From assembly GCA_963744095.1 (NCBI GenBank), contig CAVUSH010000003.1, forward strand, positions 625,334 through 689,333: a stretch of 64,000 bases of DNA, given 5' to 3'. Below are positions 1 through 64,000 of this stretch, piece after piece. A program made the position numbers and the translations under genes. Source of the stretch: an uncultured Chloroflexia bacterium. Lineage in GTDB: Bacteria; Chloroflexota; Limnocylindria; Limnocylindrales; CSP1-4. Each line of letters starts with the position of its first letter. Position 1 is the stretch's first letter. The notes under the pieces are model-generated. The model made no database searches and was not told where the DNA came from. It saw only the letters and a list, made by a program, of their open reading frames with translations.

Positions 1-221
1 CACTCCTGGAGAGCCGCGAGGGCGGCCATCCACCCATCGAGATCGGCTTGTGGACGGGACGCGACGGTCATCGGTTCGAGCGTAGCAGGGGCACCACGTG
101 GGCGCACCGTCCGCGGTGCCACGTAAGCCCATGCGCACCCGCGAATATTCCCCCCCTCGGCACCCTCGCAACAGGCCGAATGTCATGCCCAGGCGGGGGG
201 CGACGCCGTACCATCCCGATC

Positions 222-1583
222 ATGGAATCGACCACGTCCGACGGCACTCCTTCGACGCTCGTTCAAGGCCTCGACGCGAGCGAGCTCACCGCCCTCGACG
301 CCTCCTTGACGCGTCGCGGCTTCCTGCGCGGCGCCGCACTCGCCGGCACGGGCCTGGTGGCCGCCACCGTTGCCGCCTGCGCGCCCGCCGCTCCTCCCAT
401 CTGGAGCTACGCCACCTCGAAGCCCCAGCCGCTCCCCTCGACGCCGGCCGCGACAGCCGTGCCCGCGGCGACGCCGGCGATGACGGCCGCCCCCGGCGCC
501 ACGCCCGCCCCCTCGGTGCCCGTCGTCGCCATCCCGCCCGGCTGGAGCGAGCACGACGTGGCCGCCCGGGACGTCGTCCGACGGTACGTCGGCAACCTCG
601 CGCCGGCGCTCAAGGACATCTACGGCGACGAGGTCTTCAGCCAGATGGCCGACATCCTCGGCGCGGCCGACAACTACCCAGAGCTGTCCCTGCCGCCGGC
701 GTGGGCGCAGGTGCCCCAGCTCGTGATCAGCGACATCGTCTCGCCCCTCACGCCGAAGCTCGACGGCGACGTCAAGGTCTTCGAGCTGTCGATCGACGAG
801 ATCGAGCACCAGGTCGACGAGAAGACCGCCCCCAAATCGCTGCTCGGCTACAACAAGCAGTGGCCGGGCCCCACGATCCGGGTCACCGAGGGCGACAAGG
901 TCCGGGCGATCTTCACGAACAACCTGAAGGAGACGACCGGGGTCCACTTCCACGGGGTGGACTTCGACAACTTCTTCATGGACGGCGTCCCGTTCGTGAC
1001 CCAGAAGCCGATCGTGCCCGGCGAGACGTTCACCTACGAGTTCGTGGCAAAGCCGGCGGGCTCGATGATGTACCACTCGCACCACAACGCTACCGACCAG
1101 GTGGGCCGCGGGCTCCTCGGGGCCTTCATCATCGACCCGAAGGAGCCGACGCTGAAGTACGACCGGGAGTACACCTGGATCTCGAACGACACGGGGGGCG
1201 CCGGGTTCACGATCAATGGCCACGGCTTCCCCGCGGTCGTGCCGGTTCTCGCGGCCGTCGGCGAGACGGTGCTCGTCCGGTACATGAACGAGGGGGTCAT
1301 GATGCACCCGTGGCACAGCCACGGGAACACCCAGCGGGTGGTCGCCCGCGACGGGCGTCTGCTCGGCCAGGCTGAGTACGACTGCGACACGCTCGGCGTG
1401 AACCCCGGCGAGCGCGCCGACGTGATCATCAATGCCGAGCGCCCGGGCCTGTGGGCCTTCCACTGCCACATCCTGCCCCACGTCGAGGGTGCGGACGGGA
1501 TGTTCGGCATGGTCACGGCGCTCATCGTGGTGCCCACGAAGGAAGACATCGACGCGATCTACACGGCCCTCGGCATCTCGTAG
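222..1583 (+). CDS. Tat-exported two-domain multicopper oxidase (small laccase-like), possible lipoprotein
   Basis: Twin-arginine TRRGFL and VAAC lipobox-like motif. Cu motifs HFHG, YHSH, HPWHSHG, FHCHILPH...M. ATG 222 follows a TACCAT -10 hexamer. Confidence 0.88.
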   Translation: MESTTSDGTPSTLVQGLDASELTALDASLTRRGFLRGAALAGTGLVAATVAACAPAAPPIWSYATSKPQPLPSTPAATAVPAATPAMTAAPGATPAPSVPVVAIPPGWSEHDVAARDVVRRYVGNLAPALKDIYGDEVFSQMADILGAADNYPELSLPPAWAQVPQLVISDIVSPLTPKLDGDVKVFELSIDEIEHQVDEKTAPKSLLGYNKQWPGPTIRVTEGDKVRAIFTNNLKETTGVHFHGVDFDNFFMDGVPFVTQKPIVPGETFTYEFVAKPAGSMMYHSHHNATDQVGRGLLGAFIIDPKEPTLKYDREYTWISNDTGGAGFTINGHGFPAVVPVLAAVGETVLVRYMNEGVMMHPWHSHGNTQRVVARDGRLLGQAEYDCDTLGVNPGERADVIINAERPGLWAFHCHILPHVEGADGMFGMVTALIVVPTKEDIDAIYTALGIS

Positions 1584-1621
1584 GGAGAAAGGTCCGGGGC
1601 GTCCCACCCGGGATCACTGGC

Positions 1622-2032
1622 ATGGCGCGCATCGAGACCATCCTTCTCGCCACCGATGCCTCTACCGCATCGCAGGCCGCGGAGAACGAGGCGATCGACC
1701 TCGCCGCGCGCCTCGGCAGCCGGCTCGTGGTGCTCTCGGTGATCGCCGGCCCGCCATCCGTGCGGGCGTCACGCCAGCTCGCCGTCGAGGCCATCGTCCA
1801 GCGCGCCCGCGCCGGCGGCGCAGCGGCCGCCGGCCTCACCTGGGACGGCGACGCCGGGGAGTCGATCCTCGAGGCGTCGGAGGCCGAGGCGGCCGACCTG
1901 ATCGTGGTCGGCACCCATGAGCGGGGCGCCGTCGGGCGGCTCTTCCTCGGGAGCGTCTCCGACTACGTGGTCCGCCACGCCCGCTGCCCGGTCATGGTCG
2001 TGCGTCCCACGCGGGTCGTCACCCCGGTCTGA
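1622..2032 (+). CDS. Universal stress protein (UspA family)
   Basis: ILLATDAS N-terminus, ADLIVVGTH, LFLGSVSDYVVRHARCPVMVV. Confidence 0.93.
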   Translation: MARIETILLATDASTASQAAENEAIDLAARLGSRLVVLSVIAGPPSVRASRQLAVEAIVQRARAGGAAAAGLTWDGDAGESILEASEAEAADLIVVGTHERGAVGRLFLGSVSDYVVRHARCPVMVVRPTRVVTPV

Positions 2033-2087
2033 CGCCGCGGGCCACGGGCGTGTGCCGCCGCCGGCAGGCGTCCCGCCGGGCCCCGCC

Positions 2088-2906
2088 CTACGTGGTGTAC
2101 ATGCCCTCCGGGTCGAGCTCCTCGCGGATGAGGCGCAGCTCCGCGGGCGTGGGCGCCGGCGTCGTGGCCAGGGCCGGCGAGATCTTCGGAGCCCAGCCGA
2201 TCGTCGCCCGCACCTCCTCGAGAGTCGCGCCCGGGTGGAGGAAGTCGAGGCGCATCTCGCCGTCCTCGTCGAAGTGCCAGATCCCGAGATCGGTCACGAC
2301 CACGGACGGACCCCGCCCGAGCCAGCCTTGCTCGCGCCGAATCCGGTCGGCCCTCTCGGCCCCGCCGAGGTTGCCCGGCGAGGTCCGGAAGTCGATCCGA
2401 TCCACGAACGATCGGGCGGACTGGCGCATGATGACGAAGATCTGGCGGGCGTTGATCGCGATCTCGCAGGCGCCCCCGGATCCCGGCAGGCGGGTCTTCG
2501 GCGCCGCGTAGTCGCCGATCACGGTCGTGTTGATGTTCCCGAAGCGGTCGACCTGGGCCGCCCCGAGGAAGCCCACGTCCACGAGCCCGCCCTGGAGGTA
2601 GTAGGCGAAGAGCTCCCACATGCTGACGACGGCGGTGGCCCCGGTGACGATCGTGGGGTCGCCGATGGAGAGCGGGAGGCGGGCCGGCCGGGCGCCGAAG
2701 ACACCGGCCTCGTAGACCAGCTCCATCTCGGGGGCGACCGTTCGCTTCGCCAGGTTGACCGCGATGTTCGGCAGCCCCACGCCGACGAAGCAGACACGCT
2801 GCCCGGCCAGCTCGCGAGCGGCCGCCACGATCATCATCTCGGACTTGGAGAAATCCGGCGGCGCGGCCTCCATCCCGCCGGGCGGGCCGGCGCTCGGCTC
2901 GGCCAT
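2088..2906 (-). CDS. CoA-transferase subunit B (glutaconate/3-oxoadipate CoA-transferase-like)
   Basis: FVGVGLP, LVYEAG catalytic Glu, GAAQVDRFGNINTT, LPGSGGA. Start overlaps the stop of subunit A (TGATG). Confidence 0.9.
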   Translation of the reverse strand: MAEPSAGPPGGMEAAPPDFSKSEMMIVAAARELAGQRVCFVGVGLPNIAVNLAKRTVAPEMELVYEAGVFGARPARLPLSIGDPTIVTGATAVVSMWELFAYYLQGGLVDVGFLGAAQVDRFGNINTTVIGDYAAPKTRLPGSGGACEIAINARQIFVIMRQSARSFVDRIDFRTSPGNLGGAERADRIRREQGWLGRGPSVVVTDLGIWHFDEDGEMRLDFLHPGATLEEVRATIGWAPKISPALATTPAPTPAELRLIREELDPEGMYTT

Positions 2907-3823
2907 CAGCGGTACTCCCCGTAGTCGACGACGCCGGACAGCGCCGGACCAGACGGGCGCAGGGAGGCGAGCCGCTCGGCACCCAGCTTCTCCGTGTACG
3001 CGGCCCGATCGTCGAGGTCGTGGACCCACGCCCGGAGCCAGACGTCCGTGGCCTCGGCGTCGCGGCTGATCGGGTCCCAGTCGCGGTAGAAGCGGTTGTC
3101 GCGATCGTAGTGGCCCTGGACGTACGAGGGGTGGGCGCCCCACGGCTCGACGACCACCGCGTCGACGACGATCCCCGGCACGATCGTCCGGTTGGGGTCG
3201 GCCCGGATCACCGCCTCGTCGACGAGCTCCTCGACCACGACGATGACGCGTTCCGCCGCGAAGGCGGCCTCCTTCTGGCAGCCCAGCAGGCCCCAGACCT
3301 GGGTGTTGCCGGCCGCGTCCGCGCGCTGCGCGTGGATCACGGTCACGTCGGGTCGAAGCGGCGGCACGGCGTAGACGACGCCATCGCCGTAGGGGCTCTC
3401 GATCGGCCTGATGAGCGGGTTGACGACAGGCAGGTCGGTCTCGAAATACGAGCGGAGCGGCATGAAGGGGAGGTTCGCTGCCCCCGCGGTGTAGCGGGCG
3501 ACCATCCCGAAGTGGCTGTACTCCTCCAGCTCCAGGCTGGCGCCCGGACCTTCGGTGACCCGCCGGATCGCGTTGAGGCCTCCCACGCCGGGGTTGCCGA
3601 GCCAGCTGAATACCAGCTTGCGGGCCACCCCGGCCGCCACCATCTGGTCGTAGATGAGGTCCGGCGTCATCCGGGCCAGGACCAGCTCGCGCCGGCGCTG
3701 GCGGATGATCTCGTGGCCGGCGGCGAACGAGATGAGGTGGGTGAAGCCCTCGATCGCGACGGTGTCGCCGTCGCGGACCAGCTCCGCCACGGCGTCGCGC
3801 ATCGTGGCGACCTTGGAGCTCAG
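2906..3823 (-). CDS. CoA-transferase subunit A
   Basis: VRDGDTVAIEGFTH, HAQRADAAGN, EPWGAHPS. Start uncertain: CTG at 3823 after a strong SD, or ATG at 3802. Confidence 0.88.
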   Translation of the reverse strand: MSSKVATMRDAVAELVRDGDTVAIEGFTHLISFAAGHEIIRQRRRELVLARMTPDLIYDQMVAAGVARKLVFSWLGNPGVGGLNAIRRVTEGPGASLELEEYSHFGMVARYTAGAANLPFMPLRSYFETDLPVVNPLIRPIESPYGDGVVYAVPPLRPDVTVIHAQRADAAGNTQVWGLLGCQKEAAFAAERVIVVVEELVDEAVIRADPNRTIVPGIVVDAVVVEPWGAHPSYVQGHYDRDNRFYRDWDPISRDAEATDVWLRAWVHDLDDRAAYTEKLGAERLASLRPSGPALSGVVDYGEYR

Positions 3824-3866
3824 CGTGGCGTCCTCCCTCCGGCTCGGCGCCTGCAATCCTGGCGAG

Positions 3867-3892
3867 GGGCCGCCCGCGTCAGCGGGCGGCCC
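3867..3892. terminator. GC-rich stem-loop between aminotransferase and CoA-transferase genes
   Basis: Perfect 11-bp stem gggccgcccgc-gtca-gcgggcggccc just downstream of the stop at 3896. No U-tract. Confidence 0.4.
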
Positions 3893-3895
3893 GCG

Positions 3896-5254
<1,359 letters not shown>

Positions 5255-5303
5255 GCGGAAACCTCCTGCTGGTCGGCGCCGGCGCGGCGCGCGCGCCGCG
5301 AAC

Positions 5304-5318
5304 GCATACAGATTATGC
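5304..5318. promoter_or_regulatory. Candidate operator GCATA-N5-TATGC upstream of the aminotransferase
   Basis: AT-rich inverted repeat in a GC-rich background, downstream of a minus-strand TATACT at 5336-5341. Confidence 0.35.
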
Positions 5319-5458
5319 AGAGTGGATAGGCGGCGAGTATAGCCGAACGGTCCGCCCGCCCGGTGACGTTCGGCGGGCCGTCGGGCGCGGTCGCGGCGGG
5401 CCTGGTCCGCGCGGCGATTTCGTCCGTTCCGACCTGATGGTCAGCCCAGGCTGACCGT

Positions 5459-7027
5459 TCAGTCGACGATCGTGTGACTCTGCTCCCGCAGGAACTGGGC
5501 GGGGTAATACATACCCAGCCCGGACTTCCCGGTCGAGCCGGAACCCTTCCAGCCGCCGAACGGCTGGACGCCCGGCCAGGCACCCGTGGTGGCGCCGGCG
5601 CGCCGGTTGACGTAGAGGACGCCCGCGTGGATCTCGTCGAGGAACTGCTCGACGTCGGCCGGGTTCTCGCTGTAGACGCCCGCCGTCAGGCCGTAGGTGT
5701 TGTCATTGGAAAGGCGGAGCGCCTCGGCGAGGGAATCGACGGCGCAGACCGCCGTGAAGGGCACGAACAGCTCGTCCTGGTAGAGGCGGTGGTCGGCCGG
5801 CAGGCCGCCGACGACGGTCGGCTCGACGTAGAAGCCGCGGTCCAGGCCGTTGTCCGTGAGCTGCTCGCCGCCGATGAGAACACGCCCGTCGCGGCGCGCC
5901 TCGACGACCGCCGCCTGGTATGTCGCGACGGCGCGACCGTCGATGAGAGGGCCGAGCCAGTTCGTCTTGACGAGCGGGTCGCCGATCGTGATCTTCTCCG
6001 TCTTCTGGACGAGGAGGCGCACCAGCTCGTCGTGGACGGGGCGTTGAACGTAGACGCGGCTGTTGGCCGAGCACTTCTGGCCGCCGAAGCCGAAGGCACT
6101 CCGCATGATCCCCTCGGCCGCCTCCTCCAGGTCGGCCGACTCGGTAACGATCGCCGGGTTCTTGCCGCCCATCTCGACGATGCAGGGCTTGGGCCAGCGC
6201 TTCGAGAAGGTCCGGAAGAGGCCCATTCCGACCTCGTAGGAGCCGGTGAAGACGATGCCGTCGATCCCGGGGTTCTCCTGGATCTCCTGGCCGACCGTCT
6301 CACCCGGTCCCATCACGAGGTTGAAGACGCCATCCGGCAGCCCGGCGTCCCGGTACGCCTCGGCCAGGAGGACGCCGCTCATGGCGCTCGCCGTGGCCGG
6401 CTTGAAGACGACCGTGTTGCCGGCCATCAAGGCGGCAGAGCTCGGGCCGGCTGCCAGGGCCATCGGGAAGTTGAAGGGGCTGATCACGGCGAAGACCCCG
6501 AACGGGCGCAGGACGGACCGGGTGTGGACGGCCCCGTCGCCGAGGTTGTCCATCGGGTGGGCGTAGCCGTCGTTCCGTTCGTAGACGTCGCAGTAGTAGC
6601 GGATGAGATCGGCCGATTCCTCGACCTCGCCGAGGGCCTCCAGGCGACTCTTGCCGACCTCCAGGGCCATGAACGCGCCGTACTCCATCTGGCGCTCGGA
6701 GATCAGCTCGGCAGCCCGGCGGAGGGCGGCGAGGCGCTCTCGCCACGGGACCGCGCGCCAGGCCGGATGCGCGGCCCGGGCGGCGGCGACCGCGTCCTTC
6801 ACGTCCTGGCGCGTGCCCCGGGCGAAGGTCCCGACGAGGATGTCGCGGTCGATCGGCGAACGAAGCTCGAATGCACGGTCGCCGTCGCGACCCGCTCCCG
6901 CGATCCAGTTCTGGTGGTGGGCGCCCAGCCGGCCCCGCGCCTTCTCGATCCCCGCGTCGTAGAGCGCGTGGAGCTCCTCGTTGTCGTTGCGCAGCGTGGC
7001 GTAGGTGATCTTGATCCGCTCGGCCAT
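5459..7027 (-). CDS. Aldehyde dehydrogenase (P5C/semialdehyde dehydrogenase-like)
   Basis: ISPFNFP, FTGS, EMGGKN, GQKCSA catalytic Cys, QPFGGWKGSG. Confidence 0.93.
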   Translation of the reverse strand: MAERIKITYATLRNDNEELHALYDAGIEKARGRLGAHHQNWIAGAGRDGDRAFELRSPIDRDILVGTFARGTRQDVKDAVAAARAAHPAWRAVPWRERLAALRRAAELISERQMEYGAFMALEVGKSRLEALGEVEESADLIRYYCDVYERNDGYAHPMDNLGDGAVHTRSVLRPFGVFAVISPFNFPMALAAGPSSAALMAGNTVVFKPATASAMSGVLLAEAYRDAGLPDGVFNLVMGPGETVGQEIQENPGIDGIVFTGSYEVGMGLFRTFSKRWPKPCIVEMGGKNPAIVTESADLEEAAEGIMRSAFGFGGQKCSANSRVYVQRPVHDELVRLLVQKTEKITIGDPLVKTNWLGPLIDGRAVATYQAAVVEARRDGRVLIGGEQLTDNGLDRGFYVEPTVVGGLPADHRLYQDELFVPFTAVCAVDSLAEALRLSNDNTYGLTAGVYSENPADVEQFLDEIHAGVLYVNRRAGATTGAWPGVQPFGGWKGSGSTGKSGLGMYYPAQFLREQSHTIVD

Positions 7028-7136
7028 GGAAGGTGCTCCTCGTGTCACTGCTCCGCGCAGCCGGACGGACACGTGAGGCGCGGTCACCCGGGGCACGCCG
7101 CGCCGACCCGCTCGGTTGCGATTCGGTGTCTGCCGG

Positions 7137-8051
7137 TCAGTCTAGCGCGGCGACGACGTCGCTCAGGGTCGCTGCGACGGCCCCGGGCACGGCGAGCCCG
7201 CGCAGGCCGGCGACCTCGTCCGCCGCCGTCCGCCCGGACAAGACGAGGATCCCGCGCAGGCCGGCTCGACGCGCACCGGCGATGTCCTGGGGGGCGTGAT
7301 CGCCGACCATGGCGACATGGTCGCGGACGAGCCGCCTGCCGCCGGCCGCGGCGACGTCCGCCGCGAGGCCCGCGAAGGCGGCCCGGAACATCGGGGCTGC
7401 GGGCTTCCCGGCGAGGCTGGCCCGGACCCCGGTGGCATACTCGATGGCGGCGACGAAGGCGCCGCTGTCGATGGTCTCGCCCTTCGCCGTGTACCACCAG
7501 CCGTTCCGGTGCATGGCGATGAGCTCGGCACCGCGGCGGACGAGGCGGAAGGCGCGGTCGAGGTTCTCGTAGCTCAGGTCGTGGTCGCCGTCGCCGAGGA
7601 TCACGGCCGCGGCGCGGGCGTCGGGGGCGTCGGCCTCCTCGGCGCTCACCAGGGGCTGATCGCCGAACTCGCGCAACCCGTCGGGCCGCGTGATGACGAA
7701 GACCGGCTGGCCCGGGAAGGTCCGTCGTACGTGGTCCACGGTGGCCGACAGGGCGGTCACGATTCGCTCGGCCGGCACGGCGAGCCCCATCCGCCCGAAC
7801 CGGGCAGCGAGCGTCTCGCGGTGCAGGGACGAGATGTTGGTCGCCACCCGGTACGGGATCCCGCGATGGTCCAGGTCGGCCAGCGCCTGCGGGGCGCCGG
7901 GCAGCGCGGCGCCGCGCATGACCAGGACGCCGTCGGCGTCCAGGACGAGGGCTCGCACGCCGCGCAGAGCGGCGTGGAGCGCGGCCGGCTCATCCGGCAC
8001 GAACGGCGCTGCGTACGCGGTTGACGCGGCCGGGGCCGTCTGGGGCGCCAT
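7137..8051 (-). CDS. HAD-IIA family hydrolase (NagD-like)
   Basis: LDADGVL motif I, ATN, GKP, MVGD...DIAGA. Confidence 0.9.
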   Translation of the reverse strand: MAPQTAPAASTAYAAPFVPDEPAALHAALRGVRALVLDADGVLVMRGAALPGAPQALADLDHRGIPYRVATNISSLHRETLAARFGRMGLAVPAERIVTALSATVDHVRRTFPGQPVFVITRPDGLREFGDQPLVSAEEADAPDARAAAVILGDGDHDLSYENLDRAFRLVRRGAELIAMHRNGWWYTAKGETIDSGAFVAAIEYATGVRASLAGKPAAPMFRAAFAGLAADVAAAGGRRLVRDHVAMVGDHAPQDIAGARRAGLRGILVLSGRTAADEVAGLRGLAVPGAVAATLSDVVAALD

Positions 8052-8220
8052 GCCCCGACGGTACCCGATGACGGGGTCGGCCGCAGACCCGACGCGAGGC
8101 TCGTCGGGCGTCCCGCCCGGGCAGAGCCGACGACGACCGGGCCCCGTCGCCGCCGCGGCCGTCGCCGCCGCGCCCGTCGCCGCCACGGCCGGCGCCGCGG
8201 CGGGTCAGTCCCGGGGCGCG

Positions 8221-8796
8221 TCAATCCCGGGGCAGGTAGACCAGCGAGACCGAGTCCGTCGTGGCGCCCCACCGCAGCTGGAATACCCAGCAGCCGGGGA
8301 ATGGCACGTCGACGATCGACGGATAGATCTCGCCGGGCCCCGCGTTCGCCGTCAGCTCGATCTGCACGATCGGCGCGGCCGCGCCGTCGGGGTGCCCGGT
8401 GATCGTGAGCGCGGCACCGTCACGCGGAACGCGCGAGATCCAGAGGATCTTGTTGGCGATTCCGTCGCGGGGCGGCGCCCGCAACGCCACGAAGGGAACG
8501 GCGACGATCTGCCCCGCCCGGCCGAGCGCGTAGGCGATGTCCGGCGGGTGCGCCGACGAGGTCCAGCGCGGCGGCGGCGCCGGGACGAGGGCCGGCGCGC
8601 AGGCGACCGCCGGCGAGGTGTCGGGTGGTCGGGGCCCGTCGGGCGCGACCGAGGCCGGCGAGGCGCTGGGGGCGGCGGGAGGCATGGAGGCGGCGCCGGA
8701 GCACGCCGCCAGAAGCACGGCCACGGTGAAGATGACCATGGATTGGCGCGCCGCAGCGCGACCTCGGGGGCCGATGGGCGAGCGCGAGTCGAGCAT
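8221..8796 (-). CDS. Putative lipoprotein, unknown function
   Basis: Hydrophobic stretch ending LLAAC, Pro/Ala linker, NKILW...PSIVDVPFPGCW domain. Start 8796 or 8739. Confidence 0.7.
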   Translation of the reverse strand: MLDSRSPIGPRGRAAARQSMVIFTVAVLLAACSGAASMPPAAPSASPASVAPDGPRPPDTSPAVACAPALVPAPPPRWTSSAHPPDIAYALGRAGQIVAVPFVALRAPPRDGIANKILWISRVPRDGAALTITGHPDGAAAPIVQIELTANAGPGEIYPSIVDVPFPGCWVFQLRWGATTDSVSLVYLPRD

Positions 8797-8948
8797 GCAA
8801 GCTCCCAGACCGCCCGGTCGATCCGACAGGGCGCCCACCAGTGTCGCACCGAGGCGGCCCGGCCGGTTCACCGGTTCGGTGCGGCAAGGGCTCGGCGGCT
8901 AGGATTCTGCCCGGAAGGTGCGGACGCACCGGGCTGCGGTGGTGAGAG

Positions 8949-9731
8949 ATGGGGCTGCTCGACGGCAAGAACGCTCTGGTCTTCGGCGTTGCCAACGACC
9001 ACTCGATCGCCTGGGGGATCGCGAAGGCGCTCCACGAGCATGGCGCGACGGTCGGCTTCAGCTCCGTCGAGAGCCTCCTGGAGAAGCGCGTCCGCCCCCT
9101 CGCGGCGAGCCTCGGGAGCACCTTCGTGGAGCCCTGCGACGTCCGCGACGACGCCGCGGTGAAGGCCGTCTTCGACCGCTGGGCCGCCGAGGTCGGCGGC
9201 CTCGACATCCTCGTCCATGCCCTCGCCTTCGCCAACCGCGAGGATCTCCAGGGTGCCTTCGTGAACACGTCCCGGGAGGGCTTCGCCCTGGCCCTGGACG
9301 TCTCCGCCTACTCGCTGGTGGCCCTCGCCCGCGCAGCGCGGCCGCACCTCCGGCCGGGCGCCAGCATCCTGACGCTCACCTACTACGGGGCCGAGAAGGT
9401 CGTCGCCCGCTACAACGTGATGGGCGTCGCGAAGGCAGCCCTGGAGGCGTGCGTCCGCTACCTCGCCGCCGACCTCGGACCGTCGGGCGTGCGGGTCAAC
9501 GCGATCTCGGCCGGCCCGGTCCGGACACTCGGGGCGCACGGGATCGCCGGCTTCAAGGCGATGTACGGGTCCTTCCGCGACGTGGCGCCGCTGCGCTCCA
9601 ACATCGCGATCGAAGACGTCGCCGGGACCGCGGTCTGGCTGGCCAGCGACCTCTCCCGCCAGGTCACCGGCGAGACGGTCCACGTCGACGGGGGCTTCAA
9701 CATCCTGGGGGTGCCGGCGCCGGAGGGCTGA
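8949..9731 (+). CDS. fabI: Enoyl-ACP reductase
   Basis: GVANDHSIAWGIA, LTYYG, YNVMGVAKAALE, NAISAGPVRTL. Confidence 0.95.
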   Translation: MGLLDGKNALVFGVANDHSIAWGIAKALHEHGATVGFSSVESLLEKRVRPLAASLGSTFVEPCDVRDDAAVKAVFDRWAAEVGGLDILVHALAFANREDLQGAFVNTSREGFALALDVSAYSLVALARAARPHLRPGASILTLTYYGAEKVVARYNVMGVAKAALEACVRYLAADLGPSGVRVNAISAGPVRTLGAHGIAGFKAMYGSFRDVAPLRSNIAIEDVAGTAVWLASDLSRQVTGETVHVDGGFNILGVPAPEG

Positions 9732-9906
9732 GGCAGGCCGGCGGCCGACCCGCCGCCCGGAATCGGGCCCGGCCGGCGGACCATCGGATGCGGCCGGCTG
9801 GTACGAGCGGCTCATGGTCCGGTGCGCCCGTACAACGGACCGTTGCTTCACGTCGACGGCGCCGCCTTGTCGGCCCAGTATCGCTGCCGGCGCCGGGGGG
9901 GCCTGC

Positions 9907-11418
9907 ATGCCTGGACCACGCATATCCACCAGGGCTCGCCTCCTCGGCGTCGTCCTCGGGATCGGCTTCGTCGTTGCGCTCGTGGTCTTCGTGCCGTTCG
10001 TGGTCACGAACGCCCTGCTGATCGAGCTCCGCACGTCGCTCGACCCCTCGGTGGCGGGCTTGATCGACCGGGTCCTGGCCGCGGAGGGCGTCGTCTTCGG
10101 GGTCGCCACGGCCCTCGCCGCGTGCGCCGGGGTGGCCGCAGCCCTGCTGCTCCGCCGTTGGTACATGGCACCCCTCAAAGGCCTGGCGGAGATCGCGACC
10201 CGTGTCGCCGCCGGGGACGACGTCGCGTTTGACGCGCCCGACTCTCCGGAATCCGCGGTTCTCGCCAGGGCCCTCGAGGAGATGCGGGGACGCCTCCGGG
10301 AGATCCAGGCCGCGACCGCCCGGCAGGCGGCCGAGGCCGGGGTGGTCAACCGGTTCACCGACACCATCTCGCACGCGGAGAACGACGCCCAGGTTGGCCG
10401 AGCCCTGGTCGGGGTGCTTCGCGAGCTCGTCGCCCCCGCCACTGCGACGATCCGCCTCGAGGCGCCCGGTCGCGAGCGTCCCGACGTCGTTGTCGGCCCG
10501 GCCGACGACGGGCCGACCGGGACCTCTGCCCCGGCGCTCCGCCGGTGCACCGGGGTCCGGCGGGGCTCGGCTCACCTCGTCGTCGATCCCCGGGACCCGC
10601 TCACCATCCGCTGCCCGGTGGCGCCGGCCGGTCGCGGGGCGGCTGCCTGCGTGCCCCTCGCCGCGCTCGGCACCGTGGTCGGGACCGTCCACCTGCGGTG
10701 GCCCGCCACCAACCCGCCGACGAGCTGGGATCCCGCGCGCATCGAGAGCCTCGCCAGCCAGGCGGCCCTCGCGATTGCCAACCGGCGGCTCCTGCTCGAG
10801 ATGCACGGCATGGCGGTCACCGACCCCCGCACCGGCCTGGCAAACAGCAGGGCGTTCGACGACGGCCTCGGCCGGGCGCTGGCCGGCGCGGACGACGGGG
10901 AAGCGAACGCCGTCGTGATCTTCGACCTCGACAACTTCAAGGGGTTCAACGACCGCCACGGCCACGCGGTCGGCGACGAGGCGCTCAGGGCATTCGCCGG
11001 GGTGGTCCGGGGCAGCCTCCGGGAGGGCGACCTCGCGGCCCGCTACGGGGGCGAGGAGTTCGTGGCCCTGCTCCGCGGCCTGGACGCAACCGCGGCGGCC
11101 GGTGTGGCCGAGCGGATCCGCGAGCGGACGGAGGCGATTGCGATCGCGACGGGAGCCGGCGAGCGCGCCACGATCAGGGTGTCTGCCGGCGTCGCGGCGG
11201 CGCCGACGCACGGGTCGAAGCCGGAGGCCCTGCTCCTCGCCGCGGACTCGGCGCTCTACGCGGCCAAGGCGACGGGACGGAACCGGGTCGTCATGGCCTG
11301 GGACGGCGAAGGCGGCGAGGCGGATGCCGTCGGGCCCGGGAAGGTCCCCCAGCCGGCGGCCATGATGGACCTCGACCTGCGGGTCAGCGGCAGGAGCGGC
11401 ACCTTCCGACGATCGTGA
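9907..11418 (+). CDS. Membrane diguanylate cyclase (2 TM, HAMP, GAF-like, GGDEF)
   Basis: Two TM helices, HAMP-like segment, DLDNFKGFND.HGH..GD, RxxD I-site (REGD) and intact GGEEF. Confidence 0.9.
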   Translation: MPGPRISTRARLLGVVLGIGFVVALVVFVPFVVTNALLIELRTSLDPSVAGLIDRVLAAEGVVFGVATALAACAGVAAALLLRRWYMAPLKGLAEIATRVAAGDDVAFDAPDSPESAVLARALEEMRGRLREIQAATARQAAEAGVVNRFTDTISHAENDAQVGRALVGVLRELVAPATATIRLEAPGRERPDVVVGPADDGPTGTSAPALRRCTGVRRGSAHLVVDPRDPLTIRCPVAPAGRGAAACVPLAALGTVVGTVHLRWPATNPPTSWDPARIESLASQAALAIANRRLLLEMHGMAVTDPRTGLANSRAFDDGLGRALAGADDGEANAVVIFDLDNFKGFNDRHGHAVGDEALRAFAGVVRGSLREGDLAARYGGEEFVALLRGLDATAAAGVAERIRERTEAIAIATGAGERATIRVSAGVAAAPTHGSKPEALLLAADSALYAAKATGRNRVVMAWDGEGGEADAVGPGKVPQPAAMMDLDLRVSGRSGTFRRS

Positions 11419-11845
11419 CGTGCGAGAGGTCGACCTCGAATCCGCGCTCGGCGTCGAGCGACGCGACGACGGCCGCGGCCTCGTCCGTGCTGATCTCCCA
11501 GCGTGACCCGCACCTGCTGCAGTGCAGGTGGCCGTGCACGGACTCGGGCAGGACGTGGTACTCCTCGCCGCCGTCGGGACCGTGGCCATGACGGACGATC
11601 CCGAGCTCCTCGAGGACGTCCAGGGTCCGGTAGACCGTCGAGGGGATCGTCGCCGGATCGCGCTGCCGGCAGCGCTCGACGAGCTCCGCGCCCGTCACGT
11701 GCCCGTGGGTCTCGGAGAGCACCGTGACGAGCGTTCGGCGCTGTGGCGTCCAGCGCAGCCCGCGGTCGCGCAGGCGCTCCCGGACCGACTCCCAGATGCG
11801 CGAATCGTCGCGGCGAACGGGGGCGGGCAATCCGGACCGGCTCAT
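11384..11845 (-). CDS. Fur-family metalloregulator (Nur/Zur-like)
   Basis: GLRWTPQR, STVYRTL, HGHLHCSRC and C-terminal CRSC. Divergent from the ECF metal transporter. Confidence 0.9.
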   Translation of the reverse strand: MSRSGLPAPVRRDDSRIWESVRERLRDRGLRWTPQRRTLVTVLSETHGHVTGAELVERCRQRDPATIPSTVYRTLDVLEELGIVRHGHGPDGGEEYHVLPESVHGHLHCSRCGSRWEISTDEAAAVVASLDAERGFEVDLSHVTIVGRCRSCR

Positions 11846-11881
11846 GGCCCGGAGTATAGGCAGGAAGCGTGCACCGCCGTG

Positions 11882-11923
11882 CTGTTGCAACGTGTTGCAG
11901 CAGAAAGGAGGCGCAACTACAAT
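11882..11923 (+). promoter_or_regulatory. Sigma70-type promoter of the ECF operon with overlapping palindromic operator
   Basis: TTGCAG (11895-11900)-17 bp-TACAAT (11918-11923). Inverted repeat TGCAAC-GT-GTTGCA (11886-11899) overlaps the -35. Confidence 0.7.
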
Positions 11924-11992
11924 CTGTCTGCCGGTCGCCTGGCGGGTGCCGGCAGTCGACCGGGTAGCTGCCACCGTCGCGAGGGGGAGACC

Positions 11993-12707
11993 GTGTTCGC
12001 ATCGATCGCCGGAGCCGCGACCCACGGTGGCGGGCCGGGACCGCTCGGGCTCCACGCCCCGGACGGCTTTCTGAGCCTGCCGATCGCCGCCGCCATGTGG
12101 ATCGTCACGATCGTCGTGATCGCGGTCGCCGTCAGGAAGACGAACGAGACCTTCGACGAGCGCGCGATCCCCCTCATGGGCGTCACCGCGGCATTCATCT
12201 TCGCGGCCCAGATGTTCAACTTCCAGGTCGTCGGCGGGACGTCTGGCCACCTGCTCGGCGGCGTGCTCGCGGCCGTGCTGCTCGGCCCGTGGGCCGGCAC
12301 CCTCGTGATGGTCGCCGTCATCGCCGTGCAGGGCCTCGTCTTCCAGGACGGCGGGCTCGTCGTGATGGGCGCGAACATCTTCAACATGGGGATCGTCGGG
12401 ACGCTGGGCGGCTACGCCATCTACCGGGCCCTCTGCGGCATCCTCGGCGGCGAGGCGCGCGCGCGCGATCCCGGCGGCCGGCATTGCCGCCTGGCTCTCG
12501 GTCGTGGCCGGCTCGACGGCCATGGCGATCGAGCTCGGGCTCTCCGGGACCACCGACATGGCAGTCGCCCTCACCGCGATGGTCGGGATTCACGTGCTCA
12601 TCGGCGTCGGCGAGGCCCTGGTCACGATGGCCGCCCTGGCCTTCGTCCAGGTGACGCGACCCGACCTGTTCGGCCTGCGCGATGCGCGCATCGCGGCCCC
12701 AGCCTGA
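11993..12707 (+). CDS. cbiM: CbiM/NikM ECF substrate-binding component (frameshifted near 12455-12467)
   Basis: HAPDGFL, AQMFNF, GTSGHLLG, QDGG, GIHVLIGVGE. The frame changes inside a (GC)n tract. Confidence 0.85.
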
Positions 12708-12719
12708 AGGGACACGAAG

Positions 12720-13077
12720 ATGACCGAGACCCCCCCGGACACCGGCCCCTTCCGGCGCGCCCGACGTGGCCCCGAAGGGCTTCCTCGTCCGCTACTGGTG
12801 GGTGGTCGGCCTGGCGATCGCCGGCGGGATCGCCGCGCTCGCGGCCGCCTTCGCCTCCGGCGACCCGGACGGCCTTGACTCCGTGGCCATCGAGAAGGGC
12901 TTCGAGGACGCCGGGAAGGATCCCGGCTTCCGGCTCCTGCCGGGCTACACGATCCCGGGGATCGACGGCACTGTATCCACGATCGTCGCCGGGATCGCGG
13001 GCATCGCGATCGTCTTCCTGCTCGTCTTCCTGCTCGGGCGCGTGCTGGCCCGCAGGCGGAAGGACGGGGCGGCCTGA
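12720..13077 (+). CDS. CbiN/NikN-like PDGLE-domain membrane protein (ATG 12720 is one base out of frame; in-frame GTG at 12766)
   Basis: ASGDPDGLDSV (PDGLE variant), LPGY, two TM helices. Confidence 0.8.
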
Positions 13078-13078
13078 C

Positions 13079-13873
13079 CTGAACCTCGATCGCTACCTCG
13101 CCCGCGACAGCGTCGTCCACCGGGTCGACCCCCGGCTCAAGTTCATCCTGACCGTCGGGTTCATCGTCTCGATCAGCCTGCTTCCGGTCGGGTCGTTCGC
13201 GGCTCTCGCCATTGCGTGGCTCGCCCTCGCGGGCCTCTCGACCCTCGCTCGCCTGGGGCCGCTCCGGCTCACCCGGTCGGCGTTCTTCGCCCTGCCGTTC
13301 GTGCTGGCCGCCCTGCCCCTCGTCTTCACCCGGCCGGGCGATCCGCTCGGGACGATCGAGATCGGACCGATCGTCCTCACGATCAGCAGCCAGGGGCTGC
13401 GCGAGTTCGCGACGATCGCCCTCAAGAGCTGGGTCAGCGTGCAGGCGGCCCTCCTGCTCTCGTTCACCACCCCGTTCCCCGACCTCGTGGAGGCCCTCCG
13501 GCGCCTGCGCGTCCCGCGCCTGCTCGTGGCGATCATCGGCTTCATGTACCGCTACCTCGCGGTCCTGTCGGGCGAGGCGAGCCGCCTCAACCGGGCCCGC
13601 CGGAGCCGCTCCGCGGTCGTCGAGGGACGCGGCGGAGGGAGCGTTCGGTGGCGCGCAGGCGTGGTCGGTGGCATGGTCGGCTCGCTCTTCCTGCGCTCCT
13701 ACGAGCGCAGCGAGCGCGTCTACGCGGCCATGCAGGCCCGCGGCTTCGATGGCGAGCTCCGGTCCATGGGGGGCCGGGCGCTGACGGCCACCGACTGGAC
13801 CGCCTTCGTCCTGGTGGGCGCCGCGATCCTGGCCCTGGCCGTGGCCGGCCAGCTGGCGCTCCCCCGACCATGA
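13079..13873 (+). CDS. cbiQ: CbiQ/NikQ ECF transmembrane T component
   Basis: HRVDPRLK, FMYRYL, RSYERSERVYAAMQARGF. Apparent start is CTG at 13079. Confidence 0.88.
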   Translation: MNLDRYLARDSVVHRVDPRLKFILTVGFIVSISLLPVGSFAALAIAWLALAGLSTLARLGPLRLTRSAFFALPFVLAALPLVFTRPGDPLGTIEIGPIVLTISSQGLREFATIALKSWVSVQAALLLSFTTPFPDLVEALRRLRVPRLLVAIIGFMYRYLAVLSGEASRLNRARRSRSAVVEGRGGGSVRWRAGVVGGMVGSLFLRSYERSERVYAAMQARGFDGELRSMGGRALTATDWTAFVLVGAAILALAVAGQLALPRP

Positions 13874-14760
13874 CGACGGGACCCCGGCCCGAGGCGACGC
13901 CGCTCGACGCCCTCCACGCCCACGCGCACGAGCACGCCCACGAGCACGGTGCCGCGGGCCCGGACGGCGGCGCCCACGAGCACCCGCATGCTCCCGGGGC
14001 GCTGCACGGCCGCCCGGTCGAGACGCCGGCGCCCCCCGAGGAGGTCGCCGCCCGCTGGATCGACGTGGAGCATCTCCACTTCGTCTACCCGGACGGCTTC
14101 GAGGCGCTCCGCGGGATCCACCTCCGGATCGCCATCGGCGAGAAGGTGGCGCTGGTGGGCCCGAACGGCGCCGGGAAGAGCACCCTCATGCTCCACCTCA
14201 ACGGCATCAACTCCCCCACCCATGGCTCCGTCCGGATCGGCGGGACGCTCGTCGACCGGAAGAGCGTGAAACGGATCCGCGCCGAGGTCGGTCTCGTCTT
14301 CCAGGATCCCGACGACCAGCTGTTCAGCCCGACGGTCTTCGAGGACGTGGCCTTCGGACCGCTCCACATGGGGGTGCCCGAGGTCGAGATCCACGAGCGG
14401 GTGGAGCGCGCCCTGGCAGCCGTCGGGATGACCGGCTTCGAGCGACGGCTGCCCCATCGCCTGTCCCTCGGGCAGCGGAAGCGCGTGGCCCTCGCCACCG
14501 TCCTCTCGATGGATCCCACCGTCCTGGTCTTCGACGAGCCGTCGGCCGGTCTCGACCCTCGCGGCCGTCGCGAGCTCATCGCGCTCCTGCGCTCCCTCGA
14601 CCAGACGCTCCTCGTCTCGACCCACGACATGCGGCTCGTCGCCGAGGTCTTCCCCCGGACGGTCGTGATGGACAACGGGGAGATCGTCGGGGACGGCCCG
14701 ACCGCCCGGGTGCTGGCCGACGACGCCTTCTTGCAGGCCCACGGCCTCGAGCGGCCCTGA
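13870..14760 (+). CDS. cbiO: CbiO/NikO ECF ATPase with His-rich N-terminus
   Basis: GPNGAGKST, FQDPDDQLF, LSLGQRKR, DEPSAGLD. N-terminal HAHAHEHAHEHG. Confidence 0.92.
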   Translation: MTTGPRPEATPLDALHAHAHEHAHEHGAAGPDGGAHEHPHAPGALHGRPVETPAPPEEVAARWIDVEHLHFVYPDGFEALRGIHLRIAIGEKVALVGPNGAGKSTLMLHLNGINSPTHGSVRIGGTLVDRKSVKRIRAEVGLVFQDPDDQLFSPTVFEDVAFGPLHMGVPEVEIHERVERALAAVGMTGFERRLPHRLSLGQRKRVALATVLSMDPTVLVFDEPSAGLDPRGRRELIALLRSLDQTLLVSTHDMRLVAEVFPRTVVMDNGEIVGDGPTARVLADDAFLQAHGLERP

Positions 14761-14791
14761 GGTTCGGCAGGGCTCGCGCCCCATCCGCGGG

Positions 14792-15749
14792 CTACGGCGC
14801 CGGCGTCGCCGTCGGGAGGGGGATGATCAGCTTCTGGCCGACCCGAATGAGGTTCACGTCCTTGATGTTGTTGGCCTTCCGGATCGCGGCCACGGTCACG
14901 CCGTATTTCACGGCGATCCGGGCCAGCTGATCGCCGGTCTTCACCACGTAGACGACCTGGGTGGGCGCCGGCGTCGCCGCCGGGGTGGCCGTCGCGGCCG
15001 GTGTCGGCGCCGTGCTGGACGTGGCGCTCGGCCCCGCCGTCGGCGACGCCGCGGGCGATGGGCTGACGCCTCCGGCGGGGCTCGGCGACGAGGAGGCGGG
15101 CGAGATGCCGGGACCGGGCAGGAGCACCGGCAGCAGCAGGCCCGCCCCGAATCCCGCGGCCGCCACGATGACGATGGTCGCGGTTCCGACCAGCAGTCCC
15201 CGGAGGCGGGCGGTGCGTCGCGACGAGACCGGCGCGGCGGCCGGTGAGACGACCGGGAGCGCGGTGACGACCGGGCGATCGCGTTCCCGGACCACGGGCT
15301 CGGGTTCGGGTCCCGGCTCGGGTTCGGGTCCCGGCTCGGGTTCGGGTCCCGGCTCGGGTTCGGGTCCCGGCTCGGGTTCGGGTCCCGGCTCGGGTTCGGG
15401 CCGGCTCGGGTTCGGGCTCCGGCTCGGGTTCGGGCTCGGGCAGGTCGTCCGGGGCCGGCGCATCCTCGTCGAGCGGCACCTCCCGGAACCAGCCGGCCGA
15501 GCCACCGGCGACGACGGCGTCCGTCTCCGCTTCGGGACCCGACTCGACGGTAGAACCAGGTGCCGCCTGCGGGTCGACATCCGGGGCTGCCGCCGCGGCG
15601 GCTTCCGCGACGCTGGCCGCGGCTTCCTCCTCGGCCTCGGCCTCGGCCGACGCGGCCTCGGCCGGCGCCAGTGCGTCGGGCGCGCCCTCATGCGGGCGGC
15701 GGTCGTGGCTGGCGCCGTGGGTCGGGCGTCGGATCCGCGGGTCGGGCAT
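14792..15749 (-). CDS. Membrane-anchored LysM protein with Pro/Glu repeats (frameshifted near 15400)
   Basis: Acidic N-terminus, PEPEPG repeats, single TM, Pro/Thr linker, LysM YVVKTGDQL..IA.KYGVT...N.I..GQKLIIP. Confidence 0.82.
15297..15440. repeat. 18-bp tandem repeat (ggctcgggttcgggtccc) encoding PEPEPG
   Basis: 5 perfect copies, one copy lacking 2 bp, two degenerate copies. Confidence 0.9.
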
Positions 15750-15808
15750 CGCGCCGGATTGTACGGGGGCCCCGCGGCACGCGCGCAACGGCGGTGCGCC
15801 GGCGCGCG

Positions 15809-16570
15809 CTACGCGGCCTCGGAGACCTCGAATCGGCCGAGGCGCCAGGCCCCCAGCAGGAATGCGGCGGCGACGACGGCCACCGACAGCGCGAGGGCCA
15901 CGGGCAACGCCACGCTCGCCTGCACGTCGCCACTCCCGGAGGTGCCGGCGAGCGCGAGCATCGTTGCCGTCGCGTATTCCCGGATCGAGAGGATCCGGGT
16001 CCCGGTCAGCAGGGTCGTGACGAGCCCTTCCCAGAGGAGAACGTACCCGAGCCCGACCAGGAGGGCCCGACTCGTGAACACGGAGAGGGCCACGAATACG
16101 ACGACGTAGAGCAGCGAGGCCTGGAGGGCCGCCACCACGGTCCCGACGAGGAGGCCGGGCGCCGCGAACCCCACGAGAAGGATCCCCGAGAGGAGCGTCG
16201 CCGCCACGGCGAGCACGGCCGTTGCGGCGGCCGCCACGAGCATGGCCGCGAGGACCACCGTGCGCCGGGGAACCGGCTTCACCAGGAGGTAGACGATCGT
16301 GCCGTCGTCGATCGCGGTGCCCAGGGCCGCCGTGCCGAAGATCAGGGCCGCGATGGGTATCACCAGGCCCAGCGTGATCGTCGAGAAGACGTCGGAGGCG
16401 AGCGAGGCGGGGTCGCCCAGGCCGCCACCGATCGCGATGATCGCCGCCACGAGGACGGGCGCGGCGGCCAGGAGCACGACGCCGACCGACCGGCGACGCC
16501 CGACCATGCCGGCTGCCGTCAGGCGCACCAGCGGGAGCAGCGCGGCCGGGCGGCCGGGCGAACCGCTCAC
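15809..16570 (-). CDS. ABC-2 type permease
   Basis: Six TM segments, DDGTIVYLLVKPVPR. GTG overlaps the upstream stop. Confidence 0.85.
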   Translation of the reverse strand: MSGSPGRPAALLPLVRLTAAGMVGRRRSVGVVLLAAAPVLVAAIIAIGGGLGDPASLASDVFSTITLGLVIPIAALIFGTAALGTAIDDGTIVYLLVKPVPRRTVVLAAMLVAAAATAVLAVAATLLSGILLVGFAAPGLLVGTVVAALQASLLYVVVFVALSVFTSRALLVGLGYVLLWEGLVTTLLTGTRILSIREYATATMLALAGTSGSGDVQASVALPVALALSVAVVAAAFLLGAWRLGRFEVSEAA

Positions 16571-17484
16571 CCGCGCACCAGGTAGGCGAAGACCGATTCG
16601 AGCGACTCGTCGGCCGGGATCAGCTCGAAGATGGAGATCCGCGCGTCGCGCGCGATCCGGGCGAGGTCCCCGGTGAAGGCGGCGAAGTCGGCGGCCCGAA
16701 CGATGAGTCGGTCGTCCTCGATCGCCACGCCGGCGACGGTCGGCCGGGCCACGATCGCGGCCGCCAGGGCACGGTCGTCGGACGTCCGCAACCGGAACGC
16801 GTGGGGCCGGTCGGTCATGAGGCGGCGGATCTCCCGGAAGTCGCCGGACGCTGCCAGCCGTCCCGCGACAACGACGAGGACGCGCTCGGCGACCCGCTCC
16901 ACCTCCTCCAGGATGTGGGAGGAGAAGAGGATCGTCCGGCCCTCGCCGGCGAGGTCGCGGAGGAGGCCCATCATGTGGAGGCGCTGGCGCGGATCCATCC
17001 CGTTGAAGGGCTCGTCGAGGACGAGGACGCCGGGATCGTGGACGAGGGCCGCGGCCACCTTGGCCCGCTGGCGCATCCCCTTCGAGTACGTGCTGAGCGC
17101 GCGGTCGGCGGCCGGCGCCAGCTCGACCGTCGCGAGGGCGCGGTCGACCGCATCGGCGGCCGCGGGTACGCCCTGCATGTCGGCGTTGAGGCGGACGAAG
17201 GCCCGGCCGGTCAGGAACCCGAAGACGGCCTCGCGCTCGGGGACCAGCCCGACACGCCGGAAGACCTCGGGATCGCCGTAGGTGGCCCGGCCATCGACCG
17301 TGACGCTGCCCGCCGACGGGCGCAGGAGCCCCGCGATCATGTGCAGGAGCGTGGACTTCCCTGCCCCGTTCGGGCCCAGGAGGCCGGTCACGCCGGCGCC
17401 GAGGGAGAACCCGACCCCGTTGACGGCGACGACGTTCCCATACCAGCGGGAGACGTCCGTGAGCTCGACCGCGACGGCGCTCAT
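16567..17484 (-). CDS. ABC transporter ATP-binding protein
   Basis: GPNGAGKST, YSKGMRQR, LDEP, SSH. Confidence 0.93.
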   Translation of the reverse strand: MSAVAVELTDVSRWYGNVVAVNGVGFSLGAGVTGLLGPNGAGKSTLLHMIAGLLRPSAGSVTVDGRATYGDPEVFRRVGLVPEREAVFGFLTGRAFVRLNADMQGVPAAADAVDRALATVELAPAADRALSTYSKGMRQRAKVAAALVHDPGVLVLDEPFNGMDPRQRLHMMGLLRDLAGEGRTILFSSHILEEVERVAERVLVVVAGRLAASGDFREIRRLMTDRPHAFRLRTSDDRALAAAIVARPTVAGVAIEDDRLIVRAADFAAFTGDLARIARDARISIFELIPADESLESVFAYLVRG

Positions 17485-18395
17485 GCCGCGATCCGCCGGT
17501 AGCGCAGGAGCAGGACGATCGGGCAGGCGAGCGAGACGGCGACGGCGGTGCCGGCAAAGAGCTCGACCGGGAGATCCGAGCGGAGGATGGCCGGCATGTT
17601 CGGCTCCACGCCGAAGAGCACGGCGGAGACCGCGTCCATGAGCGCGAAGGGATCGGCGAGCGCCACGAGGGCCAGCGGGCCGTCGAGCCCGACCCGGTTG
17701 ACGAGGACGGTGACGACGCCGCTGAGGACGAGGAACGCGGCGATGGTCGCGCCGGCGGCGAACGCCCGGCGAACGGTGAAGGCACTGGCCACCAGCCCGA
17801 CGCCGGCGAGAAGCGCCGATACGACGACGGTTCGGCCAACCACCGGCCAGATGAGGGGCACGACCTTCGCCAGCCCGTCGGCCAGGCTGGGCGTCGCGAA
17901 CAGCATCCCGAGGAGCAGGATGACCTGGGGCAGGGCGAGGACGAGACCGACCGCCGTCAGCATGGCCAGGTACTTCGCCAGGACGTAGTCCGTCCGTTCG
18001 AGGGCGCGGCTGAAGTAGAGCGTCAGCACGCGGTGACGCTGGTCCCGGACGAGGAGCTCCGGGGCCTGGGCGGCCACGAAGAAGACGAGCAGCGTCTGGG
18101 CGAACGGGAGGTAGCCCTCGATCGTGATCGGGTTGAACTCCGCGGCCGCGCTGCCGCCAAGCGCGCCGAACCCGACGCTCACGAGGGCCGGCAGCACGAT
18201 CAGGCCGCCGATAGCCAGCGGAGCGATCTTGGCCCGGCCACTCCGCCCCAGCCCGAATGCCGCCCGGAGGCTGTGCCCGAAGAGGGCCCGCACGGCGTGG
18301 CGCCGGCCCAAGCGTGGCCCATCGTAGCCACGGTAGCCGAGGTCGTAGATGCTCCCCGTGGCAGAGCCGGACAGGATGTCAGGCGGCGTCGTCAC
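17481..18395 (-). CDS. ABC-2 type permease
   Basis: IYDLGYRGYDGPR N-terminus, APELLVRD..LYFSR, multiple TMs. Confidence 0.85.
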   Translation of the reverse strand: MTTPPDILSGSATGSIYDLGYRGYDGPRLGRRHAVRALFGHSLRAAFGLGRSGRAKIAPLAIGGLIVLPALVSVGFGALGGSAAAEFNPITIEGYLPFAQTLLVFFVAAQAPELLVRDQRHRVLTLYFSRALERTDYVLAKYLAMLTAVGLVLALPQVILLLGMLFATPSLADGLAKVVPLIWPVVGRTVVVSALLAGVGLVASAFTVRRAFAAGATIAAFLVLSGVVTVLVNRVGLDGPLALVALADPFALMDAVSAVLFGVEPNMPAILRSDLPVELFAGTAVAVSLACPIVLLLRYRRIAA

Positions 18396-19320
18396 GGGTG
18401 CCTCCGTCGGCCGCGTCGCGGAAGAGATCCTCGACCCGATGGCGCGTCGGCTCCAGGCGGGTGAGCGCGAGCCCGCGCGCCGCCACGGCGTCGCGGATGA
18501 GATCGAACGGGCGGCCGTCGACGACTTCCACGAGGACGCGGCGTGGGCCGTCGACACGGGCGTCGACCCCGGCCGCCACGAGGTCCGAGGCGACCCCGTC
18601 CGCCCCCTCGTCGAGCTCGACGACGAGCGTCCCGGTCCGGGTCGTGAAGCTGGCAAGCGGGGCGTCCCGAAGGAGGCGGCCGGCGTCGATGGCGACCACG
18701 TGGTCGCAGACCCGCTCGATCTCGCCGAGAAGGTGGGAGCTCACGATGACGGCCATGCCGAACTCGGTGCCGGTCCGGCGGACGAGGTCCAGCATCTCGT
18801 CGCGCCCCGCCGGGTCCAGGCCGTTCGTGGGCTCGTCGAGCAGGAGAAGCCGCGGGTCGTGCACGAGCGCCTGGGCGAGCTTCACCCGCTGTTTCATGCC
18901 CGTGGAGTAGCCGCCGATCGCGCGGTAGCGCTCTTCGAAGAGGCCGACGTGGCGCAGGACCTCCGCGGTCCGCTCGCGCGCCGCGGTCCGCGGCAGGCCC
19001 GACATCTCCGCCAGGTGCGTGACAAGGTCCGTGGCGGAGACGTCGGGCGGCAGGACGTCGTGCTCCGGCATGTAGCCGACGCGCTCGCGGATCCGCGGCC
19101 CGTCGCGCTGCACGTCGAGGTCGAAGACGGCGGCCGATCCAGCGGTCGGCGTGAGAAGCCCCAGGAGGACCCGGAGGAGGGTGCTCTTGCCGGCGCCGTT
19201 CGCGCCCACGAGGCCCACGATGCCGGGTTCGATCGAGACGGTCAGGTCGTCGAGCGCGAGAACGCCGCCCCCGCCGCCGGGGTAGTGGAAGGAGAGCGCG
19301 GCGGTCGTGACGAGAGCCAT
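18379..19320 (-). CDS. ABC transporter ATP-binding protein
   Basis: GANGAGKST, YSTGMKQR, LDEPTNGLD, SSH. Confidence 0.93.
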   Translation of the reverse strand: MALVTTAALSFHYPGGGGGVLALDDLTVSIEPGIVGLVGANGAGKSTLLRVLLGLLTPTAGSAAVFDLDVQRDGPRIRERVGYMPEHDVLPPDVSATDLVTHLAEMSGLPRTAARERTAEVLRHVGLFEERYRAIGGYSTGMKQRVKLAQALVHDPRLLLLDEPTNGLDPAGRDEMLDLVRRTGTEFGMAVIVSSHLLGEIERVCDHVVAIDAGRLLRDAPLASFTTRTGTLVVELDEGADGVASDLVAAGVDARVDGPRRVLVEVVDGRPFDLIRDAVAARGLALTRLEPTRHRVEDLFRDAADGGTRDDAA

Positions 19321-19331
19321 CGCCGTCGAGT

Positions 19332-20768
19332 CTAGCCGGGCGCGGACGTCACGATCGCCTGGCCCAGCGACCAGAGAGTCGTGACCGTGAGCGCCACCAT
19401 GAACAGTGCCAGCGGCACCTGGCGGAGCCGGACGGCGCGGAGCTCTCCCGCCGGGATCTCCCCCGCCTGGCGGCTCGACACGGCGGCCAGGTGCCCGGCC
19501 ACCGCGCCGAGCATGTGGCCGCCGACGACGGCGGCGAGCTGCACGGCCCACACCGCGCCGGGCGCGAGGAACGCGGAGGTCGGCTTGAAGAACGCCGTTC
19601 CGAAGAGGTCCCAGCCCTGCTGGAACGGGTCCGAGACGGCGATCACGATCCGCTGACCATCGACCAGCAGCGACGTCAGGTAGTGGCCGGTGATGTACCC
19701 CGTGGCGATCGGCACGAGCCCTGCGCCCACGGCGGCGAGGCCGGCCGCCCGGTCGATCGGCGGGGACCCGACCAGGCGAGCGACGCCGAGGGCGAGCGCC
19801 GCCGCCGCGCCGAGGAAGAGCGCGAGCGAGATGGTGCCGCCGCCCAGGCCCGGCAACCCGACGAGGTCGAACCACAGCTGCGTCTGCGACAGCCCGTCGT
19901 AGAGGACCGAGGCGACCCCGGTCGCGACCAGCACGACCAGCGGAGCAGTCCAGCCCGCCTCCACGAGGCCGGCTCCGAACGGGCGACGCCGGACGACCCC
20001 TGCCTCGGGCGGCCCGGCGAGGGCAAATGGCGCGATCCGGCCGAGCAGGCCGAACCACGTCGAGAAGACCTCGCCGTTCGCCCGCCACGCGTCGCGCCCG
20101 TACTGGGCCATCCCGAGCAGGGTGACCGCGCCGTACGCCACGGACGCCGCCACGACGGTCCGCCCCCCGCCGCCCCCGCTCACGATGAGCTCGAGCCAGA
20201 CAAAGAACCCGAAACCGGCCACGGCGGGCCAGCGACCGAGGCGCGCCGGGTAGGGAACCGGCGTCCAGCCGCGGACCCCGGCGCGGCGGAGCGCCGCGGC
20301 GCCGGCGTCGTGGATCGTGGAGAACGGGTCGAGCCACGACCAGGCCGGCCCGACGAGGGCCGACACGAGGGCGAGGCCGACCCAGCCGTAGGTCCACAGG
20401 AAGAGCCCCGACACGTCGGCGTCGCTGGATCCCCCGACGATCGCCTGGGCCAGGATCCAGGCGACGGCCACGATGCCGATGACCCGCAGCGCTGCCCGAA
20501 GCCAGCGGGGAACGGCGCGGGGTCGTGGGTCGCCCTTCGGGAAGGCCGGGACGTCGCGCACGAAGACGACCGTGAACGACAGGCCGACCGCCGCAGCGGC
20601 CCCGACGAGATAGACGGGGAGCGGGATCGGGGATTCGAAGACGCCGCTCAACTGGTGCCCGAGCGCGACCGACGGGAGGGCGAGAAGCGCGAGGGCGACG
20701 GCGGCGCCTGCGCCCGCGAGCCGGCCCGCCCGCCGGACGAGGCCGGTCATGACGAGGGCGCCGCCCAC
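19332..20768 (-). CDS. Polytopic membrane protein with signal peptide (resembles a family often labelled fenitrothion hydrolase-like)
   Basis: Signal peptide ending ALG|H, about 11 TMs, LVPIATGY..GHY, SDPF..GWDLFGT motifs. Confidence 0.7.
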   Translation of the reverse strand: MGGALVMTGLVRRAGRLAGAGAAVALALLALPSVALGHQLSGVFESPIPLPVYLVGAAAAVGLSFTVVFVRDVPAFPKGDPRPRAVPRWLRAALRVIGIVAVAWILAQAIVGGSSDADVSGLFLWTYGWVGLALVSALVGPAWSWLDPFSTIHDAGAAALRRAGVRGWTPVPYPARLGRWPAVAGFGFFVWLELIVSGGGGGRTVVAASVAYGAVTLLGMAQYGRDAWRANGEVFSTWFGLLGRIAPFALAGPPEAGVVRRRPFGAGLVEAGWTAPLVVLVATGVASVLYDGLSQTQLWFDLVGLPGLGGGTISLALFLGAAAALALGVARLVGSPPIDRAAGLAAVGAGLVPIATGYITGHYLTSLLVDGQRIVIAVSDPFQQGWDLFGTAFFKPTSAFLAPGAVWAVQLAAVVGGHMLGAVAGHLAAVSSRQAGEIPAGELRAVRLRQVPLALFMVALTVTTLWSLGQAIVTSAPG

Positions 20769-21127
20769 GGTGCGTCGACCATCCGGTGCACCACGTTGAC
20801 CCCGTTCTCCGTGCGGTACGCGACCGCGATCGGCTGGAGGGTCGCCGCGTGCACCGCGAGGTGCGAGGCGGCGAAGGCGGCGCCGTCGACCTCGAGCGGG
20901 CCGATGACGAAGGAGATCGTCTCGCCCTGCTGGGTGCGAAGGGTGAACCCGGTCACCTCTCCGGCGGGGGCGTCCAGGGCGACGACGATTCCGGCCGCCG
21001 ATCTCCCCGGGTCGCCACAGGCGCCGAGCGCGATCGAGGCGACGAGGAGCGACACCACGACGAGCACCTGGCCGGGTCGCACGCGGCGCGCGCGCCCCGC
21101 ATCGGGCGCCGCCCCGGCAACGCTCAT
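20747..21127 (-). CDS. Small putative lipoprotein
   Basis: LGAC lipobox, beta-rich body, HLAVH. Overlaps both neighbours. Confidence 0.65.
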   Translation of the reverse strand: MSVAGAAPDAGRARRVRPGQVLVVVSLLVASIALGACGDPGRSAAGIVVALDAPAGEVTGFTLRTQQGETISFVIGPLEVDGAAFAASHLAVHAATLQPIAVAYRTENGVNVVHRMVDAPWAAPSS

Positions 21128-21678
21128 CGGCGCCGGCGCAGGAAGACGGCCGCCCCGCCGACGAGGACGGCGCCCAGCACGAGGATCGGGACCAGGAGGT
21201 CGCCGGAGCCGGTCGCGGGAGCCGGCTCCGGTGACGGCGCGGCGGGAGCGGGCGTCACTGCCGGGGTCGTGCTCGAGGCGGGCGTCGTGCCCGGGGCCGC
21301 CTTCGAAACCGTGAACGTGAAGGTGCCCCGCTCGACGCCCTCGTCGTCCGCCGTGACGGTCGTCCATCGCACCTCGTAGACACCCGGAGCCAGCGTCGGG
21401 AGCCCGGTGATCGCCATCCGCGTCGTCGGGCCACCGCCCGGCACGCTGCCTGACGCAATCGGCGCACCGTCGGGGCCACGGAGCTCCATGGAGCTCCGGG
21501 CGGCGTCGACCTCCTCGGTGAAGTCACCCGTGATCTCGGTCGGGGGAGCCGTCAGCGTCGCGCGGTCCGCCGGGTCCGAGGCCTCGAGCTCGGCGTGGGC
21601 GGCGGCGACGCCGGGCAGCAGGACGAGGGCCAGGAGTGCAAGGAGGGGCACCGCCGAGGCCGTTCGCGTGGTCCGCAT
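21124..21678 (-). CDS. copC: CopC-family copper-binding protein with C-terminal membrane anchor
   Basis: Signal AAA|HAEL..SDPAD, PGVYEVRW...G.F.F.V, Pro linker, TM plus RRRR. Confidence 0.82.
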   Translation of the reverse strand: MRTTRTASAVPLLALLALVLLPGVAAAHAELEASDPADRATLTAPPTEITGDFTEEVDAARSSMELRGPDGAPIASGSVPGGGPTTRMAITGLPTLAPGVYEVRWTTVTADDEGVERGTFTFTVSKAAPGTTPASSTTPAVTPAPAAPSPEPAPATGSGDLLVPILVLGAVLVGGAAVFLRRRR

Positions 21679-21759
21679 GGGCGGGAGCGTAGCAGGAAGC
21701 GCCCCGCGCCCGGCCGGGCGCCCGCCGACCCGGCGACCCGTTGGAAGAACCGCGAGCTC

Positions 21760-22563
21760 CTACAGGATCCCGGTGTCGTAGGTCAGGATGGCGGCGGCCC
21801 ACGCGGACGGCGCGTCGCCGACCTCGACGGCGACGGCGGCCGGCGTCCCCATGAGCCCTTCGACCGGCTGCGCCTCCACGGCATAGGAGCCGCCGCCGGA
21901 GACCGCGACCAGGAACGTCCCGTCGGCCGCGGTGGTGGCGCGGGCGACCTCCGCGCCGCTCGCGCCCCGGATGACCATCACCGCGCCGGCAACGGGACGG
22001 TCGGCGCAGGCCGGGTCGGGAGGAACCCGCTCGACCGGGCAGACGGGCCCGGCAACTGCCCGGCCGGCGATCCACGGCCCGCCCCTGGCGGGGATCACCA
22101 CCGGAGGGCCGGTGGCGTCCCCGTCACCGAAGCCGCCCGAGCCCGACCCTCCGTCGGATTGATCCTCGAGGGCATCACCGCGCTCCTCGACCAGGGTCAC
22201 CGCCCCCGAAGTGTCGACGTCGTAGATCCACACGTGGCGGCTGATGCAGCCGGCCTGGCAGTCGTCCCAGCCCATGGTCACGGTCACGCGCCAGCCGACC
22301 CCGGCGGGCGAGACCTCGTACCAGGCGGACTGGCCCATGAGGTCCGGGTCGAGGGGACCGATGCCGGCGAAGCGTCCCTCCTGGGCCAGGACACGCGCGA
22401 CGGCCTCGGACTGCGTGAGCGGCGCACCGCCCGACGACGCAGACGGCGTCGCGGAGGCCGTCGGGGGGGAGCCTGCCGCCGCGCCGCATCCGGCGACGAG
22501 AAGGGCGACCGCGAGGGCGGCAAGGGGGCGGAGCAGCCTCGGCTGGCGACGACGGTCGTTCAT
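21760..22563 (-). CDS. Lipoprotein with carboxypeptidase-regulatory-like beta-sandwich
   Basis: VAGC lipobox, GWDDCQAGC domain, AGPVCPVE..PPDPAC...YDTGI. Confidence 0.7.
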   Translation of the reverse strand: MNDRRRQPRLLRPLAALAVALLVAGCGAAAGSPPTASATPSASSGGAPLTQSEAVARVLAQEGRFAGIGPLDPDLMGQSAWYEVSPAGVGWRVTVTMGWDDCQAGCISRHVWIYDVDTSGAVTLVEERGDALEDQSDGGSGSGGFGDGDATGPPVVIPARGGPWIAGRAVAGPVCPVERVPPDPACADRPVAGAVMVIRGASGAEVARATTAADGTFLVAVSGGGSYAVEAQPVEGLMGTPAAVAVEVGDAPSAWAAAILTYDTGIL

Positions 22564-22683
22564 GGCTCCCAGACGGTACCGCGTCGTGACCGGTTCCGGT
22601 GACCTTCGGCGGCGCGAACCGATCCGAACGGCCGTCGAGCGCGCGGGCCCGCTCCCCCACCATGGAGGCGTGGAGGTGTCCTG

Positions 22684-23136
22684 ATGCACGGCCGATCGAC
22701 CCACGCGCCCGCGGCGCCCGTCCCCGGCGCCGAGCACGTGCCGAGTCCCGGCGAGCGGACGACGAGCCCGGGCGCCACCGGGCCGACGCCGGCCACGATG
22801 TCCCATGGACGCCTGGGGGGCGCGGTCGTCCTCCTTGCCGCTACGGAGGCCGTCGTCGCCCGGACCCGGCCGGACGGACGCGACGAGATCGCCCGGGTGC
22901 CGCGACGCAGCGGACGCGCCGGTGGCCCGACGTTCTTCCTGCGGGTCCTCCACGAGCTCGGGGACCGGGCGCCGGTCGTGATCATGGGGTCCGGGCCCGA
23001 TCGGACGGCCTTCGAGCGCGAGTTTGTGATGGTCTCGCACCGGCCGGATCGGCTCCTCGAGGACGCGAGCGTCCACGACGCCCACCCCGAGGCCCTGCTG
23101 GCCCGCCTGCGCAGTCTCCGTTCGCACCCCGGCTGA
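22684..23136 (+). CDS. Hypothetical protein, weak resemblance to small eRF1-domain-2/host-attachment-like proteins
   Basis: GGAGG SD. FLRVLHEL...VVIMGSGPDRTAFEREF resembles the ILxGPGxAKxEL pattern. Confidence 0.45.
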   Translation: MHGRSTHAPAAPVPGAEHVPSPGERTTSPGATGPTPATMSHGRLGGAVVLLAATEAVVARTRPDGRDEIARVPRRSGRAGGPTFFLRVLHELGDRAPVVIMGSGPDRTAFEREFVMVSHRPDRLLEDASVHDAHPEALLARLRSLRSHPG

Positions 23137-23257
23137 CCGTCGCGCCGAGGCGCCGGTTCGTGGAAAACCGGCTGGACCGCCGTGCCCGGAGGGGCCAGAA
23201 TGACGGACCTCCGGGGCAGCCAGCGCCCCGGTCTGCGGAGGGGGTCCGTAGCGCCAG

Positions 23258-26230
23258 ATGCGCAGGGAGCCGGCAGACACGCGCCGGGGCGGGCCGACCA
23301 CGGGCGGTGCCGCAGCGGGGATCATCCCCGCCAAAGTGCGCGCGCCGCGGGTTCGCTGGCTCGCCCGGGAGCGCCTGGACCAGCTGGTCCCCCGGCTCTG
23401 GCAGCATCGCCTGACGCTGGTCGTCGCCCCCGCCGGCTCGGGGAAGACGACCCTGCTGGCGGCCTGGGCCGGCCTGGCCGACGCCCCGGCAGCCTGGTAT
23501 CGCGCGGAGAGCGTCGACGGATCCGAGCGGAGCCTCGTGGCGCACCTCGCCGCGGCATTCGCCGCGGTCATGCCGGATGTCGAGCCGGCCTGGCGATCCG
23601 TGGACGAGGCGGCCGCCGCTCTGGACAGGCGCGCCGAAGCCCGCCTGCTCCTGGTCATCGACGACCTCCACGCCCTGACCGGGACGCCTGCCGAGGCCGC
23701 GCTCGAGCGATTCCTCGACTTCGCGCCCCCCATGCTGGCGGTCGTCGCGGGCACCCGCGTGGCCCCGTCCTTCAACCTGTCCCGCCGCCGCGTCACCGGG
23801 GAGATCCTGGAGCTCTCCGGCGACGACCTCCGCTTCCGGCCGTGGGAGGTGGAGCGCCTCTTCCGCGACTTCTACGGCGACGCGCTCCACCCCGACGAGC
23901 TTGCCCGCCTCGCCCGCCGGACCGAGGGCTGGGCTGCGGGCCTCCAGCTCTTCCACCTCGCCACGCGGGGCAAGGCGGCCGCAGAGCGGCAGCGACTGCT
24001 CGCCGGCCTCGGCCCCAGCTCACGGCTCATGCGCGAGTACCTCGCCCGCAACGTGGTGGGGGAGCTCCCCGACGACCTGCGCGAGTTCCTCGTCGGGACG
24101 TGTGTCCTCCGCCGCCTGACCGGGAGCCTCTGCGACCGACTCCTCCAACGTCACGGCAGCCGAGCGCTCCTCGAGGAGCTCGAACGGCGCAGCGTCTTCA
24201 CGGTCGCCATCGACGACGAGGGCACGTATCGCTACCACGAGGTCCTCCGCAGCCACCTCGAAGGGATGCTCGTCGAGGCGGTCGGGGAGGCGAGCGCGCG
24301 CGCCCGCGCCCGTCGCGGCGGCGAGCTCCTCGAGGGCGACGGGGCGATCGCGGAGGCCGTCGCGGCCTACAGCCGGGCCGAGGACTGGGCCGCCGTCGAT
24401 CGGCTGCTTGACCGACACGGCGAACACCTGGCGGCGGGCCAGGGCACCTGGATGGACACGCTCCCCCCAGCGCTCCTGGTCCAGGATCCGTGGCTCACCC
24501 TTGCCACGGCACGTCGCCACCGAGCCGAAGGGCGGTGGGTCCAGGCGGTCGACGCATATGGGAGGGCCGAGGCGCTCTTCGGCTCGGGGGATGCGGGGGC
24601 CGCGTGCCGCCGTGAGCGGCTGGCGGTGGCCGGGTGGCTGGATCCCCTGCCGCCACCGGCCTCAGACTGGACCGGCGCCCTCCGTTCCGCGGTGGCCCGC
24701 GATCCCCTTGTCCGGCGGCCGGCCGGCGACGACGAGCCGGGCAGGCTCGTGGCGGCAGGCCTCGGCGCCCTTGTCGGCGGGCGGGTCGCAGAGGCGCGCG
24801 GGATCCTCCGTCGTGCCCTGGACGAGGAAGCCGGCGGCCTCGTGATCGGCCTGGCTGCCGCCCTCGGCGGAGGCGTTGCCGGGCTCCTCGCCGGCGATCC
24901 GCGGGCCGTCATCGAGACGGAGCAGGCCGTCGCGACGGCCGAGCGCGCGGGCCTCGGCTGGCTTGCCCGCGTGGGTCGGGCAGCCCTCTCGATGTCGGGC
25001 GCGCCTGCGGGAGCGGAGTATGCCCGCTCGGACGCGACCGCTGTCCGCGAAGCCGCCGCCCACGACGAGGATCGCTGGGGGGAGGGCCTCGCGGCGCTCG
25101 CCGAGGGCTGGGCCGCGATGCGCGAGCCCGAGGCGGCGCTGGAACCGCTCGAGGCAGCCACGGCCCGCTTCCGCGCCCTTGGGGCGGGAAGCCTCGAGGC
25201 CTGGGCCCGCGCACTGACGGCGCTGGCGCTGGCCCGGGCAGGTGCGCCCGAGGCCCGGGAGGCGGCCCGCTCTGCCGAGGGGGTCGGGCGCTCGACGGGC
25301 ATCGCGGTCGTGGCGGCCGTCGCCCAACGGGCCCTGGCGGAGCTCGACCCGTTCGCGAACGGTGAGCTCGGGTTGGCCGCCGACGGCATCCTCGCCGAGG
25401 CGGGCGTCGCCCTGCCCGCGGGCGGCCGATCCGTCTCGGCACGCGAGGACGCCGACGGATGGCCCGCCGCGGCGGGGTCGGCCGGAGCCGGGTCGACTGC
25501 GGCGGGGTCGGTGCAGGTTCGCCTCTTCGGGTCGTTCGCGATGACCGTCGAGGGACGGCCCGTCGATCTCATCGGGTTGAAGCCCCGCCCTCGCGCCGTC
25601 CTTCGCTTCCTCGCCCTCAACGCGCGACGTCCCGTCCATCGCGAGGTCCTCCAGGAGACGTTCTGGCCGGAAGTGGACCCCGAGACCGGCGCGAGGAGCC
25701 TCCACGTAGCCCTGTCCGCATTGCGTCGTGAGCTGACGCCGCGCGCCGGGCGAGGCGCCAGCGAGCTGCTGGTGCGCGACGGGGATGCCTATCGGCTCGC
25801 CCTGCCCGACGATGCCCGGATCGACCTCGTCGACTTCGAGCGGGCCGTCCTCGAGGCGCGGACCGTCCGGGCTCGCGGGGCCACCCAGGTCGCGATCGCG
25901 GCGTTCCGGTTCGCGATCTCCGCGTACGGCGGCGACCTCCTGCCCGAGGATGGACCGGCGGAGTGGGCGGCGGTCCGCCGCGAGCGCGCGCGGGCCGAGG
26001 CCGTGGAGGCGACCCAGGCGCTCGCCGAGCTGCTGCTCGACGGCGATCCGGCGGGGGCGGCCGAGGCCTGCGCGGCCGGCTTGGCCCTCGATTCGCATCA
26101 CGACCCGTTCTGGCGGCTCCTCGCGGACGCGCGCGAGCGGGCGGGCGACCAGGCGGCCGCCACCAGCGCGCGGTCGGGCTACGCGCGCATGCTCGCCGAG
26201 CTCGGGGTCATGGCGGTCGACGACGCCTGA
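23258..26230 (+). CDS. MalT-like STAND NTPase regulator with C-terminal winged-HTH/BTAD (SARP-type) module
   Basis: APAGSGKTT, LVIDDLH, TEGWAAGL, YRYH, helical TPR-like region, VRLFGSF, FWPE, LHVALSALRR, YGGDLLPED. Confidence 0.88.
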   Translation: MRREPADTRRGGPTTGGAAAGIIPAKVRAPRVRWLARERLDQLVPRLWQHRLTLVVAPAGSGKTTLLAAWAGLADAPAAWYRAESVDGSERSLVAHLAAAFAAVMPDVEPAWRSVDEAAAALDRRAEARLLLVIDDLHALTGTPAEAALERFLDFAPPMLAVVAGTRVAPSFNLSRRRVTGEILELSGDDLRFRPWEVERLFRDFYGDALHPDELARLARRTEGWAAGLQLFHLATRGKAAAERQRLLAGLGPSSRLMREYLARNVVGELPDDLREFLVGTCVLRRLTGSLCDRLLQRHGSRALLEELERRSVFTVAIDDEGTYRYHEVLRSHLEGMLVEAVGEASARARARRGGELLEGDGAIAEAVAAYSRAEDWAAVDRLLDRHGEHLAAGQGTWMDTLPPALLVQDPWLTLATARRHRAEGRWVQAVDAYGRAEALFGSGDAGAACRRERLAVAGWLDPLPPPASDWTGALRSAVARDPLVRRPAGDDEPGRLVAAGLGALVGGRVAEARGILRRALDEEAGGLVIGLAAALGGGVAGLLAGDPRAVIETEQAVATAERAGLGWLARVGRAALSMSGAPAGAEYARSDATAVREAAAHDEDRWGEGLAALAEGWAAMREPEAALEPLEAATARFRALGAGSLEAWARALTALALARAGAPEAREAARSAEGVGRSTGIAVVAAVAQRALAELDPFANGELGLAADGILAEAGVALPAGGRSVSAREDADGWPAAAGSAGAGSTAAGSVQVRLFGSFAMTVEGRPVDLIGLKPRPRAVLRFLALNARRPVHREVLQETFWPEVDPETGARSLHVALSALRRELTPRAGRGASELLVRDGDAYRLALPDDARIDLVDFERAVLEARTVRARGATQVAIAAFRFAISAYGGDLLPEDGPAEWAAVRRERARAEAVEATQALAELLLDGDPAGAAEACAAGLALDSHHDPFWRLLADARERAGDQAAATSARSGYARMLAELGVMAVDDA

Positions 26231-26267
26231 CGGACCAGGGTGCCGGCGTCGGAGACGACGCGGTCGG

Positions 26268-28615
26268 TCAGGGTGCCGGCGTCGACGATGACCCGGCCTG
26301 CGAGCCGAAGAACTCCACCTCGGAGAGGGCGACCGGCGCGTTCGGCTTCTCGGCGGGGTAGACGGACCGGATCGTGAGGCGGACACGAGAAGCATCCGTC
26401 GCCCCGACGTCGAACGGCTGGGGCTCGGCCTGGTCCTTGAGCTCATAGCTCTTCGAGGCGATGACCGTGCCAGCCGGGTCGAGGAACTCGAAGGTGACGT
26501 CGCGCGGGCGGGCGAACGCCTTGTACTTGTCTCCTGACGCGCCGGAGGTCACCAGGATCTTCGCCACGGCTGCGGGGGGCGTGAATGCGCCCTCGATGGC
26601 CGGCGGGGACCCGTCGGCGAACGGCGCGGCCCAGAAAGCGAGGGTGCGGTCGAAGGCGAGCCGGGCTGGATTCTCCTTGGTCCCGGGACCGGTCGTCGGG
26701 CCGGAGGTGTAGACGGGGTCCGCCGACGGGACGACCACGTCCTTGGCCGAGTTGATGAACCCATTCACGGCGTCGCGCCAGCTCGGGACCAGCGCGTACC
26801 CCGCCACGAGGCCGACCATCCCGGCGAGGACGACGACCTGGAACCCTACCGAGAAGACCCGGCCGGGCTTGATCGTGCCGCCGGTCCTGCCGTCGGTGCG
26901 CATGCTCTTCGGCCGCTCACCCGCGGCGATCTTCGCCCTGGGCTTGCCGCCACCGAAGATCCGGCGATACCAGGGAACCCTGGAGAGCGCCGCGACGGTG
27001 GCCGTCGCGAGGCTCTGACCACAGCGGCGGCAGAACTTGCGTGCCGGATCGTTCCCGATGCCGCAGTTGCCGCAGACGAGGTCGCCGGGGTTGGGAGCCG
27101 GCGTGGCTTCCTGCGCCGGGCGGGGCCCGGGGCGCGGCCGTTCAGGGCCGGGCTTGACCGCCTCCGGGCGGCGTGCCGCCGGCTGGTCCGGGGGCTGGGT
27201 CGGCGCGGGGGTGGCCGGCGCCACGGGAGTCGAAGGGGACCCAGCGGTCGCGGACGTGCCCGCCGCCGCGGCGACGGCGGGTGCGCTGGGCAGGCGGGCA
27301 GGCGGCTGGGCCGGCCCGGGTCGCTGGGCCGGAGGCTGGGCCGGCGGGGCCGCGGTCGACGCGAGAGTCGGGGGTGCCGCGGCGGCCGGCGGAGGTGTCG
27401 GCAGCTCGGCAGCGACCGCCGCAGCCTCGTGCGGAGGCTCGACGGGCCTGGCTGGCTGGACGAGCGAGCGCGGCTTCGTGGTCGCTGGGGCTCCCGGCAG
27501 CATCGGGCGGATCCGGGCTTCCTTGGCCGCGGGAGGCGACGGCACGGCAGGCTCACCTACCGGCCCAGCTGTCGCGCTGCCGGGCGCGGCGGGAAGACGC
27601 TCCCCGCAGGAAACGCAGAAGACGCGTCCCGCCGGGTTCACGCGGCCGCAGGCCGGGCAGGTTGGCCCTTCAGGCAACGCATCAAGCTGCGGCGGGAGGG
27701 CCGCATCGGAGGCGGGCTCCGGGACCAGCGCGGGGGCGGGGGCGGGTTCGGGCTCGGGGGCGGGCGCGGGTTCGGGCTCTGGCGCGGGCTCTGGCGCGGG
27801 CTCCGGCTCGGATGCGGGGGCGGCTTCGGGTGCGGCCGCGGGGGCGGGTTCGGGGACGGCAGGCTCCGGCTCGGGGGCGGAGGCAGGTTCGGGGACGGGT
27901 GCTGGGGCGGGTTTGGGTTCGGGGACGGGTTCGGGCTCTGGCGCGGGCTCGGGCGCGGGCTCCGGCTCGGGCACGGGGGCAGGCTCGGGCTCCGGCTCGG
28001 GCGCGGCGGCGGGCCCGGGGGCGGGTCCTGCGATGATCCCCGCCGCCGACTCCGGCTCGGGCGCGGGCGTGGGGCAGGTTCGGGCTCCGGCTCGGGGGCG
28101 GGGGCAGGTTCGGGGGCAAGTTCGGGTTCGGGTGCGCCCGGCTCCGACTCCGGCTCGGGCGCGGGCGCCGGGGCGGGTTCGGGGACGGCGGGCTCCGGCT
28201 CGGGCTCCGGCTCGGGGGCCGGGGTTGGCTCCGGCGTGTCGTCGACGATGCGGAAGACCTTCGGGCCGCTGACGACGACAGGCACAGGCTCGGCCTGCGT
28301 GGCGGCCGTGGCAGTGTCGGCGGCGGCCTCCGCGTCGTGAAGGGCTGCCGGCTCGGCGGCCGCGGCCACCGCGGCCTCCTCGGCATTCGCGGCAGGTCCG
28401 GCCTCAGGGCCGCCCAGGCCGACGGCATCGCGGACGCGGCCGATGAATCCCGGCTGCTCCAGCGCAACGGGCGCCTCGGGCGCGACGCGCTCCGGCTCCG
28501 GCACGGGCCCGGGCTCCTCGACCCTGGTCCCGGTCCACTCGAGGAAGCTCCCACACGAGCCACAGAAGCTGTCCGACGAGTCGTTCTGGAGCCCGCACTT
28601 CGTGCAGACGATCAC
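26268..28615 (-). CDS. CisA-like CIS membrane adaptor 1: zinc ribbons, Pro/Glu linker, TM, NADase-type/discoidin-like glycan-binding domain (frameshift at 28071-28074)
   Basis: Three CxxC..N..FCxxC ribbons, single TM, C-terminal ARPRD...LKD..EPQ...RLTIRSVY...ALSEVEFF. Last gene of the baseplate operon. Confidence 0.8.
27720..28232. repeat. Low-complexity EPEPAP-encoding repeats
   Basis: Degenerate 6/12/18-bp periodicity (ggctcg/ggttcg/ggcgcg). Confidence 0.8.
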
Positions 28616-28729
28616 GTGGCGCTCCCTCGTGGACCAGGGCTCTCGACACCATCGCTGCGGTTCGGCCGCATCCCTGCGCGCATGGTAGCGCGCGCCGCGA
28701 CCCGTTCGGCTAGCCCGCTGCGGGGCGGC

Positions 28730-29269
28730 TCACGCCTTGACGATCTCGACCCGGTGTTGGACGTGCGCCGGCTTCGACGCCCCGACGAGCGCCTCGAGCC
28801 GAGCCGCCGGGACGGCCTTCGGGTCCTTCACGCGGACGCGGATGAAGAGGTCCGTCGAGGAGCCCGCCGGAATGGCGGCACCGGCGTCGCGCGACCAGCC
28901 CGCCGCGCCGGGTTCGGCGATCTCGACCTCGCCACCCGTGAAGATGGCCACGTGCGCCGCCAGCCCGGCGGCTGTACCGCGCATCCGGAACAGCTCCGTG
29001 GCGGACGCGACGAACGCCCTGCGCCGTTCGAGCGGCCACGTCTCGTCCGGCGTCGCACCGACCCAGCTCCCGATCCATTCCAGGAAGTCCTCGGGGGCGA
29101 GGGCCGGGTCCAGGTAGGCCGGGAAGCAGTCGAGCACCTGGATTGCCCCGGCCAGGACCTCATCGAACGCCGACGTGAACTGCTGGGTGAAGGCATCGTC
29201 CCGGTAGAGACCGGGGAGATGCTCGCCGATCGGGTGAGGGCTCGCGAGCCCGGGCGGCGTCCCGCGCAC
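28730..29269 (-). CDS. Phage tail protein I-like baseplate wedge subunit
   Basis: LPGLYRDD.F, YLDP..AP.DFL.W, RGT..GL, KPAH. Confidence 0.88.
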   Translation of the reverse strand: MRGTPPGLASPHPIGEHLPGLYRDDAFTQQFTSAFDEVLAGAIQVLDCFPAYLDPALAPEDFLEWIGSWVGATPDETWPLERRRAFVASATELFRMRGTAAGLAAHVAIFTGGEVEIAEPGAAGWSRDAGAAIPAGSSTDLFIRVRVKDPKAVPAARLEALVGASKPAHVQHRVEIVKA

Positions 29270-29271
29270 GG

Positions 29272-31221
29272 TCAGTCCTCCTCGACCATGAGCTGGTGCT
29301 CGTAGCTGAAGACGAGCGCATGGGGCTCCAGGTCGAGGCGCTGTGTTGCCTGGCCCCGCTGCCCTGTGATCGGGTCGGCCCCGAAGAGGCGCACATCCTC
29401 GACCAGCTCGGTCCCCCGCACCCGCTGGAGCACCGAGTAGACCTCGCCGATCTGCACCGGTCGCCCAAATGGCCACCCGGCGCCCTCCGGACCGCCGCTG
29501 ATCGGGTTGAAGTAGGCATACAGTGCTCGCAGGGCGTCCTCCTGGAGGCGACCCGCGGTCACTCGCGGCCGCCTCCGCAGGCGGGCGACGATCGTGATCC
29601 CACGGTAAACCGGCGGCTCGACGATCACCCGCGTCCCAACGACACGCGTCTCATCGAGGCGAGCGGCCACGCGGGCCAGCGTCTCGTCCGACGGGACAAG
29701 CTGCTCGAAGCGAAGGCGCGCATCGACGGCCTGCGCCGCGGGCACCACGAGGACGCGCACGGATCCCGCGTCGGCACCCTCGCCAGCCCCCACGGCGTGG
29801 ACGCGCGCCAGCTCGGGCGCCGCCTCGTGGGAAAGGTGCTCGAAGTCCTCCGTGGTGACGGCGCGCCCGCGGGAACGGAGCGTGATGGGGCCGCGGACCT
29901 TCGCGTTCTCGATCTCCTCCCCGTCGACGCCGCCTGCCATCGGCCGGCGGTTCTCCACGCGGCTCACGTACGGGATGGACGACTTCAGGATGCTGATCGA
30001 CCGCGGCGCGATGTTGCCGAGCCGGCCACCGCCCGTGAGGTAGACGTCGACCTTGATCCGGCGTCCCTTCCCGGGCACCGCCCCGTGGCTCCGCACCGCC
30101 CCGTCCGCCTCGCGGACGGCCGGGCCGAAGGAGATCTCGCCGGCGACGGCATCGAGCACGAAATGCCGATCGTCGGGCCCCGAGCCGGAGAAGTCGGGCA
30201 CCTGCGTCCACTCCAGCCAGCCGTCCTCGTCGTCCGAGACCTGCACGCCGGTGGGCCGATCGCCGGGGACCACCGGTCGTCGTCGCAGGAGGAAGCGCTG
30301 GCCGGCCACGCCCTCGGAGGTGCCGACGATCTCGTCGACGACCACGTCGGCGTGGACGGCGGCGGTCGTGCCACCAACGGTGGAGGCGGCCACGCCGCGC
30401 ACGCTCGGGGATGCGGAGTAGAACGGCTGGCCTTCCTCCGGCGCCGTGACGCGGGCGCGGAGCCACGCGGCGCGGAGCTTCTCGACGACCGAGACCGCGT
30501 GGCCGTTCGGGACGTGGAGGATCACCTCGCCGTCCCGGTTGAGGCCGCCGGTGGCGTCGCGCTCCAGCTCGCAGGGCGTCCAGGCGTCGCCGGTCCAGGC
30601 CTCCCACGCCAAGGGCGGCCAGGTGGGATCGACGCCGACGCCTTCGATCGTGCATCGAAAGTCGAGGCGAACGACGTTGGCGGGCGCCGGCTCGGAGATG
30701 CCGACGAGCAGCAGGTTGCCCGCCACCGGCGGCGCCTCGAAGGCGGCGAAGTCGCGCCCGTTCGTGGCCTCCGTGGTGCGGTCCACGTGCTTCTTGCCAT
30801 CCGGGGTGGTCAGCACGTGGGCGAGCGTCACCGGGACGATCGGGAGGTCGTCGAGCGTCGTGAAGACGACCGCGTCGTCGGTCTCGGTGCGAATCGTCGC
30901 CGCCTGCGTCCCCCCGGCGATGCGGATGGCGTCCGGTTGCGCCGCGGAGAGCCAGAACGTGATCTCGCCGCGGGCCGCCGCCGGCGGGAACAGGCGGACG
31001 CCGATCAGCTCGAGGAACTTGACGTAGTGGCGGTCGGGGACCCGGTTGAGGCGGTACAGGAGCTGGTCGGTCATCCAGGCGAAGGCCTCGATGAGGGTGA
31101 CGCCGGGGTCCGAGACGTTGTGGTCCGTCCACTCCGGGCAGCGCTGCTGGACGAGGCGCTTCGCGTCGTCGACGAGGTCCTGGAAGCGGCGGTCGTCCAG
31201 GTTCGGGACCGGCAGGGCCAT
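29272..31221 (-). CDS. Baseplate J-like assembly protein (Afp11/12-like)
   Basis: MALPVPNLDDRRFQDL, WTDHN.SDPGVTLIE, GG.D.E, RAVT.EDFE, GWPFGR. Confidence 0.92.
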   Translation of the reverse strand: MALPVPNLDDRRFQDLVDDAKRLVQQRCPEWTDHNVSDPGVTLIEAFAWMTDQLLYRLNRVPDRHYVKFLELIGVRLFPPAAARGEITFWLSAAQPDAIRIAGGTQAATIRTETDDAVVFTTLDDLPIVPVTLAHVLTTPDGKKHVDRTTEATNGRDFAAFEAPPVAGNLLLVGISEPAPANVVRLDFRCTIEGVGVDPTWPPLAWEAWTGDAWTPCELERDATGGLNRDGEVILHVPNGHAVSVVEKLRAAWLRARVTAPEEGQPFYSASPSVRGVAASTVGGTTAAVHADVVVDEIVGTSEGVAGQRFLLRRRPVVPGDRPTGVQVSDDEDGWLEWTQVPDFSGSGPDDRHFVLDAVAGEISFGPAVREADGAVRSHGAVPGKGRRIKVDVYLTGGGRLGNIAPRSISILKSSIPYVSRVENRRPMAGGVDGEEIENAKVRGPITLRSRGRAVTTEDFEHLSHEAAPELARVHAVGAGEGADAGSVRVLVVPAAQAVDARLRFEQLVPSDETLARVAARLDETRVVGTRVIVEPPVYRGITIVARLRRRPRVTAGRLQEDALRALYAYFNPISGGPEGAGWPFGRPVQIGEVYSVLQRVRGTELVEDVRLFGADPITGQRGQATQRLDLEPHALVFSYEHQLMVEED

Positions 31222-31224
31222 CGG

Positions 31225-31626
31225 TCAGTCCTCCGCGGGGATCACGTAGAAGGGGAAGACAAGGTTCCGGGGGTCGTTCGACGACCCGACCGTGTAGCGG
31301 ATGTCGATGTAGAGCGTCGAGGCGTCGTCCTCGTCGGGGGCCACGTCGACCTCCTGCACGGCAATGCGGGGCTCCCAGCGGCGCAACGAGGCGCGCACGT
31401 CGGCGGCGATCCGGCCGAACGTCGCGGCATTGGCCGGCGAGAAGACCTCGTCGTGGATCCCGCACCCGAACTCCGGCCGCATGGGCCGCTCGCCGTAGGC
31501 CGTGCCGAGGACCAGGCGGATGCTCTCCTCGATCTCCCGCTCGCGGGTGACCAGGGCGATCCCGCCCGTCGCGTCGGTACGCAGGGGGAAGGCCCACCCG
31601 GCGCCGATGAACTCGTCGTTGACCAT
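31225..31626 (-). CDS. gp25/GpW baseplate protein (Afp9-like)
   Basis: IG.GW.FP, L.T..GERPMRPEFG, WEPRI, NLVFPFY. Confidence 0.93.
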   Translation of the reverse strand: MVNDEFIGAGWAFPLRTDATGGIALVTREREIEESIRLVLGTAYGERPMRPEFGCGIHDEVFSPANAATFGRIAADVRASLRRWEPRIAVQEVDVAPDEDDASTLYIDIRYTVGSSNDPRNLVFPFYVIPAED

Positions 31627-31643
31627 CGGGTCGTCCTCCTCGC

Positions 31644-33419
31644 CTAACCCAGCTGGACCTGGCTGCCGCTGACCTTGGCGATGCCGCTGGTGCCGACCTC
31701 GACCCCGGCCGAGCCCGTCAGCTTCGCCTGGGCGCTGGACGTGATCTCGACTCCGCCCTCGCCGCTGATCTTGACCTTGCCGGTCGCCTTGATCTCGATG
31801 TCGCTCGTGGCCGTCAGCACGATCTTTCCCTCGGATGTGCCGCTCAGCTTCCTGTCAGTCCGGCTCAGGAGGAGGACCACTTCCTCCGCTGCCGTCTGCA
31901 TGCCCAGCGACGAGTTGCCGGGCTTGTCCCACATGTAGACCTGGTTGCCGTCGCGGCTGACGAAATGGCGCCCGTTGAGCTTCCCGCCGTCCACCTCGAT
32001 CGGCGGCGGCGCGTCGCTGCCGTTCCAGAGGCCACCGACGACGAAGGGGCGCTGGCGGTCGCCGCTCTCGAAGGCGACGAGGACCTCGTCGTTGACCTCG
32101 GGGATCCAGACGGTGCCGCGCGACGCGCCGTTGCCGGGCGCGGCGACCCGGGCCCAGTGGCTCTCGTAGTCGGCCGACAGGGACGGGAAGCGGAGCTTCA
32201 CCCGCCCCAGGCGATCGGGGTCGTCGTTGTCCGTCACGATGCCCACGACCACGCCCGCGGACGAGCCGTTCCCGGCCCCTCCGGCGCCGCCTCCGCCCCC
32301 GCTCGCGCCGCCGGCCGCCGCCCCCGCGACGAGACCCATGAGCGAGCGGTCCTGGCGGCCGCTCACGATGAAATGGGTCCGGTAGCCGTCCTGGGGATCG
32401 TACGTGTGGCGCGTGTGGGTGAGCGTGTAGCGCCCGGCGAACGGCGCGGCGACCTGCGAGACGCTCACGGCCGCGCCGGCCTTCACCCGGGGGTTGCCGC
32501 GGGCGATGCCGGAGGCCTCGGCGAACGCGCTCCCGACCTGCTCGGCAAGCGCCTCCGCCGCCCGGTCGGCCTCGGCCTGCGATGGATAGCCGCCCTCGAC
32601 AACGAGGACCGGGCTGCCGAAGCGCCCGGCAAGGCTCCCTGGGTCGTCGGCGAGCTGGGCGGCCGTCGAGCGCGCCTGGGCCGTCCCCACGATCGCCTGC
32701 TTCGTCGACGGATCCCAGCCGCGGACCTCGACGCGGGAGACCTGGCCCGACGACGTCACCCGGGGCCGGAAGTCGAGGAGATCCTGGCCGAACACCAGCT
32801 GGAGCGGGTCGCTCGAGCTGAAGTCCCCACCCTCGGGCGCCTCTGCCGCCTCTCGGGGCCGCCGGAACTCGAGCTTGCCTTCGACGACAGCAACCTCGAA
32901 GCCGACCTCGCGGGCAAGGCCCCGCAGGAACTCCCAGTCCGTCTGGCCCGTCTGGCCGACGTGCTCGTGGACCCGGCCGCTGTCGTCGATCGTCCCGGCG
33001 CCCAGTCCCACCTGCGACGCGATCGTGCGGGCGATGTCGGAGTACTTGACGTTCTGGAAGGTGGCCGAGCTGCGGCCGCGGGAGAGGCGGTGGGCGTGGT
33101 CGTAGCCGCGCGCCACCAGGAGCGGCGCCTTCCCCTCGCGATAGACGCCCTCGAGCGCGGTCACCTCGCCGCTGACCAGCAGGCTGGGGGTGCCCTCCCC
33201 CATGGCCGACGTGGAGACCTTCACCGCGCTGCCCACGCGCAGACGGGCCGTCTCGGCGACGGTCATGTCGGCGGTCTCCTGGAACGTGAGCTCGAACGTG
33301 TCGGGCTGGTGGAGATGGTCGTCCACGGCAACGCGCACGAGTGCCGTCTCGGCCGCGCCGTCGAGCGGCTGGCCGTCCACCTCGACCTTGATCGCGCTCG
33401 CGAGCGCGGCGTCGGGCAC
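31644..33419 (-). CDS. vgrG: VgrG-like hub-spike (Afp8-like)
   Basis: gp27-like hub (Q..TDWEFL, GWDP..K), OB fold GRVKLRFP/WARV/PEVNDEVLVAF, short beta-helical tail. Confidence 0.9.
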   Translation of the reverse strand: MPDAALASAIKVEVDGQPLDGAAETALVRVAVDDHLHQPDTFELTFQETADMTVAETARLRVGSAVKVSTSAMGEGTPSLLVSGEVTALEGVYREGKAPLLVARGYDHAHRLSRGRSSATFQNVKYSDIARTIASQVGLGAGTIDDSGRVHEHVGQTGQTDWEFLRGLAREVGFEVAVVEGKLEFRRPREAAEAPEGGDFSSSDPLQLVFGQDLLDFRPRVTSSGQVSRVEVRGWDPSTKQAIVGTAQARSTAAQLADDPGSLAGRFGSPVLVVEGGYPSQAEADRAAEALAEQVGSAFAEASGIARGNPRVKAGAAVSVSQVAAPFAGRYTLTHTRHTYDPQDGYRTHFIVSGRQDRSLMGLVAGAAAGGASGGGGGAGGAGNGSSAGVVVGIVTDNDDPDRLGRVKLRFPSLSADYESHWARVAAPGNGASRGTVWIPEVNDEVLVAFESGDRQRPFVVGGLWNGSDAPPPIEVDGGKLNGRHFVSRDGNQVYMWDKPGNSSLGMQTAAEEVVLLLSRTDRKLSGTSEGKIVLTATSDIEIKATGKVKISGEGGVEITSSAQAKLTGSAGVEVGTSGIAKVSGSQVQLG

Positions 33420-33422
33420 CCC

Positions 33423-34124
33423 TCAGCCCTCCCGCGAGGCGAGGCGCCGCGCTTCGTCGGCGGTGGGGACGAGGAGGCGCGTCCCGGCCGCCACGCGGAG
33501 GGGATCGTCGATCTCGTTGAAGGCGGCGATCCCCCGCCAGAGGCTGGCGTCCCCGTACTCGCGCCAGGCGACTGAGTGGAGGCTGTCGCCCGCCCCGACG
33601 AGGTGGCTCCGGCGGCTCTCATGTGATCCGGACGACGGGTTCTGCTTCGGCGAGTCCTCCGGGACTTCCTCGAGGGAGATCGTCGCGCTCGCACGGACCG
33701 GCGTTCCGTCGGGTTTGAAGAGGACGTACTTGGCATTGACGGTCTTGAGGAAGAACCTCAGGTCCGCGAGGATGCGGTTGCTGCCCCATTCGAACCCGAG
33801 GACCGGCGGGCGCGGCAGCTTCTTGGTGATCGACGTGGGCGTCGGCCTGGTCCACCCGAAGAGCGTGGTCACGCTGCGCGTGACGTCGGCGTCGGCCGCG
33901 TCCCAGGCGTCGAACCAGATCTCCATCTGGACGGTCTGGGGGCCGGCGCCCGTGAACTGGGGCTTGCCGGCGGATCCGGCCCCCTTCTGCTGGGGCCGGT
34001 TCCAGTTGGCCGACTTGGCAGTGGTCAGCTCGGCCGGGTTGTACATGAACGTGAGCTCGCGCGTCTCCGGGTCGCCGTCGACGACTCGCAGCTTCGCCTT
34101 CTGGAGCGCGCCGCCGCTGAGCAT
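33423..34124 (-). CDS. CIS tube-initiator with LysM (Afp7-like)
   Basis: FMYNP.EL, F..DGTPVRA, QNPSSG, GDSL..VAW.EYGD...WR.IA..N.IDDP. Confidence 0.9.
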   Translation of the reverse strand: MLSGGALQKAKLRVVDGDPETRELTFMYNPAELTTAKSANWNRPQQKGAGSAGKPQFTGAGPQTVQMEIWFDAWDAADADVTRSVTTLFGWTRPTPTSITKKLPRPPVLGFEWGSNRILADLRFFLKTVNAKYVLFKPDGTPVRASATISLEEVPEDSPKQNPSSGSHESRRSHLVGAGDSLHSVAWREYGDASLWRGIAAFNEIDDPLRVAAGTRLLVPTADEARRLASREG

Positions 34125-34552
34125 CAACGTGCGAACCCGTTGTGGACCAGCTCGAGGACCTCGAGAGCCACGGCGTTCGTCCCCGTGTCGAGGGTCGGTC
34201 CGGACCAGCGGACCGGGTAGATCCCCTGGAGACGCCAGCTGGCGACGGTCTCGCCACCGCCATCGAGCACAGCGATCTCGGCGGTCGACCGCTTCGGATC
34301 GCTGGCCACCGAAGCCAGCCAGGCGGCCACCTTCTGGGTGTCTCGATCGACCGGGCGCGTGAGCTTCAGGTTCTGGTACTTGGCCCGCCCGGGGAACCGG
34401 TGGACGTAGTCGTTGTTGCCGCCCTCCTTCACCTCCTGGACGTCGTACTCGACCGTCAGCCCCTCGCACTTCGTCCACGAGCCGAGGTCGGTCTGGTCGT
34501 CGAGGGTCACCTTGAAGCAGAGGGTCAGGCCGTAGTTCACGCGCTCGGACAT
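34124..34552 (-). CDS. T4 gp19-like tube protein 2 (Afp5-like)
   Basis: CEGL, EGGNN..., L.L.R, P.RWSGP, ELVH.GF. Confidence 0.9.
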   Translation of the reverse strand: MSERVNYGLTLCFKVTLDDQTDLGSWTKCEGLTVEYDVQEVKEGGNNDYVHRFPGRAKYQNLKLTRPVDRDTQKVAAWLASVASDPKRSTAEIAVLDGGGETVASWRLQGIYPVRWSGPTLDTGTNAVALEVLELVHNGFAR

Positions 34553-34556
34553 GACA

Positions 34557-36755
34557 TCACCCGTCGATCAAGAGGCCCATCCGCTCGCGGTCGAGCAGGA
34601 GCTCGGTCGCGAAGCGGGAGCGAATGCGGTCGTAGACGCGGTCGGCGATCTCCTCGTAGTCCTGGCCGGCGCCCCCGGTCCCGGCGTTCCCCGTCCCACC
34701 TTCCATCGGGCCCGCGGCGGGGGCAGCTTCCGCCGCGGCGGCCACCTCGTCCACCACGACCGCTCGCTGGACCACCGCCGGTCCGACGGCGGGCAGCGCC
34801 GCGAAGCCGCCCGCCGCGCTCCAGCCCAGGACGCCGGCCGCGGATGGCGACGCGGAGTCCCCGCCATCGACCAGGCGCGAGACGGCCAGCCGTTCTCCAG
34901 CGGGTCCTGCGGCGTCGCCAGTCCCCCGCCGGCCGACTGCGGGGCGAGCGACGGGCCCCGCGGCCGACCTTCCGCGGCCAGCCGGCGATCCCGGGGCCGG
35001 CGGGGTCGTGGAGGCGCCGAAGGCTGCCCCGGGCCCGAAGTCGGCGACGGCTGCCCCGGGCCCGGAGTCGGCGCCGGCTGCCCCGGCCGTGCGCCCGTCC
35101 CACGCCGCCGGAGTGGCCGGCACGCCGAACCCCGGTCGGAGCGACTCGGCGCCGCGCAGCGAGCGCGCCACGACGAGCGGCACGGACCGCGTGGGTGGGG
35201 CGATGGGCGGGGCCGGGGCGGTGGGCGGGGCCGGATCCGAGGGCGGGGCGGTGAGCTGGGCCGAGGGCCGGATCGGCGGCGGCGGCGCGGCGCGACCGGC
35301 GGAGAGCCCCTCGGGGGCGGTCGAAGCCTGCATGGCCGCGACATCTGGGCGTGGACTCGGGCGCGGGCCCGTGGCGCCACTCCCGGCCGGGCCACTGCCG
35401 GGGACGGCTCCGGGCACGACCTGCCCGCCGTGGTTCCCGCGCCCGCCGATGAGCGGAGATCCCTCGCTCGGCGACGGCCCCGCGGCGGACGCACCGGCGC
35501 GCGCCTCGGCATCGGCCTCGGCATCGGATTCGTCCGCGGAAAGGGCCGCCGCACGACGGCCGATGTCCCCGACGAGCGGGCGCTCGACGCCACGCTGGAC
35601 TTGCGGGACCACCGGGCCGGCAAGGTCGCCGGCGACCTGGGCATCGCCGTCGATCGCCGGGGCCGGGGCCGCGGGCACGTCTTCCGATCGCTGGGCACCG
35701 GGCTCGGGGAGTGCTGCCGGCAGTCCGCGCTCGGCCGCGACCCGAAGGACCGGGAGGGCGGTCTCGGTCGCGGCCGCGCGGCGGGACGCCGGCGGCAGCG
35801 AGGCGGTGACCGGCGCGGTCGGAGGATCGGCCCTGCGGCCCGCGCGGGCGAGGGGGAGGTCGGGCTCGGCAGGGACGCGCTGCACGCTCGGACGGCCGGC
35901 GAGCGGTGCGCCGAGGCCGAAACGGCGCGACGCGCCGAGCGAACGATGCTGGGTCGGCGGCGCCGCCGTGGCCTCGGCGCTCGGTGCGGATGCGGCTGCG
36001 CCGAGGCTGGCTTCGGGACCCGCCGCCCTGGCTCCCGGAGGCGTCGCGGGTGGCTGCGTCGGGCTCGCCGCGCTGCGCTTGACCGGGGAGCCTGCCACGG
36101 CGGGCGCGGCGGCGATCGTGGACGACCCGGCGCCCGAGACCGGGGCGACCGCTCGGGCCGCCTCCGGGGCGGTGGCCGCCGCAACCCGCGTCGCGGCCAG
36201 CGCGGGTATCGCCCCGGATTGCGCCACGATCGGCAGCACGCGCGGCGGCGAGGCGGGCATATCCGCGGAGCCGCCCTCGGTTCGCGCCGGCGGCAGGGCT
36301 TCTGCCGCCGTCCCTTCGATCACGAGGGCCGGCGGCTTCGCATCGGAGACCGCGCGCGCGCGGCGCTGCACCCCGTGGGGTGCCGGCAACGCCCCGTGGC
36401 CGGTCGACGAGGTCACCGCTTGGGCAGGCACGACAAGGGGAGTCGCGATCCCGCTGACGAGCCCGGCGGGACCGTCGGGGGCGACGGCGTGGACGAGCGG
36501 CCGGAGGATCGGATCGGGCGGGCGGGTGCCAGCCAACTCCCGGCCGAAGGGGACCGCCGGGGCCGTCAGGGGCGCTGCGCCAACCGAGCGCTGGATCGGG
36601 GGGAGGCTCCGCCAGGCCGCCGGGCGCGCGGGAATGCCGGCCCCCGGGGCAGCGCCCGCAGCGGTCTCGGGCACGCCCGGGCGGGCCGCGGCGGCGTCCC
36701 CTGCCGGCAGGGCGTCCCGGTCCGCCCGGGAGAACAGCGAGAAGGGCCAGCGCAC
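34557..36755 (-). CDS. Large Pro/Ala-rich CIS protein in the tape-measure gene position
   Basis: N-terminal AW.SLPPIQR/L.HAV.P..P.GLV.G, recurring xQR motifs, C-terminal EEIADRVYDRIR...ELLLDRER.G. Confidence 0.7.
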   Translation of the reverse strand: MRWPFSLFSRADRDALPAGDAAAARPGVPETAAGAAPGAGIPARPAAWRSLPPIQRSVGAAPLTAPAVPFGRELAGTRPPDPILRPLVHAVAPDGPAGLVSGIATPLVVPAQAVTSSTGHGALPAPHGVQRRARAVSDAKPPALVIEGTAAEALPPARTEGGSADMPASPPRVLPIVAQSGAIPALAATRVAAATAPEAARAVAPVSGAGSSTIAAAPAVAGSPVKRSAASPTQPPATPPGARAAGPEASLGAAASAPSAEATAAPPTQHRSLGASRRFGLGAPLAGRPSVQRVPAEPDLPLARAGRRADPPTAPVTASLPPASRRAAATETALPVLRVAAERGLPAALPEPGAQRSEDVPAAPAPAIDGDAQVAGDLAGPVVPQVQRGVERPLVGDIGRRAAALSADESDAEADAEARAGASAAGPSPSEGSPLIGGRGNHGGQVVPGAVPGSGPAGSGATGPRPSPRPDVAAMQASTAPEGLSAGRAAPPPPIRPSAQLTAPPSDPAPPTAPAPPIAPPTRSVPLVVARSLRGAESLRPGFGVPATPAAWDGRTAGAAGADSGPGAAVADFGPGAAFGASTTPPAPGSPAGRGRSAAGPVARPAVGRRGTGDAAGPAGERLAVSRLVDGGDSASPSAAGVLGWSAAGGFAALPAVGPAVVQRAVVVDEVAAAAEAAPAAGPMEGGTGNAGTGGAGQDYEEIADRVYDRIRSRFATELLLDRERMGLLIDG

Positions 36756-36762
36756 GACGAGA

Positions 36763-36921
36763 TCACTCCCCTTCGGTCAGACGCTGGTTGATCCGGGCGA
36801 TCTCCTCGACGAACCGCAGCCGGTCCGGGTGCTCGAGGTCGAGAATCGCGTCCATGGACCAGTGCAGGTGGTAGGCGACGTACGCAACCTCCTCGAAGAG
36901 ACGGTCGGCCGCGTACGTCAC
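36763..36921 (-). CDS. DUF6760-like small protein (candidate frameshift extension of the chaperone)
   Basis: L.EEVAYVAYHLHWS.D.IL.LEH.DR...V.EI..IN. Confidence 0.8.
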   Translation of the reverse strand: MTYAADRLFEEVAYVAYHLHWSMDAILDLEHPDRLRFVEEIARINQRLTEGE

Positions 36922-36944
36922 GACCCCCCCGGCGCCGCGCCTCC
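36877..36944 (-). other. Candidate programmed -1 ribosomal frameshift cassette
   Basis: Minus strand: GGAGG (36944-36940), 9 nt, G7 (36930-36924), 4 nt, then a hairpin with a perfect 9-bp stem (36919-36911 / 36885-36877). The downstream ORF is in the -1 frame. Confidence 0.6.
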
Positions 36945-37355
36945 GATCTCCACGGTGAACGCGTGGCTGCACGCCGGGCAGGTCACCGCTGCCTGGGACG
37001 TGCCCTCCTGGTTCACCCGGCGGTAGAGGTCCTGGAGAAAGGCGAGATCGGAGGCGAACATGCCCTCGACGACCTGCGGGGTCACCTGGACGAGGCTGCC
37101 GAGCCGGACGACCACGCGGGAGAGGAGGATCACCGTGAGGTAGGCCTCGTTCTCCCGGACCCGCGGATCACGGAGCGGGAGGATCTCGTCGCGGGCCGTC
37201 GCCAGGCGCATGGACCCCTCGCGGTGGAGGGCGCCCGCCTCGTCGACGTAGCCGCGCGGCAGGACGAACGGGAACTCGGTCCGCAGGCCCCCCGAGGCGG
37301 AGCCGGACGGGCCGCCGGTGGCGGCTGCCGGCCCCGCGATCAGGTCCAGGGCCAT
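36918..37355 (-). CDS. Tail assembly chaperone-like protein with C-terminal CxxC
   Basis: TEF.F.LPRGYVD..G..H..G.MRLATARDE, DL.FLQDLY, CPAC. Directly follows the tube gene. Confidence 0.8.
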   Translation of the reverse strand: MALDLIAGPAAATGGPSGSASGGLRTEFPFVLPRGYVDEAGALHREGSMRLATARDEILPLRDPRVRENEAYLTVILLSRVVVRLGSLVQVTPQVVEGMFASDLAFLQDLYRRVNQEGTSQAAVTCPACSHAFTVEIGGAAPGGS

Positions 37356-37356
37356 C

Positions 37357-37815
37357 TCACTTCACCCGCTCGAGCCGCTCGCAGACGATCGTGACCTCCT
37401 CGACGGCCGGGGCGTTGTCGCCGGCCTTCATCCCCGACGCGGTGAGCTTGGAGACCCACGCGTCGAAGAAGTTGTACCGGGCGACCTCGCCGTAGATGAA
37501 GTCGAGCTGGACGATGGAGCCGTTCTTGCGAGCGCCGATCAGGTCTCCCTCGAGGGCGGCCTTGTGCCAGTTCCACAGGTCCATGGACGAGTCGGCGGCG
37601 CGCTTGAGGGTGATCGTCGGCGGCTTCGTCGCCCCGATCATCTTCTTGAGGATCGGCTTGCCGAGGGCGTCGTTGGCCTTCAGCTCCACCACCTCGATCT
37701 CCGAGGTGATACCGCCCACCTCCTGGAACGACGCGATGGCCGTCCCGTCGACCTGGATGAGGAAGCGCTGCGCGACGAGCGTGTCGAGCGGCAGCGAGGG
37801 GACTCCGGTTGGCAT
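37357..37815 (-). CDS. T4 gp19-like major tube protein (Afp1-like)
   Basis: F.EV.G, ITLKR, W.W, RKNGSI, EEVTI..E. Confidence 0.92.
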   Translation of the reverse strand: MPTGVPSLPLDTLVAQRFLIQVDGTAIASFQEVGGITSEIEVVELKANDALGKPILKKMIGATKPPTITLKRAADSSMDLWNWHKAALEGDLIGARKNGSIVQLDFIYGEVARYNFFDAWVSKLTASGMKAGDNAPAVEEVTIVCERLERVK

Positions 37816-37862
37816 GAGGGTGGATCCTCCGTTCTGTCGTCAGGCAGGGTCGGTCAGGCCCG

Positions 37863-39380
37863 TCACTCGCTGAGTGACGTGCCGCCCGAGAACTGGGCAA
37901 GGCGGAAGATCACGAACTCCGCCGGCTTGACCGGGGCGATCCCGATCTCGACGATGAGCTGCCCCGCGTCGATCGTCTCGGCCGTGTTGTTCTCCCCGTC
38001 GCACTTCACGAAGAAGGCCTCCGCCGGGGTCGATCCGAAGAGGGCGCCGTCGCGCCAGGTCCGGACGAGGAAGGCCCCGATCGTCCGCTTCACCCGCTCC
38101 CAGAGGTCGATGTCGTTCGGCTCGAAGACGACCCATTGGGTGCCGAGGAGGATCGACTCCTCGAGGTAGTTGAACAGGCGGCGCACGTTGAGGTAGCGCC
38201 ACGCCGGGTCGGAGGAGAGCGTCCGGGCGCCCCAGACGCGGATCCCGCGGCCGGGGAAGGTGCGCACGCAGTTGATCCCGATCGGGTTGAGCTGGTCGTG
38301 CTCGGCCCGGGTCAGGTTGAGCTCCAGGGCGATCGCCCCGCGGACGACCTCGTTCGCCGGCGCCTTGTGGACGCCGCGCTCGCCGTCGTTGCGGGCCCAG
38401 ATGCCGGAGATGTGGCCGGACGGGGGCACGAAGGTCGCCTGGCCGGCAACCGGGTCGAAGACCTTGATCCAGGGCCAGTAGAGGGTGGCGTACTTCGAGT
38501 CGTAGCCGGCCTTGTCCTGGCGCCACTCCTTGACCTGCTGGGCGTTGTAGTCGGGCGGCGTGTCGAGGATGGCGACGCGGTCACCCATCAGCTCGCAGTG
38601 GGCGATGATCGCCAGCTGGACGGCCTTGAGCCCGTCCATGTCCACGACGCCGGCCTGGTAGAGCGCCATCAGGTCGGGCGCGGCCACCATCGTGATCTCC
38701 TCGACGGCCTCGAGGCCGCCGAAGCCGGTCCGGTCCGCCGAGTTCCCGACGTACTCGTCCGGGGTCACCCGGACCGGCCCGCTGACGGTGCCGCCGGCCA
38801 GGGCCGACTTCGTCCCGACGGCCGGGGCAACCTCGCCCTTGGCGACCTCCTCGAGGCGGACGAGCTTCGAGGCCTTCACCGCGGTGAAGACACTCTGCTT
38901 GCCGCGCTTGACCGTGACGTTGTCGTAGACCTCCTGCTCGGAGCCGCGGGACACCGTCAGCTTGAAGACGCCCTCGCCGGGCTCGGACGGCTCCCCGACC
39001 TCGACCGCGATCTCGTTGCCCGCGCCACCGGCCTCGAGGGCCACGACGCGGAAGGCCGCCTGCGACTTGTCCGTGGAGCTGGGGAGCTCAAGGCGGGCGC
39101 TCGGCGCGCCGGCGCCATCGGCGCCGATCCGGACGATGTACGCCGTCGTGCCGCCGTTGAGGAAGAAGCCGTAGACCGAGTGCGCGAGATAGGACCCCTC
39201 CATGAAGTCGCCGAACGAGGCGACGAACTGGCTCCAGTTCGTGACCATCACCGGCGTGTTGGCGGGGCCGCGCTGGGCGAGCCCCACGAAGGCCGCGACG
39301 GCCGTGCCCACGCCCTCGATGGGGCGAGAGGCGGCCTGCACCTCCTCGACGTAGACGCCGGGCGAAAGGTAGTTCGGCAT
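37863..39380 (-). CDS. Contractile tail sheath
   Basis: Y.SPGVYVEE, AAFVG, YWPWI, PPSG, GVHKAPAN, WGARTL, YLNVRR, FEPN, APVKPAEFV.F. Confidence 0.96.
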   Translation of the reverse strand: MPNYLSPGVYVEEVQAASRPIEGVGTAVAAFVGLAQRGPANTPVMVTNWSQFVASFGDFMEGSYLAHSVYGFFLNGGTTAYIVRIGADGAGAPSARLELPSSTDKSQAAFRVVALEAGGAGNEIAVEVGEPSEPGEGVFKLTVSRGSEQEVYDNVTVKRGKQSVFTAVKASKLVRLEEVAKGEVAPAVGTKSALAGGTVSGPVRVTPDEYVGNSADRTGFGGLEAVEEITMVAAPDLMALYQAGVVDMDGLKAVQLAIIAHCELMGDRVAILDTPPDYNAQQVKEWRQDKAGYDSKYATLYWPWIKVFDPVAGQATFVPPSGHISGIWARNDGERGVHKAPANEVVRGAIALELNLTRAEHDQLNPIGINCVRTFPGRGIRVWGARTLSSDPAWRYLNVRRLFNYLEESILLGTQWVVFEPNDIDLWERVKRTIGAFLVRTWRDGALFGSTPAEAFFVKCDGENNTAETIDAGQLIVEIGIAPVKPAEFVIFRLAQFSGGTSLSE

Positions 39381-39462
39381 GCGGATCGGCCCTCCGGGCG
39401 ATGCAGCTTGGAAGCAGTCCGAGCGTGGACCGCCGCCGCCGCACCGGCAACGGACGTCCGGA

Positions 39463-39520
39463 CAGCCGAACGGGCGGGTCGCGCTGCCCGATCAGGCAGA
39501 CGGTGGCGCCCGATCGGCTG
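39463..39520. promoter_or_regulatory. Three 14-bp boxes in 22-bp phase in the divergent sheath/cap promoter
   Basis: cagccgaacgggcg (39463), tgcccgatcaggca (39485), cgcccgatcggctg (39507). The outer boxes are inverted copies of each other with one mismatch. Confidence 0.6.
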
Positions 39521-39570
39521 CCCTCCGGCGGCTTGCCCGCGCGGACGCCCCCGGGGACGCTGGGCGGGCG

Positions 39571-40314
39571 ATGATCCAGGACGTCGACGAGACCCTGCGC
39601 GCGCTCGTCAAGCGCGAAGCCCTCAACGGGAGCCAGGTCGAGATCGCCTTCGACGCCCCGACCCGTGACTGGTCGGCGCGGCGCAATGCGCCAACGATCA
39701 ACCTCTACCTCTACGACATTCGCGAGGACATGACCCGACGCGACGCGGCCATGGCCCCGGTCCGCTCCGATGAGGGGTACGTTGCCGGCCACTCCCCCAT
39801 CCCCCGTCGCTACAAGCTGTCGTACCTCCTGACGGCCTGGACGCAGCGCCCCGAGGACGAGCACCGCCTCCTGGCGGCCTGCCTGGGCGCACTCATCCGG
39901 TACGACGTCCTGGCCCCGGCGGACATGCACGGCGCCCTCGCCGAGCAGCCGATCCCCGCCCTCGTGACCGTCGCCCTCCCGCTCGGGCCGGACCGCTCCA
40001 TCGCGGACATCTGGTCGGCGATGGGCGGCGAGATGAAGCCGTCGCTCGACGTCGTCGTCACGGTCCCGTTCGTGGTGAGTCGGGAGGTGGCGGCCGGCGC
40101 GCCGGTGCGCGAGATGCCGCGCATCTCGATCCTGGGACCCGACGGCGCGGACGGCCCGCGGATCACCCGGGCTCGGGTACGGCGAGGCCCGTCGGGGGCC
40201 CGCACCGGGCCGCTCCGCCCCGACGAGCCCATCGCCCAGGACGAGACGGTCGTCGGCGGCACGCCGGAGATTCCAGGCCGCCTGTTCCGGGTGCGCGGCC
40301 ACCCGCGTCCCTGA
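39571..40314 (+). CDS. CIS cap/terminator protein (Pvc16/Afp16, DUF4255-like)
   Basis: FDAP, NLYLYDIRED, LSYLLTAW, EH.LL, W.A.G...KPSL. Confidence 0.88.
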   Translation: MIQDVDETLRALVKREALNGSQVEIAFDAPTRDWSARRNAPTINLYLYDIREDMTRRDAAMAPVRSDEGYVAGHSPIPRRYKLSYLLTAWTQRPEDEHRLLAACLGALIRYDVLAPADMHGALAEQPIPALVTVALPLGPDRSIADIWSAMGGEMKPSLDVVVTVPFVVSREVAAGAPVREMPRISILGPDGADGPRITRARVRRGPSGARTGPLRPDEPIAQDETVVGGTPEIPGRLFRVRGHPRP

Positions 40315-40320
40315 CCTTCG

Positions 40321-42414
40321 ATGGTTCTCGCCGTCCCCACCGACGCGTCGGCTCGCCACCTTGCCGGCCGCCTGGGCCTCGTGGCCGACCGCGTCCAGCT
40401 CGCCGTGGACCGGCGGCGGATGGGCGACCCGGACCCGGACGACCAATTCCGCGGCCTTTACGTCTCCGACGCCCAGGTCGACCACCTGCTCGGCGGGGGG
40501 CACGGGCCGCTCCTGCTAGCGGACGCCGACGGCGCAGCGGCGGAGCGCCGCGCGGCGGTCGAGGCCAGGGCGGACGCCGCAGAGGCGGCCGGCGAGGAGG
40601 TGCGGCTGCGCCGGCTGGCGCGCAGCTTCGCCCTGGAATCCCTCGACGTGGAGCTCCTTCTCGTGGCCCTGGCGCCCGATCTCGACCCCCGGTTCGAGCG
40701 CCTCTATGGCTACCTCCACGACGATGTCTCGCGGCGACGGGCGAGCGTCGGTCTCGCCCTCGAGCTGTCCGGCGTAGGCGAGGGGTCCGGGACCGGTCGG
40801 GCCCGGCTCGGCCCGCTCGCTCCGCTGGTTGCGGGTGGGCTCCTCGTGGTGGAGGACGGCGACCGACCCTTCCTGACCCGCGCCCTGCGCGTTCCCGACC
40901 GCGTCGCGGCCCACCTGCTGGGTGACGCAGCGCCCGACCCCGCGGTGGAGGCCCTCGCCACGATCGCCGCAGCCCACGACGCGGCCGGGACCGACGCGCT
41001 CGAGGGCGGCCTGCGCGCTGGTGCCCGCCTCGCCTACGTGCGGGAGCGGATCGGCACCGCCGCGGTGACGCTCGCCGCGCGCGCGCTCGGACGCGTGGGG
41101 CCTCCGCCGGTGGTGGTGGACCTCGGACGGCTCGTCCCGGGCGATGATCCCCGCGAGGCCGCGGCCGCGGCGATCCGGGAGGCGCGGCTCCGCGGGACCG
41201 GCCTCGTGGCCGGACCCCTCGACGTCGTCGCGGAACGCGGGCCGGGGGCCGTCCGCGCCTGGGCGGAGGCGGCCTGCCCGGTCGTCCTCCACGGGTCGCG
41301 CGGCTGGGACCCCGGCTGGTCGCGGTCGGTGCCGTTCATCCTGGACCCGGACCTCCCGTCCGCCGCCGAGCGGCGGGCCGTCTGGCTGGCCTCGCTGGAC
41401 GGAGCCGCGTCGGCGGACCTGGGGGCAGCCGTGGCCGCGCTTCCCTTCCGCCTTGCCCCCGAGGCCGTCGCCCGTGCCGCCGAGGCCGGTCGCCTTGCCG
41501 CCGCGGCGGCGGGCCGCGACCTGGGCGTGAGGGACATCGCCGCGGGCGCCCGGGCCCAGAACGCGGCCGGCCTGGAGCGCCTGGCCCGGCGCCTCGAGCC
41601 GCGGGTCACCTGGACCGACCTGGTCCTTCCGTCCGGCGTCCTGGAGCAGCTTCGCGAGCTGACCGGCCGGGCCCGCCATCGCGACCTGGTCCTCGACGAA
41701 TGGGGCCTGGCCCGGACGTCGCTCAAGGGCCGCGGGGTCACGGCCCTCTTCGCCGGCGACTCCGGGACGGGCAAGACCATGTCAGCCGAGGTCATCGCGG
41801 GCTCTCTCGGGCTCGACCTGTACGTCATCGACCTCTCCACGATCGTCGACAAGTACATCGGCGAGACGGAGAAGAATCTCGACCGCGTCTTCACCGAGGC
41901 CGACCGGGTGAACGGCGTCCTCCTCTTCGACGAGGCTGACGCGATCTTCGGCAAGCGCTCGGAGGTCAAGGACGCCCGGGATCGCTACGCCAACGTGGAG
42001 GTCGCCTACCTCCTCCAGCGGATGGAGCAGTTCGACGGGATGGCGATCCTCACGACGAACCTGCGGGCAAACGTCGACGAGGCGTTCCTTCGCCGGCTCG
42101 ACGCCATTGTCGACTTCCCCCTTCCGGAGATCGACGACCGACGCCGCCTCTGGGAGCGCAACCTCGCGGCCGGCGCCCCGAAGGCGGATGACATCGACGT
42201 GGACTTCCTGGCCCGCCGCTTCGCGCTCTCGGGGGGCAACATCCGCAACGTCGCCGTCGGAGCGGCATTCCTCGCCGCCGAGGCGGGGCGGTCGCTGAAC
42301 ATGGAGCATCTCGTCCGGGAGACCGCCCGCGAGTACCGCAAGCTGGGGCGCCTGTGCGTCGAGGCCGAGTTCGGGCCGTACTTCCCGCTGGTTGCGAACG
42401 TGGCCGGAGGCTGA
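40321..42414 (+). CDS. CIS AAA+ ATPase (Afp15/Pvc15-like)
   Basis: LYGYLHDD N-domain, GDSGTGKT, KYIGETEKNL, FDEAD, DRYAN.E..YLLQR.E. Confidence 0.93.
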   Translation: MVLAVPTDASARHLAGRLGLVADRVQLAVDRRRMGDPDPDDQFRGLYVSDAQVDHLLGGGHGPLLLADADGAAAERRAAVEARADAAEAAGEEVRLRRLARSFALESLDVELLLVALAPDLDPRFERLYGYLHDDVSRRRASVGLALELSGVGEGSGTGRARLGPLAPLVAGGLLVVEDGDRPFLTRALRVPDRVAAHLLGDAAPDPAVEALATIAAAHDAAGTDALEGGLRAGARLAYVRERIGTAAVTLAARALGRVGPPPVVVDLGRLVPGDDPREAAAAAIREARLRGTGLVAGPLDVVAERGPGAVRAWAEAACPVVLHGSRGWDPGWSRSVPFILDPDLPSAAERRAVWLASLDGAASADLGAAVAALPFRLAPEAVARAAEAGRLAAAAAGRDLGVRDIAAGARAQNAAGLERLARRLEPRVTWTDLVLPSGVLEQLRELTGRARHRDLVLDEWGLARTSLKGRGVTALFAGDSGTGKTMSAEVIAGSLGLDLYVIDLSTIVDKYIGETEKNLDRVFTEADRVNGVLLFDEADAIFGKRSEVKDARDRYANVEVAYLLQRMEQFDGMAILTTNLRANVDEAFLRRLDAIVDFPLPEIDDRRRLWERNLAAGAPKADDIDVDFLARRFALSGGNIRNVAVGAAFLAAEAGRSLNMEHLVRETAREYRKLGRLCVEAEFGPYFPLVANVAGG

Positions 42415-42415
42415 G

Positions 42416-44917
42416 GTGCCGCGTCGCTATCTCCCCCGCCGCCGGCTCGACGAGAGCTTCGAGTCTGAGCTCACGCCGACCGGGACCAGCGCACCCGTCC
42501 TGACCGACGAGCGGGCCAGCGCTCGACTCACCGAGCTGCTCATCACCAGGGGTCCGGAGAGCCGGAACGGCAAGGGCACGGCGGTTCCACCGACCTCTGT
42601 GGCCCGGCTCCAGCGCCTGGCCGGGAACCGGGCGGTCGCCGATCGACTCGGGGGAAACGGCGGGACGGTGCAGCGGTCCCGAAACCGGGCCTCCGACGAA
42701 GAGGAGTCCATCCCGGAGCCCGCCCAGGCGGGGCCGGTCGAGGCGGCTCCCGGGGCCGAGGCCGAGGCCGCGCCGCCCGCCCAGGCGGGGCCGGTCGAGG
42801 CGGCTCCCGAGGCCGGGGCCGGGGTCGCGCCGCCCGCCCAGGCGGGGCCGGTCGAGGCGGCTCCCGAGGCCGGGGCCGGGGTCGCGCCGCCCGCCCAGGC
42901 GGGGCCGGTCGAGGCGGCTCCCGAGGCCGGGGCCGGGGTCGCGCCGCCCGCCCAGGCGGGGCCGGTCGAGGCGGCTCCCGAGGCCGGGGCCGGGGTCGCG
43001 CCGCCCGCCCAGGCGGGGCCGGTCGAGGCGGCTCCCGAGGCCGGGGCCGGGGTCGCGCCGCCCGCCCAGGCGGGGCCGGTCGAGGCGGCTCCCGAGGCCG
43101 GGGCCGGGGCCGCGCCGCCCGCCCAGGCGGGCCAGCTGCCCGAAGCCGCCGCGGCACCGAATGCCGATGAGGCGGCCAAGGCGGGGATCGTCGAATCGGC
43201 CGGGAAGGCGGCCGGCGCCAAGGACGAACCCACCGGCCTCGACAAGCTGGTTCAGGAACGCGTCGCCCCGATCGGCGGTGAGGGCGGCCGGGTACTGCCC
43301 GAGGCGGAGGTCGCCGGTGAGGGCGGCCGGGTCCTGCCCGACGCGGAGATCGCCGGCGAGAAAGGCCGGGTCCTGCCCGACGCGGAGATCGAGGCCAGGC
43401 CCGGCCCCGCCGGGCCCGAGGGAGGCCGGGTCTTGCCCGGGGCGGAGGTCGCCGGCGAGGGAGGCCGGGTCCTGCCCGACGCGGAGATCGAGGCCAAGCC
43501 CGGCCCCACCGGGCCCGAGGGCGGATCGAACGTGCCGGTGGAGGCACCGGCTCCGGCCGGCGCGGGCGGTCCCGGCAGCGCAGCCCCTGCGACCGACGTC
43601 CCCGCCACCCCGGCGCCGGAACCGGGCGGCCCGGAGTCGGCCGGCCCGGAGTCGTCGGAGCCATCCGGAGTAGCGCCCGCGCCGGTCGTGGAGCCAGCCG
43701 AGGAAGAGCCGCTGCCGGCCGGCGACCAAGTGCAGATCGCCACCATGAATGTCGCCGGAGCCAACGCCGTCGTCACCGCCGCCAAGGCGACGACAGGGGC
43801 GCAGAAGCTGTCCGCGGTCGCGGTCTCGTTGGCCGCGGCGGGGTTCGCGAACGCGCTGCGGCTGACGTTGAGTCGGGCCATCCCGTGGCGCACCAAGATC
43901 CTCGGCATTGCCCCGAAGGTGGTCGGCAGGGCAACGCGGATGCTGACGGGCCTCCGCACGAATGCGAGCAAGGCGATCCAGGGCATCGTGCTCAAGGTGA
44001 AGTCGGTTGCCGATGCGGCCAAGGGCGTCATCGCCTGGGCGCGCCAGGCCGTCGGGCTCGCCCGCGCCGCCGCGCGGGGGATCGGCAGCAAGCTCCGCTC
44101 GGCCCTGGGCGGGGCAGGCGAAGCGGTCTTGAAGCTCCTCTCGGGACTCCTCGATCCTGCCCGCAAGGCGCTCGGGGGGCTCCTCAAGGCCGGATCCGAG
44201 ATCCTGCTCGACGGGATCAGGCGGGTCCGGGCCAACGCGGCCAGCGCCGTCGCCTTCGTGGCGGAAGAGGTGGGCACGCGACTCGCGGCCGCCCTCGCCA
44301 TGGTGGTGGACCTCGTCCGCGCGGTCGTGAAGGCCGCGCTGGAGCAGGCGCGCCGGGCAATGGCCGTGATCATCGAGAAGGTCGGGGCGATCCGCGCCCA
44401 GCTCCTGGCCGTGACGATCCTCGCCCGGTCGATGCTCGCTGCCGCCCGGTCGCAGGCCCTCCAGGGGACGACCGCGGCCCTGGCGGCCATCGCAGTTGCG
44501 ATCGCCAACGGGTATGCCCAGCTCCGGTCCGGTGGCGGACGGAGGGCCTTCCGCCGGTTCGCCAAGATGTGGCGCGGCTTCATCCGGACGATACGGTCGC
44601 GCACCAAGAGCCGGCTGGCGTCGGGGCTGGCTTCCGTGAAGCTCTACGACCGAGCCGGAACGGCGGCGGTCGGGGCCGCGCGGGCCGAGGCCCGGGCCAA
44701 CTACGGGGCGACGCGGGCGTCGCTCACGAACCTGGAGACGACCGCGGCGATCGAGGCAGCCGAGCTCGGTCTGTCGGTCGGCGTTGCCGCCGCGGTGGCA
44801 GCGGGCGCCATCGACGCCGCGGTGACGGAGGGAGAGACGCTCATTCGCGAGATCGCCGGCGAGGGCGATGGCGATGCCCGCGAGCTCCAGGGGCTCATCA
44901 ACCGGGTCGGCAAGTGA
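42416..44917 (+). CDS. Candidate CIS cargo / tape-measure-related protein
   Basis: LQRLAGNRAV...VQR motif, two repeat arrays, long Ala-rich amphipathic helical C-terminal half. Confidence 0.65.
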   Translation: MPRRYLPRRRLDESFESELTPTGTSAPVLTDERASARLTELLITRGPESRNGKGTAVPPTSVARLQRLAGNRAVADRLGGNGGTVQRSRNRASDEEESIPEPAQAGPVEAAPGAEAEAAPPAQAGPVEAAPEAGAGVAPPAQAGPVEAAPEAGAGVAPPAQAGPVEAAPEAGAGVAPPAQAGPVEAAPEAGAGVAPPAQAGPVEAAPEAGAGVAPPAQAGPVEAAPEAGAGAAPPAQAGQLPEAAAAPNADEAAKAGIVESAGKAAGAKDEPTGLDKLVQERVAPIGGEGGRVLPEAEVAGEGGRVLPDAEIAGEKGRVLPDAEIEARPGPAGPEGGRVLPGAEVAGEGGRVLPDAEIEAKPGPTGPEGGSNVPVEAPAPAGAGGPGSAAPATDVPATPAPEPGGPESAGPESSEPSGVAPAPVVEPAEEEPLPAGDQVQIATMNVAGANAVVTAAKATTGAQKLSAVAVSLAAAGFANALRLTLSRAIPWRTKILGIAPKVVGRATRMLTGLRTNASKAIQGIVLKVKSVADAAKGVIAWARQAVGLARAAARGIGSKLRSALGGAGEAVLKLLSGLLDPARKALGGLLKAGSEILLDGIRRVRANAASAVAFVAEEVGTRLAAALAMVVDLVRAVVKAALEQARRAMAVIIEKVGAIRAQLLAVTILARSMLAAARSQALQGTTAALAAIAVAIANGYAQLRSGGGRRAFRRFAKMWRGFIRTIRSRTKSRLASGLASVKLYDRAGTAAVGAARAEARANYGATRASLTNLETTAAIEAAELGLSVGVAAAVAAGAIDAAVTEGETLIREIAGEGDGDARELQGLINRVGK
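42719..43132 (+). repeat. 57-bp tandem repeat (PAQAGPVEAAPEAGAGVAP), 7 copies plus a partial
   Basis: Five identical central units and two variants. Confidence 0.92.
43277..43523 (+). repeat. 39-bp-based repeat (GEGGRVLPxAExA), 5 copies with inserts
   Basis: Visible in both DNA and translation. Confidence 0.8.
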
Positions 44918-44933
44918 CGAGGTGGAACGAGCG

Positions 44934-45998
44934 ATGAACGAGGAACCCGGCTGGCTGCGGAGCGAGGCCGCGGCGCGGTCCAGGGAGACCGAGCTCGACG
45001 GCGGCACGAAGAAGCCGGCGGGCAGGGGCGCAGGCCGCGAGCAGGATCGCGGCCTGGCGGCGGAGGCGTCGCGCGCGCTCGCTGCCGGTCAACCAGAGAA
45101 GCTGCGGCCCGGCGCGGTGATGCACCTCCAGAGAGCCGCCGGGAACGCAGGCGTCGCGCGCTTCCTGGGCGAGGAGCGCGAGCCCGAATCTCCGGTCAAG
45201 GGGATCGTGGGCCGTGGCGCCGGCGCCCCCCTCGACGACGCGTCTCGCGCGCGCATGGAAGCCAGCTTCGGCACCGACTTCTCGGATGTTCGTGTCCATA
45301 CCGGCAGCTCCGCGGCCGAGTCGGCCCGGGCGGTGGACGCCCACGCCTACACCGTCGGGAACGAGGTCGTCCTGGGCGACGGGCAGGCGCCGGGTTCGCC
45401 GGCATACGAGCGGACGCTGGCCCACGAGCTGATGCACGTCGTCCAGCAACGGTCGGGTCCGGTGGACGGAACGCCCGCCGGAGGCGGCATCAGCGTCTCC
45501 GATCCCGCGGACCGCTTCGAGCGGGCGGCGGAGGCCACGGCGGACGACGTCGTGAGCACCGGGCGCGCGCCCGAGGCCTCCACGGGGAACGTCTCCAGCA
45601 CATCCGTGCAGCGCGAACGACCGTTGGAGGAGGAGGAGCGCGACCCGACCGAGGCGGACACCCTGCCGTCGATGGCGGAGACGGCGACGGCCGAGACGGC
45701 CCAGGCGGGGGCGAAGACACCGGCGACGGCCGAGACGGCCCAGGCCGGTGCCGCCGAGGGCGCCGTGGTCGAGGGGCAGCCGAACCGCGAGCCGACCTCG
45801 GCCCCCGAGGCCGAGTCCACGGCCGGGACCGCCCAGGCCGGCCCGATCGAGGCTGCGCCAGGCGAGGAGGAGCAGGAAGAGGTCCAGGAGCTTGCGATCC
45901 AGCGCCAGGAGGCGCCCGAAGAGGACGAAGAGGTCCAGGAGCTCGCGATCCAGCGTCTCCAGCGCGGTGACGACCTGAGCGGCGCGCGCATTGCCTAG
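44934..45998 (+). CDS. DUF4157 (eCIS core domain) protein
   Basis: LQRAAGNAGV, G.PLD...R..ME..FG.DFSDVRVH, A.AYTVG, LAHELMHVVQQ, D.FE..A, acidic tail with QR repeats. Confidence 0.9.
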   Translation: MNEEPGWLRSEAAARSRETELDGGTKKPAGRGAGREQDRGLAAEASRALAAGQPEKLRPGAVMHLQRAAGNAGVARFLGEEREPESPVKGIVGRGAGAPLDDASRARMEASFGTDFSDVRVHTGSSAAESARAVDAHAYTVGNEVVLGDGQAPGSPAYERTLAHELMHVVQQRSGPVDGTPAGGGISVSDPADRFERAAEATADDVVSTGRAPEASTGNVSSTSVQRERPLEEEERDPTEADTLPSMAETATAETAQAGAKTPATAETAQAGAAEGAVVEGQPNREPTSAPEAESTAGTAQAGPIEAAPGEEEQEEVQELAIQRQEAPEEDEEVQELAIQRLQRGDDLSGARIA

Positions 45999-46037
45999 GA
46001 CGTTCCGAGGTCATCCTCGTACGAGGCTCGACTGCCC

Positions 46038-46958
46038 ATGAGCCTGGTTCACGACCGTGACGTCGACGCCGCCCTGCCGGGCCACGGCCCAGCCGTCGAC
46101 CGCGGTCCGGGGCCGCTCCGCCCGATCGACCCTGGTCCCGCGGGACCCGGCAGCGCGCCGGTCGCAGGCGCGATCGACGGGGTTCCTGCCGCCTGGACGG
46201 CGGCGCTCGCGGGCGGGCGTCGGGGCGGTCATCCGGTCGTCCGGGGCTCCGTGACCCGGCTCCAGGCGGCGGCCGGCAACTCGGCCGTTGCCGACCTGCT
46301 GACCTCGACGGCGGGCGACTCCCGCGCGACGCGGCGCGCGGGTCCGACGCTCCGTCACGCGGGCGAGGCCGACCTGCTCGGGACCGATCCGGGCGCCGCC
46401 TCGCTCGGAACCGGCGAGGCAGCCCCGCTCGACGAGCCCGGGCAGAGTCCCGCCACCCCCGCTCCAACCACGTCCTTCACGAAGGTCGGCCCGCCAACCA
46501 AGTCCGGCTACACGGTCTCGGGGACCCTCCGCAAGGCGGCCGAGGCGGTGGCGGCGCGCCCGGAGGCCGGGGCCACCATCACGACCCCGGATCTCGTCTC
46601 AGCCGGCAATGGCACGCGCATGACCCAGGCCCAGGTGACCGTGACCCAGGTCGTCGAGCTCCCCGACTGGGACGGCAAGGCCTCGGCGACGCAGAACCAG
46701 CGGACGGAATGGGACCGCTTCAAGGCCGCCATCACGGCCCACGAGGACGGCCACGTCGCGACGGACGTCACGGCGTTCGCCGGTGCCCATACGAAGATCC
46801 TGGCCAAGAAGACGACCGCCGAGTCGAACACGGAGTACGACACGATCGTGACCGGGGCCGACACGGCCAACGCGACCTTCGACACGAAGACCGACCACGG
46901 CCGCAATGCCGGCACGACCATCAACCCGAACATCGACGAGGTGACGAAGGTCCCCTGA
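46038..46958 (+). CDS. Candidate CIS effector with DUF922-like zinc-protease domain
   Basis: LQAAAGNSAV N-terminal motif, LPDW...WDRF......HEDGH (HExxH), D..T.HG. Confidence 0.7.
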   Translation: MSLVHDRDVDAALPGHGPAVDRGPGPLRPIDPGPAGPGSAPVAGAIDGVPAAWTAALAGGRRGGHPVVRGSVTRLQAAAGNSAVADLLTSTAGDSRATRRAGPTLRHAGEADLLGTDPGAASLGTGEAAPLDEPGQSPATPAPTTSFTKVGPPTKSGYTVSGTLRKAAEAVAARPEAGATITTPDLVSAGNGTRMTQAQVTVTQVVELPDWDGKASATQNQRTEWDRFKAAITAHEDGHVATDVTAFAGAHTKILAKKTTAESNTEYDTIVTGADTANATFDTKTDHGRNAGTTINPNIDEVTKVP

Positions 46959-47003
46959 GATCGGGCCGCGGCAGGCGGCGGGGCGGCCACCGCGGCTGGA
47001 CCG

Positions 47004-47669
47004 CTAGATCAGCCCCTGGCGGATCGCGTAGGCCACCGCGTGCGTCCGGTTGCGGAGGTCGAGGCGCGACGTGATGTCATGGATCACGTTCTTCACGGTC
47101 CGTTCCGAGAAGAAGAGGCTGTGCCCGACCTCGGCGGTGTCGAGCCCGTCGGCGAGAAGCCGCAGGACCGCCACCTCGCGCTCCGTGAGGCCTGCAAAGG
47201 TGAGGCCGCGGGGGTGCAGCACCTGCCGCTGCAGGCGACCGACCTGGGAGAGGAGCCGGCCAAGGAGGTCCGGCGGGAGCGTCCCCTCGCCGACAGCGGC
47301 AGCCCCGATCGCCGACGCGAGCTGGGCGGGCGTCGCCTGGCTGCGGCGGACGACCCCGCTCACGCCGGCCTCGACGGCCGCGAGAAGCCCGGCATCGTCC
47401 ACCTTCGCCACGAGGAGCACCACGTGCTCCTGGCCCGTGGCGCGGATCGTCCGGATCTCCCGCGTCGTGGCCTCGTCGACCTCGTCCGCCACGACCACGA
47501 CGACGCCGGCCGCTCCCGGCGCGACGGCGTCCACGACCTCCATCGTGGGCTGGTCGTGGAGCTGGGCGGCGAGCCCCGCCCGGGAGAGCGGATCGGTCGT
47601 CGCGATCGCGACCGCGAGACGTTCGAGCGGGAGGCTGCGCAGGGCGTGGACGGCGACGGACGACGTCAT
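47004..47669 (-). CDS. LuxR/NarL-family regulator with atypical receiver domain
   Basis: GLTERE..VLRLLADG, SERTVKN, LRNRTHAVAYA. The receiver lacks the canonical DD pair. Confidence 0.9.
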   Translation of the reverse strand: MTSSVAVHALRSLPLERLAVAIATTDPLSRAGLAAQLHDQPTMEVVDAVAPGAAGVVVVVADEVDEATTREIRTIRATGQEHVVLLVAKVDDAGLLAAVEAGVSGVVRRSQATPAQLASAIGAAAVGEGTLPPDLLGRLLSQVGRLQRQVLHPRGLTFAGLTEREVAVLRLLADGLDTAEVGHSLFFSERTVKNVIHDITSRLDLRNRTHAVAYAIRQGLI

Positions 47670-47734
47670 CGGCTGGTCCCCCATGTGCAGGACCGGTCTC
47701 CTGCCGGCCACGCGACGGCAGCATGCGAGGGGGG

Positions 47735-47764
47735 ACCTAACGGGCACCTAACGCCCACCTAACG
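47735..47764 (-). promoter_or_regulatory. Three direct ACCTAACG repeats in 11-bp phase (SARP/BTAD-type site) upstream of luxR
   Basis: Copies start at 47735, 47746 and 47757. Minus-strand CATGCT -10-like hexamer at 47720-47725. Confidence 0.7.
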
Positions 47765-47766
47765 GG

Positions 47767-47780
47767 CGCCCGATCGGGCA
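47767..47780. promoter_or_regulatory. 14-bp palindromic box cgcccgatcgggca
   Basis: Matches the boxes at 39463-39520. Confidence 0.55.
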
Positions 47781-47837
47781 GGCCGCCTGCGCGAATCTCG
47801 CTGGCGCCGGGCGTGAGCGGCTCGTACACTCGCCGCC

Positions 47838-49121
47838 ATGGGAGCCCTCGTCACGCTGTCCGAGAAGTCCATCGAGGTACTGCCGGGCGCCGTCGCCACG
47901 TGCACGGTGACCGTCAAGAACACCGGCACCGTCGTCGACCAGTTCACCATCGACATCCTCGGCGATCCGGCCCCCTGGGCCGCCGCCGAGCCGCCGACGC
48001 TGTCGCTCTTCCCCGGCGCCGAGGAGTCCACCGCGATCTTCTTCCGGCCGCCCCGGGCAGCCGACACGCCGACCGGCGAGCTGCCGTTCGGTGTTCGCGC
48101 CAGGTCGCGCGAGGACCCGGCCGGGTCCGCGGTCGAGGAGGGCGTCCTCCTCGTGGGCGCCTACCAGGACACGTTCGCCGAGCTGGTCCCGCGCACCTCG
48201 CGCGGCAGCCGGGGGGCAACCCACGAGCTTGCCGTCGACAACCGGGGCAACAGCCGGCTCAACGCCACCGTCACCGCCGGCGACCAGGACCAGCTGCTCG
48301 GGTTCGACGTGACACCCCCGGGCCTCGTGGTGGATCCCGGGACGGCCGGCTTTGCGAAGGTCCGGGTCAAGCCCCGCAAGCGCTTCTGGCGCGGCCAGCC
48401 GAAGACCCGGCCGTTCAAGGTCGCCGTCCAGGGCGAGGGCGGCCCGCCCATCCTCCTCGACGGATCGATCCTCCAGGAAGCCCTGCTGCCGCGCTGGCTC
48501 ATCCCGGCGCTGCTCGCCGCGCTCGCCGCGCTGATCGCCCTGATCGTCATCTGGCTGATGTTCCTCCAACCCGCCATCAAGAGCGCCGCAACCCAGGCTC
48601 TCGAGGATGCCGGGATCACCCCGCTCCCCACGCAGGCCGGCGGTGGCGGCGGAGCGGGAGGCGGTGGCGGGACCGCCACGCCGACGCCTGCCCTGACGAC
48701 CGCACCGGCGACCCCGACCGCGACGCCGGGCCCCACGCCTCCTCCGGGCGAGACGCCCACACCCGCTCCCACGCCCACACCGGCTCCCACGCCGACCCCG
48801 CCGCCGGTCGGCGAGGGGGTTCCTGCCGACGGCCGGCTGGCGGTCGACGGCACCTACCCGAACAGCACCACGTTCGCCAAGGTCTTCTACCTGACCGACC
48901 TCGTCTTCGCGAACCCGAGCGGGAAGGCCGGGACCCTGAAGCTGAAACGGGGGCCGCTCGACCTGATCACGCTGCGCCTCGAGAACTTCCGGGACCTCGA
49001 CTTCCACTACGTCACCCCGATCGTCGTCCAGCCCGGCGAGAAGCTGGCCCTGGTCGTGAGCTGCACCGGCGGCGGCGCATGCGACCCGTCGGTCTACTAC
49101 TCCGGGTTCACGAAGCCCTGA
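47838..49121 (+). CDS. CIS-associated bitopic membrane protein (N-terminal Ig-like domains, TM, Pro/Thr linker, external domain)
   Basis: V.NTG.VVDQF, L.L.PG, ELVP..S, V.N.GN N-region as in so-called hydrolytic proteins of Streptomyces CIS loci. One TM. Confidence 0.7.
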   Translation: MGALVTLSEKSIEVLPGAVATCTVTVKNTGTVVDQFTIDILGDPAPWAAAEPPTLSLFPGAEESTAIFFRPPRAADTPTGELPFGVRARSREDPAGSAVEEGVLLVGAYQDTFAELVPRTSRGSRGATHELAVDNRGNSRLNATVTAGDQDQLLGFDVTPPGLVVDPGTAGFAKVRVKPRKRFWRGQPKTRPFKVAVQGEGGPPILLDGSILQEALLPRWLIPALLAALAALIALIVIWLMFLQPAIKSAATQALEDAGITPLPTQAGGGGGAGGGGGTATPTPALTTAPATPTATPGPTPPPGETPTPAPTPTPAPTPTPPPVGEGVPADGRLAVDGTYPNSTTFAKVFYLTDLVFANPSGKAGTLKLKRGPLDLITLRLENFRDLDFHYVTPIVVQPGEKLALVVSCTGGGACDPSVYYSGFTKP

Positions 49122-49126
49122 CGCCC

Positions 49127-51193
49127 ATGGCCGATCGTCCGGGCCGGAGGGCCCGGCCCTCCGCCATCGTGGCCGCGGTGGGCCTGGCGGCCGTCGTGGC
49201 CGGGAGCGCCCTGGCGGGGGCTGCGCCGACTGTCCCGGCGCGCCCGGTCCATCCGGCGGCCCTGCCGGCAGGCTCCGTCGAGACGCCCGGCCTGACCGAG
49301 CTGGTCTCGACCCCCCAGGTCCCCGACGGGGCGCTGGGGGCGACCCCCGCCGCGGCGCTCAACGACACCTTCGGCGCCCCGACGATCTCGTCCAGCGGGC
49401 GGTATGTCGTCTTCCTCCAGGCAGCGGACGGTGGGCGCGGGAACCAGCTCATGCTCCGCGACCGGACGGCCCAGACCACGACGCTGCTTGACGCATCCGA
49501 CGCGAATGGGCCTCTGCGCCAACCCACCATCTCCGCCGATGGGCGCTGGGTCGCCTACGTCAGGCCCGAGGACGGGCCCACCACCGTCGTCCTGGTGGAG
49601 GTCGCGACCGGCAGCCACACGGTCGTGCCCCAGCCACCCGGCCGCAACCGCAACCCTGACCAGCCGGCGCTCAGCCGCGACGGGCGCTTCCTCGCCGTTC
49701 GGACCGAGGTCCTGAAAGGGTCCGAGATCCTGGTCCTGGACCGCACGAGCGCGGCCTGGGAGACGATCTCGGTCGACGTGGACGGGCAGCCGACGGCGCT
49801 CTCCAGCACTCTCGCCGCCCAGCCGGCCATCTCGTGGGACGGCCGCTTCGTCGCCTTCACCGCCGTCGCCACCTTCGCCCGGCTTGTCGTCACGCCCAGG
49901 CCGAGCAACGACTACCGGCAGGTCTTCCTGCGCGACCGCCGGGCGGGAACCACGACCCTGATCTCCGTCGGCCCGGCCGGCACGCAGGGACTCGGCCCCT
50001 CGCTGACGCCCGCGATCAGCGGCAACGGCGCGGTTGTCGCCTTCGCCAGCGCCGCGAGCGACCTCGTGGCCGACGACGCAAACCAGCAGATCGACGTCTT
50101 CGCCTGGTCGAGCTCGACGGGTGGCGTGGAGATCGTCTCGCGCTCCACGGCCGGCGCCGCGGGAAACGCCGCGAGCGGCGTGCCCGCGGTGAACGGCGAC
50201 GGGGCGCAGGTGGCATTCGCGTCCGCCGCGACGACGCTCGTCCCCGGCGACACGACCGCGGGTCCCCCCGGCACGGCCCGAATCGCCGCCAACAACCCGT
50301 TCGCGATCGCCGGCGACATCTTCGTCCGCGATCGCGGCGCAGCCCGGACGTCCCGCCTCTCGGTCGGCCGCGACAACGAGAGCGAGGCGAACGGGCCCAG
50401 CACCTATCCGTCGATCTCCACGACCGGGCGCTACGTCGCCTTCACGTCGGCGGCCGACAACCTCGTCGCGAGCGAGGCGAACAAGGCGAGCGACGTCTTC
50501 GTGCGCGACCGACCGCCCCGCGTCGAGGCGGGACCGGACCCGGTCGACTTCGGCTCCGCCCCCATCGGGTCGCTGGGGACGACGCGGCCGGCCACGATTC
50601 GCAGCACGGGCATCGTCCCGGCCCGTATCGGGGCGATCACGATCGGCGGCGCCAACGCGTCCGACTTCGTCGTGGCAGCGAACCCCTGCTCCGACCGCAC
50701 GCTTCCCCCGGGCGCCACGTGCGAGCTCCAGGTGCTCTTCGTCGGGACGGCGAAGGGCGATCGGGAGGCGACACTGCAGATCGCCAACGACGCGGGCAGC
50801 CCGGTGGTCCTGCGCCTCGTCGGCCAGGTCGGAATCCCGAAGCTGAGCGTGAATCCGAAGAGCGGGCCTCCGGGCCTGGTGGTGATCGCGACCGGCTCCG
50901 GCTTCCCGCCGAACGCCCCGATCGCGCTGCGCTGGTCCGTGGGCACCACCGCGACGCCCCTCGCACCGGTGGTCTCCGACGCCACCGGCGCCTTCAGGGC
51001 CCAGGTGCTCATCCTGCCGCGCGACCGCGTCGGCAAGCGGAATCTTCGCGCCCTCGCCTCCGTGCCGGGCCTGGTGGTGGACCCGGTGGTGGCCGCGTTC
51101 CTCGTCGTTCCATCGACGGCCGAGCCGCCGATCAGCGGCCTCGTGCAGATCTTCGCGGCAACGCCGGGCGAGCCGATCATCCTGCGCCACTGA
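49127..51193 (+). CDS. Secreted TolB/PD40-like beta-propeller with choice-of-anchor-D/Ig-like domains
   Basis: Signal peptide, repeated P.IS.DGR.VAF.S.A.NLV..D.N...DVF.RDR blades, DFG...SDF....C...L.PG..C. Confidence 0.82.
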   Translation: MADRPGRRARPSAIVAAVGLAAVVAGSALAGAAPTVPARPVHPAALPAGSVETPGLTELVSTPQVPDGALGATPAAALNDTFGAPTISSSGRYVVFLQAADGGRGNQLMLRDRTAQTTTLLDASDANGPLRQPTISADGRWVAYVRPEDGPTTVVLVEVATGSHTVVPQPPGRNRNPDQPALSRDGRFLAVRTEVLKGSEILVLDRTSAAWETISVDVDGQPTALSSTLAAQPAISWDGRFVAFTAVATFARLVVTPRPSNDYRQVFLRDRRAGTTTLISVGPAGTQGLGPSLTPAISGNGAVVAFASAASDLVADDANQQIDVFAWSSSTGGVEIVSRSTAGAAGNAASGVPAVNGDGAQVAFASAATTLVPGDTTAGPPGTARIAANNPFAIAGDIFVRDRGAARTSRLSVGRDNESEANGPSTYPSISTTGRYVAFTSAADNLVASEANKASDVFVRDRPPRVEAGPDPVDFGSAPIGSLGTTRPATIRSTGIVPARIGAITIGGANASDFVVAANPCSDRTLPPGATCELQVLFVGTAKGDREATLQIANDAGSPVVLRLVGQVGIPKLSVNPKSGPPGLVVIATGSGFPPNAPIALRWSVGTTATPLAPVVSDATGAFRAQVLILPRDRVGKRNLRALASVPGLVVDPVVAAFLVVPSTAEPPISGLVQIFAATPGEPIILRH

Positions 51194-51235
51194 TCCCTGC
51201 CCCGCCCGGCCTGCGTGGGCTACGATCGGGGCGAC

Positions 51236-52439
51236 ATGACCACCTGCGCGAAATGCGGAACGGCGAACGTCGCGGGAGACGCCTTCTGCGGCAATTGCGG
51301 CGCCTTCCTCGAGTTCGCCGCCGAAGAGGCCGCCGAGGACGCGCAGGTCGCGGTCCCCGCGGATCCGGCGGAGCCGCCGGCAGCGGCCGCCGGACCGACG
51401 ATTCCCACGCCTCCGGCCGCCGTCGCAGCCGAGTCGACCGGCCCCACCTGTTTCGCCTGCGGGCGCGTCAACCCGGCCGGTCGGCGCTTCTGCATCTCCT
51501 GTGGCGAGCGCCTGCCGGCGGCGTCAGCGTCGGTTGGGCCCGGCCGGGCATCGGGATCGGAGACGGCGCCAGGCGCCGCCCGCGGCGGAGCCACCGCCCG
51601 CCGCCGGCCCGGCGAAGCCGGCCTGGGAATTCCCCACTGCTCCGGTCGCCGCCGCTTCGGCCGTGGTGGCGCCCGAAGCCCCAGCGCCGCCGGTCGCCTC
51701 GTCCGGCGGCGGCTCGCGCCTTCCGCTGATCGGGGCGACCCTCGTCGTCCTCGCGCTCCTGGCCGGCGGGGCCGTCATCGTCCTCGGGGGCGGCACGGGC
51801 GCCGGCACTGCCGGGACGCCCGCGAGCCCGCCCCCATCGAGCGCCCTCGCCTCGGCGACCCCGGGCGCGGAGCAGAGCGCCGAGCCGACGGCACCCCCGG
51901 GGACGCCCGCCGCGACCGAGGCGCCGACCAGCCCGCCGGAGCCGACGGCACCTGCAGCCACGGTCCCCCCGGGCCCATCGGTCGGCATTGCGATCACGGC
52001 GGCGAAGGCCTCCAGCCAGCTGGCGGCCAACCGGGCCCCGAAATACCTCTACGACGGATCGCCGGTGACGGCCTGGAAGAGCAAGACGGGCAAGCTGGAC
52101 GGCTCCTGGGTCGAGGTCACCTTCGCCGCCGCGGCCGTCACCAAGATCCAGGTCTGGGCGGGCTGGCAACGGAACGAGCCGCTCTTCTACGGCAACCACC
52201 GGCCCCGGAACGTGACGGTCGCCTTCGACGGCGGCGTGCCGGTCCCCCTCGAGCTCAAGGACGCCCTCGGCGCCCAGGGCGTGGCCATTCCGCCCGAGCT
52301 GGGGATCGTCGGCGCAACGCGTCTGCGCATCACGATCATCGACACCTACCCATCACGGAAGACCTCCGCCGGCGGGAGCCCCTCGAAGGAGGTCGCGATC
52401 AGCGAGATCCGCATCTTCGGCGTCCCGGTCGTGCCGTGA
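51236..52439 (+). CDS. CisA-like adaptor 2: double zinc ribbon, TM, NADase-type/discoidin-like glycan-binding domain (frameshift near 51572)
   Basis: CAKC..N..FCGNCG.FLE and CFAC..FCISC. TM. ASS...DG...TAW...N.RPR...LKD..G.Q...ISEI.IFG. Confidence 0.8.
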
Positions 52440-52479
52440 TGGTCGACGCATCCGCCGCGGGACCGGGCGAGGAGAGGGC

Positions 52480-55400
52480 GTGATTCACCAGGTCCGCGAG
52501 CTCCACGTCCGGCGGGAGGCGCGGGAGCGCTATCACCTGGCGGACGCGCTCTTCACCCTGTCGGGCAACGCCATCCTGCCGAACCTGCGGGCCGTCCGCG
52601 CCCTCGCCGCCACCATGACGGCCGAGCGGCGCGCCGCGGGATCCGTGGACCCGGTGGTCGCCCCAGGCTCGCTCAACGCGATGGGGCTCATCGACGAGAT
52701 CCTCCACGCGGTCGTGGCGGTCTACCGCGAGCACGAGGATCCCGAAGCCGTGGACGACGCCCTCGATCATCTCGACGAGGTGCTCGGGACCGCTGTCGTC
52801 GACGAGGTCCTCCGGCGGTTCACGGCCGACTTCCCGCCCCTGGCGGTCCACCACGGCGAGCTGACGCCCGAGGCCTACCTCGCCGGAGAGACGGCCGGCA
52901 CCCCGAACCGCGAGGTGACGCTCGAGGAGCTGGCCGCCTGCTGGCTGGAGAACGCCAACCCAGCATTCGCCCCCTTCCGGGACCTGTTCGACGACCGCGA
53001 CCTGGCGGCGGAGACCGCGTACCGCGCCGTGATCGAGGAGCTGGGGCGTTTCTTCGCCGGCCGGTCCTTGTTCGGGCCGGACCAGCAGGACCTCCTCACG
53101 ATGCTGCGGGCCCCGGCCCTGGCCGAGCCCGGCTCCCTCGCCGGGCAGCTCCGCTGGATCCGGGCGCGCTGGGGCAGCTTCCTGGCGGCCTACCTGGGCG
53201 AACGGTTCGGCGCGCTGCTGGACCGGCTCGTGACCGGCCTCGACGTGGCGGCGGAGGAGGAGCGCGCCCTCTGGATGCGCCACCACCCGGGCCCGGGCGG
53301 CGGTGGAGGGGCCGGCCGCGCCCCTTCGTACGGAGGCCTCGACGCCGAGCCCGAGCGCTTCTCGGAGGACCGCGACTGGATGCCGCGCGTCGTGCTCATG
53401 GCCAAGAGCACGTACGTCTGGCTCGACCAGCTGAGCCGCACCTACGGCCGGGAGATCCGCCGCCTCGACCAGGTTCCCGACGAGGAGCTGGACCGCCTGG
53501 CCCGGTGGGGGTTCACCGGCCTCTGGCTGATCGGCCTCTGGGAGCGGAGCGCGGCCAGCCAGCGGATCAAGCAGCTGCGCGGCAACCCCGACGCGGTTGC
53601 CTCCGCCTACTCGCTACGGGATTACGCGATCGCCGAGGACCTCGGCGGCGAGGGCGCCTGGGCGGTCCTGCGCGACCGCGCCTGGGCCCGCGGAATCCGC
53701 CTGGCGTCCGACATGGTCCCCAACCACATGGGAATCGATTCGCGCTGGGTCATGGAGCAGCCCGACTGGTTCCTCTCCCGACCCGACAGCCCGTACCCCG
53801 GCTACACCTTCGGCGGAGCGGACCTCTCGAACGACGAGCGGGTCGGAATCCAGATCGAGGACCACTACTGGGATTCGACGGACGCGGCGGTCGTCTTCCG
53901 GCGCGAGGATCGCTGGACCGGCGACGTCCGCTACGTCTACCACGGCAACGATGGCACGAGCATGCCCTGGAACGACACGGCCCAGCTGGACTACCTGAAG
54001 CCCGAGGTCCGCGAGGCGGTCATCCAGGCGATCCTTGCCGTCGCCCGGCGCTTCCCGATCATCCGCTTCGATGCCGCGATGACCCTGGCCAAGAAACACG
54101 TCGCCCGCCTCTGGTACCCGGAGCCCGGGCAGGGTGGGGCGATCCCCTCGCGGGCCGAATCGGCCATGTCCAGGGAGGCCTTCGACGCCGCCATCCCCGA
54201 GGAGTTCTGGCGGGAGGTCGTGGACCGGGTCGCGACCGAGGTGCCCGACACGCTCCTCCTGGCCGAGGCCTTCTGGCTGATGGAGGGCTACTTCGTCCGC
54301 ACCCTCGGCATGCACCGGGTCTACAACAGCGCCTTCATGCACATGCTCCGCGACGAGAAGAACGCGGAGTACCGGCTCCTGGTCAAGAACACCCTGGAGT
54401 TCGACCCCGAGATCCTCAAGCGCTACGTCAACTTCATGAACAACCCGGACGAGAAGACGTCCATCGAGCAGTTCGGGACCGGCGACAAGTACTTCGGGAT
54501 CGCGACCGTCCTGGCGACCATGCCGGGCCTGCCGATGTTCGGGCACGGCCAGGTCGAGGGGTTCGCCGAGAAGTACGGGATGGAGTTCCGGCGCGCCTAC
54601 TGGGACGAGCGCCCCAACGACGGCCTGGTGGCCCGCCACGAGTGGCAGCTCTTCCCCCTCCTCCATCGCCGGCGCGCCTTCGCCGAGGTCCGCGACTTCC
54701 GGTTCTACGACGTCGTGGACGACGCCGGCCACGTCAACGAGGACGTCTTCGCCTACTCGAACCGGAGCGGCGGCGAGCGGACCCTCGTCGTCTACCACAA
54801 CCGGTTCGCCTCGATGCGCGGGCGGGTCCGCGATTCCGTCGCCTTCGCGGTCAAGGACGAGGCGGGGGCGAAGCATCTCGGGCGGTCCTCCCTCGCGGAG
54901 GGCCTCGGCCTGTCCGGGGACCCGGGGGCGGTCGTCCTCTTCCGCGACACCCTCGACGGGATGGAGTACATCCGGGAGACGGGCGAGCTGCGCGACCGGG
55001 GCCTCCGGGTGGAGCTCGAGGCCTACGCGGCGCGCGTCCTCCTCGACTGGCGCGAGATCGGCGGCGAGGCCGCCGCGGAGTACCGGGCCCTGGCCAGTGA
55101 TCTCGGCGGGGCCGGGGTTCCCAGCGTCGAAGCGGCCCTCGCCGAGCGGCGCCTCCGGCCGCTCCACGACGCGGTCGCCATCCTCGTGAACGACGGCCTC
55201 GTCCGCGACGTCACCGAGGCGCTCGCGGCGCACCTGGCGGCCGCGGCCCGGGCGGCGACGGCGCCGGCGGCTCCTCGGCGACGCACGCCTCCGCCCGTGC
55301 GCCCGCCGACCGGCGACGCCAGCCGGGACGCCACCGCGCCGACCGCCGCGGGGATCCCGGCGCCGCCGCCGGACCTCGACCTCCTCGTCGACACGTGGCA

Positions 55401-56124
55401 GGCACGGACCCTCGACGCCCTGCGGGCGATCCGCGCCGTTACCCGCCCCGCCGTCCCGGACCGCGACCTCGAGGAGGAGGCCGCCAGGTTCGGCGCGCGC
55501 CTCCGAGCTGCGCTCGCTGCGGCCCTCGCTGGGCCGGCGTCCGACCTCGCCTCCGGCGCCCCGCGCGCCTTCGTCGCGGCCGCCCTGCCGCCGGACACGG
55601 CAACCTGGGGCGCGCTCCTGGGCTGGCTCGCGGCCGACGCGATCGCGGCCGTGCTCGAGCCGGACCCGGATGCCCGCGTGGCTCGCGGCTGGTTCGATCG
55701 GGCCCGCCTCGGCCGCGTCTTCGCCGATGCCTACCGTTGGCGCGGGCTGGACGAGAGCGCGGCGTGGTGGACCGTCGAGACGGTGCGTCACCTCGTCGCC
55801 CGTCCCGGCGCGGCGGCGCTCGCGGCCCCGCCGGCCGAACGGGCCGCGCGGCTGGTCCGGGCCTGGTTCGCCGATGACGACCTGGGGCGCTGGCTCGGCG
55901 TCAACCGCCACGAGGGGATCGCCTACCTCAACCGTGAGTCGTTCGAGGCGGCGCTGCGCTGGATGGTCGTCCTCGTCGCCGTGGGCGGCGGGGCGGGGGC
56001 CGGCGAGGATCGCGGCATCGAGCCGCAGCTTGCCGGCGCCCACGAGCTCGCGCTGCGCCTCGCCTCCGACGCCGAGGCCGCCGGCTACGAGGTCGGACGG
56101 CTCGTGGAGCGGGCCACGGCCTGA
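52480..56124 (+). CDS. Large GH13 alpha-amylase-family protein
   Basis: DMVPNH, IRFDAAM (nucleophile), LAEAFW (acid/base), NNPDE. Long N- and C-terminal extensions. Confidence 0.88.
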   Translation: MIHQVRELHVRREARERYHLADALFTLSGNAILPNLRAVRALAATMTAERRAAGSVDPVVAPGSLNAMGLIDEILHAVVAVYREHEDPEAVDDALDHLDEVLGTAVVDEVLRRFTADFPPLAVHHGELTPEAYLAGETAGTPNREVTLEELAACWLENANPAFAPFRDLFDDRDLAAETAYRAVIEELGRFFAGRSLFGPDQQDLLTMLRAPALAEPGSLAGQLRWIRARWGSFLAAYLGERFGALLDRLVTGLDVAAEEERALWMRHHPGPGGGGGAGRAPSYGGLDAEPERFSEDRDWMPRVVLMAKSTYVWLDQLSRTYGREIRRLDQVPDEELDRLARWGFTGLWLIGLWERSAASQRIKQLRGNPDAVASAYSLRDYAIAEDLGGEGAWAVLRDRAWARGIRLASDMVPNHMGIDSRWVMEQPDWFLSRPDSPYPGYTFGGADLSNDERVGIQIEDHYWDSTDAAVVFRREDRWTGDVRYVYHGNDGTSMPWNDTAQLDYLKPEVREAVIQAILAVARRFPIIRFDAAMTLAKKHVARLWYPEPGQGGAIPSRAESAMSREAFDAAIPEEFWREVVDRVATEVPDTLLLAEAFWLMEGYFVRTLGMHRVYNSAFMHMLRDEKNAEYRLLVKNTLEFDPEILKRYVNFMNNPDEKTSIEQFGTGDKYFGIATVLATMPGLPMFGHGQVEGFAEKYGMEFRRAYWDERPNDGLVARHEWQLFPLLHRRRAFAEVRDFRFYDVVDDAGHVNEDVFAYSNRSGGERTLVVYHNRFASMRGRVRDSVAFAVKDEAGAKHLGRSSLAEGLGLSGDPGAVVLFRDTLDGMEYIRETGELRDRGLRVELEAYAARVLLDWREIGGEAAAEYRALASDLGGAGVPSVEAALAERRLRPLHDAVAILVNDGLVRDVTEALAAHLAAAARAATAPAAPRRRTPPPVRPPTGDASRDATAPTAAGIPAPPPDLDLLVDTWQARTLDALRAIRAVTRPAVPDRDLEEEAARFGARLRAALAAALAGPASDLASGAPRAFVAAALPPDTATWGALLGWLAADAIAAVLEPDPDARVARGWFDRARLGRVFADAYRWRGLDESAAWWTVETVRHLVARPGAAALAAPPAERAARLVRAWFADDDLGRWLGVNRHEGIAYLNRESFEAALRWMVVLVAVGGGAGAGEDRGIEPQLAGAHELALRLASDAEAAGYEVGRLVERATA

Positions 56125-56169
56125 GGAACTGCCGGCGCGTCCGCCCGCGGCGCCGGTATCCTGCCGGCC

Positions 56170-57069
56170 ATGACCCGCGAGCCCTCGCCGTCCTCGGCCC
56201 CATCGCCGCTCCCCGCCTTCGGAGCCCAGTCGATGACGGCACCGTTGCGCGACGCCCTCGTCCAGCGACCCGGCGCGGCATTCGGGGCGGGCTTCGACGA
56301 CCGGGCCCACGGCTTCCTCCACCCGGTCGACCTGGACCTGGCCCGGCGCGAACACGACGCCTTCACCGACCTCCTGGCGCGCCTCGGCGTGCGGGTCCAC
56401 GAGCTGGGGGCGATCGACACGCCGCACCCCGACCTCGTCTACACCTTCGACCCGCTCCTCGTCACCGACCGCGGGTCGATCGTCCTCCGCTCCGGCAAGC
56501 CGACGCGGCGGGGTGAGGAGGTCGAGATCGAGGCCTGGCTGATCGCACGCGGCGTCCCGACCCGCGGGCGGATCGCGTCGCCCGGCACCGTCGACGGGGG
56601 CGACACGTTCTGGCTCCGGCCCGACCTCCTCTGCGTCGGCCGGACGCTCCGGACCAACAGCGACGGTCTCCGCCAGCTGGCAGGCCTCGTCGGCGGCGAT
56701 GTGCGCGTCTTCGACCTCCCGTTCTGGCGCGGCGCTGCGGAGCTGGTCCACCTCCTCTCGGTGGTCTCGCCGGTCGCCGACGACCTCGCCGTCGTCTTCC
56801 CGCGGCTCCTGCCGGTCGGGCTGTGGGAGCTGCTGGGCGACCTCGGGATCCGGACCGTGCCGGTGCCCGACGAGGAGTTCGCGACGCTCGGCTGCAACGT
56901 CCTGGCCGTGCGGCCCGGGGTCTGCGTCGTCGCGGACGGGAATCCGGGCACCCGCCGCGCCCTCGAAGCCGCCGGGTGCGAGGTCCACCCATATCCCGCG
57001 CTCGAGATCGGGATCAACGGCTCGGGCGGGCCCACCTGCCTCACCCGGCCGCTCCTCCGGCGCGCGTGA
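56170..57069 (+). CDS. Amidinotransferase/dimethylarginine dimethylaminohydrolase (pentein) family
   Basis: [26 protein letters not shown] catalytic Cys. Confidence 0.88.
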
Positions 57070-58367
57070 GCGGCCGAATGGCGCGGGCCGTCCCCGACGC
57101 GGTCGCCGCGCGCGCGGCCCGCGCAGTCGCGGCAGTGGACCCGGCCGCCCTGCAGTCACACCTCCTCGACCTCATCGCGATCCCGTCCGTCACGGGGGAC
57201 GAGACAGCGGCTCGGGACGCCGTCGCGGGGCTGATGGCGGGCGCCGGCCTGGAGGTCCGCTCGTGGGACGCCGATCCCGTCGCCCTCGCCCGCGACCCCG
57301 ACCACCCGGGCTCGGAGATGCCGCGCACCAGCCTGCCGCTCGCCGCGGGCACCCTGCGCGGCGCCCGGCCGGGCCGGCGGCTGTTGATCGCAGGGCACAC
57401 GGACGTCGTCCCGCCCGGCGATCGCGCCGCCTGGTCGCTGGATCCGTTCCGCCCCGAGGTCCGCGACGGCCGCGTCTACGGACGCGGCGCCTGCGACATG
57501 AAGGGCGGCCTCGTCGCCGCGCTGGCGGCCCTGACGGCGGTCCGGGCGGCCGTCGATCCGGCCGACCTCGCCGGGGAGGTCGTCGTCCTGGCCGTCCCGT
57601 CCGAGGAGGACGGCGGAGCCGGGATGCTCGCCGCGATCCGGGCCGGGTTCGTCGCCGATGCCGCCGTGATCACGGAGCCGACGCGCCTGGAGATCGTGAC
57701 GGTCCAGGCCGGCGCGATCACGTTCCGCCTGGCCGTCCCGGGGCGCGCCGCCCACGCCTCCGTGCGCCTGGAGGGCGTCTCGGCGCTGGAGAAGCTCGAG
57801 GTGCTGCACGCCGCCCTTCGCGCCGACGAGGCCGCCCGCAACGCCACCGAGACCCGCCCGGAGATGCGGGCGCTCGGCCTCCCGTACCCCACCATCATCG
57901 GCACGGTCCACGGCGGCGACTGGGCCAGCACCGTGCCGGACCTGGTGATCGCCGAGGGACGCTACGGGGTTCGGGCCGGGCAGATCGCCGAGGGGGCCGC
58001 CGATGAGCTGCGGGCCGTCGTCGCGGCCGCCTGCGCCGCGGATCCGTGGCTGCGCACGCATCCGGCCGTGCTCACCTTCACCGGCGGGCGCTTCTCCTCG
58101 GCCGAGATCCCGGTCGACCACCCCCTGCCCCTCGGCCTGGCCGCGGCCGCCGAGGGCGTGCTCGGGCGGCGACCCCCGTTCGTTGGCGTGCCGTACGGGG
58201 CCGACATGCGACTCCTCGTGCGCCAGGGCGCCACGCCCACGGTGATGTTCGGGCCGGGCGACGTCCGCGACGCCCACGCGGCCGACGAGCACGTCGCGCT
58301 CGACGAGGTGGTCGCCTGCGCCCGCGTCCTGGCGGCGTGGGTCGTCCGCGAGCTGGCGCCGGCCTGA
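57066..58367 (+). CDS. M20 ArgE/DapE-family deacylase
   Basis: [29 protein letters not shown]....AH..DE. Confidence 0.92.
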
Positions 58368-58409
58368 CGCCGGGCGGATCCCGGGGCGCCGCTGCCGGCC
58401 CGCGGGCCG

Positions 58410-58874
58410 CTACTTGCGGCCGTGCTTCTTCTTGCGCTTCTTGCCTCCGCCCTTGCCGCCCACGTCGCCGACTGCGGAGGGGGCGGGGGCCGGAGCGGGA
58501 GCGACGGCGGAGGGAGCGGGGGCCGGAGCGGGAGCGGCGGCCGGCGCAGGCGCCGGCGCGGGCGCGGCGGGTCGGGCGGCGACCACCACCGCGGATTCGT
58601 CCAGCCCCCACATCGCGTCCAGCCGGCCCTGCAGGCGGACGAGCCCGATGGGATCCAGGCGGTAGTAGCGGCGCGTTCCCTGCGGCCGCTCGAGGACGAG
58701 GCCGGCCGCCTTCAGCACTCCCAGGTGCTGGGAGACTGCCGGCCGGCTGACGGGGAGGTCCGCGGCCAGGTCGCCGACGGTCCGCTCGCCGTCGCGGAGG
58801 CCCTCCACGATGGCGCGGCGCGTGGCGTCGCCGAGGGCTTCGAAGGGATCACTCGGGTCTCGGTAAGCGTTCAC
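58410..58874 (-). CDS. ArsR/SmtB-family regulator with Ala/Pro linker and Lys-rich tail
   Basis: F.ALGD.TRR.I, VSRPAVSQHL.VL..AGLV, GTRRYY. Tail GKGGGKKRKKKHGRK. Confidence 0.88.
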   Translation of the reverse strand: MNAYRDPSDPFEALGDATRRAIVEGLRDGERTVGDLAADLPVSRPAVSQHLGVLKAAGLVLERPQGTRRYYRLDPIGLVRLQGRLDAMWGLDESAVVVAARPAAPAPAPAPAAAPAPAPAPSAVAPAPAPAPSAVGDVGGKGGGKKRKKKHGRK

Positions 58875-58910
58875 GAACGGTAATCTGCCGCGTGGCGGCG
58901 ATGATGTCAA
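58868..58910 (-). promoter_or_regulatory. Leaderless sigma70 promoter and candidate autoregulatory operator of arsR
   Basis: TTGACA (58910-58905)-17 bp-CAGATT-7 nt-GTG. Palindrome cgttc-ac-gaacg (58868-58879) over the start codon. Confidence 0.6.
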
Positions 58911-59000
58911 GTCCCGCCTCACGTCCGCGGTCCGTTCGGCCCTCACGCTCGGGCCGTTGAACCCCGTCACGGACCCCCGGCGCGCACCTATGCTGCGCGC

Positions 59001-60659
59001 GTGGCCCGAGATCTCGTCCACGCCGGTCGCCGCGTTCCGCTCGTCGCGGGCAGGACGCTCTTCGACGCGGCCGACGAGCTGGCGATGGTCGTCCCGGCTT
59101 CGTGTCGACGCTCCGGCCGCTGTCACGAGTGCATCGTGGAGATCCTGCGGGGCGGGGAGGCCCTGTCGCCCTTGGAGGAACAGGAGCGGTTCCTTCGTCC
59201 GGGCTACCGGCTCGCCTGCCGGGCGACCGTGACCCGCGAGCCGGCCGAGAGCGATCTCGAGTTCGTGGTGCTGCGTCGCCGCCTGAAGATCCTCATGCCA
59301 CCGCCCGGTCCGCCCCTCGAGGTCGATCCGGCCATCACCGTCCGGGACGGCCGGGTGCGCTGGCACGACGAGGACGTGGACGCCGAGCGGGAGCGCCTCC
59401 TCGGGATCGCCCTCGACGTCGGGACGACGACCGTCGTCCTCGAGGTGCTCGACCTCCGATCGGGCGAGGCCCTGGCCGTCGGCGCCTTCGAGAACCCCCA
59501 GCGTTTCGGCGGCAGCGACGTCATCGGGAGGATCTCCTACGAGGCGGAGCGGCCGGCGGAGCTGCGGCGGGCCGTGCGGCGAGCCCTCAACCACGAGCTG
59601 TCGCGCATCTACGCCGAGAACGGGATCGAGCGCCACGACGTCCTCGAGGTGGTCGTCGCGGGCAACACGACCATGCGCGACCTCTTCTTCGGCCTCGACG
59701 TCGCCCCGATCGGGCACTCTCCCTTCCGGAGCGTCACCGAGACCGCCTGGCGCACCGGCGCCTCCCCGGATTCGAGCGTGGTGAGGCTGGCCCACGAGCT
59801 CGGCGTCCTCGTCCACCCGCGGGCCCGGATCTGGGGCGCGCCGCTCATCGCCTGCCACGTGGGCGCCGACGCGGCCGCCGACCTCCTGCCGACCGGAATG
59901 CTGGAGGCTGCCGATCCCGCGACGTCGAGCGGGCCGGCGATGCTCGTGGACGTCGGCACGAACACCGAGGTCGTCATCACCGACGGGCGGCGCGTCCTGG
60001 CGGCCTCGTGCCCGGCCGGCCCGGCCTTCGAGGGCGGCCTCATCCGCTACGGCATGCCCGGCTCGGAGGGAGCCATCGAGGCGGCCCGCCACGACGGGGC
60101 CGGCTGGGTGGTGCGAACCATCGGCGACGTGGAGCCCGAGGGGATCTGCGGCTCCGGGCTCGTGGACGTGCTCGCCGAGCTCCGTCGCACCGGCGCGATG
60201 ACGCCGACCGGGGCCTTCACGGGCGGCAGCCCGGAGGTCACCCTCGTCCCCCCGCAGCGGATCACGTTCTCGCGCGGCGACGCCGCCCAGCTGGCGCAAG
60301 CGAAGGCGGCCAACGCCGTGGGGATGCGCGTCCTCCTGCGCCGCCTCGGGCTGGCCCCGGGCGACCTCGCCGCCCTCCACCTGGCCGGCGGATTCGCTTC
60401 GCACCTCGACGTCCCGAACGCCCAGCGGATCGGATTCCTGCCCCCCGTCCCGGCCGACCGCGTCGTCCAGCATGGCAACGCGTCGGTCCGGGGCGCGGCC
60501 GCGCTCCTCCTCTCCCTGCGGGCCCGTGCCCGCCTCGACGCGTTCGTCGGCCGAATCGAGCACGTGGAGCTCGAGGCCGAGCCCGACTTCTTCGACCTGT
60601 TCGTGGACGGCCTCCGGTTCGACCCGCTGCCGTCCCTCGTGGAGGCATCGCCCGCATGA
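59001..60659 (+). CDS. Reductive activator of corrinoid proteins (RACo/RamA-like, 2Fe-2S plus ASKHA)
   Basis: C...G.C.EC...RLAC, DVGTTT, NPQ..GGSDVI.RI, DVGTN.E, AGPAFEG, GICGSG. Confidence 0.9.
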   Translation: MARDLVHAGRRVPLVAGRTLFDAADELAMVVPASCRRSGRCHECIVEILRGGEALSPLEEQERFLRPGYRLACRATVTREPAESDLEFVVLRRRLKILMPPPGPPLEVDPAITVRDGRVRWHDEDVDAERERLLGIALDVGTTTVVLEVLDLRSGEALAVGAFENPQRFGGSDVIGRISYEAERPAELRRAVRRALNHELSRIYAENGIERHDVLEVVVAGNTTMRDLFFGLDVAPIGHSPFRSVTETAWRTGASPDSSVVRLAHELGVLVHPRARIWGAPLIACHVGADAAADLLPTGMLEAADPATSSGPAMLVDVGTNTEVVITDGRRVLAASCPAGPAFEGGLIRYGMPGSEGAIEAARHDGAGWVVRTIGDVEPEGICGSGLVDVLAELRRTGAMTPTGAFTGGSPEVTLVPPQRITFSRGDAAQLAQAKAANAVGMRVLLRRLGLAPGDLAALHLAGGFASHLDVPNAQRIGFLPPVPADRVVQHGNASVRGAAALLLSLRARARLDAFVGRIEHVELEAEPDFFDLFVDGLRFDPLPSLVEASPA

Positions 60660-62242
60660 TCGTTGCTGCCAAGCCCACCCTCCGCCACCGCCTGCTCGCG
60701 ACCGACGAGTTCGTCACCGTCACCGAGATCGTGCCCTCGCGGGGGCTCGCCCTCGATCCGCCGGCCCGGCGCAGCCTCGACGCCGCCCGGGCCCTCGTCG
60801 ACGACCCGCGGATCGCCGCCATCTCGATCACCGACAACGCCGGCGGCCACGCCATGGCGAGCCCCGTCCCCCTCGCTGAAGAGCTCCTGGCGAAGGGCCA
60901 GGACGTCATCGTCCACGTTGCCTGCCGCGACCGCAGCCGCAACGCGCTGCGCTCGCTCGCCTGGGAGCTGGAGGCCCGCGGGATCCGCAACGTCCTCGCC
61001 ATCTCCGGGGATCACCCGGTCGAGGGGACCGGCGGCCTCTCCCGGCCGGTCTTCGACCTCGACTCGGTCGGCCTGATCGCGCTCTACCACGGCCTGGTGG
61101 ACGAGCCCGGCCCCGACGGGACCGACCACGCGCCGGGCCTCTACATCGGGACCGCGGTCTCGCCCTTCAAGCGCCTCGAGTCCGAGGTGATCCTCCAGTA
61201 CCTCAAGCTCGAGCTCAAGGCCCGGGCGGGCGCCGACTTCGTGATCCCCCAGCTCGGCTACGACAGCCGCAAATGGGACGAGCTCCTGCGCTGGATGCGC
61301 CTCCACGACCTCCGGCTGCCGGTCCTGGCGAACGTCTACGTCCTCACCCGGACGGTCGCCCGCCTCTTCCACGCCAGCGCGATCCCGGGCTGCGTCGTCT
61401 CGGACGAGCTCCTGGCGACCATCGAGAAGGCCGCCGCCGGTCCGGACAAGGGGAAGGGCTTCTTTGTCGAGCTCGCGGCGAAGCAGGTCGCGATCGCGCG
61501 CGGGATGGGCTTCCGGGGGGCCTACCTGGCGGGGCATTCGCTTCCCGCGGCCGACGTGGACCGGATCCTCGCCCTCGCCGACACGTTCGGGCCGTCGTGG
61601 CCCGACCTCGCCCGGGAGGTCCAGCATTCGCCGAAGGGGACCTTCTTCGTCTACCGGCGGGATCTCGCCACGGGCCTCAACACCGACGACCTGGACCCGC
61701 GCTACGCCCGCTCGCTGACGCCGGCCGCGCGCTCCCGGGCCCGGCGGCGCGGCTCGCTCGCCTACCGGGCGAACCGGCTCACTCACGACCTGGTCTTCAC
61801 CCCGGGGACGCCGGGATACAGGGCGGCGGTCCGCTTCTACGGGGCCGTCGAGCGCTACCACCTCTCCCGCCCGGCCCACGTCCTCGAGCACGCCGTCAAG
61901 GTTCCCCTCTTCGACTGCCGGGACTGCGGGGACTGCTCGCTCCCCGACCTCGCCTACCTCTGCCCGGAGTCGCAGTGCCCGAAGGGCGAGCGGAACGGCC
62001 CCTGCGGCGGCAGCCACGACGGGATCTGCGAGGTCCTGCCGCGGCCCTGCGTCTGGGTCCGCGCCTACGACCGTCTCAAGCCCTACGGCGAGGAGCTCGC
62101 GATGCTCGACCGGGCGCCCGTCCTCGTCGACCACGCCCTGGAGCGTACGAGCGCCTGGGCCAACACCTACCTCGGGCGCGACCACTACGGGCGCGCCGCC
62201 GCGGTGACCACCGCCGAGGCACCGGAGGAGACCCCAGCATGA
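60656..62242 (+). CDS. Methylenetetrahydrofolate reductase fused to a C-terminal Cys-rich MetV-like domain
   Basis: ITDN, HVACRDRSR, LAISGD, K..AGADF...Q. CRDCGDC...CP...CPK..RNGPCGG...CE...CVW. Confidence 0.88.
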   Translation: MIVAAKPTLRHRLLATDEFVTVTEIVPSRGLALDPPARRSLDAARALVDDPRIAAISITDNAGGHAMASPVPLAEELLAKGQDVIVHVACRDRSRNALRSLAWELEARGIRNVLAISGDHPVEGTGGLSRPVFDLDSVGLIALYHGLVDEPGPDGTDHAPGLYIGTAVSPFKRLESEVILQYLKLELKARAGADFVIPQLGYDSRKWDELLRWMRLHDLRLPVLANVYVLTRTVARLFHASAIPGCVVSDELLATIEKAAAGPDKGKGFFVELAAKQVAIARGMGFRGAYLAGHSLPAADVDRILALADTFGPSWPDLAREVQHSPKGTFFVYRRDLATGLNTDDLDPRYARSLTPAARSRARRRGSLAYRANRLTHDLVFTPGTPGYRAAVRFYGAVERYHLSRPAHVLEHAVKVPLFDCRDCGDCSLPDLAYLCPESQCPKGERNGPCGGSHDGICEVLPRPCVWVRAYDRLKPYGEELAMLDRAPVLVDHALERTSAWANTYLGRDHYGRAAAVTTAEAPEETPA

Positions 62243-63267
62243 CCGACACCGTCCGCGGCCCATTCATCGTCATCGGCGAGAACATCCACGCCACCCGGGT
62301 CCTGCTGCGGAGCGGGACGCGGGTGACGTCGCTGCCGGACGGGCGCCCGGCGATCCCCTTCACCGACGACGAGGGGACCCCGCGGCTCCTGGCGGTCCCC
62401 GACGCGGCCCTCGACGGCGCGGGCGAGAAGCAGAAGGTGAAGCACGTCAAGGCTGCGGTCCTCGCCGGGCTTGCCGGCGGCACAGACGCCGCGCTCGGCC
62501 GCGGCTACGTCCGCTTCCTCGCCCGCCGCCAGGTCGAGGCCGGGGCGGACTACCTGGACCTCAACGTGGACGAGGCCAGCAATGACGTGGACGGGCGGGT
62601 GGCGGCGATCCGCTGGCTCGTCGGGGCGGTGGAGGACGCCACCCCCGCGGCCCTCGCGCTCGATTCATCGGCCCCCGAGGTCCTGCGCGCGGGGTTGGCG
62701 GCGGCGGCCCGAACGGCGGGAGCCCCGCTCCTCAACTCGGCATCGCTCGAGCGGCTCGACGTGCTGGACCTGGCCGCGACGGAGAGCTGCACCGTGGTCC
62801 TCGGGGCGAGCGGCGAGCAGGGCATGCCGGCCTCGGCGGCGGAGCGGGTGGCGAACGCCGAGCGGATCGTCGAGGAGGCGGCGCGCCGCGGGATGACCCT
62901 CGGGGCCCTGCACGTCGACCCGCTGGTCCTGCCGGTGGCCGTCGAGCCGGAGGTCGGCTCCTGGTTCCTCGAGGCGGTGGCGACGCTGCGGACCGAGTAC
63001 GGGCCGGAGATCCACCTCACCGGAGGGCTCTCCAACGTCAGCTTCGGGCTGCCCCTGCGCAAGCTCCTCAACGACGTCTTCATCGATCTCGCCGCCGAGG
63101 CCGGCGCCGACAGTGGGATCATCGATCCCGTGGCGAGCGACCCGCGCCGGATCCTCGCCCAGGACCGCGGGGGCCGGGCCCAGGCGCTCGCGGCAAACCT
63201 TCTGACCGGGCGCGACCCGTTCGGGATGGAGTTCCTCACCGCCTACCGCGCCGGCGAGCTCACCTGA
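62239..63267 (+). CDS. Methyltetrahydrofolate:corrinoid methyltransferase (pterin-binding, AcsE-like)
   Basis: IGENI, Q..AGADYLDLN, LDSS, LNS, DPLV.P, GLSNVSFGLP.R. Confidence 0.88.
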   Translation: MTDTVRGPFIVIGENIHATRVLLRSGTRVTSLPDGRPAIPFTDDEGTPRLLAVPDAALDGAGEKQKVKHVKAAVLAGLAGGTDAALGRGYVRFLARRQVEAGADYLDLNVDEASNDVDGRVAAIRWLVGAVEDATPAALALDSSAPEVLRAGLAAAARTAGAPLLNSASLERLDVLDLAATESCTVVLGASGEQGMPASAAERVANAERIVEEAARRGMTLGALHVDPLVLPVAVEPEVGSWFLEAVATLRTEYGPEIHLTGGLSNVSFGLPLRKLLNDVFIDLAAEAGADSGIIDPVASDPRRILAQDRGGRAQALAANLLTGRDPFGMEFLTAYRAGELT

Positions 63268-63329
63268 GCCCCGGCATCGACGCCGCAGGACCGACCCACG
63301 ACCCGACGACGAGCGAGAAGGAGCACCCC

Positions 63330-63962
63330 ATGGCGGATCTCGAGGCCCTCGCGGCGGCGATCGAGGCGGGCGACCGGGCGACGGCGACGACGATCACGCG
63401 GGAGGCGGTCGCGGAGGGCATGGATCCGAAGTCCGTCCTCGACGCGATGACCAGGGCGATGGAGGTCATCGGCCACAGGTTCCAGTGCAACGAGATCTAT
63501 GTCCCCGAGATGCTGATCTCGGCCCGGGCGATGAAGGAGGCCACCGCGGTCCTCGAGCCGGTCCTCACCGCGGCCGGCATCCGGCCCGGGCACACCGCCG
63601 TCATCGGGACGATCAAGGGCGATCTCCACGACATCGGCAAGAACCTCGTGGCGATGATGTGGAAGGGGGCCAACATCGAGGTCGTCGACCTCGGCACGAA
63701 CGTCACGGCGGAGGCGTTCGTCGCCGCCGCCCGGGAGCACGGGGCGTCGCTCGTCGGGGTGTCGGCCCTTCTCACGACCACGATGGTCGGCATGAAGGAC
63801 GTGGTGGCCGCGGTCCGGGCGGCCGACCTGCCCGGCGTCAAGGTGATCGTCGGCGGGGCGCCGGTCACGGCAGAATATGCGGCCTCGATCGGCGCCGACG
63901 GCTACGCCCCCGACGCCGCCAGCGCGGTCGAGGTGGCCAAGACGGCCGTCGGCATGGCGTAG
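63330..63962 (+). CDS. Methyltransferase corrinoid (B12-binding) protein, MtbC/MttC-like
   Basis: Cap domain YVPEML..A.AM, GDLHDIGKNLV, SALLTTTM, GGAPV, GADGYA.DA. Confidence 0.93.
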   Translation: MADLEALAAAIEAGDRATATTITREAVAEGMDPKSVLDAMTRAMEVIGHRFQCNEIYVPEMLISARAMKEATAVLEPVLTAAGIRPGHTAVIGTIKGDLHDIGKNLVAMMWKGANIEVVDLGTNVTAEAFVAAAREHGASLVGVSALLTTTMVGMKDVVAAVRAADLPGVKVIVGGAPVTAEYAASIGADGYAPDAASAVEVAKTAVGMA

Positions 63963-64000
63963 CGAGCGGCGCCCGTGCCGCCGCTCCGTTCCCAGCAGCC

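Follow-up and report, generated by a model that had tools for sequence, protein, structure and literature searches.

Results

Organization of the eCIS Locus

The window, that is, the whole stretch of 64,000 nucleotides of DNA analysed here, contains an eCIS locus in which a divergent structural operon, opened by the sheath gene, is followed by genes for a Pvc16_N protein, an AAA+ ATPase, and three proteins designated A, B, and C.

29272-31221, structural operon: Baseplate_J gene (Pfam Baseplate_J)
31225-31626, structural operon: gp25 gene (Pfam GPW_gp25)
31644-33419, structural operon: VgrG-like spike gene (Pfam Phage_GPD/Phage_base_V)
37357-37815 and 34124-34552, structural operon: eCIS tube genes (Pfam Phage_T4_gp19)
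37863..39380, - strand: eCIS sheath gene, opening the divergent structural operon (Pfam Phage_sheath_1 and Phage_sheath_1C)
39565..40314, + strand: Pvc16_N (DUF4255) protein of the cap/terminator type (PF14065, E 1.5e-40)
40321..42414, + strand: Pvc15-type AAA+ ATPase of the eCIS (PF22977 WHD, E 4e-29; PF00004 AAA, E 5.3e-24)
42416..44917, + strand: cargo candidate A (833 aa), with the motif-bearing leader, tandem repeats rich in proline and alanine, and an alanine-rich helical C-terminal part
42718..43131, + strand: tandem repeat in A, 7.3 copies of a 57-nt (19-aa) unit, 98% matches
44934..45998, + strand: cargo candidate or adaptor B, 354 aa; leader hairpin, DUF4157/eCIS_core zincin with HExxH, disordered acidic tail
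45228..45458, + strand: DUF4157/eCIS_core domain of B (residues 121-197 of the ORF starting at 44868)
46038..46958, + strand: cargo candidate C (306 aa), in which the motif-bearing leader precedes DUF922 with HEDGH; putative zinc peptidase
47004..47747, - strand: LuxR/GerE-type regulator closing the locus (PF00196 GerE, E 3.1e-13)

Pvc16_N is present as a single copy in the window's genome, as determined by a whole-genome search, and was used as the eCIS marker. The ATPase consists of a winged-helix variant at the N-terminus and a single AAA domain, and its orthologues occupy the equivalent position in the loci of relatives. As stated in the preliminary description of this DNA, A, B, and C are encoded directly 3' of this ATPase. 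Their likely translation starts, judged from orthologues, are GTG at 42416 for A, ATG at 44934 for B, and ATG at 46038 for C.

Protein A showed no family in Pfam, NCBIfam, or PHROGs, and PHROGs likewise gave none for B or C. The C-terminal part of A (about 400 aa) is alanine-rich and helical and has no known family; a PDB sequence search with the C-terminal 405 residues returned only a designed helical bundle (E 0.053), and an ESM Atlas search for A returned nothing above 0.83. B belongs to PF13699 (eCIS_core; E 4.7e-30, score 104 bits, gathering cut-off 22) and is the sole gene with this family in the window's genome (whole-genome search). A and C gave no match to PF13699 at E<=0.01, in agreement with the earlier observation that only one of the three proteins has DUF4157. 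The zincin signature of B, H164-E165-x-x-H168, is invariant together with Q171 in alignment A4, and its acidic disordered tail carries EVQELAIQR repeats. A Foldseek comparison of the B model with the PDB found nothing at E<=0.001, the best matches being weak ones to zincins, among them the effector domain of VgrG2b (E 0.24). C belongs to PF06037 (DUF922), which it matches over residues 179-288 (E 6.3e-17; score 62.5 bits, gathering cut-off 27), with HExxH at residue 235.

A 17-Residue Motif Block in Otherwise Unrelated Proteins

Translation of the + strand gave the strings LQRLAGNRAV (42608-42637), LQRAAGNAGV (45126-45155), and LQAAAGNSAV (46260-46289), where the preliminary description had placed them. 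A six-frame regular-expression scan of the whole 3,213,094-base genome with LQ..AGN..V returned three matches, all in A, B, and C. Since the reversed pattern, used as a control, gave about 15 matches, counted by eye, in 301 related genomes, or only ~0.05 per genome, three matches within 4.5 kb are far beyond chance. We found that the conserved block is wider than first noted, comprising 17 residues, V-x-[RH]-L-Q-x-x-A-G-N-x-x-V-A-x-x-L, in these positions:

42599..42649, + strand: motif block of A (VARLQRLAGNRAVADRL)
45117..45167, + strand: motif block of B (VMHLQRAAGNAGVARFL)
46251..46301, + strand: motif block of C (VTRLQAAAGNSAVADLL)

The consensus of the wider family is also 17 residues long, h-h-x-L-Q-R-x-A-G-N-x-A-V-x-x-L-L, and LQxxAGNxxV is its core. 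Counted from the likely starts, the motif lies at residues 65 (A), 65 (B), and 75 (C), within the distance of about 65-75 residues from the N-terminus given in the earlier description, and in the A orthologues P0025-P0030 it lies at residues 64-65. The proteins are otherwise unrelated, as had been claimed: pairwise BLASTP aligned only the motif region, plus one repeat unit of A in the tail of B. At the DNA level, synonymous differences separate the three motif regions, and the closest pair (A/C) has 75% identity over 48 nt, which rules out a recent DNA duplication as the source of the motif. Conservation of the motif acts at the protein level.

Sec and Tat signals are marked by a hydrophobic h-region or a twin-arginine box at the extreme N-terminus, and type VII substrates by WxG and YxxxD/E. 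On inspection, the sequences ahead of the motif in A, B, and C contained no long hydrophobic stretch.

Predicted Structure of the Leader

AlphaFold2 placed the motif block in a helix at about residues 45-80, the second helix of a small, confidently predicted N-terminal hairpin. The leader helices were predicted at pLDDT 87-94, and the first 30 or so residues with low confidence. In the model of B, the helices span residues 36-50 and 59-77, the core (residues 98-210) has a pLDDT above 90, and the tail is disordered. When the leader of B was folded alone, the pLDDT over residues 41-70 was 92-94, as compared with 86-91 within the full protein; the hairpin is thus predicted to fold autonomously. 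Since the three blocks have low hydrophobic moments (0.22-0.37), we do not call the motif helix strongly amphipathic. A complex prediction combining the ATPase (alignment A5) with a 38-residue motif segment (A3) gave a score of 0.00 (mark 0.32) and is evidence neither for nor against an interaction.

Separability from DUF4157 and Diversity of Fusion Partners

The Pfam model of DUF4157 does not include the motif, which precedes the domain by about 30-40 residues. Of the 76 motif ORFs scanned in relatives, 55 have no DUF4157, and the same is true of 118 of the 145 global representatives scanned; conversely, DUF4157 is present without the motif in the eCIS genomes G287, G092, G246, and G153. DUF4157 and the leader are therefore separate modules, separable in both directions, and a mere N-terminal extension of DUF4157 is ruled out as an account of the motif, since each occurs alone and the leader hairpin folds alone in prediction. 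This separation helps to give each module its own role.

When profile A3 was run against 1.84e9 protein clusters, the representatives of 3053 clusters matched it at E<=0.001, nearly always close to the N-terminus. The best 150 of these included 145 new representatives, 144 of which contain the motif, at a median position of residue 44 (5th-95th percentile, 20-83). The preliminary description had called the motif portable, and it was indeed found ahead of many unrelated domains. Among the 76 ORFs in relatives, eCIS_core was present in 21, other families in 16 (PG_binding_1 in 7, Annexin in 5, OmpA in 2, as well as DUF922, ADPrib_exo_Tox, DUF6782, TPR, and a weak Hcp), and no family in 39. As these ORFs were called mechanically in genomes of 72% G+C, some of their lengths and motif positions are over-extended. 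Among the 145 global representatives, eCIS_core was found in 27, other families in 9 (deaminase, M10, M15, M35, Hcp, GT41, and more), and none in 109, many of which are fragments. About a quarter of motif proteins have the leader ahead of DUF4157. Partners change in a cassette-like manner even within the genus: DUF4157 and DUF922 are encoded by separate genes in the window and in L085 and are fused in L083, and L084 and L087 have other partners.

A second box, [VILM]-Q-R, was found 15-44 residues past the motif in 30 of the 76 ORFs, as compared with 28 of 896 control windows, suggesting a two-part leader. Such hQR boxes also flank motif-less DUF4157 domains and recur in the tail of B.

Link between the Motif and eCIS

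In a phylum sample of 401 genomes, 29 had both the motif and Pvc16_N, 47 had Pvc16_N only, 2 had the motif only, and 323 had neither. Pvc16_N was accordingly present in 29 of 31 motif genomes as compared with 47 of 370 motif-less genomes, counts that treat related genomes as separate and so, given shared ancestry, overstate their independence. When the window's own family and the unpublished genome G524 were left out, the corresponding numbers were 22, 47, 1, and 306. The motif was found in 29 of the 76 Pvc16_N genomes of this sample and was absent from 47, some of which may be misses, because only 19 candidates were scored per genome, with a profile built from one family. In some eCIS lineages, DUF4157 proteins occur without the motif.

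A class sample of 301 genomes gave a similar association, with a strict match in 24 of 30 Pvc16_N genomes and in 11 of 271 genomes without Pvc16_N. The positions were also informative: of the 86 strict matches, 38 lay <=20 kb from Pvc16_N, and 37 of those were downstream of it at a distance of 2.4-8.0 kb, 34 on its own strand. Beyond the phylum sample, in diverse taxa, Pvc16_N was present in 15 of 15 genomes with consensus-like motifs and in none of 5 with chance-like matches; in G302 and G303, the distance from Pvc16_N downstream to the motif is 2.7 kb and about 6 kb, respectively. Record titles of the consensus-like matches include, among those listed, Streptomyces, Solirubrobacteraceae, Chloroflexota, Limnocylindrales, Melainabacteria, and Candidatus Methanoperedens. 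These cross-phylum matches came from a DNA pattern scan that returned at least 121 loci, which is a sample and no census. These data show a tight link of the motif to eCIS, in terms of both genome content and gene position (mostly genes right after Pvc16_N and the ATPase), and the enrichment near eCIS loci that the earlier proposal called for was thereby obtained with the motif profile and pattern.

The PF22977 WHD domain of the ATPase scored 36-68 bits, as partial matches, in 4 motif-less loci as compared with 84-108 bits in 4 motif loci, and the first ~416 ATPase residues in motif-less loci gave no tblastn alignment to the window's ATPase. Because this trend is confounded by lineage, we do not count it as evidence.

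Discussion

The motif may bear on the choice of the proteins that an eCIS takes on board and on the way in which they are selected. It is almost confined to eCIS genomes, across many bacteria and one archaeon, and therefore probably marks proteins that the machine carries. The reading we favor, and consider reasonably probable, is that the hairpin leader is a portable element marking the cargo or effectors of one cross-phylum class of eCIS, for which it would serve as a loading tag. On this view the hairpin, found in front of many unrelated C-terminal domains, is a self-contained leader that recombination can carry from gene to gene, and would act as an address tag by which the loading machinery picks proteins for packaging. 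This machinery may consist of the Pvc15-like AAA+ ATPase encoded alongside, by itself or with a particle component. Since many partners (PG_binding_1, OmpA, annexin) bind the cell wall and are not evident toxins, "cargo" may here include accessory or anchoring proteins.

Cargo loading into eCIS is described as requiring an N-terminal sequence and an AAA+ ATPase, and the signals of the PVC/Afp cargos Pdp1, Pnf, and Afp18 as lying in the first 20-50 residues, which are disordered, hydrophilic, and without conserved sequence (10.64898/2026.05.27.728243; PMC11297309). The leader resembles these signals, which are portable to foreign proteins and need a Pvc15-type AAA+ ATPase whose gene adjoins the cargo genes, in that it is N-terminal in proteins encoded 3' of the eCIS cluster, beside such an ATPase. 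However, rather than being intrinsically disordered and devoid of conserved sequence, it has 17 conserved residues in a predicted helix at about residues 45-80, and as a putative signal it belongs to other eCIS lineages. The proposal of a portable loading signal, made by analogy with PVC/Afp, has thus held up in part: portability and the link to eCIS stand, a role in loading is inferred, the likeness to an extreme N-terminal disordered signal does not hold, and a signal general to all eCIS is at odds with the presence of the motif in only 29 of 76 Pvc16_N genomes.

In the account given of AlgoCIS, the region upstream of DUF4157 and the ATPase Alg15 are required for loading, and DUF4157 is dispensable (10.64898/2026.05.27.728243). 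The architecture of its cargos Cgo1 and Cgo2, compared here by description only, is a leader, DUF4157, and a variable C-terminus and matches that of B, although the authors call that N-terminal domain disordered and system-specific. DUF4157 (eCIS_core, or PVC-metallopeptidase) is itself reported to be strongly eCIS-specific and joined to variable C-terminal toxins (PMC3482391, PMC8213781). As a marker it resembles the motif in combining a constant N-terminal part, variable C-terminal toxins, and strong eCIS specificity, but the motif lies outside its Pfam model and each occurs without the other. Searching the literature by motif spellings, outside supplementary files, returned no published description of the motif, and passages on the searched terms in two papers on Streptomyces CIS (PMC10020575, PMC12237407) do not mention it.

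One alternative, which we regard as unlikely yet the strongest of the competing explanations, is that the leader docks a structural or adaptor partner (the DUF4157 protein, or a complex of spike and tube initiator) rather than the ATPase, so that the cargo rides on the baseplate or spike. In the actinobacterial CIS, as reported, Sle2, a small DUF4157 protein, binds the N-terminal region of its neighbor Sle1 and the tube initiator (PMC13277306), and a DUF4157 effector is reported to co-purify with tip, spike, and tube-initiator proteins (PMC11126660). The layout of the window is similar, with the helix-rich A adjoining B, a small protein with DUF4157, and both encoded divergently from the sheath gene. 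Unlike Sle1/Sle2, however, the A/B pair follows the ATPase and both members carry the leader, and A is likened to Sle1 by layout only. The small residues A+4, G+5, and A+8 of the motif would suit tight helix packing. On the other hand, a leader on DUF4157 proteins themselves would be odd for a receptor, many of the 55 motif ORFs without DUF4157 are far from any DUF4157 gene, and the hairpin is predicted equally confidently without the DUF4157 domain. The dispensability of DUF4157 for AlgoCIS loading, as described, also speaks against this docking.

It is less likely still that the motif, or the adjoining [VILM]-Q-R boxes, is a recognition or cleavage site at which the DUF4157 zincin, in cis or in trans, removes the leader or frees the toxin. 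DUF4157 has been predicted to be an autoproteolytic "releasing peptidase" (Zhang et al. 2012; PMC3482391, section 13), and the excess of boxes past the motif, together with those beside motif-less DUF4157 domains and in the tail of B, is consistent with such processing. Nevertheless, a cleavage site alone would not account for a 17-residue helix conserved across phyla, and Cgo1 toxicity is reported to be independent of the metalloprotease motifs (PMC8894135). A block without a function of its own, left over from shared ancestry or serving as a homology arm for cassette exchange between effector genes, would fit the fast partner turnover between close relatives and the A/C identity at the DNA level, but is very improbable in view of protein-level conservation with synonymous differences, the persistence of 17 residues across phyla while their surroundings diverge, and the constrained distance from the N-terminus.

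Returning to the loading tag, short N-terminal markers of the MIX/FIX/RIX type are known from polymorphic type VI effectors, including orphans encoded far from the cluster, and have aided effector discovery. The use as a marker is similar, but the machine and the sequence are different, and the comparison is an analogy only. If the motif is the signal of one large eCIS class, a simple profile would suffice to list cargo candidates across a genome, including orphans; partners of the peptidoglycan-binding, annexin, and OmpA types would be unexpected cargo or accessories; and the 17 residues would be a defined target for mutagenesis and leader-reporter fusions.

A more far-reaching version, which we put forward tentatively as possible rather than probable, is that h-h-x-L-Q-R-x-A-G-N-x-A-V-x-x-L-L is the address tag common to a major class of eCIS with members in several phyla of bacteria and in at least one archaeon, is read by the Pvc15-like ATPase or the tube interior, and defines the whole cargo set including orphans, the downstream hQR box completing a two-part leader that would be trimmed by the DUF4157 zincin after delivery. 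Were this true, it would be the first sequence-defined eCIS loading signal, with a role like that of MIX/FIX, and a ready-made tag for foreign proteins.

On the preferred reading, leader genes found elsewhere in a genome as orphans may encode further cargo of the same particle. The suggestion that the motif could serve to find effectors genome-wide was borne out to the extent that the profile search returned further candidates, including two orphans elsewhere in the window's genome, at 295133-295234 on contig C8 and at 51116-51211 on contig C5. The orphan on contig C5 is a second DUF922 protein and matches PF06037 with 63.7 bits.

The eCIS Locus and the Shared Leader Block

In a search of the whole genome that contains the window (3.2 Mb in 9 contigs, G+C about 72%, completeness 84.6%), Pvc16_N and DUF4157 were each found in a single gene, both at the locus below.

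37863-39380, minus strand: sheath gene, an eCIS structural gene
39565-40314, plus strand: Pvc16_N, divergent from the sheath gene
40321-42414, plus strand: WHD+AAA ATPase, after Pvc16_N and likewise divergent from the sheath gene
42416-44917, plus strand: ORF A, no family assigned in Pfam, NCBIfam and PHROGs searches
44934-45998, plus strand: ORF B, DUF4157 (eCIS_core)
46038-46958, plus strand: ORF C, DUF922 with HExxH
47004-47747, strand opposite to A, B and C: LuxR/GerE regulator, at the end of the locus

Further eCIS structural genes on the minus strand encode two gp19-type tube proteins, a VgrG-like spike, gp25 and Baseplate_J. The preliminary description placed three cargo candidates directly downstream of the ATPase, only one of them with DUF4157, and both points were borne out. 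A gene at 23258-26230 (plus strand), whose 990-residue product is a STAND/AAA-type regulator containing BTAD and Trans_reg_C domains, adjoins the structural genes; this gene and the LuxR/GerE gene agree with the regulator types near eCIS given in passages of Geller 2021 (PMC8213781). Directly beyond the LuxR gene, a 427-residue ORF (47838-49121, plus strand) encodes a hydrophobic segment as well as a linker rich in proline and threonine; its only Pfam match is sub-threshold (Cep192_D3, 24.5 bits), and it lacks the leader motif.

Translation confirmed three LQxxAGNxxV strings: LQRLAGNRAV (42608-42637) in A, LQRAAGNAGV (45126-45155) in B and LQAAAGNSAV (46260-46289) in C. In six frames of the whole genome, the pattern LQ..AGN..V had three matches, all of them in these ORFs. 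The reversed pattern, used as a control, gave about 15 matches (counted by eye) over 301 related genomes, and thus three matches within 4.5 kb are beyond chance. Alignment of the N-termini delimited a 17-residue block, V-x-[RH]-L-Q-x-x-A-G-N-x-x-V-A-x-x-L, with no similarity flanking it on either side, and the motif-region DNA of the three genes differed at synonymous sites. As had been proposed, A, B and C are otherwise unrelated: pairwise BLASTP returned the motif region and one A repeat unit in the tail of B, and nothing else. The motif is at residues 64-65 in orthologues of A-like and B-like proteins, which fits starts at GTG 42416 (A) and ATG 44934 (B), and at residue 75 in C.

The repeat in A comprises 7.3 copies of a 57-nt unit (98% near-identical, 42718-43131) encoding AQAGPVEAAPEAGAGVAPP, and a diverged copy (72%) is located in the C-terminal tail of B (45806-45870), so that these neighbours have both a repeat module and the leader in common.

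Predicted Structure of the Leader

An AlphaFold2 model of B, made with 72 aligned relatives, contained helices at residues 36-50 and 59-77 (block-mean pLDDT 86-91), the second of which includes the motif, a confident DUF4157 core (residues 98-210) and a disordered tail. When residues 1-100 were folded alone, helices 31-50 and 59-80 were kept, with pLDDT 92-94 over residues 41-70. The leader is thus confidently predicted to form a hairpin independently of the DUF4157 domain.

Spread of the Motif and Its Fusion Partners

A first profile, built from three 40-residue segments of A, B and C, was searched against 5.8 billion proteins (E<=10). The best 120 of 126 matches all carried the motif, at residues 3-66; most were small DUF4157 proteins in which the distance between motif and HExxH hardly varied (97-103 residues). 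A-like orthologues were also among them, as were some twenty proteins lacking DUF4157. When LQxxAGNxxV was sought as a strict DNA pattern in 301 genomes of the window's class, 35 genomes gave 86 matches, frequently grouped as 2-3 per few kb. In eCIS-bearing genomes, nearly all matches had the extended consensus h-h-x-L-Q-R-x-A-G-N-x-A-V-x-x-L-L and were near an ORF start. A3, a profile of 79 distinct leader segments, retrieved 3053 of 1.84 billion cluster representatives at E<=0.001; its top 150 included 145 new representatives, with the motif in 144 (median position, residue 44). A pattern scan with one genome per species gave at least 121 loci; among those listed, roughly 100 had the extended consensus and about 17 were chance-like, a visual judgement based on ORF context and on the hydrophobic positions flanking the motif, and the record titles included Streptomyces, Solirubrobacteraceae, Pseudonocardiales, Acidimicrobiia, Chloroflexota, Limnocylindrales, Melainabacteria and Candidatus Methanoperedens.

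The motif precedes many different Pfam families, in accordance with its proposed portability. Six chance-like matches (L046, L052, L057, L058, L061 and one of two in L064) were excluded before the Pfam scan of relatives. Of 76 motif ORFs, 21 had eCIS_core, 39 had no family and 16 had others: PG_binding_1 (7), Annexin (5), OmpA (2), DUF922, ADPrib_exo_Tox (in a 1728-residue protein), DUF6782, TPR and Hcp (weak). The 145 global representatives comprised 27 with eCIS_core, 109 without a family, many of them short fragments, and 9 with other families (XOO_2897 deaminase, Peptidase_M10, M15_4, Aspzincin_M35, T6SS_HCP, GT41, PG_binding_1, TPR and Gly-zipper). No Pfam or NCBIfam model spanned the motif itself in scans of A-C, the 76 ORFs or the 145 representatives. 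Partner domains vary even within the window's genus: in the window and L085, DUF4157 and DUF922 are encoded by two genes with one leader each, in L083 they are fused behind a single leader in a 547-residue protein (L083:3596-5236, minus strand), and L084 and L087 have different partners.

A Hcp-like (T6SS_HCP) tube-fold domain is joined to the leader in P0200 (200 aa, 42 bits) and, weakly, in L043:3544-4134 (minus strand, 22.5 bits). The metagenomic protein P0159 (556 aa) combines an AAA domain with the motif and the first part of eCIS_core; whether it is a true fusion or results from reading through the stop codon of the ATPase gene, it reflects the same gene order.

Association with eCIS

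An association with eCIS, for which a test of enrichment near eCIS loci had been suggested, was found in the class, phylum and diverse-taxon samples. In the class sample, a strict match was present in 24 of 30 Pvc16_N genomes as compared with 11 of 271 without Pvc16_N, and two more of the 30 (G239 and G182) had relaxed versions. Thirty-eight of the 86 matches were <20 kb from Pvc16_N; 37 of these lay 2.4-8.0 kb downstream, that is, in the genes right after the ATPase, 34 of them on the same strand. The phylum sample of 401 genomes (A3 at E<=0.001, Pvc16_N at E<=1e-5) is summarized below; Fisher odds ratios were near 100, and are descriptive only since relatives are not independent.

Co-occurrence of the motif and Pvc16_N in the phylum sample
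Genomes: both; Pvc16_N only; motif only; neither
All 401, including G524 (with both): 29; 47; 2; 323
Outside the window's family, without the unpublished G524: 22; 47; 1; 306

Among genomes of diverse taxa, all 15 that were chosen solely by the flanking consensus had Pvc16_N, versus none of five with a chance-like match. The motif lay 2.7 kb downstream of Pvc16_N in G302; G303 had three matches about 6 kb downstream and four elsewhere, and all four in G305 were away from Pvc16_N. The motif thus predicts eCIS presence very well; it is used by only some eCIS lineages, and many carriers are orphan genes. Its proposed use in genome-wide searches was realized with A3, which added two orphan candidates in the window's own genome (loci L107 and L108): a 556-aa ORF with a variant leader and no Pfam family found (C8:295133-295234, minus strand, E 7.8e-4), and a second DUF922 protein (E 2.7e-17) with the motif LQQRHGNAAV (C5:51116-51211, minus strand, A3 E 0.23).

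The motif and DUF4157 are separable in both directions. The majority of motif proteins lack DUF4157, and the eCIS genomes G287, G092, G246 and G153, which have DUF4157 genes beside the eCIS, gave no A3 match at E<=0.01. Inspection of G287, G246 and G153 found no motif upstream of DUF4157; in the latter two, only short PVQR, LQRK or IQRH boxes were present there. A second eCIS lineage in the class sample (L094, L095, L102 and L103) has Pvc16_N in a 442-480-residue frame and an ATPase whose N-terminal part is not alignable to that of the window. In the two loci examined, L094 and L095, DUF4157 domains occur in tandem and the leader motif is absent; both lineages are present in G137 and G281.

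Possible Role of the Leader

The leader is a conserved, N-terminal, portable and eCIS-linked element, helical by prediction. Passages of published work indicate that PVC, Afp and AlgoCIS cargo needs an N-terminal sequence and the neighboring AAA+ ATPase (10.64898/2026.05.27.728243; PMC11297309), and that AlgoCIS cargo needs the region preceding DUF4157 but not DUF4157 itself (10.64898/2026.05.27.728243). Because of these requirements, the most economical reading is that the leader may serve as a tag by which this eCIS class picks its cargo. Two less probable alternatives are that the leader docks to a DUF4157 adaptor or spike complex, as passages on Sle1/Sle2 describe (PMC11126660; PMC13277306), or that the motif is a recognition or cleavage site of the DUF4157 zincin (cf. 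PMC3482391). A purely historical remnant is unlikely, since the motif is conserved at the protein level across phyla.

Signals at the N-terminus are already known for eCIS cargo, and two of the works listed below state that no conserved sequence marks the signal. A literature search of text outside supplements with the motif strings found no paper. The motif is unmentioned in passages of Geller 2021, Danov 2024, Xu 2022, Nagakubo 2024, the 2026 J Bacteriol paper, the 2026 PROCIS preprint, Vladimirov 2023 and Casu 2025, and in section 13 of Zhang 2012 (PMC3482391). A sequence-defined, cross-phylum class of such putative signals appears to be new.

Accessory Boxes and Doubled Motifs

A [VILM]-Q-R box occurred 15-44 residues past the motif in 30 of the 76 ORFs versus 28 of 896 control windows, and after the motif in 33 of 132 global representatives versus 37 of 599 control windows. 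An example is VQR in A (42665-42673). Boxes also recur in the tail of B (45870-45960), and comparable ones flank motif-less DUF4157 domains. Two copies of the motif, spaced by ~23-40 or >80 residues, were present in 20 of the 145 top representatives (P0124-P0150 and others).
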